Shown: piece after piece, positions 1 to 32,000 of the stretch
Layout of the letters: each line of letters starts with the position of its first letter
Numbering within the stretch: position 1 is the stretch's first letter
Assembly (NCBI GenBank): GCA_000025185.1
Contig: CP001848.1
Span: 810,001-842,000 of the forward strand
Length of the DNA: 32,000 bases
Origin: Pirellula staleyi DSM 6068
GTDB taxonomy: Bacteria; Planctomycetota; Planctomycetia; Pirellulales; Pirellulaceae
Direction: 5' to 3'
Position numbers and translations under genes: made by a program
The notes under the pieces: generated by a model
Seen by the model: the letters and a program-made list of their open reading frames with translations, nothing else
Told to the model about the DNA's origin: nothing
The model's database searches: none

Positions 1-2
1 CC

Positions 3-191
3 CGCGAAGACCATCCTCCAGGCTACGACGAACGACAAAAACGGCGCTGTCCAACCTGTGGGCACCTGGTCTATCTGTGGCCCTGTTTGGCCTGCGAACT
101 CGAGACTCCAACGGGTCCGCCAGATGCAGTTCCCGCTCCCCCACCTCGGCAGGATGAACGCCGACGGCGGGCCGATCGCAGTTTTCGATAA
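3..191 (+). CDS. 3' end of a CDS starting upstream of the window; C-terminal CxxC-X8-CxxC zinc-ribbon
   Basis: Frame 3 is open from the window edge to TAA 189-191. It is absent from the ORF track because it has no in-window start. Translation ...ERQKRRCPTCGHLVYLWPCLACELETPTGPP... has paired CxxC motifs. Confidence 0.35.
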   Translation, partial: REDHPPGYDERQKRRCPTCGHLVYLWPCLACELETPTGPPDAVPAPPPRQDERRRRADRSFR

Positions 192-244
192 CTTCCTAAC
201 ACTTCCGAACGAATTCTTTACGAATTGCTCAAAGGAGCTTCACG

Positions 245-466
245 ATGTCTTTAGAACACACTGTCTCGCTACTCACCACGCTCGTCGGGCTTGGCGTCTC
301 GATCCTGCTGGCCAGTATTCCTTGGGCCTACGGCATTCATGGTCGGCTGACTCGCATTGAGACGACCCTCGCCGAGTCGCTGCCACATAAGCCGCGACTG
401 GAGGAGATCGATCGACGGCTCGCGCGGGTCGAATTGCTTCAGGAGCGCGACGCCACCCAGGCTTGA
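245..466 (+). CDS. small single-pass membrane protein with charged coiled-coil-like tail, function unknown
   Basis: ATG 245 is preceded by AAGGAG at 232-237 (7-nt spacer). A hydrophobic helix LLTTLVGLGVSILLASIPWAY is followed by a charged R/E/L-rich tail. Confidence 0.6.
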   Translation: MSLEHTVSLLTTLVGLGVSILLASIPWAYGIHGRLTRIETTLAESLPHKPRLEEIDRRLARVELLQERDATQA

Positions 467-506
467 GCAGCGCGCTCGATTGTCCCCTGCCCCGTTTTGG
501 AAAGTG

Positions 507-1001
507 ATGAGAACCATGTCGAGCCCCACACTTAAGCGTGAACTTCGGTGGATGAAGGCCACGCTGCTCAAGCGACACCCGCTCAAGTTGCGTGCTGCTG
601 CCCCGCAAGATCGAAAACGAGTCGAGGAGCAAATCGAGCAACTCGGCTGTGTGACGCCGATCATCGCCCATCCTCGCGACGATGGTTCTCTCGAGATTCT
701 CGACGGGCATCTGCGCGCCGAGATCGCGGGAGAGAACCTCGTCCCTGTCGTCGTCCTGGAATGCGACAACGCAGCGTCGGCACCGATTTTTGCGGCACTT
801 CAGCAGCGAAGCGATCGGCCACAAGTAACGAGTCGTTACGCGAAGAAAACGCCTGCCGATTTGGTGCGTGACGCGGAGAAGATTCCCGCTTCGTATCAGT
901 TGCTCGTCGATTGTGGCGCGGAGCCGCAGCAACGATTGCTGTTTGATGCACTCGAAGCGCAAGGGCTCCGCTGCCGCGTTCTCACGCTGACGACCTCGTA
1001 G
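507..1001 (+). CDS. ParB N-terminal (ParB/Srx-like nuclease) domain protein
   Basis: ORF 357-1001; ATG 507 (MRTMSSP...) is preferred as the start. The core VTPIIAHPRDDGSLEILDGHLRAEIAGENLVPVVVLE resembles the ParB-N fold, including the GxxR box. Confidence 0.7.
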   Translation: MRTMSSPTLKRELRWMKATLLKRHPLKLRAAAPQDRKRVEEQIEQLGCVTPIIAHPRDDGSLEILDGHLRAEIAGENLVPVVVLECDNAASAPIFAALQQRSDRPQVTSRYAKKTPADLVRDAEKIPASYQLLVDCGAEPQQRLLFDALEAQGLRCRVLTLTTS

Positions 1002-1115
1002 CAGATCACGCTTGATTCACCAGTTCACTGTTTACCTCTCCCTTGCCAAAGAGCGCGGGCAAGCACGAGAGTCGTACGTCGCTGCGCACTCGGCAAATCA
1101 TCGAAAGGGACGACC

Positions 1116-2255
1116 ATGACACGCTTTGACATTCATCTTTGTTCGCAAGTTCCGCGCACGTTTCGTTTAGCAGCGCTCGAAGGAACATTTGGACTGGAGT
1201 GCGCAGAAATGTCGCATGAACGGATCGAGGCCGAGGTCCCCTCGCTCGAAGAGTCGTGGCGCATCGGCGCTATTGTGGGCCCGAGCGGAAGTGGCAAGAC
1301 GACGCTCGCCAAAGCTGCTTTTTCCCAAGGATTTCGCGATATTTTGCCTTGGCGGGGGGATGTCGCGATGATCGATGGGTTGCCCGATCGTCCCCTCGCC
1401 GAACTGATGAGTCTGCTCACTTCGGTGGGACTCGGAAGCCCACGCATCTGGACGCGGCCGTTTCATCAACTGAGTAGCGGCGAGCAGTTTCGCGCCCATC
1501 TAGCTCGAGCATTGGCGGCTCCTGTCGACGAAGCGCGTCACTCGGTGCTTGTCGTCGATGAGTTCACCAGCAACGTCGATCGGACCACCGCGCGGAGCAT
1601 CGCAGCGGCTGTCGGTGCAACGCTGCGGCGGAATCCTCAACTCCCTCGGCTGGTGGTTGTCACCTGTCATCACGATATCGTCCCGTGGCTCTCGCCGGAC
1701 TGGCATGTCAACTTGAATAGCGGGTCGGCAGTGCTCGAGCGCACGCGTGTCGCGCGACCGCTGGTGAAGCTCGAAGTCGAGCGGGCTCCGCAAAGCATGT
1801 GGCAACAGTTTCGCAAGCATCACTACCTGCATGGCGACCTCGGTCGTTCGAGCAGTTGCTACATCGCCAAATGGCAAGGAGAACTTGCGGCGTTCCTCGC
1901 CGTGGTTCCTCAGCTCGGTCGCGCGGGTCAAAAGCGGATCTCGCGCATCGTCACGCTGCCACAGTTTCAAGGACTCGGTATTGGAATGCGACTCGCCGAG
2001 CATGTAGCGCGCGAGCTATCTGCGCGCGGTCATCGTGTGACAATCACTGCCAGTCATCCGGGAGTGATTCGTCGCTGCAGCAGTTCACCCCACTGGAAAT
2101 TGCAGCGGTACTCGCGGACCGGCAAAGCAGCGCCTCAGCAGTTCTGCGAGCGAACGATTGCGTCGACGATTCGTCGCCCTAGCGCATCGTTTCAGTACAT
2201 CGGTGTCGTCGATTCGCAACCAGCCGCGCGTGATGAAAACGAGGTGCGCTCGTGA
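1116..2255 (+). CDS. ABC-type P-loop ATPase fused to a C-terminal GNAT-like acetyltransferase domain
   Basis: Walker A GPSGSGKTT, signature-like LSSGEQFR, Walker B VLVVDEFTS, H-loop-like VTCHHD. The C-terminal ~150 aa carries a GNAT motif-A-like RIVTLPQFQGLGIGMRLAEHVA. Confidence 0.8.
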   Translation: MTRFDIHLCSQVPRTFRLAALEGTFGLECAEMSHERIEAEVPSLEESWRIGAIVGPSGSGKTTLAKAAFSQGFRDILPWRGDVAMIDGLPDRPLAELMSLLTSVGLGSPRIWTRPFHQLSSGEQFRAHLARALAAPVDEARHSVLVVDEFTSNVDRTTARSIAAAVGATLRRNPQLPRLVVVTCHHDIVPWLSPDWHVNLNSGSAVLERTRVARPLVKLEVERAPQSMWQQFRKHHYLHGDLGRSSSCYIAKWQGELAAFLAVVPQLGRAGQKRISRIVTLPQFQGLGIGMRLAEHVARELSARGHRVTITASHPGVIRRCSSSPHWKLQRYSRTGKAAPQQFCERTIASTIRRPSASFQYIGVVDSQPAARDENEVRS

Positions 2256-2902
2256 CTACATCCGGCGAGAACAAACAGACAAAAGCAGCCGAAATACGCG
2301 AGAAATATAAGGAAAAACGCCCCTCGGCGCGTGATATGGCAATCGTTCGCCGATCGCTCTCGGGCGCGACCCAGCGCGAGATCGGTGCCGAGTTTGGACT
2401 TTCAGCAGGACGCGTTTCGCACATCATCGCAAAGGTAGCAAAGTGGATGGCAGCGAGGCCGCGCGAGCTGCACTATCTCGATTCAGCCGACCCGCTTTCG
2501 CTCACCGAGCGCTGGCAACTCGGAGAGAATTTGAAACTCGAGCAACTGCATCAAGCGATCGCCTCGCTGTGGGATGAGTGGGATCGATCTTGCAAGCCGA
2601 CCGAGACTTGGAAGGTCAGCTGCGTCGAAGGAAAGGATGAACGAAAAATCGAGAAGACGGTGAAGTCGCGTGCTGGAGATCCGCGCTACATCGGACTGAT
2701 TCGTCGACTGCTGGAAGATGTAGACCAAGCGCGCATGCGCGCGATGAAACGACACTCGCGCCACAAGGAATCGACCGATGCAACCACTCTGGAACCTGAG
2801 CAACGACGATTGGCAATCCATCGCATCTTGGAGCTCGCACGCGAGCGAAACCGAGCAGCAACAACTGGTGGAACTGATCCTCGGCCGGAGTCTGGCGACT
2901 GA
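2252..2902 (+). CDS. HTH DNA-binding protein, candidate small terminase subunit
   Basis: GTG 2252 overlaps the upstream stop (GTGA at 2252-2255). HTH-like ATQREIGAEFGLSAGRVSHIIAKV. Lies directly upstream of the large terminase. Confidence 0.6.
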   Translation: MTTSGENKQTKAAEIREKYKEKRPSARDMAIVRRSLSGATQREIGAEFGLSAGRVSHIIAKVAKWMAARPRELHYLDSADPLSLTERWQLGENLKLEQLHQAIASLWDEWDRSCKPTETWKVSCVEGKDERKIEKTVKSRAGDPRYIGLIRRLLEDVDQARMRAMKRHSRHKESTDATTLEPEQRRLAIHRILELARERNRAATTGGTDPRPESGD

Positions 2903-4274
2903 TCCCCTCGCGAGCTACTGCCCCCACGTGCCATGGCCACGTCAGCGCGACTTCTTGAAACGCTCGAGTCGCGAAGCGCTCTTCGGCGGCGCTGCAGGTG
3001 GTGGTAAGAGCGAGGCGCTCTTGATGGCGGCTCTGCAGTTTGTCGATGTGCCGGGCTATGCAGCGCTCATTTTGCGACGCGATACGCGACGACTCGAACT
3101 CCCTGGCGGGCTCATACCACGATCGCACGAGTGGCTGCAAAACACCAGCGCTCGGTGGAGCGCGATTCGCAAAACATGGCTTTTTCCCACGGAAAACGAG
3201 CCTGCGACGATCGCGTTTGGCTATCTCAGCAGTCCCGATGACAAGTATCGTTACGCCAGTAGCGAGTTTCAGTTCATCGGCTTTGATGAGCTGACGGAGT
3301 TTCCGGAAGACGACTATTTGTTCCTCTTCAGTCGCTTGCGGCGAACGCGCGATTTGCCTGTGCCGCTTCGGATGCGCGCGGCGAGTAATCCAGGCAATCG
3401 TGGTCATCAGTGGGTGAAGCAGCGGTTCATTACACGCGAAGCGATGGAGGCTGCCTCTCGCGCACGCGATGAGCAACTCGCCACGTCGAACGATCTGTTT
3501 TGGAACGAAGGTCGCGCGTACTTGCCTTCACGCATCATCGACAATCCATCGCTCGATCGCGCGAGCTACCTGGAAAGTCTCTCGCACTTGCCACGCTTGA
3601 TTCGCGAACGTCTGCTGCATGGCGACTGGAGCGTGCAAGAGGACTCGCTGATTCGCGCAAACTGGCTCCGCTACTTCACGCACCTGCATGGGATGCTGCA
3701 CTTCGAAGGTGGTGTGCTCGGCGAGCGGGCCGCGATACATGAACGCGATTGTCAGCGGTTCATGACGATCGACCCCGCTGGTACGAGTGAAGATCGAGCC
3801 CGGGAATCCCGCAGTGGAACTCGCTGCTATAGCGTGCTACAGATTTGGGATTTAGCCCGCCAATCGCGGGGGGAACTACTATTTTTGCGTCATCAGGTTC
3901 GCGCGCGATTGGGCTTCGATGAACTTTGCCATACGATTCGTCAGCTGCACCAGCAGTACGCGCCGCAGAAGATCTGGATTGAGAACGAGAAGCTCGGTCA
4001 GGCGGCTGTCGATGTGCTTCGAAGAGAATTGCCAATCGCGACGATTGCTACCCGTGGACGCGATAAAGTAACTCGCGCGGCGAGGCTCATCACGAAGCTC
4101 GAGCGACGTGAAATTTTACTGCCGAGTGAGATGCTCCCCTGGAAGCAATCGCTGGAAGCGGAAATGCTCACCTGGACCGGACAAACGAGCGAGCCCTCCG
4201 ACCAGATCGATGCCGCTGCCTACGCCGCAGAAATCGCCAGTGAGAAGCGCGCCGCTGTGGTGCTAATGGGTTAG
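2778..4274 (+). CDS. terL: phage terminase large subunit
   Basis: Walker A FGGAAGGGKSEA, Walker B FQFIGFDELTEF, C-terminal nuclease-like half (MTIDPAGTSED ... DQIDAAAYA). Start is uncertain: ATG 2778 overlaps the upstream ORF by 125 nt. Confidence 0.85.
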   Translation: MQPLWNLSNDDWQSIASWSSHASETEQQQLVELILGRSLATDPLASYCPHVPWPRQRDFLKRSSREALFGGAAGGGKSEALLMAALQFVDVPGYAALILRRDTRRLELPGGLIPRSHEWLQNTSARWSAIRKTWLFPTENEPATIAFGYLSSPDDKYRYASSEFQFIGFDELTEFPEDDYLFLFSRLRRTRDLPVPLRMRAASNPGNRGHQWVKQRFITREAMEAASRARDEQLATSNDLFWNEGRAYLPSRIIDNPSLDRASYLESLSHLPRLIRERLLHGDWSVQEDSLIRANWLRYFTHLHGMLHFEGGVLGERAAIHERDCQRFMTIDPAGTSEDRARESRSGTRCYSVLQIWDLARQSRGELLFLRHQVRARLGFDELCHTIRQLHQQYAPQKIWIENEKLGQAAVDVLRRELPIATIATRGRDKVTRAARLITKLERREILLPSEMLPWKQSLEAEMLTWTGQTSEPSDQIDAAAYAAEIASEKRAAVVLMG

Positions 4275-4292
4275 CACTCAGCCAACTGCTCG

Positions 4293-6425
4293 CTATTTTT
4301 TATCGTCGCTGTCGCCCAGGCCGAGTCGTGTCAGCCAGCGACCGCGCGGTTGTTTTTTGTTCTTATCGTTGGCATTGTTGTCGCCAGCCTGTGCGCCGCC
4401 ACGATCGCGATCAAATGTTTGCAAACGTTCCTCGAGCTCGGCCCGATCGCGCGCCAGCTTGGCACGTTCGAGAGAGATTTCGAGTTCCATTTTCATGTGC
4501 TGCTGACGACACGACTCTTGCAGTTGTTGCAAGTTTTCGCGCTCTTGCTTGATCAGCTCATCGGAATCGAGCATGCCGGCAATCGCAGCGGCACCAACTG
4601 CCAAACCGCCAATGCTGCCCGATTGATTTTCGAGTAAACGTCGCAGTTCTTCGATTTCGCGATCCCGCTCGGCAATCTCATTGTTCTTCTCGGCGATCGC
4701 GCGGTCGGTCGACTCAATCGCTTGTTTTACCGTGAGTTTATCCGCTTTTTGCTGCGGATCATGCTCGTCGTAATCGTTCTCGAGTTGCTCGAGCAGACGT
4801 TTCTTTTGCGCTTCCCAGTCCATGCCGGTCGACGAAACAACTTTCGCAGGACCACTGCCGCCATCCTTGTGCGCCTTGGTCAACTGCTGCTGTAGATCGT
4901 CGTTCTTTTTGCGCAGTTCGCGCAGATCGGCGGTCGCCATTTCGAGACGTCGTCGCAGGTCGTCGATCGCGGTGCCATCGCTCGCAGCCTCGCTCGCGCT
5001 ACGACCACCTTGCAATGCTTCGGCGAGTTGCTCGCGCAGTTCGCGATTCTCTTCCGACAGCTGAGAAATCTGTTCTTCCAGATGACCGGTGTCGACTTCG
5101 AGACTCTGCGAAGCTCGCTGCTGCATCGCAAAGCGACGCTCTTGCTCGTCGAGTTCGCGCTCTTGCTTCTCGAGTTTCGTTTGCAGCAGATGTTGCTCGG
5201 CCAGCAGTGTGGCGTGGGCCACTTCGACCTTCTGGCGCTCGAGGCGCGCTTCGGTCAGTTGCTTGGCTAGATCGTCACGCTCGGTTGCTGCTGCGACCCG
5301 TTCTTTGCGAAGTTCGTCTTCACGACCGCGAGCCCGCTCGAGTTCTTGAGCTCGTTCGTCGAGCTGCTGCTGTCGATCCTTCAGCTGCTCGCGCAGCAAG
5401 TTCACTTCCGCCAGTTGATCGCGCAGTTGGTCGCGCACTTGCTGCGATTCGTCGAGCTTTTCGCGGAGCGAATCGAAACGATCCTGCAGCTGCGTCAAGC
5501 GATTTTGCAGCTCGGAATCAGCGATATTTCCAGCGTTTCCGCTACTTGTTTGCTCGCGTGAACGGGCAATCTCGATCTCTGCTTGAGCTTCTTTTTTACG
5601 CACCTTCAGCTGCTGCGCGATCGCCTGTCGCTGACGGTGGGTGTGCTGCTCGCGCAGTTTCAGATCGCGTTCGCGAGCTTCGATCGTGCGGGCGAGCTCG
5701 TTGACTTGGGCCTCGCGCGAGGCGAGTGATTGTTCGGTTTGCTGCGTGAGTTCGCGGAGCGATTCGAGGTCGGCCTCGAGCTGCACGCGATCGGCTTCGA
5801 GCGCTGCTGAAGCTTCGTCGAGGTTCGCTTGCCGGGCTCGCACTTCGGCATCAAGCGCGTCGACAGCCGCCTCGCGCCGCGCCAGTTGCTCGAGCTGCTC
5901 ATACGAACTCTTGGTGGTCGTAGCGAGCGAGTCGGCCCGCTCATCGAGCTGCGACAGTCGCAGGCTCAAGCTACTGAAGAGTTCCTCTTGTCGCGCCAGC
6001 AAGGCATCGTGCGACTGGCTGAGGTGCGACGCTTGCCCCGCGAGTTCAGCGCTCTTTTGATCGAGCTCGGCACTGCGCCGCACAAGTTCTTCCTGCCGGG
6101 CTTCCAGTTCCGCGCGACGTCTGGCGAGATCTTCTTCGCGCGTTTGCGAACTTCCGGCGTCCCGCGCCAGTTCATCGCGCTCGCGCTGCAGGTTCGCTTC
6201 GAGGTGCGCCAGTTCCGCGCGCTGACGCTCGAGCTTCTGCTGCTCGCTTGTCGCGGTTCGGGAAAGATCGGAGAGCTCGGTCTCGAGTTTCCGACGGAGG
6301 TCGGCCAGCCGCGTCCGCTGCGCCAGCGACATTTCGCGCGCACGCTGACGATGAGCGTGAAGTGACCGAGCAAGTTCGCTCGACCATTTCTCGGCGGGAG
6401 GTGCCTCGCGGAGTTGTTCGTCCAT
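4293..6425 (-). CDS. large coiled-coil protein (E/Q/R/L-rich, SMC-rod-like heptads), function unknown
   Basis: ORF 4293-6488; the internal ATG at 6425 (MDEQLREAPP...) is preferred. About 650 aa of uninterrupted heptad-like sequence, then a hydrophobic patch GGLAVGAAAIAGML near the C-terminus and a basic tail. Confidence 0.8.
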   Translation of the reverse strand: MDEQLREAPPAEKWSSELARSLHAHRQRAREMSLAQRTRLADLRRKLETELSDLSRTATSEQQKLERQRAELAHLEANLQRERDELARDAGSSQTREEDLARRRAELEARQEELVRRSAELDQKSAELAGQASHLSQSHDALLARQEELFSSLSLRLSQLDERADSLATTTKSSYEQLEQLARREAAVDALDAEVRARQANLDEASAALEADRVQLEADLESLRELTQQTEQSLASREAQVNELARTIEARERDLKLREQHTHRQRQAIAQQLKVRKKEAQAEIEIARSREQTSSGNAGNIADSELQNRLTQLQDRFDSLREKLDESQQVRDQLRDQLAEVNLLREQLKDRQQQLDERAQELERARGREDELRKERVAAATERDDLAKQLTEARLERQKVEVAHATLLAEQHLLQTKLEKQERELDEQERRFAMQQRASQSLEVDTGHLEEQISQLSEENRELREQLAEALQGGRSASEAASDGTAIDDLRRRLEMATADLRELRKKNDDLQQQLTKAHKDGGSGPAKVVSSTGMDWEAQKKRLLEQLENDYDEHDPQQKADKLTVKQAIESTDRAIAEKNNEIAERDREIEELRRLLENQSGSIGGLAVGAAAIAGMLDSDELIKQERENLQQLQESCRQQHMKMELEISLERAKLARDRAELEERLQTFDRDRGGAQAGDNNANDKNKKQPRGRWLTRLGLGDSDDKK

Positions 6426-6775
6426 GGTGATTCCAAATCGGCCTGGGCAAGCACTTCGAAGTGGCGCAAAGGGGTGACGCTCGACCAACTGCCAGCAGAC
6501 ATCACGACATGTCGGTCTGGCGAATCATCGGGCGTGGCGAAAGTTTGCCTGCCTAGGGTTCTATAGGTCGCATCCGTCGAGCGGTCAAAACCAACCGACG
6601 AAACGGGTGCCGATTGTGCCGAACGTGCCGCTTTCCGGGGATAAAATTACGTTTCCTGCCCCCACACCACCCACCAGAGCCCCCGCCCTGCGGGGATTCG
6701 CGTTGTCGCGCGCCGCAGAAAGGCCTATACTGAAGCGTCTCGACTCTCGGCGACTCGCTCTCGAAGGAGTTTCGG

Positions 6776-8509
6776 TTGTCTGTCAGGCGCAGGATTCTGT
6801 TTGTCTGCAGTCCGCATCGACCGGCTGATGCTTTACCGTCCGAATTGCGTAGCAACTCGGAAGTGGTGGAAGTTCATCATCCGCTGCGGGCCATCGCGAG
6901 ATTGATGCGCGAGAAGTTCGATGGCGTGTACGTCGCCGCTGAACATTTCAACGAAGCAGTCCGACTCGGACGCCTCCTCGAAAACGATCGCATCCTTGAA
7001 GGGATGCCCGATGCCGTCGCGCTCCTCGATGCCGATAGCACCATCCTCTGGGCCAACGAACGACTTCGCAGCTGGAGTCATCGGGGCAACATCGTCGGCG
7101 AAAGCTTCTTCCAGGCACTCAGCAATCCCGAAGTGGTCGGCTCCGAGCTCACCCCCTTCACGTCGGCGGTGCGACTCAACCGCGCCACAACCTCGACCCT
7201 GAAGACGAGCGACGGCCGCTACCTGCATCTCCACGCCGCCCCGGTCACCGATCCAAAAGAAAACACACGCCACCTGGTGGTCACCGCGCGCGATGTCACC
7301 GTCGAAACGCAGCAGCAGCAAAAACTGCACGCCATTCAGGATGCTGGTCGCGAACTGGCCGACCTGAAGCCCGACGAAATTTTCGACATGCCGATCGAAC
7401 AGCGCGTCGATCTGCTCAAAGCCAACATTCTGCACTGTACGAAAGATCTGCTGAAATTCGACGTCGTCGAGATTCGCCTGATCGACGAGAAGAACAACCA
7501 GCTCGTCCCGCTGCTCGAAATGGGAATGGACCCCGAAGCAGCCAATCGCATTCTCTACGCCGATAAAGAACGTAACGGTGTCACCGGATTTGTCGCGGCG
7601 ACCGGCAAGAGCTACCTCTGCGAAGATACCGCCAGCGATCCGATGTACCTGCAAGGGGTGAAGGACGCCAAGAGCTCCCTCACCGTTCCGCTAAAACTGC
7701 ACAACGAAGTGATCGGCACGTTCAACGTCGAAAGCCCCCAGCCGGGCGCTTTTTCCGACAGCGATCTGCAGTTCCTCGAGATTTTCTGCCGCGATCTGGC
7801 GGTCTCGCTCAACACACTACAGCTCCTCGCCGCGCAGCGTGCCAACGCTTGCCAAGAGAGTGTCGAAGCGATTCATAGCGAAGTCGCACTGCCGATCGAC
7901 GAGATCCTGAGCGACGCCATTTTCGTCACCGAGCGCACCGAGGGACTCCCTCCCGAAATGCAAGCGCGGCTGCAAACGATTTTGCGAAACGCCCGCGATA
8001 TCAAACGGGTGATTCAAAACGTCGGCCGCAAAATGGCCCCCGCCGACGCTGTCCCCGCCGCTCAGCATACCCAGCAGCGCCCCAAACTGGTCGGTCGCCG
8101 TGTGCTGGTGGTCGATGCCGAACAAGCGGTCCGCAGCAGTGCCCACGCGCTCCTGGAACGCTACGGCTGTGTTGTCGAAACCGCCCAGCGCGGAGCTGAA
8201 GCCGAAATGCTCTACCAGCATTCGCTCCGCGATGGCCGCTACGACGTCGTCCTCACTGGCACCAAGCTCCCCGACATGAGCGGCTACGACCTGATGATGC
8301 GACTCAAGCGGATGGTCGACCCCGTTCCGCTGATCCTGATGAGCGAGTTCGGCTGGGACGCCGGTCACACCCTCGTCAAAGCGCGCCAAGCGGGACTCCA
8401 CACGCGCGGCAACATCATGAAGCCCTTCATCCTGCCGCAACTGCTCGACACCGTCGAGGTGATCATCGAATGGTCCCTCCTCCCCATCGAAGCCCCCGCC
8501 CAAGCCTAA
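6776..8509 (+). CDS. multidomain signalling protein: degenerate N-terminal receiver-like, PAS, GAF, DHp-like helix with His, C-terminal Asp-less receiver
   Basis: TTG 6776 is preceded by AAGGAG 6764-6769 (6-nt spacer). PAS-like ILEGMPDAVALLDADSTILWANERL; GAF-like GVTGFVAATGKSYLCEDTASDPMY...LTVPL...VIGTFNVES; EAIHSEVALPIDEI; receiver RRVLVVDAEQ...YDVVLTGTKLPDMSG...LILMS...IMKPF. Confidence 0.85.
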   Translation: MSVRRRILFVCSPHRPADALPSELRSNSEVVEVHHPLRAIARLMREKFDGVYVAAEHFNEAVRLGRLLENDRILEGMPDAVALLDADSTILWANERLRSWSHRGNIVGESFFQALSNPEVVGSELTPFTSAVRLNRATTSTLKTSDGRYLHLHAAPVTDPKENTRHLVVTARDVTVETQQQQKLHAIQDAGRELADLKPDEIFDMPIEQRVDLLKANILHCTKDLLKFDVVEIRLIDEKNNQLVPLLEMGMDPEAANRILYADKERNGVTGFVAATGKSYLCEDTASDPMYLQGVKDAKSSLTVPLKLHNEVIGTFNVESPQPGAFSDSDLQFLEIFCRDLAVSLNTLQLLAAQRANACQESVEAIHSEVALPIDEILSDAIFVTERTEGLPPEMQARLQTILRNARDIKRVIQNVGRKMAPADAVPAAQHTQQRPKLVGRRVLVVDAEQAVRSSAHALLERYGCVVETAQRGAEAEMLYQHSLRDGRYDVVLTGTKLPDMSGYDLMMRLKRMVDPVPLILMSEFGWDAGHTLVKARQAGLHTRGNIMKPFILPQLLDTVEVIIEWSLLPIEAPAQA

Positions 8510-8512
8510 TCG

Positions 8513-8563
8513 CCGGTTCCACCAGCCACGCCTGGGGCACTGCTGGCTTGTCCAGCAGTGTGA
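8513..8563 (+). repeat. palindromic intergenic repeat (hairpin H family)
   Basis: CCGGTTCCACCAGCCACGCCTGGGG + perfect hairpin CACTGCTGG-CTTGT-CCAGCAGTG (8538-8560). The same unit recurs at 8614, 14213, 16184 and 27825. Confidence 0.85.
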
Positions 8564-8613
8564 GGCTCCATCGCAGCGCGACATTCATTGATCTTCGAAT
8601 TGCCCCCCTTTTC

Positions 8614-8672
8614 GTAGGGCCGGTTCCACAGGCCACGCCTGGGTGGCACTGCTGGCTTGTCCAGCAGTGTGA
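8614..8672 (+). repeat. GTAGG-headed REP-like unit plus hairpin H
   Basis: GTAGGGCCGGTTCCACAGGCCACGCCTGGGTGGCACTGCTGGCTTGTCCAGCAGTGTGA, nearly identical to 8513-8563. Confidence 0.85.
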
Positions 8673-8710
8673 ACCGCAGCTGAGGATGACATTAACCGCT
8701 AGACGGCGCA

Positions 8711-8882
8711 GTAGGTCACGGTCCCCTCTCAGGGACCTGACAATGCCGAGCGCCACTATTCTGACAAACGCCAATTGCTTCCCATCTGCCGAATCGGTCG
8801 CAATAAACCGATCGAAGCATCAACCGTCAATCCAAAGGCTAGGCGAACTCCTGTCAGCTCCCTGAGAGGGGAACTGACCTAC
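8711..8882 (+). mobile_element. non-coding MITE/REPIN-like element, copy 1 (172 bp)
   Basis: ~31-bp terminal inverted repeats: GTAGGTCACGGTCCCCTCTCAGGGACCTGACA on the left, and TGTCAGCTCCCTGAGAGGGGAACTGACCTAC on the right. Alignable along its length with 10292-10478. No ORF. Confidence 0.65.
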
Positions 8883-9022
8883 GACACTGACCTACGCATC
8901 TCTCGATCGCCTTCCCTCTCGTCATTTCTCACACAATCCGAACAAACTGAGCCTGGCAATATGCTACTCTTCCGTAGCCAACTTCTGCCCCCTAACCTCT
9001 CCCCCCTGGCCCCTCCCTCGCC

Positions 9023-10210
9023 ATGTCTCCCGCATCACAAATGCTGCTGCTTGTCGCTTCGCTCGTGGGGCACGGCGCGCTATTGGTCTGGTGCTACAAC
9101 CGACTGCATGCCCTCGACTGGTCTCGCTCGCGCGTGAAGCTCATCGAGCGCACCATCCTGCTCGTCAGCCTCTTGCTCGCGCTGGTTCATCTAGCGCTCG
9201 CTGCCGATCGCGAGCTCTGGCTCGATCTCGGTCTGCTGGCCCATCCGACCTGGGGACTCGACGATATCCTGCTCACGATCTACCCCCTCACAGGTCTCGT
9301 CGCCCTGCTCGTCGCGATCCCCCAGTGGCTCCTGCCGAAGCTAAACGTCGGGCCCCCCGCGATCCTCGTCGCACATACCCAACGGCGCCTCGATCTGCGA
9401 CAAGAACTTCAGCCTCTTCCCCTCGGCACGTCGCGCGGCCGATTCGCTGCTGCGATTCCCTTCACCGAAATCCTGCAGTTGCAAATCGAGCGCAAAACGA
9501 TTCGTGTCCCGCACCTTCCCGCCGAGCTCGCTGGTCTCACGATCGCGCATCTCTCCGACCTGCATCTGATCGGCGATCTGACCGAAACTTTCTTCTCGCG
9601 GATCGTCGACGAAACCCTCGCCCTCGATGCCGACCTGATCGTGATCACCGGCGACATCCTCGAGCAAGAGCGCTGCTTCGATTGGCTCCCTGGCACGCTC
9701 GGCCGACTCCGCGCCCGCGAAGGGGTCTACTATGTCCTTGGGAATCACGATAAACGACTCGCCGACCCAGGTGATCTGCGCCGACGACTCGACGCGCTCG
9801 GACTCACGCCGGTCGCCGGACAAACACTCCACCGCACGATTCGCGGCTGCTCGATTTCAATCTCCGGGAACGAGCTCCCCTGGTTCGGCCCCGCCCCCGA
9901 CTGCAGCAAACTCGCTAGTTCAGAGCGCCCGTTTCGGCTGCTCCTCACCCATACGCCCGACCTCTATCCCTGGGCGCGCGAGCACCAGTTCGACCTGATG
10001 CTTGCCGGCCATAATCATGGGGGGCAGATTCGCTTCCCCTACTTCGGCGCGCTCGTCACGCCGAGCCTGTTTGGGAGCCGCTATGCCGGTGGCCTCTACG
10101 ACGAAAAGCCGACCGTGCTGCACGTCAGCCGCGGCATCTCCGGCCAACATCCGCTGCGCTGGAACTGCCCTCCCGAACTTCCGCTCCTCACACTCCTGCC
10201 GCGCGAATAG
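9023..10210 (+). CDS. membrane-anchored calcineurin-like metallophosphoesterase (YkuE-like architecture)
   Basis: N-terminal hydrophobic helices, then metallophosphoesterase motifs IAHLSDLHL, VITGDILE, GNHD, LLTHTPD, AGHNHGGQIRFP. Confidence 0.85.
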   Translation: MSPASQMLLLVASLVGHGALLVWCYNRLHALDWSRSRVKLIERTILLVSLLLALVHLALAADRELWLDLGLLAHPTWGLDDILLTIYPLTGLVALLVAIPQWLLPKLNVGPPAILVAHTQRRLDLRQELQPLPLGTSRGRFAAAIPFTEILQLQIERKTIRVPHLPAELAGLTIAHLSDLHLIGDLTETFFSRIVDETLALDADLIVITGDILEQERCFDWLPGTLGRLRAREGVYYVLGNHDKRLADPGDLRRRLDALGLTPVAGQTLHRTIRGCSISISGNELPWFGPAPDCSKLASSERPFRLLLTHTPDLYPWAREHQFDLMLAGHNHGGQIRFPYFGALVTPSLFGSRYAGGLYDEKPTVLHVSRGISGQHPLRWNCPPELPLLTLLPRE

Positions 10211-10213
10211 CCT

Positions 10214-10290
10214 GTAGGTCAGGTACCCCGCAGCTGACAACGCCGAGCGCTACTCTCCTAAATACGCTCCGTTGTTATTCTGCTCGCCCC
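10214..10290 (+). repeat. partial/hybrid REP-MITE head
   Basis: GTAGGTCAGGTACCCCGCAGCTGACAACGCCGAGCGCTACT shares the CTGACAACGCCGAGCGCTACT arm with the adjacent MITE. Its head matches the GTCAGGTAC hairpin family. Confidence 0.6.
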
Positions 10291-10291
10291 C

Positions 10292-10478
10292 GTAGGTCAC
10301 GGTCCCCTCTCAGGGACCTGACAACGCCGAGCGCTACTATTCTGTCAAACGCCGATTGCTTCCCATCCCCGAATCGCTCGCAAGCTACCCCATTGGGCGA
10401 CGCAGTTACGAAGCATCAACCATCGCTCAAAAAGCAATGCGAACTCCTGTCAGCTCCCTGTGAGGGGAACTGTCCTAC
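10292..10478 (+). mobile_element. non-coding MITE/REPIN-like element, copy 2 (187 bp)
   Basis: Same TIRs and internal sequence as 8711-8882, with an internal indel. Same orientation. Confidence 0.65.
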
Positions 10479-10525
10479 GCGAATGAACAATTACTACGGA
10501 GCAAACTTAGAGTACTTCAGCGTAC

Positions 10526-10726
10526 TCAGCCCCACCACAATCTGATTCCCAACACCTTGCAAATCACCGCTGAGGCAAGTGTGGCAATCGTTGCGAAAAT
10601 TGTGGGACTTACGGAAACTCCAAATGCCACGCTCAAGGTCACAATCACCAAGACTGCTAATGGAGTGGCACCACACAACAGGCGGAACCAAGGCGGCAAA
10701 GAATTAGGTCTCTTACGCGAGGACAT
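10526..10726 (-). CDS. small two-TM membrane protein, unknown function
   Basis: ATG immediately follows the upstream stop (TAAATG at 10724-10729 on the minus strand). Basic N-terminus, then two hydrophobic helices. AT-rich. Confidence 0.55.
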   Translation of the reverse strand: MSSRKRPNSLPPWFRLLCGATPLAVLVIVTLSVAFGVSVSPTIFATIATLASAVICKVLGIRLWWG

Positions 10727-11200
10727 TTAGATATCCTCCAAATCGACGACCTTAGAACTCAGTGATGGAATTGAGTCGAGAGCCTCAAGTCCTAGGTCTA
10801 CTTCTACCAAATGACCAGTTATGTTGGTCATCAATTCATTAATAAGTTCAGGGAGAAGCTGTGCAGCAGTTGACTTAATTCCGATTGGAGCATCGATGAC
10901 ACCGCACTCTTCGTGGTGTACACCAAACGTAAGTCTCCAGGAACCTCCCCACCTCTTAAAACTCAAAACATTATCGCCTAAACTAACTTCGACTGGCATT
11001 TTGCTGGGAAGTTGCTGTAAGAACTGTTCAACTTCCATCAACCGATTCGATAAAGCCGTCGCCTTGGACGCAAACTCTTCGGTCGAATCTTGAAGTGAGC
11101 GCAAATTCATCGCTCGCTTTTCAGCCATAATTACCCTCCAACTAGCCGCAAGGCCTGCCACAACAGCAACAATTTGAAGTGCACTTAATTGCGCAAACAA
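10727..11200 (-). CDS. N-terminally anchored protein, unknown function
   Basis: 157-aa ORF with N-terminal helix LQIVAVVAGLAASWRVIMA and a helical/coiled region. Visibly AT-rich compared with neighbours. Confidence 0.55.
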   Translation of the reverse strand: MFAQLSALQIVAVVAGLAASWRVIMAEKRAMNLRSLQDSTEEFASKATALSNRLMEVEQFLQQLPSKMPVEVSLGDNVLSFKRWGGSWRLTFGVHHEECGVIDAPIGIKSTAAQLLPELINELMTNITGHLVEVDLGLEALDSIPSLSSKVVDLEDI

Positions 11201-11334
11201 TTAAGATCGCCGTTTTACAACAGCAGCACTATTTAGAAAATGCTTGACCCCTTACGAGGTATTAGCAACCGCATGAGATTACCTAATCCACTGAACGCTT
11301 GTCAATTGCTGACGCCTTTTTTTTCGAATTCGTC

Positions 11335-11359
11335 AGGCTCCTTCGACAGCCAGGAGCCT
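11335..11359 (-). terminator. possible stem-loop downstream of deoA (no clear U-tract)
   Basis: AGGCTCCT-N9-AGGAGCCT 8-bp stem lying 19 nt past the deoA stop. An adjacent CTGACG...T8...CGTCAG structure is at 11309-11336. Confidence 0.3.
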
Positions 11360-11377
11360 CCGACGAAATTCTCCTGA

Positions 11378-12721
11378 CTACTCCACCCGCTCCACAATCA
11401 GCGGCGGCGATTCCACCGGCTCGTGCGAAAACGTAATCGCATGCTGAATCATCGGCGCAACTCGGATCAGCTGATCGTCGCTACTAAACACTCGCACGAT
11501 CGGCTGTCCCTCGCGCACTTCATCCCCGATGCGGCAAAGCATCTCGATCCCGGTCCAGTGATCGAGCCGATCGGTCTGCACCTTCCGCCCGCCCCCCTTC
11601 TCGATGATCGCCAGTCCTAGTTTCTCGGTATGGATGCTCTGCACAAAACCGGCCGAGCGAGCCTCAATCACATGCCCACCTTGCAGCGTCGGCCAATGCT
11701 CGCTGTCGCTCTCGCCACCGATTCCAAACTTCGCTTCCATCAGCTCGCCAAACGCGTCGATGTCGCCCCCTTGCTCTGCCACCATCTCGAAAAACTTCAT
11801 CAGCACCGCGCCGCTGCTCACCTTTTCGGCAAACAGTTCAAGCGCGCTCTCGAGATCCGCCGCAATCCCCGCCCCCACCACCAGCTCAGCCCCCAGCTCG
11901 GCGGTCACTTGCCATAAGTCGGTCGCGCACCGGCCGCGCATCGCCTCGATGCATTCCCACACTTCCACCGCATTCCCCGCAAAGGATCCGAGCGGCTGAT
12001 TCATATCGGTCAAAAGCGCCGTCGTCGTCACGTTCATCCGTTTGCCGGTATCGACCAGCGACCGCGCAAGCGCCCGCGCATCGTCGAGCGATTTCATGAA
12101 CGCGCCGCTGCCATACTTCACATCGAGCACCAGCCGATCGAGCCCCGCAGCAAGCTTTTTGCTCATGATGCTGGCCGTGATCAGCGGAATGCTCGGCACC
12201 GTCGCCGTCACATCCCGCAGGGCATACAGCTTGCGATCCGCCGGCGCAATATCGGCCGACGCTCCGGTAATCACGCACCCCACACGCGCCGTGATCTCCT
12301 GAATCTCGGTGAGCGAAAGGTTGGTCCGAAAGCCTGGAATCGACTCCAGCTTATCGAGCGTTCCGCCAGTCGCTCCGAGACCGCGCCCCGAGATCATGGG
12401 GACGTAGAGCCCGCATGTCGCCAGCAGCGGGGCCAGGATCAGCGACGTCTTATCCCCGATGCCGCCGGTGCTATGCTTGTCGACGATCTTTCCCTTCAGC
12501 GTGGGCCAAGCGAGCGTCACGCCACTAGCGAGCATCGCATCGGTGAGCGCCGCGATCTCTTCGGTACTCATCCCCCGAATGTAGATCGCCATCGCCAAGG
12601 CCGACATCTGATAGTCGGGAATCTCGCCACTCGCAAAGCGGCTGATGAACCACTCCACTTCCTCGCGCGTCAGCTCGCCACCATCACGTTTTTTCGCAAT
12701 CACAAGACTTGGGGTGAGCAT
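11378..12721 (-). CDS. deoA: thymidine/pyrimidine-nucleoside phosphorylase
   Basis: Full-length resemblance to DeoA: KKRDGGELTREEVEWF, DKHSTGGIGDKTSL, MISGRGLGATGGTLDKLESIPGF. Confidence 0.9.
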   Translation of the reverse strand: MLTPSLVIAKKRDGGELTREEVEWFISRFASGEIPDYQMSALAMAIYIRGMSTEEIAALTDAMLASGVTLAWPTLKGKIVDKHSTGGIGDKTSLILAPLLATCGLYVPMISGRGLGATGGTLDKLESIPGFRTNLSLTEIQEITARVGCVITGASADIAPADRKLYALRDVTATVPSIPLITASIMSKKLAAGLDRLVLDVKYGSGAFMKSLDDARALARSLVDTGKRMNVTTTALLTDMNQPLGSFAGNAVEVWECIEAMRGRCATDLWQVTAELGAELVVGAGIAADLESALELFAEKVSSGAVLMKFFEMVAEQGGDIDAFGELMEAKFGIGGESDSEHWPTLQGGHVIEARSAGFVQSIHTEKLGLAIIEKGGGRKVQTDRLDHWTGIEMLCRIGDEVREGQPIVRVFSSDDQLIRVAPMIQHAITFSHEPVESPPLIVERVE

Positions 12722-12807
12722 CGGGAGGAAGGGGCTAGAGGACGAAGGGGCCAGAGGTCAGAGGCGAGACCAGAGACAGGAGGCGAGAGTCGGGGGACAA
12801 GAGTTTT

Positions 12808-12895
12808 GTAGGGCAGGCTCCCGCCTGCCGCAACCCGGTTGGCACCAGTCACCATGGGTACCACGGGTAGCTCCGTAGGGCCGGTTCCACCGGCC
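12808..12895 (+). repeat. two GTAGG-headed REP-like units
   Basis: GTAGGGCAGGCTCCCGCCTGCC (12808-12829; inverted copy at 19522-19543) and GTAGGGCCGGTTCCACCGGCC (12875-12895; same head as 8614). Confidence 0.75.
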
Positions 12896-12908
12896 GACAC
12901 CACTCTTA

Positions 12909-14102
12909 TCACAACTCGCCACTATTGACATTGCCTGTTACTCGATCCGTTTCCACCCAACCAATCTGGCAATTCGGCAGCTTCGCCTTTAGCGCCTTGG
13001 CATCGTCGAGTGTTAGTTCGTCGGTAATGCTGATCAAAAGACTCCTCAACTGCTCAGAACGCTCGAGATGTTGCAGCCCTTTCCCTGTAACCTTGGATTG
13101 CCTTATCTCCAACAGTGTCAAGCCTGGCAAACTAGCAATGGCTGCGAGGCCTTCATCGTTAATGTTAGTAGAGCTGGCGTCCACAAGGCGAAGATTCTGG
13201 AGCTCGCATAGTTTCGCGAAACCTGTGCCGTCGATGGGGCAGCCACTGACCAACAACACCTCAAGTTTCTCATTTCTTGACAGAAACGTCAGGCCTTCAT
13301 CGGAAATCGAATGAGCGTCGAGTCGCAATTGACGGAGACTACGAAACCTACCGATGGTCGGCATCGATTGGTCGGTAACACTCGTTCCCAACAGTTCGAG
13401 TTTTCTCAGTTTTGGCAAATTGACAAGCGACTTAAGCCCAGCATCCGTGATAGCGGCAACATAAATCTCCAACGTTGCAAGATTCTCTCGCTCTGCGAAA
13501 TGTTGAAGCCCTTCGTCGGTGATACTTGAACGAATTACTTGTAGGTGTTGAACCGATGGAATTCCGGCAACCGCTTTTAGGTGATCATCTTCGATCTCAG
13601 GTCCCCAAAGGGAGATACTAACCAGCTCACGACAACTAGCTAGCCGAGCAAGTCCAGCTGGCGAAATGCTCGTCTTCGAAATCGAAACCCCACGAAGCTG
13701 ATGAACCTTTATGAGCTCATCGATGCACTTATCAGTAAACGCTCGGCCATGCAGTGAAATATCTCTTATCCCATGAAGCTGATGAACACCCTCAATATCA
13801 TCGCCTGATGACGTCCCTCTAGCAGTTACCGTCAGTACATTGGCTCCAAAATTCTCGCCAAATAGATACCGAAGCCATCGCGGCTGATTAGATTGTTGGA
13901 TCGAACCGTCGATTACGTTCGGATACTCACTGTGCACTTGATAGTCGTAGTAAACCGTTCCACCAGCATTCACAATGCGATCAATTATCGGCTTTTCTCG
14001 TCGCGCACGAATAATATCCCGACCGAGCCAGGCAAAGAGCGCGGCGGCAATGGTGGTGACGATCAGGATCGTTCGCAGACCGAAGCGAAAATAGCGCGAC
14101 AT
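12909..14102 (-). CDS. leucine-rich repeat protein with N-terminal membrane anchor
   Basis: N-terminus MSRYFRFGLRTILIVTTIAAALFAWLG, then ~24-aa repeats of the form L..L..L.L....ITD.GL..L. Lower GC than neighbours. Confidence 0.85.
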   Translation of the reverse strand: MSRYFRFGLRTILIVTTIAAALFAWLGRDIIRARREKPIIDRIVNAGGTVYYDYQVHSEYPNVIDGSIQQSNQPRWLRYLFGENFGANVLTVTARGTSSGDDIEGVHQLHGIRDISLHGRAFTDKCIDELIKVHQLRGVSISKTSISPAGLARLASCRELVSISLWGPEIEDDHLKAVAGIPSVQHLQVIRSSITDEGLQHFAERENLATLEIYVAAITDAGLKSLVNLPKLRKLELLGTSVTDQSMPTIGRFRSLRQLRLDAHSISDEGLTFLSRNEKLEVLLVSGCPIDGTGFAKLCELQNLRLVDASSTNINDEGLAAIASLPGLTLLEIRQSKVTGKGLQHLERSEQLRSLLISITDELTLDDAKALKAKLPNCQIGWVETDRVTGNVNSGEL

Positions 14103-14144
14103 TGTTTGTCCTCTTCGGTTGGGTCGGCCTAGCGTGCTGCGGGG

Positions 14145-14235
14145 CAGTCAGGTACGGAGTACCTGACCTACTAATCTGGGTATCGATTTATGCTAGCCGG
14201 ATACGAACTTCACACTGCTGGGCAAGCCAGCAGTG
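14145..14235. repeat. composite hairpin repeats (GTCAGGTAC family + hairpin H, inverted orientation)
   Basis: GTCAGGTACGGAGTACCTGACCTAC ending at 14171. CACTGCTGGGCAAGCCAGCAGTG at 14213-14235. Confidence 0.8.
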
Positions 14236-14464
14236 CCACTCAAGTCAGTTGAGGCACCCAGGCCAGCAGTGCCGTTTATCGTAGCACTGGCCTGAGGGTG
14301 AGTCCCCTCGAAGTGACGGTTTTCTCGCGCGCCCTGGTGAAGTAACATGGCGGGACGAATGCTGCGATTTTTGTCACACTTTTTGGTGGCATTTTGGCAG
14401 CTGTTTTCTCTAAGCTCGCCAGTCAGCCTCCTTCTGCCCGCCACCTTAGCCCACCGGCACGACC

Positions 14465-15742
14465 ATGAATCTCGATCGACGTCACTTCCTCCACTCGTCG
14501 CTGGTTCTCGGCAGTTCGGCGGGTCTTGCTGGACTGACTGCTCTCGGGGGACTAAGTGGCTTGGTGGGACCGACCGGACAGGCCCTCGCAGCGCCGATGT
14601 TCGCCGATAATCCGACGTTTCAGCCTCGCGCACTGATGGCGACCTGGCAGCGCGATCCGACCACCACAATGACGCTGCAGTGGCTCGGCACGAGCAAAGA
14701 AGATGGGCTCTCGCGCAACCTGTGGTATCGCCGCAGTGGCGACGACGCGTGGCTGGAAGTCCCTCATACAGCGCGCCCCTTTCCGCAAACCGAGCTGTGG
14801 CAATTTCGCGCGGAGCTCACGGGCCTCGCGCCCGATACGACCTATCGGATTCGGATCGGACTCGATTCTCCGCAAGCGAGCATCCGGACGATGCCGGCCA
14901 AGGCGACGAGCGAAATCACGTTCATTTCGGGAGGGGACAGCGGCACCGGCAGTGCCTCGCGACGGACCAATAAACTGGCTGCGCTGCAGTCGCCGCGCTT
15001 CGTGCTGCTGGGAGGAGACTTAGCGTACGAAAATGGAAAATCGGCCGATACGTTTCTGAAATTCCTCGACCACTACGCCGCCGATCTGCGCGACGACAAA
15101 GGGCATTTGATTCCGCTGGTTGCATGCCTGGGAAATCACGAGGTCGATGGAGCGTACGATAAGCCGCGCGAGAAAGCGCCGTTTTTCTACGCCATGTTCG
15201 ACGGGCTCTATACCGACACTGGCTATGCGACGCTCGATTTTGGGGACTACCTGTCGCTTGTGCTGCTGGACTCGGGTCACACATCGAAAGTGGTCGGTGA
15301 CCAAACCGACTGGCTCCTCCGAACTTTGAAAGAGCGCGAAGAGCGGCCCAATCTGTTCGTGGCCAATCACGTGCCGATGTATCCGTGTGTGCGTAGCGCC
15401 AATGGGAGCCTCAACGAAGCGATGCGCGAGCATTGGTCGCCACTGCTCGAGCGCTACAACGTCGACGCCGTGCTCGAGCATCACGACCACGCTTTCAAGC
15501 GGACACATCGCCTGCTCGACGGCCTGATCGACGAGCGCGGCATTCCGTATCTGGGGGATGGTTCGTGGGGACAGATTCGGAATCCCGAAGGGCCCGATAA
15601 GCGTCCGTTCCTGGCGAAATCAACGCAGTCGTATCACCTGTCGCTCCACCGCATCGAAGGGCCCGACCGCTATCACCTGGCTCTCTCGGACCTGGGGAAA
15701 GTGGTCGACATTCTGCATACCCGCAAGCTCGCCCGGACGTAG
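14465..15742 (+). CDS. Tat-exported metallophosphoesterase (purple-acid-phosphatase-like)
   Basis: Twin-arginine signal MNLDRRHFLHSSLVLG...; motifs GGDSGTG, GGDLAYENG, GNHE, VANHVPMY, LEHHDHAFKRT. Confidence 0.85.
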   Translation: MNLDRRHFLHSSLVLGSSAGLAGLTALGGLSGLVGPTGQALAAPMFADNPTFQPRALMATWQRDPTTTMTLQWLGTSKEDGLSRNLWYRRSGDDAWLEVPHTARPFPQTELWQFRAELTGLAPDTTYRIRIGLDSPQASIRTMPAKATSEITFISGGDSGTGSASRRTNKLAALQSPRFVLLGGDLAYENGKSADTFLKFLDHYAADLRDDKGHLIPLVACLGNHEVDGAYDKPREKAPFFYAMFDGLYTDTGYATLDFGDYLSLVLLDSGHTSKVVGDQTDWLLRTLKEREERPNLFVANHVPMYPCVRSANGSLNEAMREHWSPLLERYNVDAVLEHHDHAFKRTHRLLDGLIDERGIPYLGDGSWGQIRNPEGPDKRPFLAKSTQSYHLSLHRIEGPDRYHLALSDLGKVVDILHTRKLART

Positions 15743-15778
15743 CGCGATCGAACATTGCGCGGCGGCTGCGGCCAAGCA

Positions 15779-16006
15779 TCAGTACCAGGGCCACATGCGC
15801 CGGAGGACGAGTCTTAGCCAGACGAAATACATCCTCAGACGCAACAGCCGACTTTCGATCTGCTGATCGAAACCGATCTGTCGACCGATCAGCTCATCTT
15901 CGCCGTTTTGCAGGCCACAGCCGACGCAAAACGATGTTTCCGGCGGCAAAGGCTGACGGCAGCGGGCGCAAAGTCGCCCCCGTGTTTGCTCGTTGAGATG
16001 CGACAC
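15779..16006 (-). CDS. small zinc-ribbon protein with hydrophobic C-terminus
   Basis: CARC-X12-CVGC motif (LCARCRQPLPPETSFCVGCG). 75-aa ORF with no overlapping stronger candidate. Confidence 0.5.
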   Translation of the reverse strand: MSHLNEQTRGRLCARCRQPLPPETSFCVGCGLQNGEDELIGRQIGFDQQIESRLLRLRMYFVWLRLVLRRMWPWY

Positions 16007-16059
16007 CAGTTCTCCCTCGTCATCGCTCTGGAGGAGTATTTCGCGCGGTCAAATTATTA

Positions 16060-16209
16060 GTAGGTCAGATGCCCGCAGGGAATCTGACGGGAGAGGTGCC
16101 GGCAAGCAGTGTTCAGTGTCAGGTACGGAGTACCTGACCTACTACTCCGCCTCGAATTCAATGTCATGTGTTTTGGGTGGCTACTAGCTGGCTTGTCCAG
16201 CAGTGAGAG
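16060..16209. repeat. cluster of three REP-like hairpin units
   Basis: GTAGGTCAGATGCCCGCAGGGAATCTGAC (16060-16088). GTCAGGTACGGAGTACCTGACCTAC (16118-16142). CTAGCTGGCTTGTCCAGCAGTG (16184-16205). Confidence 0.8.
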
Positions 16210-16264
16210 TCGCAGCGGAAGTTGGCATGAACCAATAGACGAAGTACAACACATCGACGCTGAT

Positions 16265-16633
16265 CTACGCTTGTCGCAAGATTTTCTCCATCGCTTTTCC
16301 TTGGGCGAGCTCGTCGATCAGTTTGTCGAGATAGCGGACTTCGCGCATCAGCGGATCTTCGATGGCTTCGATACGGACGCCGCAAATCGTCCCTTTGATC
16401 AGCGCGCGATTGGGATGGAGCGCGGGAGCCTTGGCAAAGAAGGTTTCGAAATTGACTTCCTGCGCGATCTGCTTGGCGAGCCCCGCCGCGTCGTAGCCGG
16501 TGAGCCAGCTGATGATTTGATCGACTTCGGCCTGGGTCCGCTGCTTCTTCTCTGCTTTCTGCACGTAGAGCGGATAGACCTTCGAGAATTTCATCGCGCC
16601 AATCGATTGCCTGGCCATCGTCATCGTTCCCAT
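16265..16633 (-). CDS. DUF2200 family protein
   Basis: [32 protein letters not shown]...[29 protein letters not shown] matches my memory of the DUF2200 consensus. The true start may be an internal Met. Confidence 0.8.
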
Positions 16634-16713
16634 GGATATGCTTCGAGGAAAGTCGCGCTTGCACCACCGTTTGGCGACTTGCTGTCCGTCGATGCCGAGT
16701 GGTTCTGGCGCGG

Positions 16714-17115
16714 CTAGCGCGACGCATCCAGCATCGGTCGAAAGCCGGCGGCAATCAGCCGCTTGCCATCGAAGACGGGAGGCTGATCGGTGAACTGCAT
16801 CCGTGGATCGCTCGTCACCCGCTCCATCCCCGCGTCGCGCGCCTGCTTATCAGGCCACTCGATGAACGACATCACCACTGTCTCTTCACCACTTGCGCCC
16901 GCAGCTTTCATGAAGCTCCCATGTTCGACGATTTCCCGCGCGGTATCCACCCCATGATAGGTCGCTGCATCTGGTCCCGCTTCATCGAGCCAGCACTCCA
17001 CCACCCGAATCGCCCCACACTCCAGCACTACTTGCTCCGAGATCCGCGCCAGCTCCTCATAAGCAGCCCGATTATCTCTCGGTACCGGTGCCAAAAAACA
17101 ATCAAAATAGGTCAT
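16714..17115 (-). CDS. DUF1428 family protein
   Basis: [23 protein letters not shown]...[29 protein letters not shown]...[11 protein letters not shown] is typical of DUF1428. Confidence 0.8.
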
Positions 17116-17216
17116 AGGATTTATACCAATACTAAACTCAGCGATATAAAACGAATCGCGAAACAGCCTACCAGAGACTCGTGCGATTGGATCAACAGTC
17201 TTGTGCCATCGCGTAA

Positions 17217-18548
17217 CTACGGGCGAGGAGAAGCGTCTACTTGGCTCGCTGTCATGTTGGCCTTCGTGAATTTGGTTAATTCATCGACCGACCAGAATCC
17301 ATCTTTGTCGAGATCAGTGGTTGCGAATATCCCCTGTTTATCAGCTGGAAGCTCGCTTTGCTCAATCTTTTGATCGCCATTTTTGTCGAGCGCCTCCAGC
17401 GTCAAGCGAACGAGCTGCGCCACCTCATCCTTCCCGAGAATCGCTTCGATCACCTGCACCGCCTGGGCGAGATTCGTCCCTCGATAGCGAACCACATGCG
17501 CCTCATCGAGCACAAAATAGGTCGGCAGCGACAAGGCCATCCATCGCTTTTGAAGCTTGCCGTCGCCATCCACCATGGTCGGCCAGTCGATCGATTGATC
17601 GGCAATGAACATTTTTAATGCCTTCTGATCTTCGTCGGCGCTAACTCCCAGCAGCTGAAACTTGCTCTCCTTATACTTCGCTTGCAACTGCTTCAGCTGC
17701 GGCACTGAACTGACACAAGGGGCGCACCATGTGGCCCAAAAATCGACCAGGACAACCTTGCCACGATAGTGACTGAGATCAACTTCCTTGTCACTCAACA
17801 GTTTTCCCGCTAGTCCGGTCGCGGTCCCTCCCAAGCGCAAGTGCTGCATCGAAAAGATGGCGCCGTCGGCCAGATCGCGAATGGACGCTCCACCAACGAC
17901 TCGCTCCCCATGCCGAGCTGCCAGCTCCTTGAATGCCGCGATCACTTCCCCCATCCACTTCCGATCGTCGAGCTGACGCAGCTGCTCGACAAGCGATTTT
18001 CCGAGACGCTCTTCATACACCCCCAGCCCGCCGGTTGAAGCCTTCATTTGATCCGACAAAACCAGCAGTTCGCGATCATGGAGCGCTTTGCTCAGCTCGA
18101 GCAGCACGCGCAGCTCCTGGGGCTGTTTTGCTCGCAGCAATCGGTCATAGAGCGAAGGTGTCCACTGGCGTGGCTGTTGGTTAAAGAGCCACTCGATCGT
18201 TCGCTCCGAGGTGCCGTGGTGCTCGGCAAGATACTCCGATGCCCGCAGCGATACAGCCGACGAGCGGGGAGAAGCGAGAACCCACTGCAGCACCGCTTCA
18301 GCCTCCTGGCTCTCGAGATCCTGCTCGGCCAAGCGCATTGCCTGCTCCGCTAATCGCTCCCGGGCCGACCAGTAGTCCTCCTGACTCTTGATTTGACGTT
18401 CCGCCTCCGCCAAGCGCCGCGCAGCTCCCGCAAGGGAATCACCCACCTCTTCCCCCCGCAGAGAACAGGTCGCGAGCGCCACCACGAGCACCAGCATCAC
18501 GCTCGCGACTAGACGTTTCCAGCAGGGCATAAAGCGTCCCTCCAGCAT
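17217..18548 (-). CDS. TlpA/ResA-like thiol-disulfide oxidoreductase with N-terminal helical region and C-terminal EF-hand pair
   Basis: VVLVDFWATWCAPCVSSVPQL (CxxC thioredoxin fold). EF-hand loops DKNGDQKIEQSEL and DLDKDGFWSVDEL. The start is placed at ATG 18548 (or 18530, MPCWKRL...) because the longer ORF overlaps the upstream gene. Confidence 0.85.
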   Translation of the reverse strand: MLEGRFMPCWKRLVASVMLVLVVALATCSLRGEEVGDSLAGAARRLAEAERQIKSQEDYWSARERLAEQAMRLAEQDLESQEAEAVLQWVLASPRSSAVSLRASEYLAEHHGTSERTIEWLFNQQPRQWTPSLYDRLLRAKQPQELRVLLELSKALHDRELLVLSDQMKASTGGLGVYEERLGKSLVEQLRQLDDRKWMGEVIAAFKELAARHGERVVGGASIRDLADGAIFSMQHLRLGGTATGLAGKLLSDKEVDLSHYRGKVVLVDFWATWCAPCVSSVPQLKQLQAKYKESKFQLLGVSADEDQKALKMFIADQSIDWPTMVDGDGKLQKRWMALSLPTYFVLDEAHVVRYRGTNLAQAVQVIEAILGKDEVAQLVRLTLEALDKNGDQKIEQSELPADKQGIFATTDLDKDGFWSVDELTKFTKANMTASQVDASPRP

Positions 18549-18636
18549 GGCCAAATACCTACCAAGAGCAACCCTCAAGCTATTCGCCGCAGAGGTGCCA
18601 GCCTTGGGGATCGCACCCCAAATAAAGTGCCCCCCT

Positions 18637-19011
18637 CTAAAGATCACGGGCGAGAAAATGAAACTTATAATCCTTGAGATCAATGGAGTCGAGCTTGTCC
18701 TCCACCACGCGCAGCACTTCGATTTTATGTTCCATGGATGCTTGTTGCTCTGGCGCTGCAGAACTGAGTGTCGACTGATACTCTTCGATCACCGCCCTTA
18801 TAGTCGCAAGCCCTGCCGCAGCGCGAAACCAGCGGGGACGATCACCAGCGGCCACGGTGTAATCTTGCAGCGAGGGGCGATCATACGGGTCGGCATCGCA
18901 GACCATGATGAACGCAAATTCTTCCGCGTCGATCCCTGCATTGGGATCGAAATCGAGCACACCCGCCACGCGAATGAAAAGACGTTCGGCTCTAAAATTC
19001 GCCATCAGCAA
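18637..19011 (-). CDS. hypothetical cytoplasmic protein
   Basis: 124-aa ORF with protein-like composition. No family recognised. Confidence 0.5.
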   Translation of the reverse strand: MLMANFRAERLFIRVAGVLDFDPNAGIDAEEFAFIMVCDADPYDRPSLQDYTVAAGDRPRWFRAAAGLATIRAVIEEYQSTLSSAAPEQQASMEHKIEVLRVVEDKLDSIDLKDYKFHFLARDL

Positions 19012-19037
19012 TCATCGCTTCACAAAGAACAGGCATC

Positions 19038-19469
19038 TCACTCGGCGGGAATTTCAGCTGCAGGGCTCTCGAACTTGAGAAACACCCATTGCTCGAATTC
19101 ATCGCTACGACGCGCATCGGCTGGCACGGAGAAAACTGGCACCCTGCGTGCAGTGCGCCACTCGTGACGAGCTTCGTCACGACCGGACCAACTCACGGAA
19201 GCACGAATGATATTCATGAGCGTGGTCTCATGCGTGGTGTGACTATGGGCAGGAAAAGTAACTGACACGACAACGGCGTTCTGGGGATCTTTCTCTAGCG
19301 CAAATTGGGCCTCGAGATTCTGCCCTCGACGTTCACTGATCCTGGCGCTCACGAGTTTCACGCGGCGATGATCCGCTATATCGCCGGTCTTCACCGTCGG
19401 AGTCGCGGGAGCCGCAGAGACAAGGCCAATCGCAACTGCGATAAACAGAAGTGTCACAATGGTTCGCAT
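19038..19469 (-). CDS. secreted hypothetical protein
   Basis: Signal-peptide-like MRTIVTLLFIAVAIGLVSAAPA. No family recognised. Confidence 0.6.
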   Translation of the reverse strand: MRTIVTLLFIAVAIGLVSAAPATPTVKTGDIADHRRVKLVSARISERRGQNLEAQFALEKDPQNAVVVSVTFPAHSHTTHETTLMNIIRASVSWSGRDEARHEWRTARRVPVFSVPADARRSDEFEQWVFLKFESPAAEIPAE

Positions 19470-19521
19470 GTATCACCCCGCTGGCTGAACAAAACCGCAA
19501 TGCTGCCACATCCGAATTACT

Positions 19522-19543
19522 GGCAGGCAGGAGCCTGCCCTAC
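19522..19543 (-). repeat. GTAGG-headed REP-like unit (inverted copy of 12808-12829)
   Basis: The minus strand reads GTAGGGCAGGCTCCTGCCTGCC. Confidence 0.75.
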
Positions 19544-19711
19544 GGGACTTGAATCAATGCTGTCGATTGCCGTTGGCGGTATGATTGGGGCACATCAGCT
19601 TCCATGGGCTAACGCTTGAGTTCACCCGCCACCTGATTGACTTTCCATCACGCTAGGCCTTGCGGCGGTCGGGTGCAACGACTTATTCGGCGTTTTTTGA
19701 GAAGTTGCATC

Positions 19712-20209
19712 TTATGCTGTTCTTAGACGATGTTTTGGGCAATACGGATGCAGGGATTCCCCTTTTGCATCGAAAAAGCCTGCCTGATAGACGTGAATCA
19801 GGCCCTCGGTTAACTGAGCAAGCTGTCCACAAATCTGTTCACAAATACGGGCAAGTCTCGCTTGGCCCAATGAGCCCATGATCGGCGTGATCGTAATCGA
19901 TTGACACGTTTGGCGTAAATGCTCGATGACACTCTCGCCATTTGGTCCATTCCACGATCGCAGCTCTGCATCCCAACCTGCTCGATCCCAGTTGTAAAAC
20001 TCGTCGCCGGATACAAGTCGACCGACAAGAATCGCCGGGGCCGATTCATGCAAAAAACGCAAACCGCCATCTTGCCATCCACCGCGCTGCAGCAGTTGGC
20101 CGTCGTACGTTAACCCGGACACGCGAGGCCGGACACAATTCAGAAGTGCAGTTGGAGACGGAATTACGTCCAGTTTGCCGTGCACTACGTACCAATGCCG
20201 AATTTTCAC
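19712..20209 (-). CDS. hypothetical protein (island ORF 1)
   Basis: 165-aa ORF. No family recognised. Confidence 0.55.
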   Translation of the reverse strand: MKIRHWYVVHGKLDVIPSPTALLNCVRPRVSGLTYDGQLLQRGGWQDGGLRFLHESAPAILVGRLVSGDEFYNWDRAGWDAELRSWNGPNGESVIEHLRQTCQSITITPIMGSLGQARLARICEQICGQLAQLTEGLIHVYQAGFFDAKGESLHPYCPKHRLRTA

Positions 20210-20325
20210 ACCGACATCCTCCGTCTATTTGCCGAACGTAATGCCGATCAGTGGCCGAGCCGGCACGCGCCAACTCTCGAACCACAAGAAGCTTACCCGC
20301 CGGCTCGGTCCACTGCATCGGCGGG

Positions 20326-20700
20326 TTATGTTGTGCCGCCAGTGGGCCGCTCTTCAAAAAGCTTTGCCATGCGGTCCCAATACTCACTGCCTTCACCGCC
20401 GCACCTGCAATGGAAATTCGGGTCTTCAGTGAAGCCGTGCGGACCCCAACCTTCGCCTACAAAAGTCGGACACGCGAAGTGCTCAAAGACTGTTTCGAGG
20501 TGATGGCGCGACTTCGCGTTGGCGCAAAGTCCCCAGTCAGAGTTGAACGGTGCGAAGAACGAGCATCCGCCGCATTGCTTCTCGCCGTTCTCGCAAGCGA
20601 TCCGAAGCGCGGGTTCGTCAAGCCACTTTGACGCGTAGAGGTTCCGGCTCGCGTCGTTCGACCAAGTGTTGGTGATGATGATGTTGACGTTCATTGGCAC
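20326..20700 (-). CDS. Cys/His-rich hypothetical protein (island ORF 2)
   Basis: 124 aa. CGGCSFF...C...HH...H..C and HCRCGG suggest metal binding. No family recognised. Confidence 0.6.
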   Translation of the reverse strand: MPMNVNIIITNTWSNDASRNLYASKWLDEPALRIACENGEKQCGGCSFFAPFNSDWGLCANAKSRHHLETVFEHFACPTFVGEGWGPHGFTEDPNFHCRCGGEGSEYWDRMAKLFEERPTGGTT

Positions 20701-20741
20701 AACACAACAAAAGATAGACAGAATTCTGCATATTCAGTCGC

Positions 20742-20911
20742 ATTATTGATTCTGCATATTTCTGGCAGTCAATGTCAACAAAATACCTGGAGGGGATATT
20801 TATTGAGGAGGAGGCGGGAGCGGAGAGGCGCATGAAAAAGCCGTGCGGGACGTTTGGGGGTGTCGCGCACGGCGGGGCTTGGTTGTGTCTGGTATGGGGC
20901 AGCTGACCTAC
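20742..20911 (-). repeat. junction module copy A
   Basis: Minus strand reads GTAGGTCAGCTGCCCC..., then the terminator hairpin-TTTTTCATGCGCC, then GTATTTTGTTGACA (box at 20773-20786), then CAGAATCAATAAT. Homologous to 22248-22388, 25646-25775, 26288-26453 and 27661-27799. Confidence 0.85.
20835..20873 (-). terminator. rho-independent terminator downstream of the lipoprotein gene
   Basis: Minus strand: GCCGTGCGCGAC-loop-GTCCCGCACGGC (12-bp stem, one mismatch) followed by TTTTT. Confidence 0.75.
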
Positions 20912-20997
20912 ATCATGGGAGGCGGGCGGGAGCCTGCGTTATGGAACTCGATTGGCATCCGCAGCGGCTGATGACTCCAATGCTTGGCAGGTTCGGC

Positions 20998-21342
20998 CTA
21001 TCGCTTGGTCCCGTTCACAAAAGTCTCTCCGGATGACTTAACGACGATTCTGTCGCCGGGCTTTAACTCCCCACCATCGGCGCCGTCGATTGTCAGTTTC
21101 CCATTTTCGATCCGGAGGTGATGAGTTTTACCCCAGCTGAAGTCGTAGAACTCTTCTGTCACCACCTTACCTTCGCCGCGGGAATTGGAGTGCAGCGACG
21201 CGCCGCCCTGCGTGTTTTCAATCTCCACGAAATATCGACCACCGTCCAAATCGTACTTCGCGTAACTCGGCAGCGAAGTGGATGGACCACAACCCGTCGC
21301 CAAGAGGCACAAAAACAGACTTACCGATTTCACACGACCCAT
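20998..21342 (-). CDS. small lipoprotein (island ORF 3)
   Basis: MGRVKSVSLFLCLLATGCG lipobox. The start is placed at the internal ATG 21342 rather than 21372. Confidence 0.65.
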   Translation of the reverse strand: MGRVKSVSLFLCLLATGCGPSTSLPSYAKYDLDGGRYFVEIENTQGGASLHSNSRGEGKVVTEEFYDFSWGKTHHLRIENGKLTIDGADGGELKPGDRIVVKSSGETFVNGTKR

Positions 21343-21453
21343 CACGCAATCCTTATTGAGGCCCAAAGTCAACCATCACCCGGCACGCGCGAGCAAGGCC
21401 ACCCTGTGAAACATGCCCGATCACTTGCTCGGGCGTAGGGCTTGGTTATTCAG

Positions 21454-22164
21454 TCAGTTCGAATTGTGCAGGTCTTTGAACCAGAACGAGATTGCCCTTT
21501 CATTCAGCCCGCAATCGGGCTTGTAGTGACGGAGTGGATGCGACGAATCCTTGGCGTAGAAATGCGATGGCATCACGGACTCACGAATATCGTAGGTGAC
21601 CCAACCATCAAAATAGGACGCTGCGTCCAGCTGAAAGATTCCGGCAATCGCCAGTGCTCCTAGGAAATCCTCGCGTTCAAACTTATTGCTTGGGAACAGT
21701 CCTTGAATAAGCTTTTGCAACTCACCTAGTTTGGCTCCATTGCGGTTTTGGAGTCGATTCAGCGTTTCAGTAAGCATACCGAAATCTTCATCCTTGGGGA
21801 CTGGTTTTTCAGTACTAGCAAACTGCTGGAGCGTGGTTAGGGATGTTTCCAGATAGTATGCACGTCCAAGATTGCCAACCAGGAGCCTCCCGCTGACCTT
21901 GGTCTTTGACGGTGATGGTAGACCGCAAATGAAGCAACTAGCGTCCGGACCAGCCTGAAACACCTGCGTAGGTGCGTACTCATGACGCGGCAGCTGACGG
22001 CAGACCGCGTATGCCGGAAGCACGCCGCGCCAATCAAGCCTCCGGCTCGAAAGGCTGGCAATAAATGCACGCGCGACGTCTATGCGATCCAATGCTTCAG
22101 CGGCATCAACACACGCGTCAACCAATTCATTATGCGTCATTGATCGAGCACTGGAGTCGTTCAC
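21454..22164 (-). CDS. hypothetical protein (island ORF 4)
   Basis: 236-aa ORF. No family recognised. Confidence 0.6.
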   Translation of the reverse strand: MNDSSARSMTHNELVDACVDAAEALDRIDVARAFIASLSSRRLDWRGVLPAYAVCRQLPRHEYAPTQVFQAGPDASCFICGLPSPSKTKVSGRLLVGNLGRAYYLETSLTTLQQFASTEKPVPKDEDFGMLTETLNRLQNRNGAKLGELQKLIQGLFPSNKFEREDFLGALAIAGIFQLDAASYFDGWVTYDIRESVMPSHFYAKDSSHPLRHYKPDCGLNERAISFWFKDLHNSN

Positions 22165-22247
22165 GCTATAAACTCAGCCTGGATAACCAATCGTAGACGA
22201 AAACCTGCCTGATCCACGCCCATAAGTATTTGGCAGATCACCGAGGA

Positions 22248-22388
22248 TGTCAATTGATTCTGTTCTTGGCGCAGGTTGATGGAGCCAAGGAGCGGATTTG
22301 CTCGGCACATGAAAAAGCCGTGCGGGACAATAGGAGGCGTCGCACACGGCGGGGATGGTTGTTGGTAGGTTCGGGGCAGCTGACCTAC
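22248..22388 (-). repeat. junction module copy B (promoter-distal part rearranged)
   Basis: TGTCAATTGATTCTG...GGCACATGAAAAAGCCGTGCGGGAC...GTCGCACACGGCGGGGATGGTTGTTGGTAGGTTCGGGGCAGCTGACCTAC. Confidence 0.85.
22312..22350 (-). terminator. rho-independent terminator (module B)
   Basis: Same hairpin as module A, with one C-to-T change that gives a G-U pair. Followed by TTTTT on the minus strand. Confidence 0.7.
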
Positions 22389-22551
22389 TCAACTGACCGC
22401 TGATGCGACGCTCCTCGCTGGCAAATCGCCGCGCAGCTCCCTCCAGCGAAGCATCCAACCCCTGCCCCCACAACGGACAACTCACCAGCACCGCCCAAAC
22501 CACCAGGACAACGGTCGCAACCCACTTCTCCCAGAATGACATTAGCGACAA
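22389..22551 (-). pseudogene. 5' fragment of a paralog of the TlpA-like gene, truncated at the repeat boundary
   Basis: Translation WEKWVATVVLVVWAVLVSCPLWGQGLDASLEGAARRFASEERRISGQ aligns with WKRLVASVMLVLVVALATCSLRGEEVGDSLAGAARRLAEAERQIKSQ of 17217-18548. The two share the DNA string CGCCGCGCAGCTCCC. Similarity stops exactly at the GTAGGTCAG repeat end (22388). Confidence 0.55.
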
Positions 22552-22586
22552 TGCCTCCTAAAGGCCAAGCGACACAGCAAGTTGAA

Positions 22587-23303
22587 CTAACTCCGATCGA
22601 TCGCACTCCAACAACGACTGTTCAAGTTCGATTCAAAATAGGAGTCGATCACTTCCAACAGCGAACCTATCTCACAGAACGCTCCGTCTTCATGGCAAAA
22701 CGAAAACACCTTACTTCCTTCGGCCTTTCGGCGACGACCTTCAGCAAGCAGGTAGTCACCTGTATCCGTTCGGTAAAATGCCAGAGCATCTGCTAATTCA
22801 AGCGGCGATTCATCGTCTACCAAATCGAACGACCCAGCGTTGAAGTCCAAATCCCGCGATCGTACAAACTGGGAGGTGAGCAACGCATCATGGCTCTCTA
22901 GAATCCCATCCGTCGCGCGATAGACTTCGCTCAGGGGATAGGGGAGCAAATCAGCCCCGCCACCTGTTGGCAATCGAAAATTTCGCTGCCGCTTCACCTT
23001 GCCAGCGACGCCGCAAATCGTCACCTCTGCTTGTACTCGGCCAGCGAACTCTGCTCGATGCACGGTCAGTCCAAATCTGCCATCGTCGCACATCGCCCTG
23101 AGCCAACGTTGAAGTGAGTCTAGCTTGACGCTATCCGCAAGCTTGGCGATATAACTGGCCGGATCGGTGAGACATTCCCTATATCGCTCATCAACCAAAC
23201 TCTGAAACGGCTCTGGAATCGCAGCCACATCAATACCAGGAGGCACGAAAAGAGATTCGTCGCCATTAGCGTTGCGGAAAGTCTTGCAGCTGGGTTGGTT
23301 CAT
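22587..23303 (-). CDS. hypothetical protein with SUKH/SMI1-KNR4-like C-terminal half (island ORF 5)
   Basis: LPYPLSEVYRATDGI ... FYRTDTGDYLLAE ... KVFSFCHEDGAF ... LLEVIDSYF resembles SUKH motifs. Unverified without a profile search. Confidence 0.6.
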   Translation of the reverse strand: MNQPSCKTFRNANGDESLFVPPGIDVAAIPEPFQSLVDERYRECLTDPASYIAKLADSVKLDSLQRWLRAMCDDGRFGLTVHRAEFAGRVQAEVTICGVAGKVKRQRNFRLPTGGGADLLPYPLSEVYRATDGILESHDALLTSQFVRSRDLDFNAGSFDLVDDESPLELADALAFYRTDTGDYLLAEGRRRKAEGSKVFSFCHEDGAFCEIGSLLEVIDSYFESNLNSRCWSAIDRS

Positions 23304-23408
23304 TTCAGATACCAGATCACATTATTCGACCGATCTCTACATCTACCACTTCACCAATCGTTCTATATCCCCAACCCAGCGATATCAACAACTGGCAATC
23401 AACGACAG

Positions 23409-23807
23409 CTACCTTGAGTCGAATATCCACTGGCGGCAAGCTGCGACGCAGGCAGGACAGACGATCGTCCAAAACCCCTGGCCAAAAGGAAATTGTTCCT
23501 CGCGAACTGGACCGAAAGATAGAAAGCCGTTACCGGGAATCGCCTGACCATCTTCCAGCGGCAAATGGTGGACATCGCACCAAAGAAGTGCGTCCTGGAT
23601 TGGGCCTAAGTCTTGAGGCACTCCCGCGTACTGTTGGCTGAATTGATCCCAAAGCTGCTTCTGCCAGAAGCGGAGATCCGCGCGACGTTGCCGGTACGAA
23701 AGGGATGACTCTGACTGTTTATCAGCGCGCAACTGCAATGCAAAACGCCGGGCCTTGGTTGGTCCAGCATAGTCCCTAAACAAAGTGCGAAGTTCTTCTG
23801 CGGTCAT
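23409..23807 (-). CDS. hypothetical protein (island ORF 6)
   Basis: 132-aa ORF. No family recognised. Confidence 0.55.
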   Translation of the reverse strand: MTAEELRTLFRDYAGPTKARRFALQLRADKQSESSLSYRQRRADLRFWQKQLWDQFSQQYAGVPQDLGPIQDALLWCDVHHLPLEDGQAIPGNGFLSFGPVREEQFPFGQGFWTIVCPACVAACRQWIFDSR

Positions 23808-23904
23808 ATTGGGTAGGTGAAGTTGGCATTACCGAGTGAAACGCGTCAACCCGGCCATTTCCGGGTCGCGTTCAACCGTAAGTTATCGGGTGTTGTTTCG
23901 CAGC

Positions 23905-24633
23905 CTACGCAGTGGCAGTGGCAACTTCGCCGGAGTCGCAGTCGAGCACGATGACTCCTTCCTCCTTATCGTCAAGCTGTGCCACCATATTCCCAGCCCG
24001 ATCCCAAACGGCCGAACCCCCTGCGCATTCCGCCCCATCGAGCAGACCAAGGCAATTCGAGAGGAGTGTCGGCATACTCAATTCAGTGGCGATTTGCGAA
24101 AGCCTGTGGCTGGCTTGCTTCACGCCTTCAGCCGTTTTCGCTGCACTGGCCACATAAACTGTGGCACCTGCTTGATGCGCCCCAGTCGCATGCTGTGGCA
24201 CCGACAGTTCAAAACAAATTGCCAGTTCTACCGGTGGCTCGTCCAGCAGGAGACTCGGCGAACCTCTTCCAGGCTGAAAGAAAGGAACCTCGTCGGGATG
24301 GAGATAGCTCTTGGAATACACGAGAGGCGGGAGGACTGGGCGAAATAGAAAGGTTGAGATACAAGGGAGGTCTCCGGTGTCGAGCGGAGCCCCGACGCCA
24401 AGAGAGATACCGCTTGCATTGCAGATCGCCTGCAGAGGCTGCAAGCGCGTGTCGCTCGGCAAACACGCGAATTCGCCAGCCAGTTTGGGTTCATACCCGG
24501 TGAGCGACAGCTCGGGAAAGATGACGAGCTGAGCACCCAGACTTGCGGCAGCTGCTGTCAAAGCAAGATGTCGATCGATATTGCGCCCCACCGCCCCGAC
24601 AACAGGCCTCAATTGCACAACGGCCAGCTTCAC
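23905..24633 (-). CDS. carbon-nitrogen hydrolase (nitrilase superfamily) (island ORF 7)
   Basis: MKLAVVQLRPVVG...; candidate E-K-C triad contexts LVIFPELSLTGY, YSKSYLHPDE, LAICFELS. Confidence 0.85.
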   Translation of the reverse strand: MKLAVVQLRPVVGAVGRNIDRHLALTAAAASLGAQLVIFPELSLTGYEPKLAGEFACLPSDTRLQPLQAICNASGISLGVGAPLDTGDLPCISTFLFRPVLPPLVYSKSYLHPDEVPFFQPGRGSPSLLLDEPPVELAICFELSVPQHATGAHQAGATVYVASAAKTAEGVKQASHRLSQIATELSMPTLLSNCLGLLDGAECAGGSAVWDRAGNMVAQLDDKEEGVIVLDCDSGEVATATA

Positions 24634-24681
24634 AGTTCACCTAATTCCTGGCGGCAGAACGGATCGACGTTCAGCGATTGG

Positions 24682-25089
24682 TTATACGACTGGCCGCGCC
24701 CCCGTGAAAAGCCCCTTCAGCTTCTCAAGCTGTTGCACAAGACCAGTGACAGGCAGATCGCCCCCGAAGCAGGCAAGCGACGATTGGAGGTTGGTTGCAA
24801 GGTAGTTCAGTGGCACAGCATCGCCAAACGATTCGATTCGCACACGAGCACCTTCCAGCAGTTTCAGAAACGCACTCTCACGGGCCTGATCGCCGTCGAA
24901 GTACGCATCAAAATCCTTACCGATATAGACACCTGGTCCGACCCAGTCCCATCCGCAAGCGAATGCTGCAAGCTCGGAATTGTCGCAGGCCTCAGCCTCT
25001 GAAAGCAAGAAGTGACGGATTACCCACAAATCCATGTCGTGGATTATCGCATGACGGTCGCGGTACTTAATGATTTCGTGGCCCACCAC
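24682..25089 (-). CDS. hypothetical protein (island ORF 8)
   Basis: 135-aa ORF. No family recognised. Confidence 0.55.
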   Translation of the reverse strand: MVGHEIIKYRDRHAIIHDMDLWVIRHFLLSEAEACDNSELAAFACGWDWVGPGVYIGKDFDAYFDGDQARESAFLKLLEGARVRIESFGDAVPLNYLATNLQSSLACFGGDLPVTGLVQQLEKLKGLFTGARPVV

Positions 25090-25181
25090 CCCTCCAGCCT
25101 AATAACGAAACAACTTCACCCGCGAAGCCGATCACTTTGCAAACACCCAACATCACTGCCATGGTCTCATGCAACGACTTA

Positions 25182-25604
25182 CTAGATGGCTCGATTGCGA
25201 GTTTCGTCTCGATGGAGGTTTGCCAAACGAACGATACTGGATATTACGCCTTCGTAGTTCGCTCGACTGAACGCAAACTCTGCTGAAGGCGCGATGCTGG
25301 AGCGACTATCCGAAAAGTCCTTGAAAGATACGTGATCGGCAGCATAAATCACGCGACATTTTGCGTGGCCACATCCATATTCTCCACACTTACATACCGC
25401 GATCAACCGTATGTCGGCTTCGACTGGAATCTCGCCAGGATAGGGTGGAATAGTCGGCAGATCGGCATCGATGTATCGCTGAGGAATAAATGTCCCTGGC
25501 GCGACGACGAGTTCTCCAAGAGGTCGCTCGTCAACCTGAAGTTCAAATGCCACATCACCACAATCATCCACGACTCGAAAGCTAAGTCGATTCAATATTG
25601 TCAC
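25182..25604 (-). CDS. hypothetical protein with CKCGEYGCGH motif (island ORF 9)
   Basis: The listed ORF 25182-25967 runs through junction module E. It is trimmed here to GTG 25604 (VTILNRLSF...). The start is uncertain. Confidence 0.45.
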   Translation of the reverse strand: MTILNRLSFRVVDDCGDVAFELQVDERPLGELVVAPGTFIPQRYIDADLPTIPPYPGEIPVEADIRLIAVCKCGEYGCGHAKCRVIYAADHVSFKDFSDSRSSIAPSAEFAFSRANYEGVISSIVRLANLHRDETRNRAI

Positions 25605-25645
25605 CCAACAAATAATTGGCAGAGTTCTATAGATCCCACTGCAAT

Positions 25646-25775
25646 ATTGATTCTGCAGATTGCAGAGGGCTGTCAACAAAATACCTTCTTGGGCAGCTTT
25701 GTTTCCCAAAAATACAGGATTGCACAGCACATGAAAGATCCGTGCGCGACGAATGCGTATTGTGAAGCGCGGCAG
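25646..25775 (-). repeat. junction module copy E (degenerate hairpin)
   Basis: ATTGATTCTGCAG...TGTCAACAAAATAC (25671-25684)...GATTGCACAGCACATGAAAGATCCGTGCGCGAC aligns with module C. The terminator stem is partly eroded. Confidence 0.75.
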
Positions 25776-25827
25776 GAATTGGCTCTTGTCGGTAAGGGGG
25801 GACTTACATCCAGAGCTTGGGCGTGTG

Positions 25828-26229
25828 TCAATCGTCCGTAATGATCGTTCCCTTCTCCCAGAACTCCTCGAGCTTCCGCCAGTACCGCAACGAGACGGGG
25901 CGTAGAAATTCAAGGAACTGGTCTGGCTTGGTTTGGGAATGCAGGGATGTGTTCTGAAGACTTTCAAGGATTCCTGTCGTTGCCGCTTCGCGAACGTACT
26001 TATCGCCCTCGATATGCAAGCGTTCGATCATTTCAAATGCTGCTTGGAGCCGTAGTCGGTCCGCCGTTTCAAGTAGTGAAATCACATATTGAGCGAAACC
26101 ACCGAGTGCAAGGTAGTAGGGTATTTCCGATTCGTCTTTCCACTCGGCGACGAATGCGTCATAGTCCGCCGCAAATGCCGGGCACGATGAAACAATGGCC
26201 TGCATCATCTCTGCTCGGTCGATCATCAC
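25828..26229 (-). CDS. all-helical hypothetical protein, immunity-protein-like (island ORF 10)
   Basis: 133 aa. ...EIPYYLALGGFAQYVISLL...IEGDKYVREAATTGILESLQN resembles small helical-repeat proteins seen in immunity gene arrays. This is from memory and is not verified. Confidence 0.6.
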   Translation of the reverse strand: MMIDRAEMMQAIVSSCPAFAADYDAFVAEWKDESEIPYYLALGGFAQYVISLLETADRLRLQAAFEMIERLHIEGDKYVREAATTGILESLQNTSLHSQTKPDQFLEFLRPVSLRYWRKLEEFWEKGTIITDD

Positions 26230-26287
26230 GCTTCCGCCGCCCTACACCAAACAACAACTAGAAACACAAGCCTACCCATTCCACCGC

Positions 26288-26453
26288 ATTGATTATTCTG
26301 CCGCTCGTGATGGTGTGTCAACAAAATACGCTTTTGGGACACTTTGCTCCGTGAAAAGCAAGATTGCATCGGCGCATGAAAAAGCCGTGCGGGACGATTG
26401 GGTCGTCGCGAACAGCGGGGATGGTTGTTGGTAGGTTCGGGCTAGTGACCTAC
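26288..26453 (-). repeat. junction module copy C
   Basis: ATTGATTATTCTG...TGTCAACAAAATAC...GGCGCATGAAAAAGCCGTGCGGGACGATTGGGTCGTCGCGAACAGCGGGGATGGTTGTTGGTAGGTTCGGGCTAGTGACCTAC. Confidence 0.85.
26379..26415 (-). terminator. rho-independent terminator (module C, stem weakened by two substitutions)
   Basis: Hairpin plus TTTTT on the minus strand, 112 nt past the stop of 26527-27651. Confidence 0.6.
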
Positions 26454-26526
26454 AAGGTTGGGGAGAGCTGATATTAAACGCAGCAATTCACAGCGAGAAC
26501 ACGTCGTGCATCGCTCAGTCAAGTCC

Positions 26527-27651
26527 CTACTTGGCGACTGGAACGAAAGATCGATACACCGCAATCGGGTGGACTGTCACATTCGGATATCGTGAGTAAC
26601 GCATGAATGCTTCAAGATTGTCCATCGCTGAGAAGATCGCCCTGAACCCACGCTCAAACGCCACCTGCTCAGCCGATTCATCTGCTGACTCTTGAAACTC
26701 TGCCATTGGATCAAAAGCGGTTTCTGTCGACAAATCTGGAATCGACGTTAACAGTCCAAAGACTGTTAACGGTACATTCGGACGATTGCCGTATCCATAG
26801 AGTAGATGCTCTGGATCCTGATCTACAAAGCAGTCTCGCTTGAGATTACACAACACTTGAAAAGATGGGCAGGAAGGGAATGGATACACGCGGAAGTTGA
26901 TTCTGGAGGCCATAAAGGTGTTAATCCAGAGCTTGATACCGTTGAGGAGCCACTTTTCCACACCAAGGATTTGAGGGGCCGTAAGCGATTGGAGCGTCGC
27001 CTCCATAGATTTTAGTTGCTGGGTTTTCACTGACCTCTTGTTACGGTCACGTTCTCCATTTGCTTGCAATCGCATTGTTTCAATATTGTTCTGAAGCTCC
27101 TTATACTCAGGCGATTGCTTAACCGACTGCATGCTGCATTCAGAAATAAAATTGACTATTTCATTGAACTTCTCGCTGATCCCCAGGATTCGAGGATAGT
27201 CCTCGATAACGCTAGCCCCCGAAGCCTTTACGTATGGGTGAAAACAGATTGCTTCGCGAATTGCTGCTGGATTGGATTCTTGGTGATCCAAAGTCGTCAT
27301 GAGATCCACTACTAAACCAGCATCAGTTAGTGCGTTGTCAACTGAATTCAGAACGTCATGGTGAAGAATTTTTGATTCCAAGACGGATCTTTTTCCCGTG
27401 TAGTCAACTCCAAGATTTGCCTCCGCCACTTTAGGGATTCCAAACGACACAGCTGCCTTTTGGCCGCGGCCCACGTCATCAGAAATGGAAACTTTCTCGC
27501 GCAACCCTCCCTCGAACTGACTCCAAATAGATGCTGCTTTTTCAAAGTCTAAATAGAGCAGATCGCGTATGTCTTGGTGCAGCATTTGATTGCATATAAC
27601 GAATAGAAGGGAGAATTTAGCGGATCCAAGCCCGGGAATTATTCTATACAT
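26527..27651 (-). CDS. 374-aa hypothetical protein, AT-rich (island ORF 11)
   Basis: Long uninterrupted ORF with protein-like composition. No motif recognised. An alternative start is MLHQDIRD... 23 codons downstream. Confidence 0.7.
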   Translation of the reverse strand: MYRIIPGLGSAKFSLLFVICNQMLHQDIRDLLYLDFEKAASIWSQFEGGLREKVSISDDVGRGQKAAVSFGIPKVAEANLGVDYTGKRSVLESKILHHDVLNSVDNALTDAGLVVDLMTTLDHQESNPAAIREAICFHPYVKASGASVIEDYPRILGISEKFNEIVNFISECSMQSVKQSPEYKELQNNIETMRLQANGERDRNKRSVKTQQLKSMEATLQSLTAPQILGVEKWLLNGIKLWINTFMASRINFRVYPFPSCPSFQVLCNLKRDCFVDQDPEHLLYGYGNRPNVPLTVFGLLTSIPDLSTETAFDPMAEFQESADESAEQVAFERGFRAIFSAMDNLEAFMRYSRYPNVTVHPIAVYRSFVPVAK

Positions 27652-27660
27652 CCTGGGGGG

Positions 27661-27799
27661 GTCAACGAAATACTACTGAGGAGAGTTTTTTGTTTAGGAA
27701 AGACGCAATTTGCTCGGCGCATGAAAAAGCCGTGCGGGACGATTGGGTCGTCGCGCACGGCGGGGATGGTTGTTGGTAGGTTCGGGCTAGATAACCTAC
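27661..27799 (-). repeat. junction module copy D
   Basis: GTCAACGAAATAC...GGCGCATGAAAAAGCCGTGCGGGACGATTGGGTCGTCGCGCACGGCGGGGATGGTTGTTGGTAGGTTCGGGCTAGATAACCTAC. Confidence 0.85.
27724..27761 (-). terminator. rho-independent terminator downstream of ppdK (module D)
   Basis: GCCGTGCGCGAC-loop-GTCCCGCACGGC followed by TTTTT on the minus strand. Confidence 0.75.
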
Positions 27800-27824
27800 T
27801 TTATGGGTAGCAGGCGGCAGGGGA

Positions 27825-27924
27825 CACTGCTGGACAAGCCAGCAGTGCCACCCACAATTCGTCAGTGCATCCAAAAGTTGGTGTTTGTCGTTGATTGTTG
27901 TCAGGTACGGGGTACCTGACCTAC
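27825..27924. repeat. composite hairpin repeats (hairpin H + GTCAGGTAC family)
   Basis: CACTGCTGGACAAGCCAGCAGTGCCACCCA (27825-27853). GTCAGGTACGGGGTACCTGACCTAC (27900-27924). Confidence 0.8.
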
Positions 27925-27954
27925 GTCATTGCGGCAGGCCCATTAACAAGCAGC

Positions 27955-30636
27955 CTACTTTTTGCTGTTCTTGAGAGCAGCTTGGGCGGCGGCGAGGCGG
28001 GCGATTGGCACGCGGAATGGCGAGCAGCTGACGTAGTCGAGTCCTGCGCGGTGGCAGAATTCGATCGAAGCTGGATCACCACCATGTTCGCCGCAAATGC
28101 CGATCTTGAGGTCCTTCTTCGTGCTGCGACCCTTCTTCACGCCGATTTCGACCAGCTGACCGACACCCGATTGATCGAGCGTTTGGAACGGGTCGGCGAG
28201 GAACAGATCTTTCTTCATGTAGTCGGGCAAGAAGCTGTTGATGTCGTCGCGGCTGATGCCGAACGTCATCTGCGTCAAGTCGTTCGTACCGAAGCTGAAG
28301 AAGTCGGCGTACTCGGCCACCTTGTCGGCGGTGAGAGCAGCACGGGGGATTTCGATCATCGTGCCGACGAGCACGTCGAGCGTACCCTTGAACTTGTGTT
28401 CGGCCTTCACGGTTTCGATCGTCTCTTCGGTCAGCTTGCGGAGCATGGCGAGCTCGGCAGCGGTGCCGACGAGTGGGATCATGATCTCGGGACGAGCGTC
28501 GATCTTCTTCCCCTTGCAAACGATCGCCGCTTCGATGATCGCCCGGACCTGCATCTCGAGGATTTCAGGATAGGTGACGCTCAAACGGCAACCACGGTGA
28601 CCGAGCATCGGGTTGGATTCGTGCAGCTGAGCTACGCGAGCCTTGATGACGGCGGGCTTCACGCCCATTTGCTTGGCGAGTTCTTCTTGGGTCTTCGCGT
28701 CGTGTGGCACGAATTCGTGAAGTGGTGGATCGAGAAGGCGAATGGTGACAGGCAAGCCCTTCATGGCGGTGAAGATGCCGGTGAAGTCTTCGCGCTGAAT
28801 CGGCAGCAGCTTGGCGAGGGCCGCCTTGCGTGCGTCGAGTTCGGTGGCGAGGATCATTTCGCGCATCGCAGCGATGCGGTCTTCACCGAAGAACATATGT
28901 TCGGTGCGGCAGAGGCCAATGCCCTCAGCGCCGAATTCGCGAGCACGGCTCGAGTCTTCAGGGCTGTCGGCGTTGGTGCGAATGTTGAGGGTGCGGTATT
29001 TGTCCGACCACTTCATCACGGTGGCAAAATCGCCGCCGAGTTTGGGCTCTTGCGTCGCCATGGCGCCGGCAAACACTTCGCCCGTGGTGCCGTTGATGGT
29101 GATCACATCGCCAGCGCCGTAGGTCTTGCCTTTGATCATCATCTTCTTGGCTTTTTCGTCGATCGTCATTTCGCCTGCGCCGACGACGCAGCAACGACCC
29201 CAACCGCGAGCCACCACAGCAGCGTGGCTGGTCATACCACCGGTGCTGGTGAGAATACCAGCGGCCGAGTGCATACCGGCGACGTCTTCGGGGCTGGTTT
29301 CTTTACGGCAGAGAATCACCTTCTCGCCCGAGGCAGCACGTTCGACAGCTTCTTCAGCGGTGAAGGCGAGCTTGCCCACAGCGGCACCTGGCGAAGCAGG
29401 GAGACCGATGGTGAGAACCTTGCCACCTTCGCGAGCCGTTTCAAGGGCCTTGGTGTCGAGGCTGGGGAGCAGGAGCTGCGACAAGTCGCCAGCGGGGATG
29501 CGCATCACACCTTGTTCTTCGGTGATGAGCTTCTCTTTGACCATGTCGACGGCCATCTTCACAGCGGCGGTGCCGGTGCGCTTGCCGTTGCGGGTTTGCA
29601 GCATGAAGAGAACACCCTTTTCGATGGTGAACTCGATGTCCTGCATGTCTTTGTAGTGCTCTTCGAGGATCTTTTTGATCTCGAGCAGCTGCTTGTGGAT
29701 CGCCTTGTTCCACTTGGGCATTTCGGCCACAGGCTGAGGCGTACGAATACCAGCAACCACGTCTTCGCCTTGGGCGTTGATGAGGAATTCGCCGAAGAAT
29801 TCATTCTTGCCTGTGTTCGGGTCGCGGGTGAAAGCGACACCGGTGCCGCTGTCGTCGCCCATGTTGCCATAGACCATCGACTGTACGTTCACAGCGGTGC
29901 CGAGCAGGCCGCGAATGTTTTCGACTTCGCGATACTTCACTGCCTTATCGCCCATCCAGCTCTTGAACACAGCACCGATGGCTGCTTCGAGCTGTGCATA
30001 GGGATCTTGAGGGAAGTCGTTGCCGGTGTACTTGCGATAGACTTCTTTGTAGGCCTTGCAGAGTTCGATGAGGCCTTCGGCTGGCACATCGGTATCGAGC
30101 TTCGCTTTGTACTTCTTCTTGATGCCGTCAAAGATGTGTTCGTAGTGCTCGTGATCGACACCCATCACAACGTCGCCGAACATGTTGATGAGGCGGCGGT
30201 AGGCATCGTAGGCAAAGCGTTCGTTGCCGGTGGCGTTGGCCAGACCAGCGGTCGAAACGTCGTTGAGACCGAGGTTCAGAATGGTGTTCATCATGCCCGG
30301 CATCGAGAGCTTAGCGCCCGAGCGAACACTGACGAGCAACGGATTCTTGTCGTCGCCGAACTTCTTGCCGAGCTCTTTTTCGAGCGAGCCGACATGCTTG
30401 CGAACTTCGTCCATCAAACCATCGGGCATCTTGCGTCCGCTCTTGTAGTAGAGGTCGCAAACTTCGGTGGTGATGGTGAAGCCGGGAGGAACAGGCAGAC
30501 CGATCGACGTCATGTCGGCGAGGTTGGCACCTTTGCCGCCGAGGAGGTCTTTGCTCAGTCCTTTGCCTTCGGACTTGCTCTTGCTGAAGTAGTAACACAT
30601 CTTGCCGCTTTTGGCGGCAGGCTTCACTTTGGCCAT
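27955..30636 (-). CDS. ppdK: pyruvate, phosphate dikinase
   Basis: LLGGKGANLADM, phospho-His motif GGMTSHAAVVARG, C-terminal GICGEHGGDP. Length ~890 aa. The start may be Met13 (MCYYFSK...). Confidence 0.95.
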   Translation of the reverse strand: MAKVKPAAKSGKMCYYFSKSKSEGKGLSKDLLGGKGANLADMTSIGLPVPPGFTITTEVCDLYYKSGRKMPDGLMDEVRKHVGSLEKELGKKFGDDKNPLLVSVRSGAKLSMPGMMNTILNLGLNDVSTAGLANATGNERFAYDAYRRLINMFGDVVMGVDHEHYEHIFDGIKKKYKAKLDTDVPAEGLIELCKAYKEVYRKYTGNDFPQDPYAQLEAAIGAVFKSWMGDKAVKYREVENIRGLLGTAVNVQSMVYGNMGDDSGTGVAFTRDPNTGKNEFFGEFLINAQGEDVVAGIRTPQPVAEMPKWNKAIHKQLLEIKKILEEHYKDMQDIEFTIEKGVLFMLQTRNGKRTGTAAVKMAVDMVKEKLITEEQGVMRIPAGDLSQLLLPSLDTKALETAREGGKVLTIGLPASPGAAVGKLAFTAEEAVERAASGEKVILCRKETSPEDVAGMHSAAGILTSTGGMTSHAAVVARGWGRCCVVGAGEMTIDEKAKKMMIKGKTYGAGDVITINGTTGEVFAGAMATQEPKLGGDFATVMKWSDKYRTLNIRTNADSPEDSSRAREFGAEGIGLCRTEHMFFGEDRIAAMREMILATELDARKAALAKLLPIQREDFTGIFTAMKGLPVTIRLLDPPLHEFVPHDAKTQEELAKQMGVKPAVIKARVAQLHESNPMLGHRGCRLSVTYPEILEMQVRAIIEAAIVCKGKKIDARPEIMIPLVGTAAELAMLRKLTEETIETVKAEHKFKGTLDVLVGTMIEIPRAALTADKVAEYADFFSFGTNDLTQMTFGISRDDINSFLPDYMKKDLFLADPFQTLDQSGVGQLVEIGVKKGRSTKKDLKIGICGEHGGDPASIEFCHRAGLDYVSCSPFRVPIARLAAAQAALKNSKK

Positions 30637-31526
30637 GCTAAAAATGCTCGCTGCTAAAGAGAGGAGGTTGCGACTCGCCTGAGCGTTGGGGCTGTCGCGA
30701 TCTCCGGTTTCACGCTCGAAATCTTACGCTCGTAAATTGCATATTTGCTTGCCGGGCCGGACTGCGCTAGCGATGGTCGCGCTCAGCTGCGAGCTAGAGA
30801 GCCTGCACCAATACAGTGAGGCAGATCGCGACGAGTGGCGACGCTTGATAAACGCTCGACTCGCACGAACCAGCAGCGGAGAGTGACCGGCTGTCGACAG
30901 GCTGGCGTCCCCGTGATCCCATCCTGAGATCGCCGCTGGGCATCGCATTGTGTCGTCAACCGCCAGAAGATCGGCCTGCTATCAGGCAAAAAATGAACAG
31001 AAAATCTAGCAGCGAAGTGGTTTAGCGTCAATGAAGGGGGGCTGCTGTGGGACGCGAAAAATCCGCAGCGAAATGAAGTTTTCGGGAACGGAGAGGGGGA
31101 CAAGCCGTAGCGCGCAGCGGCTCGAGCGGAAGATAACCAGCGGCGCCGGGCTCGCGCACATCCAGCCGCCGATCCCCGCACACTTCGCCCGAGCCACTGG
31201 CGGAACGGGGTGCCGTTGGTCTTGTACCAGCCGAGAGCAGGGCCGAAGGCCAGAGCGGCAGTCGATGTGGCGACCAGAACGGCCGCTGGGCTCCCGAGGT
31301 CCCGAGGGTGAATCGAACCTGGCCACTGCATCGAGACCAGCCAATATGGCAGCCTGAGTGACCGCTAAAGAGGTTTACGGCGCATTAAGTTCACCTTGCA
31401 TGCAGAAGCGCCAGCCGCGATTTACCCGCCCCTTGGTAGTTAAAAGTGCTTGCAACTGCACGCTTGGCGACGCACAATCTGGCGCACGACGCCCTGCCCC
31501 GCTCTCCCTCGAATGGTCCTACCACG

Positions 31527-32000
31527 ATGCCTGCCAGCCGCTTTCTCCGCCCCATTTTGCTCGCGCTTCTTGCGCTGCTGTTCTGCACCGCCGAGCTCCC
31601 TGCAGTCGACCCCGCCACGACCCCATCAGCCGATTCTAGTCAGTCTGCCGCCGCGGCCCAGCTTGGCATGGTCGACCCACCCCTGCCAGATGGCACCGAG
31701 GCGGGAAAAGCCCAAATCGGCGGTTTTCGCGTTCCTCAGCCGCTAGTGGTCGAGCTGTTTGCCGCCGAGCCGCAACTCGCCAGTCCGGTCGCCATCGGCC
31801 TCGACGAGCAGAACCGGGTCTACGTCGCTGAGGAGTTCCGCTTCAACCGGGGGACGGAAGAGAACCGAACGCGTCCCTTCTTCTTAGAAGATGATCTGCA
31901 GTTAAAGACCACTGCCGATCGGCTGGCGATGTACGAAAAATATGCCGACCGCTTTGAAGGTGGCATGAATTGGTTTCGTAAATATAGCGATCAAATTCGC
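31527..32000 (+). CDS. 5' part of a secreted/membrane-bound dehydrogenase-domain (PVC-type heme-binding family-like) protein; continues past the window
   Basis: ATG 31527 is open to the window end and is not in the ORF track. Signal peptide MPASRFLRPILLALLALLFCTA, then FRVPQPLVVELFAAEPQLASPVAIGLDEQNRVYVAEEFRFNRG, typical of this family's N-terminal domain. Confidence 0.65.
   Translation, partial: MPASRFLRPILLALLALLFCTAELPAVDPATTPSADSSQSAAAAQLGMVDPPLPDGTEAGKAQIGGFRVPQPLVVELFAAEPQLASPVAIGLDEQNRVYVAEEFRFNRGTEENRTRPFFLEDDLQLKTTADRLAMYEKYADRFEGGMNWFRKYSDQIR

Follow-up and report, generated by a model that had tools for sequence, protein, structure and literature searches.

A probable chromosomal integron-type cassette array with repeated junction modules and no neighbouring integrase gene in Pirellula staleyi DSM 6068

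Introduction

Next to ppdK in Pirellula staleyi DSM 6068 lies an island of small, co-oriented and mutually dissimilar genes, and the question that it raises is how such a collection came to be assembled. The window analysed here, a stretch of 32,000 nucleotides, carries Psta_0672-0684. An initial annotation had read the island as an orphan cassette or immunity-type accessory array whose mode of assembly falls outside the standard mechanisms. Canonical attC sites and the G|TT signature within the island point instead to an array of integron type that has no integrase next to it (CALIN; Cury et al., 2016, PMC4889954), and we consider it probable, at roughly three chances in four, that the island is a chromosomal array of this kind. 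Its assembly would largely follow a standard mechanism, and the junction module repeated along it is the one non-standard component.

The locus and its boundaries

The 11 ORFs of the island occupy the positions originally reported, between two conserved flanks: ppdK on the proximal side (27955-30636; Pfam PPDK_N, PEP-utilizers and PEP-utilizers_C; protein identical to Psta_0684 / ADB15370) and a gene for a 143-aa secreted hypothetical protein, Psta_0672, on the distal side (19038-19469). Coordinates are those of the window, and every flank, cassette, module, attC site and bounding hairpin of the locus described here lies on the minus strand. All-against-all BLASTP detected no paralogy among the 11 ORFs at E<=1e-3, as their description as mutually unrelated implied, and the AT-richness ascribed to the stretch is borne out by a GC content of 0.528 vs 0.583 in the remainder of the window, with GC3 of 0.45-0.68 in the cassettes vs 0.65-0.75 in core genes. 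REP-type hairpins lie 3' of the ppdK stop (27825-27924; fold z -3.1 and -3.8), namely REPa, GTAGGTCAGGTACCCCGTACCTGAC (27900-27924), and REPb, CACTGCTGG..CCAGCAGTG (27825-27847), and the distal edge is marked by REPc, GTAGGGCAGGC..GCCTGCC (19522-19543), distal to which conserved sequence restarts at 19515. These bounding hairpins, already recognised as REP-like, belong to GTAG-headed REP families with copies elsewhere in the window, for REPa and REPb at 10214, 14147, 16118 and at 8538, 8647, 14213. No integrase or transposase domain was found in any window ORF scanned, in keeping with the initial annotation, nor was a recombinase gene found anywhere in the 32 kb or the related alleles' 20-kb flanks.

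Such a locus might also be an ordinary flexible genomic island, in which DNA uptake followed by homologous recombination would have brought unrelated accessory genes in between the conserved flanks, the repeats being REP/BIME-type intergenic elements spread by a RAYT transposase, with no integron machinery. The GTAG-headed families scattered in the window favour this explanation, as do the relationship of hairpin h1 of the junction module to REPa and a RAYT-like Y1_Tnp gene inserted near the locus in one related allele (L001). A truncated fragment at 22389-22551, correctly annotated as such, is the 54-aa N-terminus of an AhpC/thioredoxin-like gene, with nucleotide identity of 89% to the intact gene start in a second allele (L087) vs 76% to the resident gene at 17217-18530; it abuts the left flank of module C via a 6-nt microhomology, GGTCAG, and this microhomology event also counts in favour of the flexible island, as does variation in the arrays of L087 and a third allele, L088, distal to AhpC, where there are no modules and no attC. 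We nevertheless regard this explanation as very improbable, since it leaves unaccounted for the attC sites with covarying stems after stop codons, the complementarity between R'' and cassette 5' ends, and cassette swaps with G|TT at both borders, and the module, with its hairpin h2 and promoter, is missing from the remaining 23 kb of the window, in which REPs do occur.

attC sites and the cassette signature

The attC sites were sought with a covariance model (CM R1) built from 14 sites of other planctomycetes, all from other genera, in which 13 of 20 base pairs covary; the sites were picked by eye and the E-values are rough. Three significant matches were obtained in the window (E 1e-7 to 2e-4), all of them on the gene strand within the island and directly 3' of stop codons, and all absent from the initial annotation; there were none elsewhere in the window, and the next match in the 64 kb searched had an E-value of about 1. 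Site 1 (21361-21451; 32.5 bits, E 1.2e-7, full length), which directly follows the stop of the 236-aa ORF, has an orthologue in L001 at 14643-14733, site 3 (20231-20331; 22.3 bits, E 1.7e-4) overlaps the stop of the 124-aa ORF, and site 2 (19607-19691; 27.9 bits, E 3.3e-6), with R' = GTTAGCC, is the last of the array. Four further sites were found by the same model in the allelic arrays.

A hallmark of integrons is a cassette whose 5' TTxxxx is reverse-complementary to the R'' of its own attC. The match is exact for the L001 120-aa (GTTCTGT / ACAGAAC) and 131-aa (GTTGGGC / GCCCAAC) cassettes, the L088 GyrI-like cassette (GTTCGGA / TCCGAAC) and the 124-aa cassette of the window (GTTGTGC / GCACAAC), in which 5' GTTGTGT/GTTGTGC pairs with its own R'' ACATAAC/GCACAAC. 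Complementarity extends to six of seven positions in the LRR cassette of L087 and in two window cassettes, the 236-aa ORF (21454-22164), which starts at G|TTATCC and has R'' = GAATAAC, and the 165-aa ORF (19712-20209), which starts at G|TTCGGC and has R'' = GCCGAAT. About half of the cassettes (DUF6414, 95-aa, 127-aa, 369-aa, 348-aa) have only a module downstream and show no R''/5'-end complementarity, which counts against the integron reading.

Single ORFs of the island would thus be mobile cassettes that start just past the G|TT crossover and end in their own attC, an imperfect palindrome with boxes R''..AAC and GTT..R', and excision and insertion at G|TT would fall to an integron integrase whose gene lies elsewhere. 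The array resembles CALIN and sedentary chromosomal integron arrays in its co-oriented, mostly single-gene cassettes of unknown function, in its G|TT boundaries with 5' ends complementary to their own R'', in a GC content below that of the host and in cassette content that varies between close relatives. It differs from them in having five internal terminator-plus-promoter modules, where classical arrays use one Pc, in the several ORFs that are followed by a module rather than a recognisable attC, in block-level exchange at the module core, and in a five-gene block (22587-25604) with no recognisable attC between its ORFs and no attC match at E<1. The block consists of ORFs of 140 aa (25182-25604) and 135 aa (24682-25089), a nitrilase-superfamily CN_hydrolase (23905-24633), and ORFs of 132 aa (23409-23807) and 238 aa (22587-23303).

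The junction module

The island is cut into five blocks by a repeated junction module, as initially described, and five copies of the module are present. The copies are ~185-210 nt long and were found in the island only and on the gene strand only, with nhmmer and another covariance model (CM R3) in agreement, and a 21-mer within them occurs as four exact and one degenerate copy against none expected. On the coding strand the order is often a REP-like hairpin (h1), a terminator-like hairpin (h2; 12 bp, GC-rich, with a conserved C.C mismatch and then UUUUU), a promoter-like box, TTGACA-N16-18-(A/C)AxAAT, ~45-50 nt downstream of the hairpin and UUUUU, and a leader of ~45 nt that runs precisely to the G|TT at which the following cassette starts. 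The module core is an invariant 26 nt (CGTCCCGCACGGCTTTTTCATGCGCC).

Module A (27598-27807; nhmmer E 3e-41, CM R3 93 bits, fold -33.3 kcal/mol, z -5.1) comprises h1 at 27776-27799, h2 at 27729-27761, a U-run and CATG at 27720-27728, the putative promoter TTGACC-16-AATAAT at 27665-27638 (scan 10/12) and a leader ending in GTTATAT at 27600-27594. Module B (26252-26461; E 3e-49, 85 bits) has h1 at 26431-26453, the 21-mer core at 26375-26395, a candidate promoter TTGACA-18-AATAAT at 26321-26292 (11/12) and leader end GTTGTTG at 26258-26252, and module C (22181-22397; E 3e-42, 89 bits) has h1 at 22365-22388, the core at 22308-22328, a predicted promoter TTGACA-17-AATACT at 22253-22225 (10/12) and leader end GTTATCC at 22187-22181. 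In module D (20702-20919; E 3.5e-47, 86 bits) the core lies at 20831-20851, the promoter-like box TTGACA-18-CAGAAT at 20778-20749 and the leader end GTTGTGT at 20708-20702. Module E (25603-25817; E 8e-40, 29 bits) has a degenerate hairpin that folds no better than shuffled sequence (z -0.9), a core with three mismatches at 25730-25750, the box GGTATTTTGTTGACA at 25686-25671 and leader end GTTGGGT at 25609-25603.

Hairpin energies are -23 to -33 kcal/mol in four of the five copies (z -2.7 to -5.1), and the promoter consensus scan gives 10-11/12 likewise in four of five; promoter-like matches across the region stand at shuffle level (five found vs 5.4 expected), and h2 was not flagged by a terminator scan. 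The module is a real, non-standard part of the array, and its composition of REP-like hairpin, terminator, sigma-70-like promoter and leader is predicted from sequence. To judge from folding, the GC-rich hairpin and UUUUU would halt upstream transcription, and the consensus match suggests that the box would begin a new transcript; each block may then be a separate transcription unit, such that distal cassettes would be independent of a single promoter at the array head. Cassettes with promoters are rare in classical integrons (PMC4889954), and in this the array differs from a textbook integron.

The right half of the module, promoter and leader up to G|TT, has the geometry of a Pc-attI-first cassette junction in an integron platform (intI-Pc-attI), and cassettes with canonical attC sit at the module G|TT (LRR189 vs GyrI148; 124-aa vs 120-aa). 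Unlike a platform, the module has no adjoining intI and is repeated 4-5 times within a single array; integrase-binding repeats of attI type were not identified in it, and its leader was unstructured and did not resemble the right arm of attC. As near-identical, promoter-bearing non-coding DNA upstream of unrelated genes, associated with REP-type hairpins, the modules also recall putative mobile promoters and REPIN/Correia/ERIC elements (Nijveen et al., 2012, PMC3575422), but those are dispersed over genomes, whereas the module was seen inside one array only, always in one orientation and ending at the integron crossover point.

Turnover among related alleles

The allele of DSM 6068 was compared with L001, L087 and L088, which are metagenome assemblies and, with L001 and L106 deriving from the same run, may contain repeat-induced misjoins. 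The three related alleles differ in the cassettes that they hold, and the breakpoints lie either at G|TT or within the core of the module. In this comparison, which the initial annotation had proposed as a test, the blocks vary as units between relatives. At the level of cassettes, L087 and L088 differ by a swap of LRR189 plus attC for GyrI148 plus attC with G|TT at both borders, and similarity of L001 to DSM 6068 ends exactly at 20702, the G|TT of module D. At the level of blocks, the breakpoints of gains, losses and swaps, including indels of the DUF7674 and DUF6414 units, fall in the module core. The modules would provide ~185 nt of homology, and whole blocks may be gained, lost or swapped at the 26-nt core by homologous recombination or by a site-specific reaction.

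A stronger form of the latter is that the core rather than attC is the working site, recognised as the hairpin right arm plus TTTTT plus CATGCGCC by an unknown site-specific recombinase that moves promoter-plus-gene units, the attC sites being leftovers of cassettes from ordinary integrons. The breakpoints of four independent differences at block level all lie no more than about 20 nt from the core; the right arm (10/12) and tail (8/12) are nearly invariant while the complementary left arm has six variants and no compensation, which is odd for a mere terminator; modules occur in all four alleles and at this locus alone; and units carry their own 3' half-module, with an E-type half after DUF7674 in three alleles. 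We consider this unlikely, however, because the core is the longest stretch of perfect identity, where homologous recombination would cross over anyway, exchanges of cassettes take place at the canonical G|TT and not at the core, and the hairpin is also present in the first module downstream of ppdK, which has no unit before it. The lack of a recombinase gene in the window and allelic flanks also weighs against it.

Synonymous divergence is lower in the cassettes than in flanking core genes. When DSM 6068 is compared with the L087 lineage at four-fold degenerate sites, the cassettes show identities of 0.84-0.96, against 0.77 for ppdK, 0.61 for DUF1428 and 0.48 for AhpC. The segment 25724-23889 is 96% identical to 8911-10745 of L087/L088, the 236-aa cassette is common to L001 with 98% amino acid identity, and the lipoprotein-like cassette (20998-21372; 114/124 aa, with signal peptide and Cys) is 99% identical to L001 14752-15096. 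The Cys/His-rich 124-aa cassette (20326-20700) is replaced in L001 by the unrelated 120-aa cassette, and L001 and L087 carry the 95-aa and DUF7674 cassettes in permuted order.

Cassette content

Pfam matches among the 11 ORFs are limited to CN_hydrolase (E 1e-23), DUF7674 (25828-26229; E 2e-23) and DUF6414 (26527-27585, 352 aa as annotated, the longest ORF extending to 27651; E 1e-12), in keeping with the initial nitrilase identification; the 124-aa ORF has only a sub-threshold match, to DUF3027. The ORFs are orphans in a relative sense only, the 238-aa ORF having 47 representative clusters among 1.84 billion proteins and DUF7674 having 23 clusters. The SUKH-like character proposed for the 238-aa ORF was not recovered, SUKH/SMI1_KNR4 matching neither the ORF nor 29 members of its family, and a search of the PDB with its pLDDT-92 model gave no fold match below E 0.3.

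What the genes do bears on a further explanation, that the array serves mainly as a store of orphan genes for immunity or defence against competitor toxins or phages, its repeats serving gene acquisition, by analogy with the rAID-1 clusters of Bacteroidales (Ross et al., bioRxiv 10.1101/471110). This is a functional claim, compatible with an integron mechanism. Both kinds of locus are arrays of small orphan genes in one orientation, have skewed GC and repeats between the genes, look integron-like and differ in content between strains, but rAID-1 clusters adjoin an XerD-family recombinase and contain recognisable immunity families, whereas the island has real attC, no recombinase and no ORF matching an immunity family. 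None of the 11 ORFs matches such a family (Pfam E<=0.1) or a PADLOC model (E<=0.01), and of the earlier 'orphan cassette or immunity-type' reading the cassette array is supported and the immunity family is not. The window contains no toxin remnant and no XerD-type recombinase, the DUF7674 model (pLDDT 79.5) has no PDB match, and one cassette is a plain CN-hydrolase. DUF6414, on the other hand, is the family of DolA of the Dodola anti-phage system, though the protein here has no DolB partner and no PADLOC match and is found in DSM 6068 only, being missing from L001, L087 and L088. Phage defence is encoded by integron cassettes (bioRxiv 10.1101/2024.07.02.601719), and the immunity-type reading has indirect support only, from DMP19 and LRR cassettes in the allelic arrays and from DUF7674 homologues that adjoin Imm63 and SMI1_KNR4/SUKH cassettes in other planctomycete integron arrays. 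We hold the immunity bank to be possible but doubtful as the chief function of the array.

For the integron-type array preferred here, the cassette pool overlaps with defence- or immunity-type integron cassettes of other planctomycetes. The DUF7674 cassette is shared by DSM 6068, L001 and L087 and missing from L088; homologues of it occur as canonical integron cassettes in Rhodopirellula sp. P2 and metagenome contigs, and its ORF without flanks is ~80% identical to cassettes of canonical integron arrays.

Anatomy of the island and its related alleles

The island consists of 11 minus-strand ORFs between ppdK (27955-30636), its proximal flank, and a gene for a 143-aa secreted protein (19038-19469), its distal flank, and exact protein look-ups identify the genes of the window as Psta_0672 to Psta_0684. 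The initial annotation of an unusual island at this position stands overall. The stretch is richer in AT, as had been remarked (GC 0.528 vs 0.583 for the remainder of the window), with GC3 values of 0.45-0.68 in the cassettes, as its ORFs are called here, vs 0.65-0.75 in core genes; all-vs-all BLASTP finds no similarity among the 11 ORFs, in line with their description as mutually unrelated; and the claim that the window holds no integrase or transposase agrees with a Pfam scan of 37 ORFs (the 11 of the island and 26 flanking ORFs of at least 110 aa), none of which contains a Phage_integrase or transposase domain. Within the island Pfam recognizes only a CN-hydrolase (23905-24633), DUF7674 (25828-26229) and DUF6414 (26527-27651), along with a sub-threshold match of the Cys-rich 124-aa ORF to DUF3027, and NCBIfam and PADLOC scans of the ORFs add nothing to these. 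The 143-aa flank protein belongs to a family of only two clusters among 5.8 billion proteins. Rfam and tRNA scans of the window returned no matches, and the ideas of a tRNA-linked island or a known RNA were therefore dropped.

Three related alleles of the locus, all from metagenome assemblies, are available for comparison. The PpdK protein of L001 (GCA_002483025.1) does not differ from that of the window, and four-fold-site identity is ~0.97; L087 and L088, both Logan contigs, represent a sister lineage in which ppdK has 93% nucleotide identity. A further candidate, L106, was rejected as an independent allele, being 100% identical to L001 and derived from one sequencing run. The truncated fragment at 22389-22551 is the true orthologue of the AhpC-like gene of L087 (89% nucleotide identity), cut after GGTCAG and joined by microhomology to the left flank of a junction module. 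The resident AhpC/thioredoxin-like gene (17217-18530) has 73% amino acid identity to the sister lineage, vs 82-86% for the fragment, from which it seems that DNA of a more distant lineage has taken the place of the distal flank in DSM 6068.

attC sites and the cassette signature

Homologues of DUF7674 can be traced to other planctomycetes and, in Rhodopirellula sp. P2 and several metagenome contigs, they belong to arrays in which units of ~500 bp alternate with imperfect palindromes of ~90 nt. Each R' box of these palindromes (G|TTxxxx, where the bar marks the cassette crossover point) is the reverse complement of the R'' box of the next site, as in GTTCCTC/GAGGAAC, GTTCGCC/GGCGAAC and GTTATTT/AAATAAC. 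Among the reference attC sites 13 of 20 stem pairs covary, and unpaired columns are present in the left arm. A covariance model (R1), seeded by hand, built from 14 attC sites of other planctomycetes and run on the window with filters off, detects three sites on the minus strand, at 21361-21451 (32.5 bits, E 1e-7), 19607-19691 (27.9 bits, E 3e-6) and 20231-20331 (22.3 bits, E 2e-4); these E-values are rough, and the next best match has an E of about 1. All three lie in the island, on the gene strand, directly behind stop codons, and match the model over its full length (positions 1-91). Four further sites occur in the related alleles, at 15775-15864 (61 bits) and 14643-14733 of L001, 4421-4511 of L087 and 5051-5138 of L088. 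The model also matches arrays in several unrelated contigs and is a reusable tool for planctomycete attC sites.

The cassettes that carry these sites have the signature of integron cassettes. Complementarity between the 5' end and the cassette's own R'' box is exact for the 120-aa and 131-aa genes of L001 (GTTCTGT/ACAGAAC and GTTGGGC/GCCCAAC), the GyrI-like gene of L088 (GTTCGGA/TCCGAAC) and the 124-aa gene of the window (GTTGTGC/GCACAAC), and extends to six of seven bases for the 236-aa and 165-aa genes of the window and the LRR gene of L087. The signature (four exact, three at 6/7) thus holds among attC-bearing cassettes, and it does not hold where only a module follows. With AAC/GTT fixed, some 24 of the 28 variable positions would match, vs about seven expected by chance.

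A CALIN, as IntegronFinder defines it, is a cassette array that has at least two attC sites and no integron integrase inside 4 kb (PMC4889954). In the island three attC sites, as detected with R1, cluster on one strand less than 4 kb apart; they have the attC architecture, being imperfectly palindromic, with extrahelical bases and with R''(..AAC) and R'(GTT..) boxes, and more strongly conserved in structure than in sequence; cassette boundaries fall at G|TT, the opening six bases being complementary to the cassette's own R''; and no integron integrase domain is present within 4 kb. By that definition, and judged from its predicted sites, the island is an integron-type, integrase-less cassette array. 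The suggestion that its assembly mechanism is not one of the standard ones accordingly does not stand, given the attC sites and the G|TT signature. No Phage_integrase domain was found among the called genes of L001, L087 and L088, and an integrase would presumably act on the cassettes in trans.

The array nevertheless differs from several known systems. Classical integrons hold promoterless cassettes behind a single Pc promoter at the array head, whereas the island has five predicted promoter-like modules inside the array; in complete integrons intI, attI and Pc stand beside the first cassette, whereas here the first cassette adjoins ppdK, REP hairpins and module A, with no intI. Clusters of the rAID-1 type have an adjacent XerD-family tyrosine recombinase, of which there is none in the window or in L001, L087 and L088, and rAID-1 or polymorphic-toxin immunity arrays contain known immunity families or toxin remnants, for which the 11 ORFs give no Pfam match. 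Related concepts in the literature are mobile promoters and REPIN-type elements (PMC3575422) and rAID-1 clusters (bioRxiv 10.1101/471110). Neither this locus nor any comparable module turned up in the literature searched, nor did a paper linking Pirellula staleyi to integrons.

Allelic turnover

The expectation that blocks between junction modules vary as units was borne out when the ppdK-proximal locus was compared with L001, L087 and L088: the genes between modules differ among the four alleles. The DUF6414 unit is present in DSM 6068 only, the DUF7674 unit occurs in three of the four and is missing from L088, and the first two cassettes differ between L087 and L088. Genes for 120-aa, 131-aa, 95-aa and DMP19 proteins stand in L001 at the place of the 124-aa and 165-aa genes of DSM 6068, and the 95-aa cassette is found behind DUF7674 in L001 and ahead of it in L087. 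A 3.3-kb block containing the nitrilase gene is absent from L001 and 96% identical in L087 and L088. Synonymous divergence of the cassettes is lower than that of core genes, since a comparison of DSM 6068 with the L087 lineage gives identities at four-fold sites of 0.84-0.96 in cassettes vs 0.77 in ppdK, 0.61 in DUF1428 and 0.48 in AhpC; hence cassettes moved between the lineages after these had split. Beyond the AhpC-like gene, positions 15000-20729 of L087 and L088 carry different small co-oriented genes (PadR, DinB, VF530 and others) in which no junction module, attC or other repeat was found, making this a second variable stretch without a visible junction element.

The junction module and the REP elements

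The module is present in five copies, which repeat search, nhmmer and covariance models place exclusively in the island and on the gene strand: A (27625-27807), B (26278-26461), E (25634-25817), C (22212-22397) and D (20733-20919), all minus, E having a degenerate hairpin. In coding-strand order it comprises a REP-like hairpin (h1), the element CAACAACCATCCCC that lies between h1 and the second hairpin, a terminator-like hairpin (h2), the box GGTATTTTGTTGACA with a -10-like box, and a leader. The REP-like hairpin has the form GTAGGT..ACCTAC in three of the five copies (A, B and C) and a diverged form in D. In the h2 stem a conserved C.C mismatch separates 8 bp from a further 3-5 bp, and TTTTTCATGCGCC follows; the modules fold at -23 to -33 kcal/mol (z -2.7 to -5.1), the fifth copy being degenerate. 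Some 45-50 nt past h2 stands GGTATTTTGTTGACA with its -10-like (A/C)AxAAT, and in four of the five modules these promoter-like boxes match the sigma-70 consensus with a score of 10-11 of 12. The leader, ~45 nt long, ends at a GTT (27600, 26258, 25609, 22187 and 20708) located 6-35 nt upstream of the next start codon. Terminator and promoter activity of the module is predicted from these features.

Each of the four alleles carries 4-5 modules. A 26-nt core is invariant, and across 12 copies from three lineages (the one in module A, for example, at 27720-27761) the right arm of h2 and TTTTTCATGCGCC are near-invariant (10/12 and 8/12), while the left arm, oddly, has six variants with no compensatory changes. 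The module was not found in DUF7674 loci of other taxa or in 80 ppdK loci; a module 21-mer has no match in a genome-contig collection whose closest ppdK is 69% identical, and a 19-mer has four chance matches in metagenome contigs, without further similarity.

The hairpins that bound the island, described as REP-like, do belong to GTAG-headed palindrome families found elsewhere in the window. Three such families are dispersed through it, mostly at gene ends: REPa (10214-10238, 14147-14171, 16118-16142, 27900-27924), REPb (8538-8560, 8647-8669, 14213-14235, 27825-27847) and REPc (12808-12829, 19522-19543). The h1 hairpin is a REPa variant. In L001 a RAYT-like Y1_Tnp gene (177 aa, REP-associated; 20877-21410, corresponding to window ~16105-16249) is inserted between DUF2200 and a metallophosphatase gene, and it is absent from DSM 6068. 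REPa, REPb, REPc and h1, together with this gene, have the features of REP/RAYT (REPIN, BIME) elements, but such elements are dispersed, whereas the complete module occurs, in the loci searched, only inside the array.

Could the module itself be an attC site or a derivative of one? A scan for RYYYAAC..GTTRRRY finds one pair per strand, a chance-level result, outside the modules; R1 and a second attC model (R2) match no module at E<=5-10, and a module covariance model (R3) matches no attC in six attC-rich loci. By eye there is a resemblance, AAC-CAT-spacer-stem...stem-T-rich-CAT, which we regard as a lead. Also rejected is a reading of the promoter segment as a cassette that lacks an ORF but carries its own attC, because the DNA of this segment folds at shuffle level (z -1.0 to +1.3). 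The core, inspected by eye, does not resemble a dif/Xer-like site or an IS200-type end, as it lacks an 11-6-11 palindrome and the breakpoints misfit.

Two kinds of junction

Breakpoints between alleles fall at two different places. Cassettes with attC begin exactly at the leader-end GTT of a module: past module D, divergence between DSM 6068 and L001 begins at 20702, at G|TT, and the module-adjacent cassette is LRR189 plus attC in L087 vs GyrI148 plus attC in L088, followed in both by a common 127-aa gene from G|TTTGGC on. Promoter, capture site, newest cassette and older gene, in that order, is the predicted geometry of these junctions. Differences at the level of whole units instead break in the invariant core or at most ~20 nt past it, as with the presence or absence of DUF7674 and of DUF6414 and the re-association of 5' halves, and each unit retains its own 3' half-module. 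Breaks at G|TT and breaks at the core together show, as far as the aligned alleles tell, two kinds of junction in the array.

Junctions at G|TT are what integrase chemistry typically produces. Those at the core fit homologous recombination within the longest stretch of identity as well as a hypothetical site-specific reaction, and we infer that homologous recombination takes place at the modules. More speculative, with perhaps one chance in five, is the proposal that the module is a self-contained terminator/promoter/capture-site platform multiplied in one array, or else that a second, hypothetical recombinase acts at the 26-nt core and moves promoter-plus-gene units. Were it a platform, cassettes could be captured at four or five points of one integrase-less locus, each point being transcribed independently, and under either form of the proposal planctomycete integrons would have solved the silent-distal-cassette problem by a route undescribed for proteobacterial integrons. 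Homologous recombination at internal repeats, as a possible complement to attC recombination, is a subject on which the locus bears directly, as it does on the turnover of integrase-less arrays.

The study of integrons has been almost wholly proteobacterial. In proteobacterial integrons a cassette is expressed less the farther it lies from the one Pc promoter, and in large arrays the majority are believed to stay silent until shuffled forward. A repeated, predicted terminator-promoter module ending at the capture point, along with block exchange at its core, departs from known integrons, and a planctomycete array in which such a conserved module would re-start transcription at cassette insertion points is a natural, testable counter-example in a locus that is small and tractable (8.4 kb, in a cultivable type strain).

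Functions of the cassettes

The proposal of an immunity-type array is not supported for the window's own ORFs. The SUKH reading of 22587-23303 fails, as Pfam finds no SUKH domain in 30 members of this 238-aa family (which has 47 representative clusters in a set of 1.84 billion proteins) and a Foldseek search of the PDB with the AlphaFold model (pLDDT 92) finds no fold at E<0.3; nor does Pfam find an immunity family in any of the 11 ORFs. What stands is an indirect association, in that DUF7674 adjoins Imm63 and SMI1_KNR4 cassettes in two metagenome integron arrays. The DUF7674 model is all-helical (pLDDT 79.5) and has no Foldseek match in the PDB. In two metagenome contigs, L098 (1-8140) and L099 (1-5243), integron arrays with attC matches of 32-44 bits have cassettes including Imm63, SMI1_KNR4/SUKH, DUF7660, DUF2716 and DUF7674, in an order that differs between the contigs, and polymorphic-toxin immunity genes thus circulate as integron cassettes. 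One member of the 238-aa family (P0069-P0114, otherwise unannotated and small) has a RexA domain, that of the lambda Rex abortive-infection sensor.

In the Dodola anti-phage system DolA, whose family is DUF6414, is paired with a ClpB-like DolB; the island differs in having DUF6414 only, with no ClpB-like neighbour or DolB partner and no PADLOC match. A defence or immunity role is plausible for part of the cassette pool and would fit recent reports of defence genes in integron cassettes (bioRxiv 10.1101/2024.07.02.601719). The locus is also relevant to the function of the planctomycete cassette pool, including DUF7674, DUF6414 and the near-orphans.

Other observations

Outside the island, two more genes of low GC may each be isolated acquisitions: a 157-aa ORF (10727-11200; GC 0.45, no Pfam match), which has beside it, at 10214-10280, a REPa copy and a weak attC-like match (E 0.17-1.1), and the gene for a 397-aa leucine-rich-repeat protein (12909-14102; GC 0.50). 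A phage-like element may have left a remnant at 1116-4274, where a STAND-NTPase/GNAT fusion (1116-2255), a sigma70_r4/HTH protein (2252-2902) and a weak large-terminase-like ORF (2778-4274) are encoded. In Rhodopirellula sp. P2 (CP118225.1) DUF7674 heads a canonical integron cassette array (9887-11523), behind which come three tandem pairs of IS91-type Y2 transposase and tyrosine recombinase genes (12359-19750) and then an attC on the opposite strand (19934-20025), an arrangement suggesting that these elements split or inverted the array.

Follow-up and report, generated by a model that had tools for sequence, protein, structure and literature searches.

Shared cassette ends in a strain-variable gene island of Pirellula staleyi DSM 6068

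In the window, meaning the entire 32,000-nt stretch of Pirellula staleyi DSM 6068 DNA analysed here, a strain-variable row of small, unrelated genes (the island) runs from ppdK to a redoxin gene, with a repeat recurring at its gene boundaries. This raises the question of what these repeats are, and of what part they have in building the island. The reading favoured here, which is considered probable, is that the island is an array of self-contained cassettes whose shared ends recombine, most probably by a RecA-type route.

Anatomy of the junction repeats

The five copies that a preliminary description had placed at gene boundaries were all recovered, each on the minus strand and in the same orientation as the genes. 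Copies A, B, D and E were located by motif, tail HMM and fold, and copy C by motif and tail HMM:

27591-27799, minus strand: junction E, ppdK / DUF6414 cassette; degenerate REP GTAGGTTA..ACCTAC about 27776-27799; hairpin arms 27750-27761 and 27729-27740; T5 27724-27728; fold -23.9 kcal/mol, z = -4.7; TTGACC 27660-27665; AATAAT 27638-27643; leader up to the start codon at 27585; tail HMM match 27712-27591
26246-26453, minus strand: junction D, DUF6414 / DUF7674; REP GTAGGTCA 26446-26453; hairpin arms 26405-26416 and 26384-26395; T5 26379-26383; fold -15.0 kcal/mol; TTGACA 26316-26321; CAGAATAAT 26292-26300; leader up to the ATG at 26226; tail HMM match 26368-26246
25599-25781, minus strand: junction C, DUF7674 / five-gene block; degenerate head with neither REP nor 5' arm; 3' arm and T-run remnant 25730-25750; tail intact, with TTGACA 25671-25676 and CAGAAT 25650-25655; probable TTG start 25595; tail HMM match 25725-25599
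22177-22388, minus strand: junction B, redoxin fragment / 228-aa gene; REP GTAGGTCA 22381-22388; hairpin arms 22339-22350 and 22317-22328; T5 22312-22316; fold -18.9 kcal/mol; TTGACA 22248-22253; AATACT 22225-22230; tail HMM match 22301-22177
20703-20911, minus strand: junction A, 114-aa lipoprotein gene / 122-aa gene; REP GTAGGTCA 20904-20911; hairpin arms 20862-20873 and 20840-20851; T5 20835-20839; fold -19.7 kcal/mol; TTGACA 20773-20778; CAGAAT 20749-20754; start ATG 20694; tail HMM match 20824-20703
27900-27924 (GTAGGTCAGGTACCCCGTACCTGAC) and 27820-27852 (GGCACTGCTGG..CCAGCAGTG), minus strand: ordinary REP-type palindromes of window-wide families, in the gap between ppdK and head E

Each repeat measures ~190-230 nt rather than the ~130-170 bp first proposed, as the tail HMM extends the conserved block about 40-70 nt further, to roughly 5-40 nt from the next start codon. 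It consists of two separable halves, a head and a tail. The head comprises a degenerate REP, a GC-rich hairpin, T5 and CATGCGCC, in that order, and the tail GTATTTTGTTGACA, an invariant (C)AGAAT box 13-18 nt on and a conserved leader of ~55-90 nt, the 3' limit of which lies immediately 5' of the start codon. Chance does not account for any of the motif counts: the core GTCCCGCACGGCTTTTTCATG occurs five times at ≤3 mismatches (0 expected), GTATTTTGTTGACA four times at ≤2 mismatches (0.04 expected), CCTACCAACAACCATCCCC three times (0.01 expected) and the REP motif GTAGGTCA 12 times within the window (0.37 expected).

That every copy opens with a REP followed by a hairpin is true of A, B, D and E; copy C departs from this and forms no stable hairpin (-9.2 kcal/mol, z = +1.5). 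The first ~25 nt of most heads are a GTAG-tagged palindrome belonging to a family over-represented in the window, and this REP part, which differs both among copies and among genomes, is not integral to the repeat unit. The hairpins of A, B, D and E have stems of 12-14 pairs and folding energies of -15 to -24 kcal/mol, with U5 directly 3'; stem and T-run are kept, whilst the loop is free in sequence and length (9-11 nt). Covariation gives the hairpin no support, with observed values equal to shuffled ones and changes that are one-sided. The 3' arm and T5CATG are much better conserved than the 5' arm, and therefore a sequence-specific site, rather than a structure, could be what is preserved. 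By shape, the head is a putative intrinsic terminator, and the ppdK transcript would stop at the first of them.

The tail, likewise judged by its shape, is a candidate sigma-70-like promoter, with TTGACA and a -10-like hexamer within the CAGAATAAT box; of the five sigma-70-like sites that 10 kb yielded, four occupy corresponding positions in the modules. Variable promoter spacing had been counted against such a role, and the distance from TTGACA to (C)AGAAT does vary (13-18 nt), but the difficulty is largely resolved by a -10-like hexamer 16-18 nt after TTGACA in four copies, copy C having a weak one only. Across island versions (see below), a plausible xAxAxT hexamer at this same distance is present in nearly all of the 19 junctions, out of 21, whose AGAAT box was located by regex. 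In the alignment of all 21, no columns are invariant apart from TTGAC, the AAT within CAGAAT and two isolated bases, and those fully conserved in the 12 non-orthologous junctions are the TTGAC/CAGAAT tail boxes and part of the hairpin 3' arm. Copies B and D had both been described as lacking parts of the promoter-side boxes; this is correct for B, which has TTGACA and no GTATTTTG, but not for D, in which both boxes are intact, and copy E carries them in variant form. A second, CAGA(A/C)TTCTG-like box, possibly an operator, lies ~20 nt downstream of the promoter boxes.

Island versions and the moving unit

The window was compared with L003, L007 and L008 (one related genome and two metagenome assemblies; ~96 kb over the four genomes), each of which has a ppdK-to-redoxin island with matching heads and tails. 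All 21 junctions of the four versions lie within the island, between the stop of one gene and the start of the next, and are co-oriented with the genes, as first proposed. Head and tail HMM matches in the ~96 kb are confined to island junctions and to the gene strand. Outside the island no copies were found, either in these sequences or in an exact-core scan of a collection made up of GTDB representative genomes, JGI metagenomes and IMG/VR; that collection apparently has the window masked, and the core 21-mer gave chance coding matches only.

The combination of canonical terminator-like and promoter-like shapes had suggested a portable insulator, and one might accordingly regard head plus tail as a small non-autonomous mobile element (MITE-, REPIN- or Correia-like) that inserts between genes with a terminator and an outward promoter. 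The head does start with a REP of a RAYT-associated family, and the outer borders are fairly sharp (REP/CAACAACC on one side, a TTTGTT box ~10 nt 5' of the start codon on the other). Such an element is nonetheless highly improbable, given that comparison of head starts with tail ends revealed terminal inverted repeats clearly above shuffles in 0/18 junctions, that a head occurs alone (L003 13490-13540) as do tails (L003 16841-16965; L007 12619-12742), that no copies were found beyond the island in the ~96 kb or in the core scan, and that the four versions contain no case of an occupied and an empty junction between the same gene pair. What is gained or lost is instead a tail, its ORF and a head. 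The preliminary interpretation is thus partly supported: junction placement and a link to island building stand, whilst head plus tail as the moving unit does not.

The genes concerned are as follows:

27955-30636, minus strand: ppdK, the conserved left flank in 4/4 island versions
26527-27585, minus strand: DUF6414 cassette ORF, 352 aa; E tail, ORF and D head form one unit, absent from L003
25828-26226, minus strand: DUF7674 cassette ORF, 132 aa, with D-type tail and degenerate C-type head
22587-25595, minus strand: multi-gene cassette core (137 aa, 135 aa, CN_hydrolase 242 aa, 132 aa and 238 aa)
22393-22579, minus strand: truncated copy of a redoxin gene of L007 type (upstream region and initial ~150 nt)
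20998-22140, minus strand: two-gene cassette core (228 aa and 114-aa lipoprotein), also in L003, between B-type and A-type junctions
19712-20694, minus strand: core downstream of the A tail (122 aa, weak DUF3027-like match, and a 165-aa ORF)
17217-18530, minus strand: redoxin gene (thioredoxin-fold/AhpC-TSA), the conserved right flank in 4/4 island versions

The G+C content of the island is 48-57 %, compared with 57-61 % in the flanks. PADLOC and NCBIfam searches with the cargo matched nothing; in other genomes, homologues of cargo families adjoin Imm63 and SMI1_KNR4 immunity genes. The five-gene core has no junction module inside it, and its first three genes are common to L007 and L008 (95.9 % nucleotide identity), where the last two are swapped for others. 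The redoxin fragment, which borders the REP start of head B, shows 89 % identity to L007 17349-17534 and 68 % to the intact redoxin gene of the window; it has the look of a scar left where two arrays fused.

Cassette exchange and its likely route

Gene sets and gene orders differ among the four island versions, with breakpoints at or inside the modules, which bears out the earlier suggestion of a link between the repeats and the way the island was assembled. There are two clean cassette indels, the DUF6414 unit (present in the window, absent in L003) and the DUF7674 unit (present in L007, absent in L008). Because both cross over inside the head, in the 3' arm/T-run of its hairpin, the mobile unit is tail, ORF(s) and head, and not the junction. 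The 'junction module' is a meeting point, where the 3' end of one cassette (head) abuts the 5' end of the next (tail). The DUF7674 cassette, with its own tail and head, occupies three array positions (window, L003 and L007), and the A-type tail is followed by different, unrelated genes in L003 and the window. Cassette block 3-4-5 of the window matches its L007 counterpart at 95.9 % identity, compared with 91.4 % for ppdK and 76 % for the redoxin gene; cargo more alike than flanks points to exchange of cassettes between lineages.

It could instead be supposed that the junctions record no more than common descent and shared regulation, tandem duplication of a single ancestral cassette having been followed by replacement of the ORFs, with tails kept as promoter and operator for one regulator, heads kept as good terminators, and recombination in the ppdK and redoxin flanks, rather than the repeats, driving change. 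Conservation does peak exactly at the promoter boxes, with the possible operator nearby, the conserved flanks would permit replacement of the whole island, and some content changes away from any module, for instance after CN_hydrolase, where window and L007 have different genes although no junction is located there. This explanation is unlikely, however, as heads precisely bound the two indels, the DUF7674 cassette retains its own ends in three positions, and heads and tails are mosaic in type across junctions. Moreover, paralogous junctions share spacer that has no function, and heads E and D are 97 % identical over 77 nt, which together indicate that the junctions themselves have recently undergone exchange or duplication.

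Under the favoured reading of recombining cassettes, each unit would be a separate transcription unit of promoter, leader, ORF(s), usually a REP, and terminator. The junctions would have a role in recombination, their homologous cassette ends serving as substrates, presumably mostly for homologous recombination and in some cases for events that involve microhomology or REPs. Since these ends are in direct orientation, recombination in heads or tails can delete, duplicate, insert or swap cassettes with orientation kept; insertion may proceed from a circular or an incoming linear intermediate. As a consequence, each cassette would stay separately expressed and insulated wherever it landed. Homologous recombination is feasible, since heads E and D have perfect shared tracts of 31 and 42 nt, for which the ordinary process is enough. 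Nor are crossovers limited to one point, as similarity also switches after CATGCGCC, at the CAGAATAAT box and at the tail end. Against this reading, heads N4 and N5, around the DUF7674 cassette in L007, share perfect identity of only about 10 nt, which is too short for a RecA-dependent event other than an old one.

Resemblance to known systems

The island layout is integron-like, without integron parts. As in sedentary chromosomal integrons and CALIN arrays, ORFs that are mostly small, unrelated and uncharacterised line up in one orientation at a fixed chromosomal site, a hairpin-forming repeat follows each cassette, and close relatives differ in cassette content and order, with one ORF and one repeat lost or inserted. 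Rhodopirellula sp. P2, furthermore, has a DUF7674 homologue as a cassette of an attC-like array. Integron cassettes, however, 'rarely contain promoters', being read from Pc, and are bounded by attC (Cury et al. 2016, PMC4889954). Each island cassette, by contrast, has a promoter-like tail and a T-run terminator, as judged by form, and some units hold 2-5 genes.

An integron analogue would have the head hairpin as an attC-like site, cut and rejoined near the stem (around T5/CATG) by an unlinked dedicated recombinase, either a Y1/HUH enzyme such as a REP-associated RAYT or a tyrosine recombinase from elsewhere, with cassettes leaving as circles and re-entering at any head. The position of both indel crossovers, the strict co-orientation of cassettes, the 3' arm and T5CATG as the most conserved stretch beside a 5' arm that drifts uncompensated, and flanking heads in L007/L008 with too little identity for RecA are all compatible with this, as are the Rhodopirellula array and a RAYT (Y1_Tnp) gene 3 kb from the L003 island with GTAGGTCA REPs on both sides in inverted orientation. 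Set against these are the junctions themselves, which possess no R''/R' (AAC..GTT) boxes, extrahelical-base architecture, long imperfect palindrome or pairing beyond the 12-14 bp stem, and whose loop/spacer, variable in length and sequence, is incompatible with a lox/dif-type core. No integrase or recombinase was detected in the window or the L003, L007 and L008 flanks other than the L003 RAYT, which the window lacks. Similarity also switches at several points rather than one, including the linker after CATGCGCC, the CAGAATAAT box (L003 16416 vs L007 8826) and the tail end, and the E/D tracts make homologous recombination sufficient there. A dedicated recombinase of this kind is, overall, distinctly unlikely.

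In REP/BIME systems with RAYT transposases, GTAG-tagged palindromes typically lie just 3' of stop codons (PMC2817692, PMC3733652); most heads similarly begin with such a palindrome, and heads too lie just after stop codons, and the L003 Y1_Tnp gene is flanked by the matching, inverted family. Here, though, the REP is just the variable outer part of the head, and terminator hairpin, promoter boxes and leader are non-REP sequence, island-confined rather than dispersed.

Bacteroidales recombinase-associated immunity-gene arrays (rAID-1) have as their defining feature a conserved recombinase of the XerD family at the array start. They, too, are long rows of small genes in one orientation, variable in content and skewed in G+C, and their intergenic sequences are repetitive in a way 'reminiscent of integrons' (Ross et al. 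2019, bioRxiv 10.1101/471110). The immunity-gene neighbours of cargo homologues extend this likeness. Unlike rAID-1, the island has no XerD-family recombinase, belongs to another phylum and carries another repeat sequence, and an immunity role for its cargo is only putative.

Hypervariable chromosomal sites, such as the 'minimal mobile elements' of Neisseria and additive flexible genomic islands, are swapped by homologous recombination on conserved flanks. The island resembles these in its fixed flanks around strain-specific accessory genes, its want of a dedicated mobility gene, and cargo whose similarity across lineages exceeds that of the flanks. It differs in that each cassette has its own expression signals and in that homology is repeated between every cassette, so that single cassettes, and not whole islands only, are exchangeable.

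Anatomy of the junctions

Five places on the minus strand, termed junctions E (nearest ppdK) to A (nearest the redoxin gene), share sequence just as the preliminary description had claimed, and the conserved pieces occur far above chance: GTCCCGCACGGCTTTTTCATG is found five times at up to 3 mismatches (0 expected), GTATTTTGTTGACA four times (0.04 expected) and CCTACCAACAACCATCCCC three times (0.01 expected). The extent of approximately 130–170 bp given to the module at that stage was too short. Five-way alignment and profile searches follow the conserved block to within approximately 5–40 nt of the next start codon, so that each junction spans approximately 190–230 nt. The claim that B and D lack parts of the promoter-side boxes is borne out only for B, which harbours variant boxes, as does E, whilst D is complete. 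Copy C possesses neither the REP nor the 5′ arm of the hairpin.

Each junction falls into two halves, a head followed by a tail. The head usually consists of a GTAG-tagged palindrome, CAACAACCATCCCC, a stem–loop, T5 and CATGCGCC, in that order. Its stem comprises 12–14 pairs with one C·C mismatch, and 9–11 nt, variable in both sequence and length, separate the 12-nt arms. Conservation is higher in the 3′ arm and T5CATG than in the 5′ arm, and changes in the latter are not compensated. The tail begins approximately 10 nt after CATGCGCC, at a CAATCC motif, and displays GTATTTTGTTGACA, a (C)AGAAT(AAT) box 13–18 nt further on, a second box resembling CAGA(A/C)TTCTG approximately 20 nt beyond (C)AGAAT, and a TTTGTT motif that marks its end approximately 10 nt before the start codon. 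No covariation was found among the hairpin copies, which are too alike and whose changes are one-sided. Rfam yields no match at gathering thresholds anywhere in the window, nor any at E ≤ 1 in 20300–28000. A small antisense ORF (ATGAAAAAGCCGTGCGGGAC.., 'MKKPCGT') was also considered, but is not a conserved peptide, as loop indels of 9–11 nt shift its frame between copies.

In A, B, D and E, a GC-rich stem–loop is followed directly by T5, and these heads have the typical form of an intrinsic terminator, here oriented to the minus-strand genes; copy C does not. Their RNA hairpins fold at −19.7 (A), −18.9 (B), −15.0 (D) and −23.9 (E) kcal/mol, with z values of −1.9 to −4.7, whilst C does not fold. 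A simple terminator scanner missed all four, probably due to the internal mismatch and long loop. With regard to the tails, a generic promoter scan returns five sigma-70-like sites in 10 kb, four of which occupy the equivalent position in D (score 11/12), E, B and A (10/12 each). TTGAC is invariant in 21 of 21 junctions. The spacing from TTGACA to CAGAAT does vary, which had been thought to weaken the promoter idea, yet an xAxAxT hexamer lies 16–18 nt from TTGACA in nearly all junctions, being either CAGAAT itself or AATAAT/AATACT three bases further on; in copy C of the window, the −10 is weak. The tails thereby resemble a sigma-70-type promoter, with TTGACA as putative −35 and a TATAAT-like −10 hexamer at 16–18 nt. 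From these features we infer promoter and terminator function, as we do the enzymology of recombination considered below.

The palindrome at the start of the head belongs to a wider set. The window contains GTAGGTCA 12 times, where 0.37 occurrences would be expected, and this sequence begins palindromes such as GTAGGTCAGGTACCCCGTACCTGAC and variants thereof, which, as imperfect palindromes of 20–40 nt that are extragenic and present in many copies, are GTAG-tagged REPs. The heads carry a degenerate form, GTAGGTCAGCTGCCCCGAACCTAC, which varies from junction to junction and from genome to genome. The REP is thus an ordinary one, and an add-on of the head rather than its core. Elsewhere in the window, repeat families D3 and D8 (78–83 nt, 85–92 % identity), which contain GTAGGTCA-type palindromes, are located at 8500–8900 and 10210–10490, flanking a Metallophos gene (9023–10210), and the palindrome GGCACTGCTGGCTTGTCCAGCAGTG occurs at 8536, 8645, 14212, 16181 and 27823.

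Versions of the island and the unit that moves

Three further versions of the island were compared with that of the window. L003 (GCA_002483025.1), reached by exact PpdK look-up, is approximately 97 % identical to the window in the flanks. L007 and L008 are metagenome assemblies (samples SRR33531174 and SRR33531176) reached via cluster members of two cassette proteins; their ppdK is 91 % identical to that of the window, and the two are close to each other, which should be borne in mind when four versions are counted. In all four, ppdK and the AhpC/redoxin gene enclose co-oriented small genes that differ in content and order. The island has a G+C of 0.48–0.57, lower than that of its flanks.

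Gene order in four versions of the ppdK–redoxin island. A slash marks a junction with a head and/or tail.
Window: ppdK / DUF6414 / DUF7674 / 137aa-135aa-CN_hydrolase-132aa-238aa / 228aa-114aa / 122aa-165aa / ... redoxin
L003: ppdK / DUF7674 / 228aa-114aa / 120aa-131aa / 95aa / DMP19 / ... redoxin
L007: ppdK / 369aa / LRR-127aa / 95aa-94aa / DUF7674 / 171aa-246aa-84aa / 137aa-134aa-CN_hydrolase-DinB-238aa ... redoxin
L008: like L007, but without DUF7674 and with the first two cassettes different

Pattern and HMM searches of the four versions (approximately 96 kb in total) place every head and tail match on the gene strand at these junctions, in agreement with the co-orientation originally reported, and reveal none in the island flanks. 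A dispersed repeat was rejected: when GTDB representative genomes, JGI metagenomes and IMG/VR were scanned for the exact core, only chance matches inside coding sequence appeared, and the plasmid and phage collections gave no match. As the GTDB scan gave no Pirellula match, including the window itself, which is either masked there or from an absent genome, the absence of copies elsewhere in the P. staleyi genome is something that we infer. No junction repeats surround the DUF7674 homologues of two other loci, L009 and L011.

Three-way alignments reveal two clean presence/absence events. In the window, the E head and the D tail are separated by a unit of E-tail, DUF6414 and D-head; at this place in L003, only one head is present and the D tail follows it directly. 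In L007, a unit of D-type tail, DUF7674 and C-type head is present, where L008 has one hybrid head, the left part of which corresponds to the upstream L007 head and the right part to the downstream one, with the switch occurring within approximately 12 nt at the 3′ arm/T-run. In each of its three array positions, the DUF7674 unit is found with the tail and degenerate head that belong to it. Heads and tails also occur alone, as in a head without a tail (L003 13490–13540) and tails without a head (L003 16841–16965 and L007 12619–12742). One A-type tail is followed by unrelated genes in the window and L003; likewise, junctions N2 and O2 of L007 and L008 have a common tail as far as the TTTGTT box and diverge beyond it. 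Multi-gene cores with no internal junctions exist as well. Because what moves is tail, ORF(s) and head, and because either half can stand alone, the junction is no unit of its own, but the abutment of one cassette's 3′ end and the next cassette's 5′ end. The portable insulator envisaged in the preliminary description is therefore not what is observed. A MITE- or REPIN-like element was rejected, since terminal inverted repeats do not exceed shuffles, the searches above find no copies beyond the island, and no junction is filled in one version and empty in another; a suspected CAACAAC/GTTGTTG match between head start and tail end does not rise above shuffles.

The block 137aa-135aa-CN_hydrolase (window 25724–23889, L007 12619–14453) is 95.9 % identical between window and L007, as against 91.4 % for ppdK and 76 % for the redoxin gene, indicating that cassettes have been exchanged between lineages more recently than their hosts diverged. 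The window also harbours a truncated second redoxin allele (22393–22579, minus strand), comprising the upstream region and first approximately 150 nt of an L007/L008-type gene. It is 89 % identical to L007 but only 68 % to the window's own redoxin gene (17217–18530), and its end coincides exactly with the beginning of the head-B REP, an arrangement resembling a scar left when two arrays fused.

Recombination and relation to known arrays

With direct repeats at both ends of a cassette, orientation-preserving deletion, insertion and swapping would be expected, limited to the locus, as is observed. Homologous recombination or gene conversion, together with some other events, is favoured as the cause, because heads E and D have perfect common tracts of 31 and 42 nt, and because the type of similarity switches at several boxes: at the linker after CATGCGCC (N1 of L007 and O1 of L008), at the CAGAATAAT box (95-aa cassette, L003 and L007) and at the tail end. 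The truncated redoxin allele of the window appears to be one such other event. Site-specific recombination at the head hairpin, to which we assign a low probability, would account for the location of both clean indels at the hairpin 3′ arm/T-run, for the uneven conservation of the two arms, and for the L007 heads at the DUF7674 cassette, which have only approximately 10 nt of perfect identity; the longer tracts and the scattered switch points speak for homology instead. A core site of the tyrosine-recombinase kind (dif/lox/FRT) possesses two inverted arms and a fixed-length spacer with a sequence common to both partners. Such a site was rejected, as the spacer varies between copies in length (9–11 nt between the 12-nt arms) and sequence (e.g. 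ACCCCCAAAC, GCCTCCTATT, GACCCAATC and GCCCCACAATC).

In its boldest form, the site-specific reading would make the island an independently evolved, integron-like gene-capture platform in Pirellula, in which the cassette's own terminator hairpin is the recombination site, an unlinked single-strand or site-specific recombinase cuts beside the stem, and each captured cassette gains a standard promoter-leader and is expressed anywhere in the array. We regard this as improbable. The recombinase would possibly be the REP-associated Y1 enzyme (RAYT), of which L003 offers an example: 20877–21410 matches Y1_Tnp (E = 2.4e-9, 177 aa, RAYT-type), and the gene lies between inverted GTAGGTCAG..CTGAC REPs at 20768(+) and 21588(−), of a family common to the window. 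Such a gene, bracketed by two REPs in inverted orientation, is the hallmark of REP/RAYT systems (PMC2817692, PMC3733652). The corresponding site in the window (16060–16249, matching L003 20768–21588) lacks both the Y1 gene and the left REP, and retains the right REP, with other REP units instead.

Integrons are one point of comparison. Their attC site is an imperfect palindrome in which R″ (RYYYAAC) and R′ (GTTRRRY) boxes pair at the base, and the folded bottom strand displays extrahelical bases, an unpaired central spacer and a variable terminal structure. IntI is encoded beside the array, and the promoterless cassettes are read from a common Pc. As in integrons, the Pirellula array varies between strains and consists of small ORFs in one orientation, with a repeat copy after each. 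The hairpin anatomy is nonetheless distinct, and attC/CALIN was rejected on this basis: in none of the window copies is there a GTT in the 40 nt that follow the hairpin on its 3′ side, the hairpin flanks CAACAACCATCCCC and TTTTTCATGCGCC are non-complementary, and bottom-strand DNA folds of the window heads give only a 12–14 bp stem with no extended palindrome, a plain hairpin with one symmetric C·C (G·G) mismatch and a 5–10 nt loop rather than extrahelical bases. No Phage_integrase match exists among the window ORFs or the called genes of L003, L007 and L008. Furthermore, each Pirellula cassette is preceded by a predicted TTGACA/−10-like pair and followed by a hairpin and T5. Rhodopirellula sp. 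P2 (CP118225.1; positions 9885–11525 and 12359–19750 of locus L006) serves as a contrast. Here, a DUF7674 homologue is found in a short array with junctions that do fold in an attC-like manner, having GGCGAAC/GTTCGCC closing boxes, long stems closed by AAC/GTT, bulged bases and a large terminal loop; no Pirellula head or tail motifs occur in this array. Directly beside the array are three tandem copies of a gene pair encoding an IS91-type Y2 transposase and a tyrosine integrase.

The rAID-1 arrays of Bacteroidales contain immunity genes and repetitive intergenic sequence, with a XerD-family recombinase as the defining head (10.1101/471110). The island likewise has repetitive sequence between its genes and a variable set of small genes, whereas a recombinase of this kind is absent both from the window ORFs and from the genes called in L003, L007 and L008. 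It is a cassette array at the ppdK locus, with putative standardised promoter-leader and REP-terminator ends, and comparison of the versions indicates that cassettes are exchanged at these ends. It fits the theme of such arrays, yet is a member of no defined family.

Accessory-gene arrays with repeated junctions have so far been mainly integrons (attC and IntI) and the immunity arrays of Bacteroidales. The island behaves alike outwardly, in that co-oriented, unrelated cassettes are gained, lost and reshuffled among close relatives, with cargo that is closer across lineages than the core flanks, but the defining parts of both systems are absent and every cassette has its own promoter-like leader and terminator. 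Should junction homology alone drive the shuffling, this would be a simple, recombinase-free route to an 'expression-ready' cassette array, and a tractable case for how new cassettes form, a question still open for integrons. Were the hairpin instead the target of an unlinked enzyme, the island would represent a novel capture system. Under either reading, the genetics of Planctomycetes could draw on the conserved tail as a candidate promoter part and on the conserved head as a candidate terminator part.

Cargo and other features of the window

The cassettes of the window encode DUF6414, DUF7674, CN_hydrolase and a weak DUF3027, although most cassette proteins have no family match; the other versions add DMP19, DinB_2, DUF4274, GyrI-like and LRR. 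PADLOC finds no defence annotation in the cargo, NCBIfam gives only weak matches, for CN_hydrolase, and no Imm or SUKH family matches in the window. Homologues of DUF7674 and of the 122-aa protein elsewhere adjoin Imm63 and SMI1_KNR4 genes, and at two such loci (L011 527–8055 and L013 8001–9210) stand in co-oriented rows of small genes with Imm63 and SMI1_KNR4/SUKH. Conflict or immunity may accordingly be a theme of the cargo.

Two other regions of the window are of note. At 2252–4274 (plus strand), with 4293–6488 (minus strand), the large-terminase families Terminase_6N/6C are matched by a 498-aa ORF. Before it lies a 216-aa ORF with a sigma70_r4/HTH match, and after it a 731-aa ORF of no family; this may be the remnant of a prophage or gene-transfer agent, approximately 16 kb from the island. 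At 12909–14102 (minus strand), a leucine-rich-repeat protein gene lies where G+C drops over 1 kb to 0.486, compared with approximately 0.60 in the surroundings, is bordered by REPs at 14147–14176, and may be another acquired gene.
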